DNA of 47,543 bases, taken from a virus (lineage: Duplodnaviria > Heunggongvirae > Uroviricota > Caudoviricetes). Position numbers and translations under genes: made by a program. The stretch lies in the IMG/VR virus record IMGVR_UViG_2721755644_000004; one strand, given 5' to 3'. Below are positions 1 to 47,543 of this stretch, in pieces. How positions within the stretch are numbered: the first letter of the stretch is position 1; each line of letters opens with the position of its first letter. The notes under the pieces were generated by a model. It worked only from the letters and a program-made list of their open reading frames with translations. It did no database searches and was not told the DNA's origin.

Positions 1-267
1 TTACTCTGCAGGTGAAGTCGGCCACTCAATATCAGGTGCAGTTGATGTATCAACACGATTCAACAATACCCGATATTTATTCCATGCCTCCAGCAACGAT
101 CTTTCTTCCGCCGTTGCGATTTCCAGATCTACAGCATCCTGCAGTGGCGCAATATACTCACTGAATTCCTGGATGTAGAACTGTGTGGTGACGGTCTTCC
201 AGCCATTCGGCTCCTGCTGTATCGAAGCATACCAGGCTATTTCAATATCGCTATGCTGCGGCAGCAT
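1..267 (-). CDS. Tail fibre assembly protein C-terminal fragment or paralog (Tfa-like); possibly a remnant
   Basis: 88-aa ORF whose sequence parallels the C-terminal half of the full Tfa at 1047-1631 (shared ...[43 protein letters not shown]...); first ~45 bp of window nearly identical to 1060-1106. Confidence 0.5.
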
Positions 268-323
268 TTAACCCCTTGTAATTCATCGCCATAATTGATT
301 TAATTCACAAATAAAACTATAAC

Positions 324-992
324 ATGGTGAAATCAATGAAAAAAAACACAGATGATGGGGCTAAAATTTACACACCACTTACCCTAAAGCTTTATGACTG
401 GTGGGTTTTGGGAGTATCAAATCGGCTTGCATGGGGATGTCCTACAAAGGAACACCTTCTTCCACACTTTCTGGAACATGTAGGTAACAACCATCTGGAT
501 ATTGGTGTTGGAACTGGGTTTTACCTTACTCACGTACCTGAGAGTAGTCTGATATCTTTAATGGATTTGAACGAAGCTAGCCTGAACGCGGCATCTACAA
601 GGGCTGGGGAATCAAAAATTAAACATAAAATTAGCCATGATGTTTTTGAACCTTATCCCGCGGCGTTACATGGTCAATTTGATTCCATTTCCATGTTTTA
701 CCTTCTTCACTGCCTGCCTGGAAATATATCTACAAAAAGCTGTGTAATACGCAATGCGGCGCAGGCCTTAACTGACGATGGAACTCTATACGGAGCCACA
801 ATTCTTGGCGATGGAGTTGTGCACAATAGCTTCGGTCAAAAACTGATGCGCATTTACAATCAGAAAGGCATCTTTTCAAACACAAAAGATTCCGAAGAAG
901 GCTTAACACATATACTCTCAGAGCATTTCGAGAATGTTAAAACCAAGGTTCAAGGTACTGTAGTAATGTTTTCCGCTTCAGGGAAAAAATAG
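324..992 (+). CDS. Class I SAM-dependent methyltransferase (Rossmann fold), AT-rich cargo gene; alternative start at 336 has the better SD
   Basis: Motif I hLDIGVGTGF, acidic residue after beta2 (LMDLNE), motif II-like FDSISMFYLLHCLP; low GC compared with flanking tail genes; sits between two tfa 3' segments. Confidence 0.75.
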   Translation: MVKSMKKNTDDGAKIYTPLTLKLYDWWVLGVSNRLAWGCPTKEHLLPHFLEHVGNNHLDIGVGTGFYLTHVPESSLISLMDLNEASLNAASTRAGESKIKHKISHDVFEPYPAALHGQFDSISMFYLLHCLPGNISTKSCVIRNAAQALTDDGTLYGATILGDGVVHNSFGQKLMRIYNQKGIFSNTKDSEEGLTHILSEHFENVKTKVQGTVVMFSASGKK

Positions 993-999
993 CATCCAA

Positions 1000-1032
1000 C
1001 CGCAGCACGTTCTTGCTTAAGACGTGCTGCGG
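1000..1032. terminator. 10-bp perfect inverted repeat hairpin (CCGCAGCACG-N13-CGTGCTGCGG) between methyltransferase and tfa; T-run on minus side
   Basis: Read directly from sequence; lies 3' of both convergent genes. Confidence 0.4.
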
Positions 1033-1046
1033 CATAATCCCAATGA

Positions 1047-1631
1047 TTACTCCCTGACAGGGTTCGTAGGCCACTCAATATCAGGTGCAGTTGATGTATC
1101 AACACGGTTCAGCAACACCCGATACTTCTTCCAGGCTTCCAGCAATGAGGTTTCTTCCTCCGTTGCAATTTCCAGATCTGCAGCATCCTGAAGCGGCGCA
1201 ATATGCTCACTGGCTACCTGCATCAGGTTGTTTTTTGTTTCTTCCGCCTCCCGGATCCGGAACAGTTTTTCTGCTTCCGTATCCTTCACCCAGGCTGTGC
1301 CGTTCCACTTCTGAAACTCCCCTTCCGGCGATAACCAGGTAACATTTTCCGGTAACGGACCGAGTTCAGAAATAAATAACGCGTCGCCGGAAGCCACGTC
1401 ATAAACCGTTTTACCCCGATGATCTTCAACGAGATGCCACGATGATTCATCACTGTTGAAAACAGCCACGAAGCCAGCCGGAATATCTGGCGGTGCAATA
1501 TCGGTACTGTTTGCTGGCAGACCTGTATGAGGCGGAATATATGCATCACCTTCACCAATAAATTCATTAGTTCCGGACAACAGATTATAAATTTTTATGG
1601 TCCGTGGTTGTTCACTCATTCTGAATGCCAT
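1047..1631 (-). CDS. tfa: Tail fibre assembly protein Tfa
   Basis: 194 aa, start overlaps stf stop (TAATG); matches lambda Tfa by eye and by position after stf. Confidence 0.9.
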
Positions 1632-4600
1632 TATGCAAGCCTCACAATATAGTTAAATGCGATGTTTTTGACGGTGTTTTCCGCGTTACCAGCAGCGTTA
1701 ACGGTGATGGTGTGTCCATGTGAACCAATCGCAACGGAGTGCGTATGAGCACCAATACCGACAGTATGTGCATGTGCACCAGCATTTGCTGCAGTACCAG
1801 ACAGCGAGTGGGTATGAGCACCTGCTGACTGTGTCTGAATACGTTGATAATACGATCTACTGGAAGAAGTCTCCGGGCTTACTTGATACTGTGAATCCTT
1901 GACATAAGTGAACCCACCGCCATCATAAAATGCTAACGCAGAACCGCCGCCTCCCGGCCAACGAATACCATTACCATGAGTATGAGCACCGGCAGACCCC
2001 GTAGAGCCACTCAGACTGTGCGTATGCGACCCGATGTTATTCGTGGATTTAGTGCCGTAATCAAACGACGATGTGGTTTTCGTCCCCAAATCCGTACTGG
2101 ATGCGCTGGCGCTGTGGGTGTGCGATTTTATGCCGTCCCGTTCCTGAGACAATACGGCCCGGCCACTGGCGGGTTTGCCCTTGATTGTCCAGCCGCGCAT
2201 ATCTGGAATAACACCTGAAGGATAGGCAATAGCCAGTTTCGGATATGCTGCCTTATCAAACGTCTGCCCCTGCATGATTGCATAACCTGCAGGTGGTGTA
2301 TCTGATGGCCACGGCAGCGGAACACCTGGCGGAAACGCTTCAATATTTGCCGAGCCGTCAAATTTTACGCCGTTAATTGTCCTTGCAGTTTGCAATTTGG
2401 TTGCTGTGCTTGCATTACCCGATAAAGATCCAGTGATACCACCACTCGCGTTTAATTTAGTTGCAATTGTAACATTGCCAGTATGGTTACTAATTATAAA
2501 CGGCCTTAAGCTATTGTGCGTACCAAGACTGTTACCCGAATCTGTCAACATAAAATATGTGTTTGATCCATCATTTCGGATAAAGAATCCATAGTTGCCA
2601 TAGGCAATACGCAGACCATTTGCTGACCTTGAAATAACCTCACCAGCAGCAGTTAAACCACCTGAAAGAGTCCCTCCAGTTAATGCCAATGCCCCAATAT
2701 TTGAAGGGGTCAATGTGATATTTGCACTACCATCAAATGACACACCGTTAATCGTTCTGGCTGCCTGAAGTTTCGTGGCGGTCGCAGCATTACCTGTAGT
2801 GTTTTGATTACCGGTAGCGTTGACTCCAGGCAAGTTGATATCTGCCGATCCATCAAATGCCACGCCCCCAATCTTACGTGCTGTCTTGATCTTGGTCGCA
2901 GTATCTGCGTTTCCGGTCAAATTACCAGTAACACTACCACCAACTTTTAGTCCATTACCGATGGACACCAACCCTGATCTTAAGTTTATAGAGAATGGTC
3001 TTAATGAACCGATGTCTCCATTTTCCCCCTCCCCTTCATTAGTCGGAATAAGATGAAGATAATCTTCGGAACGCCTAAAAATAAGGCCAAAGGCTTGGTT
3101 GAATATTCGAAGAGCATTTATCGTGCTGATTTTTAACTGCCCTCCCATTGTGTCGCCAGTTTTTTGAACTGAACTATCTTTAACAGTTTTAACTGCCTTT
3201 GGCGTTGCCGCCAGCTTTTCACTGGTGCTGTTTGTTGCACTGCTGAGCTGTACTATCCCCTTTTTCGTCGTGCTCGCATCCTCAAGCCCCACGGCGGATG
3301 CAATATCCTCTGCCCGTTTTGCCGCTGTTTCGGCACGCGTTGCCGCGGATTCAGCAGCAACTTTGCTCTGAGATGCCGCCGTCGCACTGCCTGCCGCCTC
3401 TGATGCTTTCGTTGTTGCTGTCGTGGCACTACCTTTCGCTGCTGACGCTTGTCTGGTCGCCTCATCTTTTGAAGCAGACGCAGATGATGCCGATGACGCC
3501 GCTGAACTGGCTGACGATGCGGCTGCCGCCTTAGAGGAAGCAGCATTGTCTGCTGAAGTCTTTGCATTTGTTTCAGAGGTTTTTGCTGCAGAAGCAGACC
3601 TCGCTGCTGCAGTGGCTTGCTCAGTGGCTTTGCCAGCCTTCGTTGTGGCTGTTGAAGCGGATGATGCGGCGCTTTCTGCCGATTTTCCGGCGGCGGTGGC
3701 ACTGGCTGAGGCCTGCCCGGCACTTGTTGACGCGGCACTGGCAGATAATGCAGCCGCTGTTTTTGAACCTGCCGCAGCTGAGGCGCTCTGTCCCGCTGCT
3801 GTTTCAGAAGACTTAGCGTTCGTCTCGGACGTTTTTGCCGCCTTCGCGGAATTTCCTGCCGCCGTTGCCGAGGAAGCTGCACTACTGGCACTTGATGATG
3901 CATTCGTTTCTGAAGATTTCGCTGCCTCTTTTGAGGCCGCCGCACCCCGTGCCGAGGTGGCAGCTTCTGACGCCTTCGTGGTCGCTGTGGATGCAGAAGT
4001 GGCTGCCGATTTTTGTGATGCTGCGGCATTCGTTTCTGACGTTTTCGCGGCACTGGCGCTGGTAGCTGCCGCGCTTTTTGATGACTCTGCAGCAGCAGCA
4101 CTTTTTGCTGCTTCACGGGCCTTTGTCGATGCCGTTCCTGCGCTGGAAGACGCTGACTGAGCCGACGACGCGGCCTGTCCGGCTGACGTGCTGGCGGCAC
4201 GTGCTGAGGCTGCAGCATCGGTTGCATGAGTTGCCGCCTCGCTGGCTGATGCACTGGCATCGCTGGCTGATTTTTTCGCGGCTGCCGTATTCTGTGCAAC
4301 CGCGGAGGCGTTACGTGACACCTCTTCCACCATCTGCTCAAAGCGGCGCAGTGCCTCCGGTCGGACATCATCCTCCGTCATGGCACCGAGAAAATCATTC
4401 AGCGTACCTGGTCTGGAACCTTCATAGACGGTAATGGTCCCGGCATGTGAAGGCGGAAAACCTTCAACCAGCAGGGTGACGCTGTACTGGCCATGCTCAA
4501 CATCCATGCTGTAACGTCCGGCTTCATCCGGATTTTCAGAGGCCACCGTGTTCACCACCACCGTGCTGCTGGTTCGTCTGGCCTTCAGCACAATGGTGCA

Positions 4601-4657
4601 GTTCTGTACTGGTTTTCCTGTGCCATCTTTAAGCACGCCAGAAATTTTTACTGTCAT
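1631..4657 (-). CDS. stf: Side tail fibre protein Stf (1008 aa) with long Ala/Ser/Thr-rich repeat region and His-rich C-terminal HTHS motifs
   Basis: N-terminus [28 protein letters not shown]... and C-terminus ...[31 protein letters not shown] match lambda Stf as I recall it. Confidence 0.92.
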
Positions 4658-4671
4658 ACTTTTCCACCAAT

Positions 4672-4704
4672 AAAAAAAGCCCGCAGCAGTGACGCCACGG
4701 GCTT
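4672..4704 (-). terminator. Intrinsic terminator-like hairpin plus T-tract downstream of lom (minus strand)
   Basis: Minus strand reads AAGCCCG-N15-CGGGCTTTTTTTATT. Confidence 0.5.
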
Positions 4705-4808
4705 CAGGACAGTGTAACTTTACGTTTCCTCAAACGCAGTTCACCCCATAAGGTGGATGAACCTGCGTATCATAACAATATTTACAGAAGATAAATCGGC
4801 GTCTGTTG

Positions 4809-5408
4809 TCAGAAACGGTATCCGATACCAACAATAAATGCATCCGTTCGCCAGTCGCCACTACCGGAACCTTCATAAGCAAGGTCAATGGTTACGGATT
4901 CGGTCGGGTTAAACTGCACGCCAGCCCCCCACGCCAGAGACGTGTTGCTGTGGCGACCGTCATCACTTCCGGTCAGCACATCGTGCGTTTTCCCCTTGTT
5001 GTCAGTTACGCGGAGATAATCCCCGGAGAAAGTCGACACACGGCTGTAAGCCACACCCACCATCGCATACGCGCTGAACCATTCATTCACGCGTACAGAC
5101 GGCCCCGCCATCACGCTGAACCAGCGGTTACGCACGGAATCTTCATGCCAGCGGGTATCGCTGTAGTGCGTTTTTTGCTCATCCTCAGCATTGGCATAAC
5201 TGAAGGACGTAATCAGCCCCAGCGCGTCCGTAAACTCATAACGGTATTTCACGTTAATCCCGTTCAGATTATCGCTGCCGGGAGCGTTCGTACGGGCATG
5301 AAGATACCCCGCGCTCAGTGTGGACTGATGTTCAGACGCCCATGCAGGCGCACCGGATACGGACAGACAGATGGCTGCGGACAAAATGGCTGCACAAACT
5401 TTACGCAT
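4809..5408 (-). CDS. lom: Lom outer-membrane protein (Ail/Lom family beta-barrel)
   Basis: 199 aa with signal peptide; MRK..AAILSAAICL.VSGAPAWASEHQSTLSAGYLHA..NAPGSDNLNGINVKYRYEF and C-terminal ..AYEGSGSGDWRTD.FIVG.GY.F as in lambda Lom. Confidence 0.92.
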   Translation of the reverse strand: MRKVCAAILSAAICLSVSGAPAWASEHQSTLSAGYLHARTNAPGSDNLNGINVKYRYEFTDALGLITSFSYANAEDEQKTHYSDTRWHEDSVRNRWFSVMAGPSVRVNEWFSAYAMVGVAYSRVSTFSGDYLRVTDNKGKTHDVLTGSDDGRHSNTSLAWGAGVQFNPTESVTIDLAYEGSGSGDWRTDAFIVGIGYRF

Positions 5409-5429
5409 AATTACCTCTCGCTTTTCTGC

Positions 5430-5458
5430 AATAAAAAAGGCGCCATTTCTGGCGCCCG
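5430..5458 (-). terminator. tJ-like intrinsic terminator after J
   Basis: Minus strand: GGCGCC-agaaat-GGCGCC followed by TTTTTTATT, immediately 3' of J stop. Confidence 0.55.
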
Positions 5459-5475
5459 TATTGGGGTTATAAAAT

Positions 5476-8400
5476 TCAGCTAATCGTGATGCCTGCAGTG
5501 GCTTTCTTCATCACAACAACCAGCAAATCGCTGATACTTGCTGTGGGATACCAGCCATTTACCCACCATGCTGATACAGAAAACTCCAGCGTCATGTGGC
5601 CGCGACCAGCAGGCATATCAATAACACCACTGTAAACCAGCGTATTATCCAGCGCGGTACGGTTATAAATTTCAGCACCGTTTTTCCGTACTATCAGGCG
5701 GCATGACGAATAAATATCGTTATTCTCCCGCTCATGTCTGGCACCGCTGAATGCCACCGCCGGAATAACAATTTGCCGGTCAAACGGCTGATCGTCATAA
5801 ACCCTGACGGTAATGGTCCCTGATGGCCACCTCTCCGGTGCACGGGAGTCACGGGGGAAAGCCTTACCCACTGTTTTAACGAGATCGCCTTCAATCTGGT
5901 TTGCAGACAGTTTCCCTCTGATGACACAGTTCTCGTTAATGGTGACATTATTGAGCGTGCCGGTATTCGCCGTGATGGCTCCACTGATATCCGCATTGCG
6001 GGCTGTCAGCCTGCCATCCGGCGTCAGGGAAAACGTAGGAGGATTGCCGGATGACGTGATGCTCACCGCAAACAGTCGCTTCAGGAACACGTCGTTCATG
6101 AACAGCTGATTCCCCTGCGCCACAAACAGCGGCGTGGTGTTGCCATTCTCCGGGGTAATCATCGCGATACGGTCCGCCTGCAGCAGAATACTGCTCAGCG
6201 TCTGACCATCAACATCCTCAATCCCCGCACCAATCCCGGCCACATAGGGAATACCGTTTTTTGTTTTCTGCACCTTCAGCATATACATGGCATTCAGCTC
6301 ATTGCGCGTGTCTGACTGAACCCGCTGGATTTGCTGTATGGTCACGGCCTGGTCACCCAGTTTTTTATCCGTGGTCGAGGTAATTTCACTCCCTTTTTTA
6401 TCCACGTACTGGCGGACCTGTGCTATCTGTCGGGCATTTTCTGACTGCCCCTGGCTGACAGTCTGTGAGATTTCACTGCTCACCCGGTCCACTTTCTGGC
6501 TCACCTGCGCGATGGCCAGTGTCTGGTCCTCATTCTTTTTCGCAACCAGCTGCGTGAGGCTGTTTTCCGCCTCCCCGATTTTCCGGGTCACTTCTGCGAT
6601 ATCCGTGTCCATCCGCTGACGGATGTCTTCTTCCAGTTGCGTGACCTCCGTACGCAGCGCTGAAGCATCAATGCGCTCTTTCAGTGCCTGGCCCAGAAGC
6701 GTCTCATCTATCAGCCCCCGGAAAATTTCCAGATACCCTTCACCATCATTGCTGGGCTGCCCGCTGGCTTCCACAAAAGCAGATTTTCCCACCAGGTTGA
6801 CGCTTCGCACGTAAAACCAGAAATCCGTCCCCGGCTTAATCCGGCTCCCCTGGACAGTCCACTGACTGCCGGTCCCCAGATAACGGGCAGATTTTTCCAC
6901 CTGTGCCGTGTTCGTGATGCGTTTTTCTGAGAACCAGAATTCAAACTGTACCGTCGGGTCATACACCGCAAGACGCGGGACCGCCGTTATCTGAAAATAC
7001 CCCGGCGTCAGCTCAATGGTGGCGGGTTTTGCAGGCGCGTTAATCCGGAAGGTGGTGGTCGCAGGTTCGCCCTGCTGGCCGTAGCTGTTAATGGCCCGCA
7101 CCGTCAGGGTGTATTCCCCCAGTGGCAGGCCGCTGAAACGGTGCTCCGTGTCTGCGGTGATGGCGGTGGTCACCAGTCTGGCATCCGTTCCCTTACCACT
7201 GGTCAGGCGCAGACTGAAGCGCACGCCCTTCACCACCCGCGGCGTGTCCCATTTCGCCTGCGCCAGATACTGTCCGTCAGCTGCGCTCACCTCCACCGTC
7301 AGGTGCTGCACTGCCGGTGGGATGACGCTGTTCAGGGAACCTGACTGCGGCTCAAAGCGGGCACCGTTATCCACGATGGCTTCTTTTTCCGGTACGTGCT
7401 GCACCGCCGTGATGGCAAAGGTGCCGTCCGTGTTTTCCCGGACGGAGACACAGCGGAACAGGCGACGGCGCAGTGACGGCAGGGAGAGTCCCCACACCCC
7501 GTATGTCTCCACACCATCAGGCAGGGTACTGACCTGTATCCGGTCAGGCGCGGGGTGTGCGGTGATGGCCACGCTCGCCGGCTTACCGCTGCCGTTAATC
7601 AGATTAACAGTGGCCGTGCCGGTCTCCGGCAGTGTCACCTCCCGGTCCAGCGTCAGGGTACGGCTGGCGGCATCGATGGACAGGACACGTCCGCCGGTCA
7701 TGGTCCCGGCATAGTCGTTATCACAGATTTCAATGATGTCACCGGGTGTGTGACGCAGCCCCTGTGACCCGAGCGTGAAATCCACCGTCTGCGTTTCCAG
7801 CAGTTCGGTCTTTATCACCCACAGCCCGGCACGGTGGGCCTGACCGCGGCTGGTACAGCCGAACGCGTCCATCTTCAGCAGGTTGCGTCCGTAGCGCAGT
7901 ATGGCTTCCGGGTCTTCCACCAGTTCCGTGGAGGTCTGCCAGCCGTTCTGCGGGTCGGTGTAATTCACCTCCACTGCCGTGTGCCGGTCCTTCAGGGCAC
8001 TGAAGCTGTAGCGGAAACCCACGCCGTTATCATCCACCACCACATCGCTGTTGGTGTACGGCCACACCACATCCGACGGGCGGTCCTGAACGAACGTCAG
8101 CGTCTGACCGTTCCATACCGGCATACAGCGCATCGCAGAGCAGAAATCACTGAGAACGTCCCACGCCTTACGCTGTTGTGCCAGGTACGCATTAAAGGTC
8201 ATCCGCGGCTCGGTCCCCCCGAAACCATCCGGGACCGTCTGGTCGCAGTACTGCCCGATGGCATACAGCGCCCACTTGTCCACATCCGCCGCCCCCAGAC
8301 GTTTTCCCATGCCGTAGCGCGGGTGAGTCAGCATGTCCCACAGGCACCAGGCCGGGTTGTTGCTGTATGCCGGTTTCAGACTGCCGTCCCAGATACCACT

Positions 8401-9168
8401 GTACGTGCGTTTTTCCGGGTCATAGTTTGACGGCACCTGGATGATGCGACCGCGGATATGGTAGTTCACCGTCATCTGCTGGCCGCCGAACTGCTCCGCA
8501 TCCACCTGCAGCCCCACAATGGCCGTGTTCGGGTAGCACTGTTTCACATCGATGATTTCGGTGTATGACGACCACAGCGTCTTATTCTGCAGCTGGTCCG
8601 TGGTGCTGTCCGCCGTCTCCCTGACCATCCGGATGTTAAAGGGCCGGGGAGGCAGATTATCCAGAATCACCGAGGCCAGGAACTGCGAGGTGGTCTTGCC
8701 GTTAATGGTGACATCCTTTTCCGTCACCCAGCGGCCATTACGCTGTAACTGAATCAGAATCCGGACAGAGGAAGGATTACGGTCGCCCTTTGACGTGGTC
8801 TGCACCAGTGACTGCACCCCGAAGGTAACCCGCAGGCGGTCAATGTTCGCGGACGTAATGGTGCGCGTCACCGGTTTTGCCTTCGTCACTTCCACGCCCA
8901 GTCCGGTTTCAGCACCGGAGGACTCAAAGCCTTCCGGTGGTGTCTGCTCCTGCTCCCCGGCGCGCCAGACCGCCGTCACACCGTGTATCACGGGATTACC
9001 GTCCGTGTCCGTCAGCGGGGTTTTGTTCACCAGGATACTCTGCAGTCCCTTCACCGGACCTTCTATCGGTCCCTCACCAATCGCATCAATCACGCTCATC
9101 ATCTGCGTGGATTTGAGATTATCCTTCGCCTCACGAGGCGTGTGTGCCTTACCGCCACCTTTTCCCAT
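5476..9168 (-). CDS. J: Tail tip/host specificity protein J (central tail fibre), 1230 aa
   Basis: N-terminus [39 protein letters not shown] and extensive colinearity with lambda J; longer than lambda J as I recall it. Confidence 0.95.
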
Positions 9169-9511
9169 ACAGCCTTCCCCTGAATAAATTAACCGCCACT
9201 TGCCATTCCGTACAGAAGTCGGATATCCTTCGCCCGAAAAGCATGAAACACATTTCTGCCATGCTAAAGAGAAACCCCGGTATCAGCAGATACCGGGGTT
9301 TTCTTTCATGCCCACCGATAATCCTGTTGGTTAAAACCGGTAATGGCATAAAAATTCTGAATATCTTCACATTTTCACAAACTGACTGTGGCGCGTATAA
9401 TTTCTCTGCGTTAATTTTTTTGTCGTGATATAAGAATAATTCCTTACACTTAATCTTCGTAACTCTCCCGCAGTTCCTGTCCGCGATCACTGCGGGATTT
9501 TTTTATTCTTT

Positions 9512-10192
9512 TTACCCCTGCCGCCCGATAACCACGACCTTTCCGCCCCCGCCTTCATCACGGGTGCTGATGTCCTGGGATATACGGCGGGAGCCAACCA
9601 GCATTTCCCCGTAAGGCACCGGCATCGGGTTCCCCTGGGCAATCATGTTATCCAGTGAGGAAAAGTACGTGTTCTGTCTGCCGTTATCCGTTGCGCGGTA
9701 ATCCGGTGTTTTTGCCTTCGGGGCCAGCATCTGGGCCACACCGCCCAGAATCATGCTGGCTCCAAGTGAAAACAGCATCGTGGTGGCAGAAAAACCACCG
9801 GCTGCCAGGGCTGAACCCCATAACGCCATTGATGCCCCGGCAGTGAAGAAAGAGCCCACGATGGCTGCCGCCCCCAGCACAATCTGCAGTCCACCCTTTC
9901 CGGCCCCGGCCAGTCGCGGCACAATGTGGATGACCGTTCCCTCACCCAGCTGTTCGTGAAGACGGGCGTACACCGCCTCCGGTGCCGTGTCATAACCGGC
10001 AATACGTATCTGGTACCAGCCTTCGTTCATCTGACGGCGAAAGCCCGGCATCTGCATCGACAGGGCGCGAATGGCTTCCGCTGCCGTGTTCACATACAGG
10101 CTGAGGCGGCGGCCAAATCGTTGTAAATCCCCGTGAAGGCAGATGCGTGCCAGTGGCGGTGACGCCAGACTGAATGCGTTCGTCGTTGCCAT
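9512..10192 (-). CDS. I: Tail assembly protein I
   Basis: 226 aa; ..LASP..ARICL.GDLQRFGRR...AEAIRAL..Q.P.FR...GWYQ.RIAG.. and Gly/Ala-rich hydrophobic core as in lambda I. Confidence 0.9.
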   Translation of the reverse strand: MATTNAFSLASPPLARICLHGDLQRFGRRLSLYVNTAAEAIRALSMQMPGFRRQMNEGWYQIRIAGYDTAPEAVYARLHEQLGEGTVIHIVPRLAGAGKGGLQIVLGAAAIVGSFFTAGASMALWGSALAAGGFSATTMLFSLGASMILGGVAQMLAPKAKTPDYRATDNGRQNTYFSSLDNMIAQGNPMPVPYGEMLVGSRRISQDISTRDEGGGGKVVVIGRQG

Positions 10193-10833
10193 TTTTCGGA
10201 ATACCTCTCCCGTTTACTCAGTTGTTCAGGCAGATGGTGAAGCAGCTCACCGTTGCCGCAGTAAATGGCGGCATGGTTCGGTACCGAAGCACCAAAGCAG
10301 CACAGCAGAATATCGCCCGCCTGTGCAGAGGACAGGGGCACCCGGTAAAAGCCGGTGACCGCCATATTGTCCAGGTAAAGGTTCTGGCCGTTGCGCCACC
10401 AGTCATCCTCGCGATGAAAATCCGGCATTTCAGTCCCCGCCAGATGATAAGCATCCCGGAACAGCGTGTAACAGTCCGTCACCCCGTGCTCAAAGCGCCG
10501 TCCTGTCAGATGTGGCACACAGCGGAATTTGTGAATGTCACCCCGGCAGACCAGCCACCAGGGCAGTGCGCTTTTTATCTGCAGCCGCCGGTCAGCCTCG
10601 CTCAGCCAGGGCAGCCCACCGGGATGACTGTGGACCAGTGCCACAATCTCCCCCTGCATCTCTGCCCGCAGCCAGTCTTCCGGTGCGATACGAAAATACG
10701 CCTCCGGCTCTGCAGAAATATTCACACAAGGGATATACCACTCCCCCTCCGGCGTGCTTATCACGAAGCCGCACGACTCCGCAGGCGCACACCGCCGGGC
10801 ATGCGCCAGAATCGCTGATTCAGTCTGTGTCAT
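10090..10833 (-). CDS. K: Tail assembly protein K (NlpC/P60 + JAMM-like)
   Basis: Starts MTQTESAILAHARRCAPAESCGFV...; HSHPGG motif; track ORF extends further upstream but that part overlaps L, so trimmed to the ATG at 10833. Confidence 0.88.
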   Translation of the reverse strand: MTQTESAILAHARRCAPAESCGFVISTPEGEWYIPCVNISAEPEAYFRIAPEDWLRAEMQGEIVALVHSHPGGLPWLSEADRRLQIKSALPWWLVCRGDIHKFRCVPHLTGRRFEHGVTDCYTLFRDAYHLAGTEMPDFHREDDWWRNGQNLYLDNMAVTGFYRVPLSSAQAGDILLCCFGASVPNHAAIYCGNGELLHHLPEQLSKRERYSEKWQRRTHSVWRHRHWHASAFTGIYNDLAAASACM

Positions 10834-10843
10834 AAACCGGGAT

Positions 10844-11542
10844 TTACTGCGAAAGTTTATTAATGGAAAGGAAACCGCCAAAATTGCCGACATTCCTGCG
10901 CAGTTCACACCCGCGCATGCACTTGCTGCATCTGTCCTTACGGATATCCGTGGTGGGGTTGTCGAACTCATCCGCCACCGCAGGACCGTTATACCCGCAT
11001 TCATCTCCCCGGTAATCCCACATACAGGTGTTCGCCAGCATGATGCGACCGGGAAACAGCGCCCCGTCCGTCTCGGTCGGTGTAGCCAGCACAAACGAGG
11101 CCGTCATGGCTGTCAGCTGCGACATCTGCTCCACCACCCAGCGGTCACTCAGCTCCTGCTCCGGGTCCGCCTCCGGATTGCCCGCAACGAAATTCACCGC
11201 ATCCAGAAAACGGGCATACACCCGGCGGCGGACCACCGTGGCCCCCACCAGACTCTGCAGGTCTTCCGCCATCCCGGTGACCAGACCGAACAGATTGGAC
11301 ACCGTCAGCGACGGTCTGGCACTGCTGCCCCGGCCGTTCATCTCAAAGCCGCTGCCGTCAATCGGGTATGCCTCATACTTACGCCCCTGCCAGGTGACCG
11401 GCTCCCCTTTTTCATTCAGCTCATTACAGAAAAAATACCGCTCACCACCCTGTACCGTCAGGTCGATTTCCCAGAGTACCACCCGCGGTGACTGCTCTGA
11501 CTTAACCGACTCGTTCAGACTTTCTTCGCGAATATCCTGCAT
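10844..11542 (-). CDS. L: Tail tip assembly protein L
   Basis: 232 aa, lambda L-like, position between M and K. Confidence 0.9.
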   Translation of the reverse strand: MQDIREESLNESVKSEQSPRVVLWEIDLTVQGGERYFFCNELNEKGEPVTWQGRKYEAYPIDGSGFEMNGRGSSARPSLTVSNLFGLVTGMAEDLQSLVGATVVRRRVYARFLDAVNFVAGNPEADPEQELSDRWVVEQMSQLTAMTASFVLATPTETDGALFPGRIMLANTCMWDYRGDECGYNGPAVADEFDNPTTDIRKDRCSKCMRGCELRRNVGNFGGFLSINKLSQ

Positions 11543-11871
11543 CAGTTCACCACCTGCTTAAACTCCGCGCTGAACTCAACGCGCAACATCCCGACCCGTG
11601 CAGACCACCCGGCACAGGTCACCTTTATCTGCCGGTATGCATAGGGTGGCTTCCACAAAAATGCCTTCCAGCCACCGTGCTCTGCCAGGAACGCTTCCAG
11701 ATGCCGGGCCTCCTCCCGGGTCACGGAAAGCGTCACCCTGTATGTTTTCAGGTCAGCATTCAGCCCTGCCGCCATACGCTGTGAGTACCCGTCACCAAAA
11801 CGCACTTCACGCACCGATGGCTGCGAGTTCACCTCCATATCCGGCTTCACTTTCCAGCGAAAGGTTTTCAT
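11542..11871 (-). CDS. M: Minor tail protein M
   Basis: 109 aa, lambda M-like; overlaps H stop and L start as in lambda. Confidence 0.9.
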   Translation of the reverse strand: MKTFRWKVKPDMEVNSQPSVREVRFGDGYSQRMAAGLNADLKTYRVTLSVTREEARHLEAFLAEHGGWKAFLWKPPYAYRQIKVTCAGWSARVGMLRVEFSAEFKQVVN

Positions 11872-14429
11872 CCACCGCTCCCTGATAACATACCGCCATC
11901 ACGCAACTGCAGCCGGAGTTCATCCTGTGCCCCCTTGCGGGCCATCTCATACACCGCTTTCATCAGCTGCGGCCCTGCCCGCCCGTTGGGGCCGTCGTTC
12001 TGAATCACCACGTGATTGTTCTGATTAAAATTAATGCCTTCCGCCCGCCGCATCTGCGCCGGACTTCCGGCACCGCCGACATAACCACCTTCCGCATAGC
12101 CCCGCATCAGGCGGTACAGGTTCCCGACACCAATCCGGCTGGTTGCCTCCTTCGTGAAGACAAACTCCCCGCGGTGGACAATCCCCGCTGGCTCATATTT
12201 GCCGCCGGTTCCCGTAAATCCTCCGGTCGCAAAATGGAATTTCGCCGCAGCTGCCTGAATGGCTGTACCGCCTGACGCGGATGCGCCGCCACCAACAGCC
12301 CCGCCAATAGCGCTGCCGATACTCCCGACAATCCCCACCATTGCCTGCTTAAGCAGAATTTCTGTCATCATGGACAGCACGGAGCGGGTGAAGCTGCGCC
12401 AGTTCTGCTCACTGCCGGTCAGCATCGCCGCCATATTCTGTGCAATACCATCAAAGGTCTGCGTGGCAGCACTTTTTACCTGCGACATACTGTCCGTGGC
12501 ACTCTCTTCCCACTCACTCCAGCCGGACCTGAGGCCTGCCATCCAGTTCCCGCGAAGCAGGTCTTCAGCCGCCCAGGTCTTTTTCTGCTCTGACATGACG
12601 TTATTCAGCGCCAGCGGATTATCGCCATACTGTTCCTTCAGGCGCTGTTCCGTGGCTTCCCGTTCTGCCTGCCGGTCAGTCAGCCCCCGGCTTTTCGCAT
12701 CAATGGCGGCCCGTTTTGCCCGTTGCTGCTGTGCGAATTTATCCGCCTGCTGCGCCAGCGCGTTCAGGCGCTCCTGATACGTAACCTTGTCGCCAAGTGC
12801 AGCCAGCTGGCGTTTGTACTCCAGCGTCTCATCTTTATGCGCCAGCAGGGATTTCTCCTGTGCAGACAGCTGGCGACGTTGCGCCGCCTCCTCCAGTACC
12901 GCGAACTGACTCTCCGCCTTCCACAAATCCCGGCGCTGCTGGCTGATTTTCTCATTTGCTCCGGCATGCTTCTCCAGCGTCCGGAGTTCTGCCTGAAGCG
13001 TCAGCAGGGCAGCATGAGCACTGTCTTCCTGACGATCGCCCGCAGACACCTTCACGCCGGACTGTTTCGGCTTTTTCAGCGTCGCTTCATAATCCTTTTT
13101 CGCCGCCGCCATCAGCGTGTTGTAATCCGCCTGCAGGATTTTCCCGTCTTTCAGTGCCTTGTTCAGTTCTTCCTGACGGGCGGTATATTTCTCCAGCGGC
13201 GTCTGCAGCCGTTCGTAAGCCTTCTGCGCCTCTTCGGTATATTTCAGCCGTGACGCTTCGGTATCGCTCTGCTGCTGCGCATTTTTGTCCTGTTGAGTCT
13301 GCTGCTCAGCCTTCTTTCGGGCGGCTTCAAGCGCAAGACGGGCCTTTTCACGATCATCCCAGTAACGCGCCCGCGCTTCATCGTTAACAAAATAATCATC
13401 CTTGCGCAGATTCCAGATGTCGTCTGCTTTCTTAAACGCAGCCTCTGCCTTAATCAGCATCTCCTGCGCGGTATCAGGACGACCAATATCCAGCACCGCA
13501 TCCCACATGGATTTGAATGCCCGCGCTGTCCTGTCTGCCCAGGTCTCCAGCGTGCCCATGTTCTCTTTCAGGCGGCGGGTCTGGTCATCAAACCCTTTCG
13601 TTGCGGCCTCGTTCGCCGCCTGCAATGCCCCGGTTTCATCGCCGGAACGCTGCAACTGAGCAACATACGCAATCTGCTCCGCCGTCACGTTATGGAACTG
13701 CTTCGCCATCGCAATCAGCCCCGACGTCGGGTCAGTGGTCAGTTTTCCGAAAGCCTCTGCAACCTTGTCCACCTCCACACCGGATGCAGAAGCAAAACGC
13801 GCGACACTCTGGTTGATGGCATCAAACTGTTCACCACCACGCACACCGGCATTCACCATGGCTGCCAGTGACTCACTCGCCTGGTTAAACGTCAGCCCTG
13901 CGGCCTGTCCGGCTCTGGAGAGCGTCAGCATGCGATCGGCAGTCAGTCCGGACTGATTACCGGAAAGAACCAGGGTTTTATTAAACGCTGAAAGCGTGGA
14001 ATCTCCCTGGTACCAGGCGTACACCAGCGCACCTGTCGCCACCGCCAGCGAGGTGACCCCGACCATCGGCAGGGTGATCGCACCGGCAAGCCCCCTGAAC
14101 ATGGGGATCATCCCGCCGAAGGAGTCCTTCACCTGACCGCCCTGTTGCAGCAGGATCAGCCAGGGATTCTGACCACCGGCAAGCTGCGTGGCGATATCCG
14201 TAAACTGTGCGGGCAGGGTTCGCATGGCCGCTTTATACTGCCCGACGGAAATCCCTGCTTTTTGTGCAGCCAGCGCCTGGTGGCTCAGCCCCTGCTCAAC
14301 GACAGTTGCGGTTTTTCTGGCGTCAGTATCCAGACCTGAAAAATGACGCCTTACCCGGCTCATCTGCTCATCGAAACGGACCGCATCCAGACTCAGGTCA
14401 ATAACAAGATCACCAACCGGCTGGGACAT
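11868..14429 (-). CDS. H: Tail tape measure protein H
   Basis: 853 aa; MSQPVGDLVIDLSLDAVRFDEQMSRVRRHFSG... and long coiled-coil region match lambda H. Confidence 0.95.
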   Translation of the reverse strand: MSQPVGDLVIDLSLDAVRFDEQMSRVRRHFSGLDTDARKTATVVEQGLSHQALAAQKAGISVGQYKAAMRTLPAQFTDIATQLAGGQNPWLILLQQGGQVKDSFGGMIPMFRGLAGAITLPMVGVTSLAVATGALVYAWYQGDSTLSAFNKTLVLSGNQSGLTADRMLTLSRAGQAAGLTFNQASESLAAMVNAGVRGGEQFDAINQSVARFASASGVEVDKVAEAFGKLTTDPTSGLIAMAKQFHNVTAEQIAYVAQLQRSGDETGALQAANEAATKGFDDQTRRLKENMGTLETWADRTARAFKSMWDAVLDIGRPDTAQEMLIKAEAAFKKADDIWNLRKDDYFVNDEARARYWDDREKARLALEAARKKAEQQTQQDKNAQQQSDTEASRLKYTEEAQKAYERLQTPLEKYTARQEELNKALKDGKILQADYNTLMAAAKKDYEATLKKPKQSGVKVSAGDRQEDSAHAALLTLQAELRTLEKHAGANEKISQQRRDLWKAESQFAVLEEAAQRRQLSAQEKSLLAHKDETLEYKRQLAALGDKVTYQERLNALAQQADKFAQQQRAKRAAIDAKSRGLTDRQAEREATEQRLKEQYGDNPLALNNVMSEQKKTWAAEDLLRGNWMAGLRSGWSEWEESATDSMSQVKSAATQTFDGIAQNMAAMLTGSEQNWRSFTRSVLSMMTEILLKQAMVGIVGSIGSAIGGAVGGGASASGGTAIQAAAAKFHFATGGFTGTGGKYEPAGIVHRGEFVFTKEATSRIGVGNLYRLMRGYAEGGYVGGAGSPAQMRRAEGINFNQNNHVVIQNDGPNGRAGPQLMKAVYEMARKGAQDELRLQLRDGGMLSGSGG

Positions 14430-15281
14430 ATCTCACACCTCCCGGAATCCCCGCTGAAGCCATCATTAATGCGGCATCATCCACCATGACATCCGCCACA
14501 TCCGCAGACGATAAAATATCGCCCCCTCCGTCCCCACCGAACCGGACGCCTCCGGCAAGTCCTGCCGCTTTCTGCATCAGCATTTTGTCCTCATCCGGCC
14601 TCTCCACCTGCTCTTCCTCATGCCGGGGGACAAGCAGACTGAAATCAGAGGGATGCATATCCGGATCGCAAAAAAACAGGCTGAGTACAGCGTACGTCAG
14701 CCCGGAAAAATGCATATCCAGCTGGGTATCCTGAAAATAATGCGTGCGGTAAAAACGGTGCCAGTCGGCATATTCGGTGGATGTCATCCCGGCAAGCATG
14801 GCGCGCCAGTCGGGTCTCCCCATCTCACGCGCCAGTCTGAGGGCAAAGTTCAGCTCACCGTCGAAGACTTTCCCGCAGAAAAATCATCATCAGTCAGCGT
14901 GTTATTTTTCGCCACTTCAGTAATATCAGTATCCGGACGAACAGCTTCGATCATCCCGGACAGACGCAACACCACGTCTTCCGCCCGGGCAATGGCATCA
15001 GCAGGCCAGGTGGTGAGCACTTCCTGCTCTATCTTCATCACGGCCTCATTCATTGACGGTGACTGCGTTTTCTGTGGATGGTTATGCCACAGGGACATCG
15101 CCACCAGAAACGCGCCGGTTCTGACAAGATCTTCCACACTCACCTGCAGGTTGCCGCTGGCTTCAGCCTCTTCTGCCCGCCGTTTCAGGAGGGCAAGATG
15201 CTCAATACGCTGCAGCGCAGACAGCTCAGAAAGCGTGACGGATACACCGTTATATTCAAATTGTTCTGTTTTCAGGAACAT
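14410..15281 (-). CDS. T: Tail assembly chaperone G-T fusion made by -1 programmed ribosomal frameshift
   Basis: Slippery heptamer GGGAAAG near end of G (plus coords 14868-14874); -1 frame continues ...GKVFDGELNFALRLAREMGRPDWRAMLAGM... to stop at 14410. Confidence 0.85.
14850..15281 (-). CDS. G: Tail assembly chaperone G
   Basis: MFLKTEQFEYNGVSVTLSELSALQRIEHLALLKR... lambda G-like; ends ...AGKSSTVS. Confidence 0.92.
   Translation of the reverse strand: MFLKTEQFEYNGVSVTLSELSALQRIEHLALLKRRAEEAEASGNLQVSVEDLVRTGAFLVAMSLWHNHPQKTQSPSMNEAVMKIEQEVLTTWPADAIARAEDVVLRLSGMIEAVRPDTDITEVAKNNTLTDDDFSAGKSSTVS
14868..14874 (-). other. G GGA AAG slippery site for the G/G-T -1 frameshift
   Basis: Exact lambda-type heptamer, read from sequence. 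Confidence 0.85.
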
Positions 15282-15299
15282 CGCTTATCTCTCAGCTCT

Positions 15300-16049
15300 T
15301 TAGCTACCCGGCACATTATTAACGGTAATTTCAGCCACCGCAGCAAACTGACCATTACCGGAAATCACAGGGATGCTGACTTTTCCATCCTTAACCCCCG
15401 TCACAGTAATCGTCATATCTTTCACGCTAATGGTGGCTTTTGATGGATCGGCGGAAATCGCCCTGAATGTCTTATCCGTTGCATTTTCCGGTTCCACAGT
15501 AACGGTCAGGGTGGTTGTTTTCCCTTTTGCCACCGTACCGGATGTCGGCGTCACCTTAATCGCACTGACCGGCGTAATTTTGCTGCGTTCTTCCGCTACA
15601 GAAGGTTTACCCACGTTAGTGACTTTCACCGTGCGGGTGATCACTTCTTTCGCCGTCACGGCCTTACCGATACTGCTGACCCAGCCACGAAACACATCCA
15701 CCGTGCCATTCGGAAAACGGATTTTATAGGCCCGGACATCGCCGCTTTCAAACCAGCCTATAAGCCCTTTCTGACCTTCCTCTCCCGGTTTCCAGGCCAG
15801 CGTAAAACTGGTATCACCTGCAGATTTCTGCCCCTGCCCGGTCGCGGTCCAGTCTGCGTCTTCATCATCCAGGTAGTTATCATCGTAGGATTCTGCCGTC
15901 ATCTCGCCCGGCGTCAGATCCTTCACCTTAGCCAGTCGCTGCCAGTCAGCGTCTGACAACGGGTTTGCATAAGCATCACCCTTGCCGTTGTAAACCCACA
16001 GAGTGGTACCGGCACCTTTTACCGGCTCCAGGGGATTTGGTGTTGCCAT
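15300..16049 (-). CDS. V: Major tail tube protein V with C-terminal Ig-like domain
   Basis: 249 aa, lambda V-like; Thr/Val-rich Ig-like C-terminus. Confidence 0.92.
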
Positions 16050-16056
16050 ATCGTCC

Positions 16057-16452
16057 TCACATCTCGTATGTAATGGAATAAGTCAGATCCGCAGAGCTCC
16101 ATAACGCCATATCGTCATCACGACGATACTCATAGCCCTGCGTAACCATCGTGGTAATCAGTCCAGCCAGTGCCGGGATCGCAGTCATCGCCGGATAAAT
16201 CCGGCTTTCCATCCACTGATCAAGCTCTGAATCCGGTACCTGTGCCGGTAAAAACACCTCAATATGCAGTGTGGCCCGCCAGGTATCTGCATCCAGCTCT
16301 TCACCGGTATACTCTGCATCCGTCAGATAAACCGCGATCGCAGGAAAATCCTCTTCGTCAAAAACAACGGGGCGACCATCAAACAGCGTCGCCCCGTGTT
16401 CATGCTGCTCGAGTGCATCCAGCACTGCAGCACGGATATCAGTGTGTTTCAT
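16057..16452 (-). CDS. U: Tail terminator protein U
   Basis: 131 aa, lambda U-like, position. Confidence 0.9.
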
Positions 16453-16982
16453 CGTTTTATCGCAATCCTCAGTTGTTGTTTCAGCGCGGATGCCAGTTCT
16501 CCGGGCAGGCGTTCACGCCGGATACGGTCAACATTCTCATCAAACGCCTGTTTCAGTGGGGCCGCCATCGGGATTTTCACCACATCAATAGGGTAACGGT
16601 TTTTCCCGGCCACACGCTGCATGACATGCCAGCGACCGTTTTTTAATCGCTGAATGAATGCCCGCTGATACCGATGCTGACCGGCTTTAAGTATGCTGTT
16701 CGGACGACGGCCCAGCATCCTGATCCCCAGCTTAATCACTGGAAGATCACCGCGGTTAACGATAATTTTTGCGTTCGGATTTCTGACCGTCGCCCGTTTC
16801 AGTCTGGACCGTTCCTTAACCAGTTTCCGGCGTACCTTTGTCTCCCGGGCAACCTGTGATGAAGACTGATTAATCGCCGTTGTGGCCACGCGGTTAATCG
16901 TCATTGCTGAAGCCGCCGGAATGGCGTTTTTACGAACCCGGCTCAGATTATCAATCGCCTGATCAAGCCCTTTTATCGCCAT
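16449..16982 (-). CDS. Z: Tail completion protein Z
   Basis: MAIKGLDQAIDNLSR...; ...NGRWHVMQRVAGKNRYPIDVVKIPMA... lambda Z-like. Confidence 0.9.
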   Translation of the reverse strand: MAIKGLDQAIDNLSRVRKNAIPAASAMTINRVATTAINQSSSQVARETKVRRKLVKERSRLKRATVRNPNAKIIVNRGDLPVIKLGIRMLGRRPNSILKAGQHRYQRAFIQRLKNGRWHVMQRVAGKNRYPIDVVKIPMAAPLKQAFDENVDRIRRERLPGELASALKQQLRIAIKR

Positions 16983-16997
16983 AATTTCCCCCTGCGT

Positions 16998-17351
16998 TTA
17001 TCGTCGCCGGTTAACAGCGGGTGGTTGCCCACGGTTGAGCCAGAGATAACAGCTTCCCCCGTCATCCGGAGAAACACGATCCACCCAGAACATCTCGCCG
17101 TTAATGGTCAGCGTGTCACCACGCCGCACGGCACGCACCGTATCCGTCCGCACAAATAATGACGGGCTGCTTCCTTCAATACGGACCCCGCCACCGGCAA
17201 AACCCAGCGACTCCGGATCGTCAAAAACCCCCTGAACTTCGCCGCCACGTTGTGCTCCGGAGGTGAACTGCGCACGGATCCCCATCACTTCAACAATCGT
17301 ACTGTCCACCCCGGCAAGGGCGGCATCAAAGGCATTCTGAAAATCACGCAT
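16998..17351 (-). CDS. FII: Head-tail connector protein FII (start at internal ATG 17351 preferred over 17387)
   Basis: MRDFQNAFDAA... aligns with the lambda FII N-terminus; C-terminus ..WVDRVSPDDGGSCYLWL.RG.PPAVNRRR. Confidence 0.85.
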   Translation of the reverse strand: MRDFQNAFDAALAGVDSTIVEVMGIRAQFTSGAQRGGEVQGVFDDPESLGFAGGGVRIEGSSPSLFVRTDTVRAVRRGDTLTINGEMFWVDRVSPDDGGSCYLWLNRGQPPAVNRRR

Positions 17352-17718
17352 AAACAGCCATTCCACCATCAACGTGTGTTTTTGCATCTGAGGACATAAT
17401 CAGAATCACCCGACCAACATCCGCAAGCTCAACGGATTCCCCCGTTTCACCATCAACGCCACAGAGATGGAGGCAGGTCAGAACTCTGATGCGCGTTAAC
17501 GCGCCGGATGTTTCCTCACGAACATCATGAGCCGCGGTTTCCCGCTCCCGGATATCCATATTCATAACCTGTACATCATCGCCGGATGACTGCATTTCCT
17601 CTTCCCATTCTGCCACCCGCTGCGCTATCTCTGCGGCACTCCCGGATATATCCGGCTCACGCCCCAGAATCAGGGCCAGTTCATCAAGCCGTTTCAGATT
17701 TTGCTCTTTCGTTGCCAT
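17344..17718 (-). CDS. FI: DNA packaging/head assembly protein FI (start MATKEQNLKRL... with AGGGGG SD)
   Basis: Position between E and FII; acidic protein; strong SD 5 nt upstream of ATG at 17718. Confidence 0.75.
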   Translation of the reverse strand: MATKEQNLKRLDELALILGREPDISGSAAEIAQRVAEWEEEMQSSGDDVQVMNMDIRERETAAHDVREETSGALTRIRVLTCLHLCGVDGETGESVELADVGRVILIMSSDAKTHVDGGMAVYA

Positions 17719-17769
17719 ATCAGCCCCCTGTGAAAAAAGACACGGGGGCATTTCGCCCCCGCTCACGGA
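17719..17769 (-). promoter_or_regulatory. E-FI intergenic alternative hairpins (terminator-like stem plus U-tract, or SD-sequestering stem)
   Basis: Minus-strand RNA: GGGGGC-gaaat-GCCCCC-gugucuuuuuucaca-GGGGGC-ugau-AUG; the middle C-run can pair with either G-run. Confidence 0.45.
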
Positions 17770-18798
17770 TTATTTCACCTGTACCACCACAAACTCATCC
17801 GGGTCCGGCAACACCATCAGCGGCGCGGACTGCGTCATGGTAAATTCACGGGCGGGATCCCCTACCGTCAGCCAGTGTTTCGGATAACGGGAAGAGGCCA
17901 CCACACCTTCGGACAACGCCTGAGCATCCTGAATGGCACCGTAACAACGGATCCCATCTGCAGCAGTATTCCCCAGAACCAGCATGCCATCTGGAAGATA
18001 ACGTTTTTCGATACCGTCTTCTGCTATATAAGACGTTTTCGCCACCACAATGGCCAGATCGCCGTAATACCCCTTGAAGGACACCACTGCGCCCAGATCT
18101 TTCACTGCCGTTTCGAGTTGAGAATTTGAACCGCGACGGGTATCCAGTTTTTCGCGGAACAGCTTAAAACCATTCAGAAGACGCCAGCCGGTACCGTCCA
18201 TAATGGCAATATTCACAAGACCGCTGGCCTGGTCGCAGTAGAGGTCAATATCATGTGTAGGATCGAACGTGTCACGATCCTGTTTTGACCACTCCTTACC
18301 GCTACCTTGTATGATGTTATTCTTCGTCGACCTGCCAAAATCGACCTCAATTTTCTCGAACTGGTCTCCTTCCATGGTGTATTTGCCATACAACACAGCA
18401 TTTACCGCCTGCATTTCTTCCACCTGGACAATGGCGTGCTCTTCCTGTTTGAGGTTATCGGTAATGATACGCAGACGGCGGTAAGCCGGATCATTCAGTT
18501 GAGATGGATCTTCACCAGGAAGGCGCTCAACCGCCTGCTGGTAATTAAATTCGTGTTTCGGCTTGACGTAGCCCGGACGCAACACGCGGGTTTCACCACC
18601 ACGATGGCGCAGCACTTTTCCTTCAACGATCGGGGAGACATAGGCCGCCACCGGCGTTTTTCCGGTAATTTTGTCCAGCATCACCTCTTCGGTGTGGAAA
18701 TTCACCGTACGGCGGAAAAACAGCTCCAGAAATAGCGCACGGAATTTAACTTTTTGTTCGGTATAACCGAGTAACTGGCGGGTCGTAAACAATCCCAT
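17770..18798 (-). CDS. E: Major capsid protein E
   Basis: 342 aa; ..YVSPIV.G.V.R.RGG.T....PGYVKPKHE.N......RLP.EDP..L.DPAYRR.RII..N...EE.AI.QVEEMQAV.AVL.GKYTM... lambda E-like. Confidence 0.95.
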   Translation of the reverse strand: MGLFTTRQLLGYTEQKVKFRALFLELFFRRTVNFHTEEVMLDKITGKTPVAAYVSPIVEGKVLRHRGGETRVLRPGYVKPKHEFNYQQAVERLPGEDPSQLNDPAYRRLRIITDNLKQEEHAIVQVEEMQAVNAVLYGKYTMEGDQFEKIEVDFGRSTKNNIIQGSGKEWSKQDRDTFDPTHDIDLYCDQASGLVNIAIMDGTGWRLLNGFKLFREKLDTRRGSNSQLETAVKDLGAVVSFKGYYGDLAIVVAKTSYIAEDGIEKRYLPDGMLVLGNTAADGIRCYGAIQDAQALSEGVVASSRYPKHWLTVGDPAREFTMTQSAPLMVLPDPDEFVVVQVK

Positions 18799-18855
18799 AA
18801 ATCAGTTCCTTTCATTCAGAAATCAGTCAGGCCACCATGGTGGCCTGATAACGTG

Positions 18856-19203
18856 TTACGGCAGAGCCGCGTGACTCAGGGCTGTGCCGGCAAAGGCATT
18901 TGCCTTTTTGTGTTCATCCACACTTTCAGGCCAGTGGATTGCCTCCGTCGCAAAGGTTCCCGACTTGTAATAGGTCAGCACCTCCTCTGTGCCTTCAAGC
19001 GGCAGTACCAGTATGCCAACCGCACTACCGGCTTTCTGTCCGTCCCAGACCACCAGTTTCCCGGTGGCTTCATCCAGCATCAGGGGCGTCAGAGCCGGTG
19101 TTGCAGAAGAAATCCCGCTGCTGCCTGTGGCGGTATGAGCCGGATCATTACCGGCAAAAATACGTACTTCCGCACGCTGTTCAGTGATGGTTTTCGTCAC
19201 CAT
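18856..19203 (-). CDS. D: Head decoration protein D
   Basis: 115 aa; ..NDPAHTAT......A.TPLMLD....KLV.WDG...G.AVGIL..........LT.YKSGTF... lambda D-like. Confidence 0.92.
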   Translation of the reverse strand: MVTKTITEQRAEVRIFAGNDPAHTATGSSGISSATPALTPLMLDEATGKLVVWDGQKAGSAVGILVLPLEGTEEVLTYYKSGTFATEAIHWPESVDEHKKANAFAGTALSHAALP

Positions 19204-19239
19204 TTTGTTAAAACCTCATATTGATGGTCAGCACTGACT

Positions 19240-19842
19240 TCATGGCATGGCCATGAGCATTTTCACGTCCGCATCACCGTCTGCTGACGTCTGTGACACG
19301 CCACCCCGCACCGCTGCCGGTGAATGATTCGCCATGAAATGTTCAAACAGGGCGGTTGTGGATGCAGAGACCGGTTCGGCCTTACCTGATCCCGCAGCCA
19401 GCACAGCCCGGGCGTTCTCCACGGTCATTCCCGGGCAGGCCGCCAGTTTTTCAGCCTGCGCTTCTGCCCCTTTTGCCTCATCCAGGGCCATGATCTGATC
19501 ACGAAGTGAGGGCCCGGCATCCGCCAGTGGTGCAGCCGCCAGGATCGGGCGGGCTTTTTCCACCGTCATCTCCGGCATCGCCGCCAGCGTTGCCGCCAGT
19601 TGTTCACGACCGTTCGCTTCTTCACACGCCATAATGCGATCGGCTTCACTCTGCGCGGATGCCACCGGCTGCTGCGGTGCCGCCGCGGCCAGAATCGCCC
19701 GGGCCTGTTCAACGCTCATGCCCTGTTGCCCTGCCAGCATCGTGGCAAGCTGTTCACGTCCTTTCGCTTCCTGGCATGTCAGGATCCCCATCACTCGCTG
19801 GTTCTCCTGCACGGCGGCTTCCGTTGCAGTTAATTGCGGCAT
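19240..19842 (-). CDS. Nu3: Nu3-like scaffold protein from in-frame internal start within C
   Basis: Internal ATG (MPQLTATEAAV...) preceded by strong SD GAGGAGG; lambda makes Nu3 the same way. Confidence 0.6.
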   Translation of the reverse strand: MPQLTATEAAVQENQRVMGILTCQEAKGREQLATMLAGQQGMSVEQARAILAAAAPQQPVASAQSEADRIMACEEANGREQLAATLAAMPEMTVEKARPILAAAPLADAGPSLRDQIMALDEAKGAEAQAEKLAACPGMTVENARAVLAAGSGKAEPVSASTTALFEHFMANHSPAAVRGGVSQTSADGDADVKMLMAMP

Positions 19843-20745
19843 AGTGCCTCCTCTGACATTACTGTTCAGCGCCGTGGCCATCACACTGATGGCATCCGAC
19901 GCATTGATTAATTCATCCGCCAGCCCGGCCTCAATGCCGGACTGACCTTCAAAAACGGCGGCCTCTGTTCCCGTGACCGCATCCACAGACAACCCGGTAT
20001 ACATCGCCACTTTTTCGGCAAACATCCGGTGCGCCGCATCAATCCGCTGCTGCATATCCTGGCGAACCTCTGCCGGCAACGCTTCAAACTGATTGCCATC
20101 CACCTTGTGCGCCCCGGCATAAATCAGCGTGATATCCACACCGGCCTGCGCCAGATGACCGGCATAGCTGACATGGCTCATCATCACGCCAATGGAGCCG
20201 ATACGGGATGTCTGGGTAACCAGCCGTCGGGAGCAGGCCGACGCCAGCAGCATGGCTGCAGAACAGGCAGTGTCATTGCACAGTGCCCAGACCGGCTTCT
20301 GCTGACGGAGGCGGTAAATCATGTCAGCGCAGTCAAACGCGCCGGCGGCCTGCCCGCCCGGACTGTCAATGTCCAGCAGTACGCCCCGCACCTGGCTATC
20401 CGCCATTGCCTGCTGAAGACAGGCGACAATGCCGTCATAGCCTGTCATTCCGGAAAATGGCCGCATACCGCCCAGCCGGTGCACCAGCGTGCCGGTCACC
20501 GGCAGTACAGCAATACCGTTCACCACCCGGTAAACACGGGCCGGTCGTTTACCTCCGGCCATGTACTCGTCCGTTTCAGCCAGCATTCCGGGAGCATCAA
20601 GCTGTACCTGTTGTTGTGGTACCGAAAGACTTGCTGCCCCTATCTCGCGCCCGAGCGCGCAAAAGAAAACCCGCGCATAGGCGGGCTCCAGAAGCAGCGG
20701 TTCATTGAATGCTGCGGCAATAATGTGTGAAAGATTACGTCTCAC
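19240..20745 (-). CDS. C: Capsid assembly protease C (S49/ClpP-like peptidase) with C-terminal scaffold repeats
   Basis: 501 aa; S49 protease core; three ~40-aa tandem repeats (..EAKGREQLA..LA...GM.VE.ARAILAAA..). Confidence 0.9.
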   Translation of the reverse strand: MRRNLSHIIAAAFNEPLLLEPAYARVFFCALGREIGAASLSVPQQQVQLDAPGMLAETDEYMAGGKRPARVYRVVNGIAVLPVTGTLVHRLGGMRPFSGMTGYDGIVACLQQAMADSQVRGVLLDIDSPGGQAAGAFDCADMIYRLRQQKPVWALCNDTACSAAMLLASACSRRLVTQTSRIGSIGVMMSHVSYAGHLAQAGVDITLIYAGAHKVDGNQFEALPAEVRQDMQQRIDAAHRMFAEKVAMYTGLSVDAVTGTEAAVFEGQSGIEAGLADELINASDAISVMATALNSNVRGGTMPQLTATEAAVQENQRVMGILTCQEAKGREQLATMLAGQQGMSVEQARAILAAAAPQQPVASAQSEADRIMACEEANGREQLAATLAAMPEMTVEKARPILAAAPLADAGPSLRDQIMALDEAKGAEAQAEKLAACPGMTVENARAVLAAGSGKAEPVSASTTALFEHFMANHSPAAVRGGVSQTSADGDADVKMLMAMP

Positions 20746-30247: not shown

Positions 30248-30694
30248 GGAGTTTACTCACATCTGACAAAATCAATATAAACAGCCCCTCCGGAGAGGGG
30301 CTGGAGAGTGGCGCTATGTGCCATTGCATGGTGCCGGGTGCCTCCCGGTGAATTCAGTACCAGCACCTGAATCCGCGATTATCCCATATACCTACTCGCT
30401 GATTGCCCCTCCGCACAGGGGGATTCACCATGCCAGTTTCTTTTAACAAACTCCCCGCAAACCAGACAACAGTCAACCGCCTGAATTGTGAAGTATTTAA
30501 AAATTTCTCCCGCTAACTGATACCCGGCTAACAGTCTGGCGTTTTCTTTTTCAGCAACGGGAAAGCAGCAACCACCACACCCGCCACCAGCACACCGTCA
30601 GCCAGCACTGACATTATCCGGCTGCTGCAATGCCATTCACAAAAACAGTAAGCAATCACTTTTTACCGTAACCGGTGATAATCCAGATATGTAT

Positions 30695-31051
30695 CTACCC
30701 CAGATGAGTAATCCGAAGTTCATCCATACCACAGGTCCTGGCTATTCTGTTGTACTCCTGAACAAGAGCAAATAATTCTGAATTAGCCACCATGAACTCA
30801 TCGCAAACCCTCTGTATAGCATCACTATTCAGAATAATAACGTCTCTTCCCGAAAGACGATCAGGAGTACAGAACAAAACTGTCAAACGGCTGAAGGCCT
30901 TTGCTCGTTCTGCATTGACTATATCAATACGCTGCCTAAGGATGAAACACCCCGACGCCTCATCAATATTCACTCTACCCACACCATATGAATGATAAAT
31001 ATTTAATGCTGAAAAAACCATTAGACCGTATAACAAACACTCAATCAACAC
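30695..31051 (-). CDS. Hypothetical protein (108-118 aa) in the stx-equivalent cargo slot
   Basis: ORF between tRNAs and AT-rich island, late-operon orientation; no recognisable domain. Confidence 0.4.
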   Translation of the reverse strand: MLIECLLYGLMVFSALNIYHSYGVGRVNIDEASGCFILRQRIDIVNAERAKAFSRLTVLFCTPDRLSGRDVIILNSDAIQRVCDEFMVANSELFALVQEYNRIARTCGMDELRITHLG

Positions 31052-31158
31052 TTAACAGAACTTTTATTTTTGACAAACATATAATATTTTCAACAATATC
31101 CTGAGCCAGGTATATTTCAGTATAAGGCTCTGCCGAAAGGAATCTGGAAGAATGAATA

Positions 31159-31234
31159 TGGCGCGCTGTACTGGATTCGAACCAGTGACCGATTGCTTAG
31201 AAGGCAATTGCTCTGTCCGGCTGAGCTAACAACG
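31159..31234 (-). tRNA. tRNA-Arg (anticodon UCU)
   Basis: Cloverleaf read by eye; anticodon loop cuUCUaa; GTTCGAATC T-loop; CCA end encoded; third of an Ile-Arg-Arg trio like the ileZ-argN-argO set of Stx-type phages. Confidence 0.8.
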
Positions 31235-31247
31235 CATGATGCAGATA

Positions 31248-31324
31248 ATGGACCGCCATCGGGGACTTGAACCCCGCGCAGCCAGCTTCGAAGGCTGGCG
31301 CTCTTTCCTGATGAGCTAATGGCG
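31248..31324 (-). tRNA. tRNA-Arg (anticodon UCG)
   Basis: Anticodon loop cuUCGaa; T-arm GGGGTTCAAGTCCCC; CCA encoded; ends uncertain by +/-2 nt. Confidence 0.75.
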
Positions 31325-31331
31325 GTATGTG

Positions 31332-31408
31332 ATGGTGGCCCTTGCTGGATTTGAACCAGCGACCTGGCGATTATGAGTCGCTCGCTCTCACCACTGAGCT
31401 AAAGGGCC
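31332..31408 (-). tRNA. tRNA with CAU anticodon (Ile2/lysidine-type or Met)
   Basis: 5' GGCCCTTTAGCTCAGTGG..., anticodon loop cuCAUaa, GGTTCAAATCC T-loop, CCA encoded. Confidence 0.8.
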
Positions 31409-31440
31409 GGGAGCAGAATAATAACGGTCCGTAATTAATT

Positions 31441-31471
31441 CCGCAATAAAAAACCCGCTCGGCGGCGGGTT
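31441..31471 (-). terminator. tR'-like intrinsic terminator downstream of PR'
   Basis: Minus strand AACCCGC-cgccga-GCGGGTT followed by TTTTTTATT. Confidence 0.7.
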
Positions 31472-31518
31472 GTAGAAACTCTTATAACGTCAGGCATAAA
31501 AAGCCCATTGTTATGACG

Positions 31519-31546
31519 AATTTACCACAGATTCCGGAAAAATCAA
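31519..31546 (-). promoter_or_regulatory. PR'-like late promoter (-35 TTGATT, 16-nt spacer, -10 TAAATT) just downstream of Q; qut expected here
   Basis: Hexamers read on minus strand; position matches the lambda PR'/qut/tR' arrangement. Confidence 0.6.
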
Positions 31547-31551
31547 CCTTG

Positions 31552-32373
31552 TTACCTAGTTACCTTTTTTAACTGCCGCTCAGCCCATGCTTCTTCAATA
31601 TCAAACCGGGTCACCAGCGCATCATAGAATTTCTTAACTGTTTTTTCCCATGACGCGCGTGTTATCTGGTTTGTCACCTCGCATATAGCATTAAATGCCT
31701 CCGTTGATGGTAGTCTTTCATAGCCACGACCACCACAACGCTGGCAGTCTCTGATAACAGGCATACCACGTTTTACCGACTCTTCACGATGAATGGCGAC
31801 ACCACGCCCACGGCAATCCTTACAGGCGGTGGAAACCTCACCCTTTCCGCCACACTCCGGACAGGCAACTTTTACCACCTCCCTGACTTTTTTCCATTCT
31901 TCCCAGTAAGACGAATACACACCTTTCGTACACTTTGCCCATACCGGCGGCTTACCATCCGGATACTGGACCTTGTTTGTAAAAACTACGCTTTCAATAA
32001 ATTTTTCCCCATAGCAACAAGGGCACTGCTTTTTACTCGCTGCGCTGCGGGCATAATCCTCAAAAGCGTACGAAGCCATAATGCGCATCACTACCGGTTT
32101 TATTTCTGCCGGAAGTTTTCTCAACGCCGCCACACGATCGCACCGACTGAGTGCATAATCTGCCAGTAATTCTGTTGCCCGCGCCCTGTCATTCATACTG
32201 ATGCCCATTTTCCCCAGGAACGCAGAAAAACCCATCTCAGCCCGATTCTGTGTCATGCCCTGCGCGGCCATCACATCAGTGATACTCAGCGCATCTTTTG
32301 ACGTTGAGGCCGATGCATCGGTCAGGCCAGGGGATTTTGGGGAGTAGTATTTCGGTAAATCTTCCAGTTTCAT
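31552..32373 (-). CDS. Late-gene antiterminator Q (long Q82/Qin QuuQ-like type with Cys-rich zinc-binding motifs)
   Basis: 273 aa immediately upstream of PR'/tR'; CPCCYG...CPECGGKGE...CKDCRGRG...CQRCGGRG motifs; call is largely positional. Confidence 0.6.
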   Translation of the reverse strand: MKLEDLPKYYSPKSPGLTDASASTSKDALSITDVMAAQGMTQNRAEMGFSAFLGKMGISMNDRARATELLADYALSRCDRVAALRKLPAEIKPVVMRIMASYAFEDYARSAASKKQCPCCYGEKFIESVVFTNKVQYPDGKPPVWAKCTKGVYSSYWEEWKKVREVVKVACPECGGKGEVSTACKDCRGRGVAIHREESVKRGMPVIRDCQRCGGRGYERLPSTEAFNAICEVTNQITRASWEKTVKKFYDALVTRFDIEEAWAERQLKKVTR

Positions 32374-32387
32374 TTTTTGACCTGCTC

Positions 32388-32750
32388 TTAATGCATTATG
32401 GGGTAAATCTTCACCCCCAGACGTCCACCAGATACTGGCTGACCACGAACGATATTGATTTCATCAAACTGCTCATCGTCCATTAACACTCCCGCATGCG
32501 TCAGCGCATCCAGCGGTGCTTTCAGGATATTGTCCAGGTCGCGACGACGCTTATCCGGTGGCTCTGCAATCACCTTTATCGCCAGCCTTCCGGACAGGTT
32601 TAATTTCAGCCGCTGCTGGCGAACAATTAGCGCCACATCACGGCGATAACGCTTTCCGGCCTCCGAGATGAAATACGTATTGCCATGACGTCGCCAGTAG
32701 GTATTCACCGTCGGCGGGTAAGGCAAAACAAATTCTATGCGTTCAGTCAT
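32388..32750 (-). CDS. rusA: Holliday junction resolvase RusA
   Basis: 120 aa; ..LPYPPTVNTYWR......ISEAGK.YR..VA.IV.....K.....L.I.V....PDKRRRDLDNILKA.LDALT.AGV..DD.Q.... RusA signature including DKRRRDLDN. Confidence 0.88.
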   Translation of the reverse strand: MTERIEFVLPYPPTVNTYWRRHGNTYFISEAGKRYRRDVALIVRQQRLKLNLSGRLAIKVIAEPPDKRRRDLDNILKAPLDALTHAGVLMDDEQFDEINIVRGQPVSGGRLGVKIYPIMH

Positions 32751-33809
32751 TCATGCTTTCCACTTCAGGACACCCGAATTTCTCGCGTGCATTAAAAAAC
32801 GAATCAGCAACAACAGCTGGCTGCCGTGTTTTTCTTCAAAATCTTTTACCCCGGCGTGCAGTTCGTTATGACATTTACGGCACAGCGGAATAACAAACAA
32901 ATCATCAGCCTTTGTTCCCATACCTCCCAGGCCATGACCAATGATGTGATGCGGATCATCTGCCTGATTACCGCACGTCATGCATTTCTGCGTTTTTACC
33001 CAGCGCGTGTATACAGGCATCTCTTCCCGTTGTGGTTTCTGGCGCTGGAGATACTGAGCCGGAGACTCCGGATCAACGGCGATGCTTACTAACGTCTTTT
33101 CCTGGAGTGGGGGCTGTTGCTGGTGGACGTGAAGTGGCAGCGCAATATTTTTTGTGCGCTGCTTCAGTATGCTGGTGGCAGTCTGTTCTCCCGGTACGAT
33201 GTCACTCTCACGGTATACGGAGCGGATTTTTTCCACCGGTAATCCCAGTGAACGACACAATACAGACTCCGGAAGCGCATCAGCCACCTGATTGCAGACC
33301 GCCCACCAGGATAATTCGGCCAGCGATAACTCCCTCTCCTGCGTACCGCTGATTGCGTGACGGATGACGTCAATCATCCATGCTGACAAGTTTTGGTGAG
33401 CAAGTTGCTCAAGTGATTCTGAGGTCTGGTCACACAACTGGTTGTCGCAGTGCCAGCACAACACCATTGCGCCGGTACCATAACGGTGAATGACGGTTTC
33501 ACTGTGGTGATAATCACCGTGTGGCCACTGGCAGGATTTAATATGGCGCAACAGCCAGTCAGACAGTGCACCAGCGCCGCCAGCAGCACGAATCACACGC
33601 TCATTGCTGAAAAATGGCAGTAATGATTTATCCTCCGCCAGCGGCTGGCGAACGGCAGGGACGACTCCGGATGGCAGGCCGCACATGCTTTTCGGTTCCG
33701 GCTCCACCAGCACTCGAGGATTATGAAATATCTGTATGGATTCACGGCCCGGCTTAAGGACCACCAGCCTAAGCTCAGGCACCAGAACAGGTCTAAGTAA
33801 TACCCGCAC
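32751..33809 (-). CDS. DUF968-like protein (Qin YdfU-like) with C-terminal Cys/His zinc-binding HNH-like motif
   Basis: 352 aa; C-terminus CMTCGNQADDPHHIIGHGLGGMGTKADDLFVIPLCRKCHNELHAG; position next to rusA/Q as in Qin; start may be internal. Confidence 0.6.
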   Translation of the reverse strand: MRVLLRPVLVPELRLVVLKPGRESIQIFHNPRVLVEPEPKSMCGLPSGVVPAVRQPLAEDKSLLPFFSNERVIRAAGGAGALSDWLLRHIKSCQWPHGDYHHSETVIHRYGTGAMVLCWHCDNQLCDQTSESLEQLAHQNLSAWMIDVIRHAISGTQERELSLAELSWWAVCNQVADALPESVLCRSLGLPVEKIRSVYRESDIVPGEQTATSILKQRTKNIALPLHVHQQQPPLQEKTLVSIAVDPESPAQYLQRQKPQREEMPVYTRWVKTQKCMTCGNQADDPHHIIGHGLGGMGTKADDLFVIPLCRKCHNELHAGVKDFEEKHGSQLLLLIRFLMHARNSGVLKWKA

Positions 33810-33810
33810 G

Positions 33811-34083
33811 TTACCTCCAGATCCGTTGCTGGAAAGTGCGGGACGGACGTGGTGGGCGTTCGGAATAAGGCAGCCTGACAGAGATTATCCAGTGCCGATA
33901 GTCGAGACTGAGAGCTTTCTTAACCTCGAACCCGCGCCTGCGGTAAGAATGAATCAGCCATTCGGCCTGTTCTTCAGTACATGGTGGGTGTTGGTACCAG
34001 TCGGTTTTAAATGCGTGTGAACGCCGCTCATGCCGGATGGCAAGGTCGGTATCAGAATTGTGAAATTTGGTTTTGTGCGCCAT
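33811..34083 (-). CDS. Hypothetical protein (90 aa), Rem-like by position
   Basis: ORF between hok and the DUF968 gene; no domain recognised. Confidence 0.4.
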   Translation of the reverse strand: MAHKTKFHNSDTDLAIRHERRSHAFKTDWYQHPPCTEEQAEWLIHSYRRRGFEVKKALSLDYRHWIISVRLPYSERPPRPSRTFQQRIWR

Positions 34084-34162
34084 CTGTTTTCTCTGCTGGC
34101 GCAGCAGGTGTCAGGTGTTCAGGCTGACGTGCGAATTGTAAACCAGAATGCCAGGAAAAAAC

Positions 34163-34183
34163 AAAACCCGCCGAAGCGGGTTA
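34163..34183 (-). terminator. Intrinsic terminator 3' of hok (AACCCGC-ttcg-GCGGGTT + T-tract on minus strand)
   Basis: Read from sequence. Confidence 0.6.
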
Positions 34184-34250
34184 AGTGCGGGTGCGTTGAG
34201 GATGCCTGACACATCAGAGGTGGCGAGGGATTTCTCCCCCGCCAGGTCTC

Positions 34251-34406
34251 TTACTCCTCAGGTTCGTAAGCTGTGAAGACAGCGACCTCCGTCTGGCCGG
34301 TTCGGATTCGTACCTCGCAGAGGTCTTTCCTCGTTACCAGTGCCGTCACTATGACGGTTAAACAGATGACGATCAGGGCGATTAACATCGCCTTTTGCTG
34401 CTTCAT
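34251..34406 (-). CDS. hokD: Hok/Gef-family type I toxin (51 aa, HokD/RelF-like)
   Basis: MKQQKAMLIALIVICLTVIVTALVTRKDLCEVRIRTGQTEVAVFTAYEPEE; single TM plus LCE(V/I)R motif typical of Hok; not in ORF track because under 60 aa. Confidence 0.85.
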   Translation of the reverse strand: MKQQKAMLIALIVICLTVIVTALVTRKDLCEVRIRTGQTEVAVFTAYEPEE

Positions 34407-34462
34407 AGCCTGCTTCTCCTTGACCTTTCGGTCCGTAAGAGGCTAATCTCTATGTGTCGCAT
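34403..34462 (-). CDS. mok-like upstream ORF (19 codons) overlapping hok start with ATGA
   Basis: Short ORF ending at the hok ATG; in Hok/Sok loci the Sok antisense RNA and fold-back elements lie in this leader (34407-34600), not mapped precisely. Confidence 0.4.
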   Translation of the reverse strand: MRHIEISLLRTERSRRSRL

Positions 34463-34664
34463 AGATATGGCCTCAGATTAATGTTAAGCGTCTTGCAGGA
34501 CGCGTAATGTTAACTGGGGCTTTTCTCTATCTGCCTTTTGGTGTTCATGCCTGAGACAGATAGCCTCAAGCACCCGCAGTCATTCTACTTAACTAAGATT
34601 TCCCCGCAAACCGTTTTTGTCCGGCACAGTAAATATCCAACTAAACCAATGGCGTTCGCTGTAT

Positions 34665-34883
34665 TTACCGCCAGTATTCAATGCACATGACCGCCATGAA
34701 CACCCCTAAAAAAAGGGCATTTATATGTCCAAACATTAATATCAAAACATCAACTTTTTCCATATACCTTGCTGTGAAGATGATGGGCATACATGATGCG
34801 AACAACCAGAACGCAACAAACAAAAACTGCAATGCGTTTTTCATTATTCCCCCTACAATCAATGTGCAATAACATTTAAACAC
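34665..34883 (-). CDS. AT-rich small hydrophobic ORF (two predicted TM segments); may be non-coding
   Basis: ORF in very AT-rich segment beside hok; both strands give ORFs of dubious composition. Confidence 0.2.
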   Translation of the reverse strand: MFKCYCTLIVGGIMKNALQFLFVAFWLFASCMPIIFTARYMEKVDVLILMFGHINALFLGVFMAVMCIEYWR

Positions 34884-35014
34884 ACCTCAATTTGGCCGGA
34901 CATATAAATATCTAAACCAGAAAAAATCACTTACATAGCGTTACAAACTCTTTAGTCTAAATATTCATCGCAAAATATTCCCCATACTTATCAGCCCGTT
35001 CTGCGCCAGGTAGC

Positions 35015-35329
35015 TCATTGCCTTATCTGGGAATCTGTAATCAGGTTTCCGGATGCTGGTGGATTTTCGCGTTTTAGTTGTTCATAAAAGTGCACAGCTT
35101 TAACCAGTTCTTCTGATGTCACCGGAACTGGCGGGGCAGCGAATAAGGCCTGAATTTCATAGTTCGGCCTGTCGTTGCAATCCTCTTTTGTCGGTACATA
35201 TTTCCAGTCACCAACCCACAGATTCTCCTGAAAGTCCGTAACGCCTTTTTTCACGTAGCGATATCGCCATGCAACTGGTTTTGCCTGCCCTGCCGTTTCA
35301 TGCCCTTCCTGATAATTAATCTCGCTCAT
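35015..35329 (-). CDS. Hypothetical nin-region protein (104 aa) starting MSEINYQ
   Basis: ORF with ATGA overlap to upstream gene; shares N-terminus and 5' DNA with the gene at 36105-36728. Confidence 0.55.
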   Translation of the reverse strand: MSEINYQEGHETAGQAKPVAWRYRYVKKGVTDFQENLWVGDWKYVPTKEDCNDRPNYEIQALFAAPPVPVTSEELVKAVHFYEQLKRENPPASGNLITDSQIRQ

Positions 35330-35502
35330 TCATCGCCCCACTCATCACAATATGCTTCGACCGGAGTTTTTCCTGCTTCATAATCATCACGCCATGCTTC
35401 AGCATCAGCAGCACTGCCACCACGTAACTCTGCATAGTCCATTAACAGTTCATGCCATGCTTCAAAACTGACGTTGTATTTAGTTGAACCAAAATCAGCC
35501 AT
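35326..35502 (-). CDS. Hypothetical small protein (58 aa)
   Basis: MADFGSTKYNVSFEAWHELLMDYAELRGGSAADAEAWRDDYEAGKTPVEAYCDEWGDE; translationally coupled at both ends. Confidence 0.45.
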   Translation of the reverse strand: MADFGSTKYNVSFEAWHELLMDYAELRGGSAADAEAWRDDYEAGKTPVEAYCDEWGDE

Positions 35503-35677
35503 TTTGCTCTTCCTCTTCGTCTTTTATTTCGTGATATGAGTAATTGCAGTAGTTAAAGAAAATATCTTTTGCTTCGTCATGTATTTCATCAGGCGTCGCA
35601 TCATCATCCACTTCGAATTCATCCTCGAAATCTCCACCGGCTATTCCCGTTTCAATAATTATTTTAAACTTTCGCAT
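35495..35677 (-). CDS. Hypothetical acidic protein (60 aa)
   Basis: ORF in operon context. Confidence 0.4.
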   Translation of the reverse strand: MRKFKIIIETGIAGGDFEDEFEVDDDATPDEIHDEAKDIFFNYCNYSYHEIKDEEEEQNG

Positions 35678-35770
35678 TTAACTACCGCCCTTTCGGGCGG
35701 CCTCCTGATGTTCTGAGGGTGCAGAAATCCCTCCGGTTAAGGATTAAATTTTTAACAGAGCTAAATTTAA

Positions 35771-36127
35771 TTATTCAGTTCTGGATTTTGTCGCCCTGCG
35801 TATCCGCGCTTTCGCGTTACGCTCAATCTGAATTAGCTTTTCTATATTTTTTCGCCTTTCCCGCTCCTCCTGACGCAAGAGCCTTACATCATCTGCCAGT
35901 CTGGTTTCTCTTTTCGCCACAGAGAGCATCCAGTCAAATGGTTCCACAACTGCACCGCAGATTTTACAGCGGACCTGACGCTCTTTTTCGTCAACCCGGA
36001 CAGAGGCGTGATGACAATATGGTCTTTCCGATGGCTCATAAAGAAAATTAACCTGATTACGAGGGTCATCCTCTTTTACCGGAAATAAAACGATATTGCT
36101 TAACTCATCCTCTGGTTTTATTTCCAT
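35771..36127 (-). CDS. Hypothetical protein with zinc-ribbon-like CHH...CKIC motif (118 aa)
   Basis: Internal start MEIKPEDEL chosen to avoid overlap with upstream gene. Confidence 0.45.
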   Translation of the reverse strand: MEIKPEDELSNIVLFPVKEDDPRNQVNFLYEPSERPYCHHASVRVDEKERQVRCKICGAVVEPFDWMLSVAKRETRLADDVRLLRQEERERRKNIEKLIQIERNAKARIRRATKSRTE

Positions 36128-36728
36128 GCTCCTCTCCTTTGATGCGAATGCCAGCGACGCGTAATGCGTGTTCCAGGTCAATCAGGTAAAGCCAACTGCC
36201 ATTTTCTTTAGGTATCATGACATGTCGCTCATCTGCATTTATCGGGTGTCCATATCGAAGGTCGTAGCGAGTCGGTAATTGAACTTCCCGCGCTTCCAGT
36301 TCAGCAATACGCTTGCACCCATCAGAGATAACTCCCTCGTAATACTCGCGCTGCTCGTTGAGTTTTGATTTTGCTGCTTCAAGCTCAACGAGCAGCTTCC
36401 CAACCGTAAGCGCAATATCCTCGTTCTCCTGGTCGCGGCGTTTGATGTATTGCTGGTTTCTTTCCTGTTCATCCAGCAGTGCCAGCACGGTAGCCGGGTT
36501 AGCCTCTGCTATGAACTCAGCGTTTGCATAAGCCTGAGCATCTGTTTCAATCAGGCAGTTAACATGACGTTCCGCAATCACGCCACCGGGTTCTCCTTTC
36601 CATTTTTGACAAACAAAAACTCCTGTTAAATTGCCGTGTTGGTTAACAGATGTATGCCCTACGATGTAGCTTCCTTTAGTTGCTTTCTCTGCCTTTTCAC
36701 GCAGTACCTGATAGTTAATCTCGCTCAT
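36105..36728 (-). CDS. Ead/Ea22-like coiled-coil protein (207 aa from MSEINYQ start)
   Basis: Typical early-region position; coiled-coil middle; family name from memory. Confidence 0.5.
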   Translation of the reverse strand: MSEINYQVLREKAEKATKGSYIVGHTSVNQHGNLTGVFVCQKWKGEPGGVIAERHVNCLIETDAQAYANAEFIAEANPATVLALLDEQERNQQYIKRRDQENEDIALTVGKLLVELEAAKSKLNEQREYYEGVISDGCKRIAELEAREVQLPTRYDLRYGHPINADERHVMIPKENGSWLYLIDLEHALRVAGIRIKGEEHGNKTRG

Positions 36729-36984
36729 TTTTCTCTTCATTCCGGTATACAAGAATTACAACGTCACCTCTGCTAATTACGCGAGCTGGATCCCCTGGTT
36801 CCATGCTGTCAATCCCGAAGGCTTCGAAAAATGCATCCATTGCCTTCTGGCGTTGCTCCTGCTTACGGCGTTTATTCCATTTTTGAACAACAGTGACAGC
36901 CATCGTCCGCTGCAGAACATGATGTAGAAATAACCAAGAAGTGCCAGGCCGGTGTTCAGGGCCATATCAATCGTTATCGCCGGG

Positions 36985-37287
36985 TCAATATTCACTGCCC
37001 ACCTCCTGAAAAATCACCGCATGGCCCAGTTTCTCCGCCAGTGCCAGCTCAGCCCTTGCACCTGCCGACTGCTGCCAGCCTTTCAGCATGTAAACCGCAT
37101 CCACGCAACGGAGCATTGCCATGCAAATATCCATGTAGTGTGGTTGAGTCAGCCCGTCCGGAAGTACTGCCGGGTTTAAAACGGTATGCCCTTCCCGTTT
37201 CAGCGCATCTTCCGCCCTGTGAAACGCCTCGCGGTTGAAATTTTCATATCCCGTCATCGGACCGGCGATATAAATCCTCACCCTCAC
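36985..37287 (-). CDS. DUF4406-like protein (nucleoside 2-deoxyribosyltransferase-like fold family)
   Basis: MRVRIYIAGPMTGYENFNREAFHRAEDALKREGHTVLNPA... pattern typical of DUF4406. Confidence 0.55.
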   Translation of the reverse strand: MRVRIYIAGPMTGYENFNREAFHRAEDALKREGHTVLNPAVLPDGLTQPHYMDICMAMLRCVDAVYMLKGWQQSAGARAELALAEKLGHAVIFQEVGSEY

Positions 37288-37538
37288 TCCTGAACCCTCC
37301 TGTCGAAATAAACGTAGTTATTCACTGCGCCCAACTTCATCCCAAACTTTTCGGCAATTTCCCGTCGGGGTACGCCACGCTGATGCAGTTGCCGCGCCAG
37401 CTCAATATCACGCTGTGAATATTTTGCCGACGGGTGAAAATCACCCCGTAAAATCATGCTGATACCCAGTTCCCGCGCTTTCGTCCTGACGGCTGACTCA
37501 CTACGACCAATCAGATAACCGATGCTTTCGACTCTCAT
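37284..37538 (-). CDS. Hypothetical HTH-like protein (84 aa from internal start MRVESIGY...)
   Basis: Track ORF overlaps upstream gene; trimmed to ATG at 37538. Confidence 0.4.
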   Translation of the reverse strand: MRVESIGYLIGRSESAVRTKARELGISMILRGDFHPSAKYSQRDIELARQLHQRGVPRREIAEKFGMKLGAVNNYVYFDRRVQE

Positions 37539-37597
37539 CGTTCCCGCACACTGCCGGAGTATCAGGATTTCAGCCCAGCGCCACTTCTTCCAGCCAC

Positions 37598-38314
37598 TCA
37601 CCGCTGCTGCTCTCTGGTGGCGGTAATATCCCGGAGAATATCCCTGTGTTTGTTCAGTTCCCGCAGCGCAGCACAGACTCGCTCCCACTTCTGGACATCA
37701 CTTTTCGCCCGGCGCAGCTCGCGGTTAGCCACATGCAGCGATGGTAGAATCAGGTCATCTGCTTTCATTTCGGTGATCGATGGCTGTAACCTCACAATGT
37801 CTTCCACGATTTCTGTTTTCATTTCTTCCTGTGCCATCATTTCCTGTACTGGTAACGCAACACCTGCTGGCTGAGGAAAGGCTTTACCATCGGTTTCCGC
37901 TACGGATGCAGCTTCCGGCTCTGCCGGTAAATCAGCGCCCGGTATGCAGTAACGAAATTTACCGCCCTGATTCACGCGAATCAGACGCCCTTTGCTGATT
38001 GCCATGGCCAGCGATGAATTCGCCCGGCGCGAGGTAATCCCGAACATCAGTGCCAGCTCATCCGCCGTTTGTGGGCCATGTTGTTCAATCGCCTCAGTCA
38101 GCATTTGCGCTGTCACTTTCGGTACCGGTGACACCGGTTCACTTTCACCAGCCTGAATCAGCCACCACATCGAACCCTTGTTATCCGCTTCACCGCGGCG
38201 CTTCAGTTTCCACAGTTCGTTGACCGCATCTTCACGGCTGATTCCAAGGCGGGCCGCCACTACCTGTGAAGAGGCTCTTTTCAGTGCTTTCAGTGCGTCA
38301 GATACGGTTTCCAT
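37598..38314 (-). CDS. Hypothetical early protein (238 aa; DUF1627-like)
   Basis: Position after DnaC-like gene; N-terminal HTH-like segment; family from memory. Confidence 0.5.
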
Positions 38315-38335
38315 TAATATTTCCTCCGGACAAAA

Positions 38336-39082
38336 TTACTTCACAACCCTCATATTGCTGACATTTGGACGCCAGCTATCCCAGTTAAACGTCACCCATC
38401 GACCACCGTTCATGGTCATGCGGTCCATAATCCTCTCACCAAGAAGCGTACTCATTGCGGCATGATTCAGGTTTGTTAACATCCCGACACTGCACAGTGA
38501 TGCTGTCCGGCGATCAATTATCTGGTGCAATACCACCTGCTCGTTTTTCGTCTCCCGCTGAACGCCTATTTCATCCAGGACCAGCAAATCAACCCCGCAA
38601 AGCTCCTGTAAAAATTTTTCCCCGGATTTGCCGTTGTCGTAGCTGTCATGCAACACGCTCATGACGTCAGACACGGTGACGATAATCACGCTGCGCCCCT
38701 TCACCATCAGCCGGTTGCCCATCGCCGCTGCAAGGTGATTTTTCCTGGTGCCGGTTTTACCGCTGAACACAAAATTCGTGCACCCGGTCATCAGTTCGTC
38801 AGCTATGGATTTGGCCTGGCTCAGCGCGTATTTTTGCCCGTCGTTCTGCACCTGATAATTTGCAAACGAGCATTTGCTGTGCAGAGGCTGGATGCCCGAA
38901 CGATTCAGGATTTTTTCCACCCGCAACTGGCGATTCTGGCGGTTAATCTCCTCGCTGCGTTTTCGTCCTTCAGCAAGTTGCCATTCCCGCCACTCCTCCA
39001 CCGTCCGGTACGGTGGAACCGACCCCTGTGGTGCAAGTCTGCGAATACGTTCAAGAACCCCAACTGCCGCAATGTTTTTCAT
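38336..39082 (-). CDS. DnaC-like helicase loader (IstB-type AAA+ ATPase)
   Basis: Walker A FSGKTGTRKNHLAAAMG, Walker B LLVLDEIG; position after O-like gene. Confidence 0.85.
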   Translation of the reverse strand: MKNIAAVGVLERIRRLAPQGSVPPYRTVEEWREWQLAEGRKRSEEINRQNRQLRVEKILNRSGIQPLHSKCSFANYQVQNDGQKYALSQAKSIADELMTGCTNFVFSGKTGTRKNHLAAAMGNRLMVKGRSVIIVTVSDVMSVLHDSYDNGKSGEKFLQELCGVDLLVLDEIGVQRETKNEQVVLHQIIDRRTASLCSVGMLTNLNHAAMSTLLGERIMDRMTMNGGRWVTFNWDSWRPNVSNMRVVK

Positions 39083-39088
39083 GACACG

Positions 39089-47543: not shown

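Follow-up and report, generated by a model that had tools for sequence, protein, structure and literature searches.

The first 1,046 nucleotides of the window, by which we mean the whole stretch of 47,543 nucleotides analysed here, are probably a cargo ("moron") cassette at the att-proximal end of a complete lambda-like Escherichia coli prophage. The locus has the same tfaD-ybcY-tfaX arrangement as prophage DLP12 of E. coli K-12. It is an ordinary locus, already annotated and not new.

Prophage context and anatomy

The insertion site is potB/potC of E. coli, and the whole window is one prophage. It extends from the stop of a tfa remnant to int, with potB and potC on either side. The last base of the stop codon of the 88-aa ORF is window position 1; left of it lie the attachment flank and then potB. 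The window looks like a complete lambda-like prophage. The late operon J-lom-stf-tfa is on the minus strand and ends at 1047, stf being its penultimate gene (Table 1).

An earlier sequence-only reading had placed a methyltransferase gene between the full tfa and a second tfa 3' segment at the window edge. This order is confirmed (methyltransferase 324-992, tfa 1047-1631, remnant 1-174). Its description of the gene as AT-rich is borne out as well (GC 0.41 vs 0.51 for the whole window), and so is its view of prophage cargo with no restriction partner nearby.

Table 1. Features of the cassette and the adjoining end of the late operon (window coordinates)
Feature	Coordinates	Strand	Evidence and remarks
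88-aa ORF; its 3' 174 nt are a decayed tfa remnant, counterpart of K-12 tfaX	1-267	-	Caudo_TAP; RefSeq
Direct-repeat copy A, tfa 3' segment within the remnant	17-174		158 nt, 87% identical to 1066-1223
Putative methyltransferase promoter region	268-335	+	-35 TTGATT 295-300, 17-nt spacer, -10 TATAAC 318-323
YbcY-family class I SAM-dependent methyltransferase, 218 aa	336-992	+	Annotated 324-992, 222 aa; convergent to the late tail operon
Perfect hairpin with 11-bp arms	1000-1032		Arms 1000-1010 and 1022-1032, 100% complementary
Full tfa, tail-fibre assembly gene, 194 aa	1047-1631	-	Pfam Caudo_TAP E = 2e-44; RefSeq; 3' end 1066-1223 is direct-repeat copy B
stf, side tail fibre gene, 1008 aa	1631-4657	-	ORF list; RefSeq 'prophage tail fiber N-terminal domain-containing protein'

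The methyltransferase and its family

The gene encodes a class I SAM-dependent methyltransferase, as had been proposed; the proposed length of 222 aa does not hold. The conserved start is ATG 336, which gives 218 aa. All of 26 homologues have Met5, and ATG 324 is not conserved in other genera. The phrog_2132 profile is likewise 218 aa long, and residues 5-222 of the annotated protein match its positions 1-218 of 218 (E = 4.2e-157). With Pfam Methyltransf_12 the score is 37.5 bits (cut-off 30), and Methyltransf_23, _25 and _11 likewise pass their cut-offs. SAM-binding motif I reads LDIGVGTG (residues 58-65), and the acidic residue closing strand beta-2 is D81 in LMDLN, invariant in the 26 homologues. 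The alpha/beta fold with a seven-stranded beta-sheet that defines class I is present, and the AF2 model (pLDDT 90) has a single domain. The same homologues share invariant motifs of the family's own: YDWWVL-x3-N-x2-AW-x-C, LLHCLPG, GATILG and YNxKGIFxN. By its full-length profile match, the enzyme is a member of the YbcY family (phrog_2132), and by DNA 98.8% identical to the K-12 copy in the same gene order it is orthologous to the product of the K-12 DLP12 ybcY locus.

Prevalence and chromosomal relatives

Methyltransferase DNA is present in 3,838 of 5,426 complete E. coli genomes (~70%), with up to 4 copies per genome, and the 11 full-length copies compared are at least 99% identical. The junction between remnant and promoter occurs in 3,435 genomes. 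The full-length gene is also found in 14 phage records, including ev243, 2G7b and the PhiR phages. Isolated phages carry it, as do prophages integrated at various places on the chromosome; in UTI89 the same cassette order lies at ompW. These counts exclude a private capture event: the gene accompanies this tail-fibre end very commonly and in conserved form, which the sequence-only reading had itself named as grounds for refuting its proposal.

Chromosomal homologues with 50-68% identity occur as single genes in Salmonella, Enterobacter, Erwinia, Yersinia, Proteus, Pseudomonas and Xanthomonadales. This family of stand-alone chromosomal genes is widespread in Gammaproteobacteria and some Betaproteobacteria. 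Among 73 non-E. coli loci from GTDB species representatives, no neighbour conserved across genera offers a pathway clue. Each genus has neighbours of its own: DUF6388 and enoyl-CoA hydratase in Pseudomonas, PAPS-reductase-like and ParB_N-like proteins in Proteus, and PMT_2 in Salmonella. Those that recur across genera belong only to the promiscuous SDR and LysR families. A methyltransferase/esterase gene pair was also considered, since DLP12-site prophages and phage ev243 have an alpha/beta hydrolase past the remnant and the Erwinia homologue has a carboxylesterase at its side. BLASTP shows no relationship between these two hydrolases (E = 0.87), for which reason the idea was rejected.

Putative promoter and hairpin

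The hexamers of the putative promoter are the same as those listed for K-12 ybcY in the H-NS-bound divergent spacer between ybcY and tfaX by genomic SELEX (PMC3946193). The chromosomal homologues of Enterobacter, Citrobacter and Klebsiella are also preceded by the -35 block TTGATTTAATT, which reads TTGTTTTAATT upstream of the Salmonella homologue. DNA homology to the Enterobacter chromosomal gene begins at window 274. The SELEX listing and the hexamer matches together point to a conserved sigma-70-like promoter of the gene's own, whose predicted position leaves a leader of only ~5-7 nt. A generic promoter and terminator scan gave no more matches than chance expects, and the TTGATT/TATAAC pair was not among them. 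Since the predicted promoter is of the sigma-70 type and belongs to the gene itself, we infer that the resting prophage would express the methyltransferase without need of late transcription, H-NS probably keeping expression down. The gene was probably taken, with this native promoter, from the stand-alone chromosomal family.

At the other end of the gene, the perfect hairpin described by the sequence-only reading is present, with arms of 11 nt and not the 10 bp given there. It lies between the convergent genes, 8 nt past the methyltransferase stop and 15 nt past the tfa stop. Its folding energy is -23.9 kcal/mol on the plus strand (z = -5.6) and -30.8 kcal/mol on the minus strand (z = -4.5). 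It probably terminates transcription from both sides or stabilises 3' ends. A simple terminator scan did not call it, there being no canonical adjacent U-run: the minus-strand U-run starts ~10 nt after the stem, which is why the scan missed it. In the UTI89 and WP2-S18-ESBL-08 prophages, the segment 998-1223 (hairpin and tfa 3' end) is duplicated beside the remnant at 88% identity. The hairpin thus travels with the tfa 3' end.

Enzyme class and candidate substrates

DNA, RNA and small molecules had all been named as potential targets; the fold and motifs favour a small-molecule enzyme over a DNA or RNA enzyme. In structure comparison, the fold resembles small-molecule and lipid methyltransferases only. 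The best PDB sequence relatives are JHAMT, UbiG and a chain deposited as ToxA protein (8rdl, the xenorhabdin methyltransferase XrdM). A search of viral structures in BFVD returned generic methyltransferases only. The substrate class is most likely a small molecule or lipid, which the enzyme would methylate in the lysogen cytoplasm (by O-, N-, S- or C-methylation), leaving DNA alone. The searched literature on ybcY, tfaX and DLP12 cargo methyltransferases contains mentions of the locus, the SELEX promoter and a note of a knockout with no phenotype, and names no function or substrate.

Known small-molecule enzymes provide a frame for this assignment: juvenile-hormone acid O-methyltransferase, UbiG/Coq5, phosphoethanolamine and PE N-methyltransferases, DhpI and BelI/CysG. 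Shared with them are the seven-stranded Rossmann-like fold, an N-terminal helical lid, a GxGxG motif and a similar size. Identity to them is, however, only 11-21%, no family-specific HMM reaches its cut-off, the YbcY-family enzyme has its own invariant motifs, and no pathway partners are present here.

That the enzyme acts on RNA (a tRNA or rRNA base), on protein or on another non-DNA macromolecule is unlikely. Methyltransferases with such targets rank below many small-molecule enzymes, and the best sequence relatives are all small-molecule methyltransferases. The predicted model has no RNA-binding extension. To our knowledge, no known RNA methyltransferase family shares the invariant His/Cys-rich pocket motifs (YDWWVL...N..AW.C and LLHCLPG).

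A narrower proposal, that the enzyme is a PmtA-like phospholipid N-methyltransferase altering the lysogen membrane, has a small chance of being right. R. thermophilum PmtA takes Foldseek ranks 2 and 5, with similar length and a TM of ~0.65; there is a weak NCBIfam match to Legionella-type PmtA, and the N-terminal helix, rich in Trp, could be amphipathic. Against this, NF045882 scores 15.7 bits vs a cut-off of 390, sequence identity is 16-18%, and the resemblance is one of fold only. We know of no report of methylated PE or PC in E. coli strains carrying the intact gene.

Prophages often carry orphan DNA methyltransferases, and the Rossmann SAM-binding fold is present here, yet an enzyme that shields phage DNA against restriction, or one that brings about epigenetic reprogramming of the lysogen, is highly improbable. 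A regular-expression search of the protein for [DNS]PP[YFW] found no catalytic motif of the DPPY/NPPY type. A single domain of 218 aa has no room for a target-recognition domain, and the protein has neither that domain nor the structural similarity expected of DNA N6-adenine or N4-cytosine methyltransferases. Pfam and NCBIfam contain no DNA-methyltransferase family that matches. The homologues are stand-alone chromosomal genes without restriction partners. PADLOC defence models gave nothing significant, the sole match being mad2 (E = 0.009, 12.9 bits).

The tfa remnant

The 88-aa ORF at the window edge resembles Tfa over part of its length. Its Caudo_TAP match covers residues 31-87 only, equivalent to profile positions 75-131 of 131, and the ORF is for this reason read as a C-terminal Tfa remnant. 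The first ~30 codons show no detectable Tfa similarity. Distant matches of the remnant are P7 U' and Mu U. A tblastn match to phage RE2010 (residues 9-86) prompted the idea of a relic of a P2/Fels-2-type Tfa; this was rejected, since alignment shows the RE2010 Tfa to be like the full lambda-type Tfa and unlike the remnant N-terminus.

It is quite improbable that this ORF is a functional short tail-fibre chaperone and not a remnant. The reading frame is open in this window and has its own PHROG: phrog_2341, of unknown function and 88 aa, matches it over its full length. It also stays beside the methyltransferase in the 3,435 genomes counted above, and SELEX lists a divergent K-12 tfaX promoter. 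This conservation is, however, explained by linkage to a nearly identical cassette. Aligned with two full Tfa proteins, the ORF is similar in its C-terminal ~58 aa only. Remnant C-termini vary among copies (61, 66, 82, 88, 89 and 101 aa), some copies carry frameshifts or stops, and the conserved APDIEWP end is absent from several. RefSeq treats window 1-174 as a pseudogene, labelled 'tail fiber assembly protein, incomplete, missing N-terminus'.

Direct repeats and recombination

The remnant and the full tfa share a direct repeat. The sequence-only reading had matched the first ~45 bp of the window to 1060-1106, with similarity over ~150 bp; the repeat holds and can be refined to 17-174 and 1066-1223. 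The two copies are identical at 137 of 158 nt (87%), without a mismatch over at most 38 consecutive nt (20-57 = 1069-1106), and similarity stops at ~174/1223.

Several alleles bear on the role of this repeat. In 47 genomes, E2348/69 among them, an empty allele carries a single hybrid tfa against the same potB flank. The last ~57 nt of the empty-site tfa are those of the remnant, and the rest is mostly full tfa with a few remnant-like positions. In E2348/69, the switch from remnant to full tfa adjoins the 38-nt identical run. Between prophages, cassette homology breaks on the left at window 1, 20 or 43 and on the right at 1032-1038 or 1167, and these breakpoints fall inside tfa 3' segments. Other strains carry extra cargo between the hairpin and the full tfa, either pin-ydfK-ynaM or catalase with yciEFG-like genes. 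Methyltransferase copies differ by 1-4 nt in 654, flanking tfa by 3-4%. These differences of 1-4 nt are too few for dN/dS among prophage copies to be informative.

Taken as homology handles, the tfa 3' direct repeats would allow the cassette and adjoining cargo to be swapped or lost among lambdoid prophages by homologous recombination. The empty allele fits gain or loss of the cassette through recombination within these repeats. It could also be the ancestral state instead of a deletion product. Recombination between tfa paralogues, which the sequence-only reading had proposed for the capture, would account for spread and loss, in keeping with the breakpoints and the empty allele; it does not account for how a chromosomal gene, probably together with its native promoter, was first acquired.

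Duplicated tfa ends also recall the invertible segments of Mu, P1, P7 and e14, where Tfa duplications are known. A switchable tail-fibre segment of this kind, controlling host range through a Pin/Gin/Cin-like recombinase with the methyltransferase as a passenger, is nevertheless hardly credible here. The likeness extends to the position of the duplicated ends near the end of the tail-fibre operon, as in Mu G, P1/P7 C and e14 P, to a pin-like gene in the same cargo slot of some relatives (in strain RM10466, a Pin-like recombinase lies between tfa and the methyltransferase), and to P7 U' and Mu U as distant matches of the remnant. The repeats, however, are direct and not inverted, which decides against an invertible segment. 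The only recombinase found in this prophage is the integrase at its far end, with none in or beside the cassette region; the sequence-only reading had suggested looking for an invertase to the left, where potB lies instead. A second or alternative stf 3' end is absent, and the remnant lacks the N-terminal two-thirds and has variable, often broken C-termini.

The repeat reaches the window edge, yet an assembly or collapse artefact, which had been raised as an objection, can be dismissed as virtually impossible: the copies differ at 21 of 158 positions, and the whole 1-1700 arrangement (at least 80% coverage) recurs in 1,499 complete genomes that were finished independently, with genomes of isolated phages showing it as well.

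Comparison with DLP12 and lambdoid morons

The closest known counterpart of the cassette is K-12 DLP12 tfaD-ybcY-tfaX (b0561-b0563, next to appY-ompT), which has the same gene order and orientation. The DLP12 order is nohD-tfa'-methyltransferase (frameshifted)-tfa'-appY-ompT, the names tfaD-ybcY-tfaX being those of the literature. Both loci contain the tfa 3' part, the hairpin, the convergent methyltransferase, the divergent promoter and the tfa remnant, and they share the promoter hexamers TTGATT-17-TATAAC. Window 21-1485 matches the K-12 DNA at 96.8% identity, and the methyltransferase segment at 98.8%. The two differ in condition and site. The K-12 prophage is defective, with both tfa genes reduced to fragments and a frameshifted or start-mutated methyltransferase; in the window, the methyltransferase is intact, tfa is full-length, and the potB/potC site is not the DLP12 site. 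The methyltransferase gene has been allowed to decay in the K-12 lineage.

The moron concept reportedly comes from Hendrix and colleagues, with lambda lom and bor and the HK97 morons as examples. Like lambdoid morons, the cassette contains a compositionally distinct extra gene of lower GC content, set against the late operon and followed by a 3' hairpin; its predicted promoter would make it independently transcribed, as morons are. Like them, too, it is present in some and absent from other, otherwise similar phages, as the empty potB-site allele illustrates, and its slot is the cargo region between tail fibre and att. Unlike them, it is flanked by direct tfa 3' repeats, which would open a homologous-recombination route, and its product is an enzyme and not a surface protein.

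Biological meaning

Because the prophage cargo slot is of a textbook type, already annotated and with its genes named in K-12, the finding brings no conceptual change. It does place the methyltransferase among the most prevalent E. coli prophage cargo genes (70% of complete genomes, as counted above), drawn from a well-conserved proteobacterial enzyme family. More tentatively, and with the odds against it, the YbcY-family enzyme may be a lysogenic-conversion factor, spread by phages, that modifies a specific small molecule to the benefit of lysogen fitness. If so, its target could be a toxic metabolite, a competitor's antibiotic, a membrane lipid or a signalling compound, and that benefit would explain why a near-invariant copy, shuttled via the tfa handles, is found in so many E. 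coli genomes. The locus is in any case a clean instance from nature of cargo framed by conserved tfa 3' sequence, with alleles in which the slot is occupied, empty or loaded more than once, and could serve to measure the transfer of morons between lambdoid phages by homologous recombination.

Distribution of the cassette

The region is an ordinary, already annotated element: a cargo cassette of the ybcY type, as carried by lambdoid prophages, with tfa 3' repeats as its borders. The 779-nt methyltransferase segment occurs at ≥95% identity in 3,838 of 5,426 complete E. coli genomes (4,947 places, up to four per genome). The sequence-only reading had proposed capture of the gene by recombination between tfa paralogues; at this frequency the gene is a conserved companion of the tail-fibre end and no private capture, the outcome which that reading had itself named as speaking against it. 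The segment comprising remnant, junction and promoter (1-335) is covered to at least 80% in 3,435 genomes, and the entire 1-1700 arrangement in 1,499. An assembly artefact, with the repeat as a simple duplication, is excluded by the presence of the arrangement in more than a thousand finished genomes.

The cassette also occupies other prophage sites, namely ompW (UTI89 and WP2-S18-ESBL-08) and the ybcH-envY-ompT side of the DLP12 site, and is full-length in 14 phage records (e.g. ev243, 2G7b, PhiR phages). In K-12 DLP12 the order is nohD, terminase fragment, tfa fragment, methyltransferase, tfa fragment, appY and ompT, a locus named tfaD-ybcY-tfaX in the literature (PMC3946193). Gene order is the same as in the window, but in K-12 the methyltransferase is frameshifted and both tfa copies are fragments. 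PHROGs lists a family for each of the two ORFs, phrog_2132 (218 aa) for the methyltransferase and phrog_2341 (88 aa) for the remnant, neither with an assigned function. Two Firmicutes MAGs ('Bacillus sp.' and 'Planococcaceae') hold short contigs with the methyltransferase at 99% identity, almost certainly through binning contamination.

Layout and prophage site

The placement of the methyltransferase between a full tfa and a tfa C-terminal segment, the direct repeat and the hairpin were all borne out. The tfa repeat holds an exact 38-nt run (20-57 = 1069-1106), and its similarity ends at 174/1223. Folding energies of the hairpin are -23.9 kcal/mol (+ strand) and -30.8 kcal/mol (- strand); no shuffle equals either. 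GC content is 0.41 in the methyltransferase gene vs 0.51 in the window.

Features of the cassette and adjoining tfa (window coordinates)
Feature	Position	Strand	Remarks
88-aa ORF	1-267	-	the window opens with its stop codon
Direct repeat, 158 nt	17-174 / 1066-1223		137/158 identical
Promoter hexamers	TTGATT 295-300; TATAAC 318-323		17-nt spacer; directly upstream of the methyltransferase gene
Methyltransferase ORF, 669 nt	324-992	+	flanked by tfa and 88-aa ORF
Perfect hairpin, 11-nt arms	1000-1010 / 1022-1032
tfa, 194 aa	1047-1631	-	ORF

E. coli Eco889 is 100% identical to the first 1,700 bases, and there the window is exactly one lambdoid prophage between potB and potC, its two ends being the stop codon of the tfa remnant (window 1) and the integrase (window end). 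To the left lies a 231-bp flank and then potB; the region is thus the att-proximal prophage end, downstream of the late genes J-lom-stf-tfa. An invertible host-range segment had been raised as an alternative, with an invertase to be sought on this side. No invertase or further tail-fibre gene is present left of the window in Eco889, and the repeats are direct.

Several further features were observed. A 45-aa ORF (937-1074, - strand) overlapping the methyltransferase 3' end, hairpin and tfa 3' end is a 'hypothetical protein' in RefSeq (WP_001309429.1) and a 'nucleocapsid protein' in K-12 relatives; it matches no PHROG and appears to be a spurious call. In stf (3200-4400, - strand), an Ala/Ser/Thr-rich low-complexity stretch of the side tail fibre (residues ~100-480, GC up to 0.62) gives rise to spurious long ORFs of 372 aa and 245 aa in other frames, and Tandem Repeats Finder found no regular repeat in it. 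A tRNA cluster just downstream of the antiterminator gene (31159-31408, - strand) comprises Arg-UCU, Arg-UCG and a CAU-anticodon tRNA (Met by ARAGORN, Ile in RefSeq), the usual rare-codon tRNA island of lambdoid/Stx-type phages. In the ~29000-43000 region, RefSeq annotation of the same DNA gives further accessory genes that K-12 cryptic prophages are known to carry: hokD, dicB-ydfABC, iraM, a toxin gene of the YdaT family and, near the lysis cassette, a small gene of the TonB family. Partial decay of the prophage is suggested by several gene fragments.

The tfa remnant and probable recombination at the repeats

The 88-aa ORF is a decaying tfa remnant. Only its last ~58 codons are Tfa-like (Caudo_TAP profile positions 75-131), and the first ~30 show no likeness to the full Tfa next to it or to a second full Tfa. 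The point at which the ORF ends varies across 15 copies (61, 66, 82, 88, 89 or 101 aa), several have lost the conserved APDIEWP terminus, and RefSeq calls the ORF a pseudogene.

On the att side, cassette homology between prophages breaks within the repeats (window 1, 20 or 43); on the far side the break falls just past the hairpin (1032-1038) or at 1167 in the tfa 3' end (phage ev243), and in some prophages the homology runs on into tfa-stf. The methyltransferase shows 1-4 nt differences in 654 between prophages; the adjoining tfa differs by 3-4%.

An empty allele was sought with a chimera of potB-side flank, repeat and the unique part of full tfa, which matches uninterrupted in 47 genomes. 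In the E2348/69 prophage at the potB site, J-lom-stf-tfa abuts the potB flank with no methyltransferase. The last ~57 nt of its tfa are those of the remnant and the rest that of the full tfa; the switch falls at the 38-nt identical run and is followed by a few mosaic positions. Judged by its sequence, this tfa is the exact product that direct-repeat recombination would leave, or equally may be a recipient before cassette gain. The hybrid and the 47 genomes thus support tfa-paralogue recombination, as originally proposed, for spread and loss of the cassette. That recombination does not cover first capture, so a different, illegitimate event is needed: a chromosomal methyltransferase would first have been captured separately, and the cassette then gained or lost between prophages through the tfa 3' repeats.

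Different cargo lies between hairpin and full tfa in two other strains: a Pin-like recombinase, ydfK (cold shock) and an ynaM/ynfT gene in RM10466 (L013 5766-7524), and manganese catalase with yciE/yciF/yciG-like stress genes in 7386Nal (L015 5772-8574). This marks the hairpin/tfa junction as a cargo insertion hot spot.

Start codon, promoter and hairpin

Met5 is the start in all 25 aligned homologues, and the ATG at 336, unlike that at 324, is invariant in other genera. Together with the 218-aa PHROG profile, this alignment evidence makes a 218-aa product most likely. The promoter hexamers are those of the constitutive RpoD promoter assigned to K-12 ybcY by genomic SELEX, and the divergent ybcY/tfaX spacer is H-NS-bound in K-12 (PMC3946193). 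The -35 block is kept upstream of chromosomal homologues in Enterobacter, Citrobacter, Klebsiella and Salmonella. Against the Enterobacter chromosomal gene, DNA homology extends from 274 to 963, so the gene came into phages with its putative native promoter. Expression from the resting prophage is predicted.

Block 998-1223, made up of the hairpin and the tfa 3' end, has a second copy beside the remnant in the UTI89 and WP2-S18-ESBL-08 prophages; the hairpin therefore belongs to the tfa 3' flank, outside the captured piece. It lies 15 nt past the tfa stop and 8 nt past the methyltransferase stop. There is no adjacent U-run, and a simple terminator scan made no call. We infer a bidirectional terminator or 3' stabiliser.

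Nature of the enzyme

The Pfam assignments of the protein (Methyltransf_12/23/25/11) are generic class I methyltransferase families, and NCBIfam gives sub-threshold matches only (CpaM, RquA, PmtA). The AlphaFold model, built on 26 homologues and confident (pLDDT 90), consists of one Rossmann-type domain and carries a helical lid at the N-terminus. A PDB-sequence profile search returned JHAMT, UbiG and a chain deposited as ToxA protein (8rdl, xenorhabdin methyltransferase XrdM). Invariant family motifs are YDWWVL..N..AW.C, H.D.G.GTG, HD, DS.S..YL.HCL.G, GATI.G and YN.KGIF.N.

A DNA methyltransferase is disfavoured by motifs, size, fold neighbours and context alike: the protein has no (D/N/S)PP(Y/F/W) motif, and the single-domain model leaves no room for a target-recognition domain. 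PADLOC defence models gave nothing significant.

At E ≤ 0.001, 2,296 database clusters match. Homologues at 50-68% identity are single chromosomal genes in Salmonella, Enterobacter, Klebsiella, Yersinia, Erwinia, Pantoea and Proteus, as well as in Pasteurellaceae, the Pseudomonas syringae group, Xanthomonadales and Oxalobacteraceae. The Salmonella enterica homologue (L002 5987-8663; 56% identical, chromosomal) directly follows a 516-aa PMT_2-family membrane glycosyltransferase gene; the region is AT-rich and includes a 408-aa gene, taken here to be sseJ, whose product has Sif and Lipase_GDSL domains. In Pseudomonas syringae-group loci (L059-L094, about 4600-6470), a DUF6388 gene lies 6-9 nt upstream, and an enoyl-CoA hydratase/isomerase-family gene ~115-270 nt past the end on the same strand; the three possibly form an operon in that genus only.

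Neighbours are conserved within genera only, and no recurring operon partner across genera was found. No paper in the library searched addresses the substrate of this very prevalent enzyme. Methylation of RNA or protein, or of lipid by a PmtA-like enzyme, is possible but less supported than a small-molecule substrate. The enzyme is assigned as a cytoplasmic small-molecule or lipid methyltransferase, a substrate class inferred with moderate confidence.
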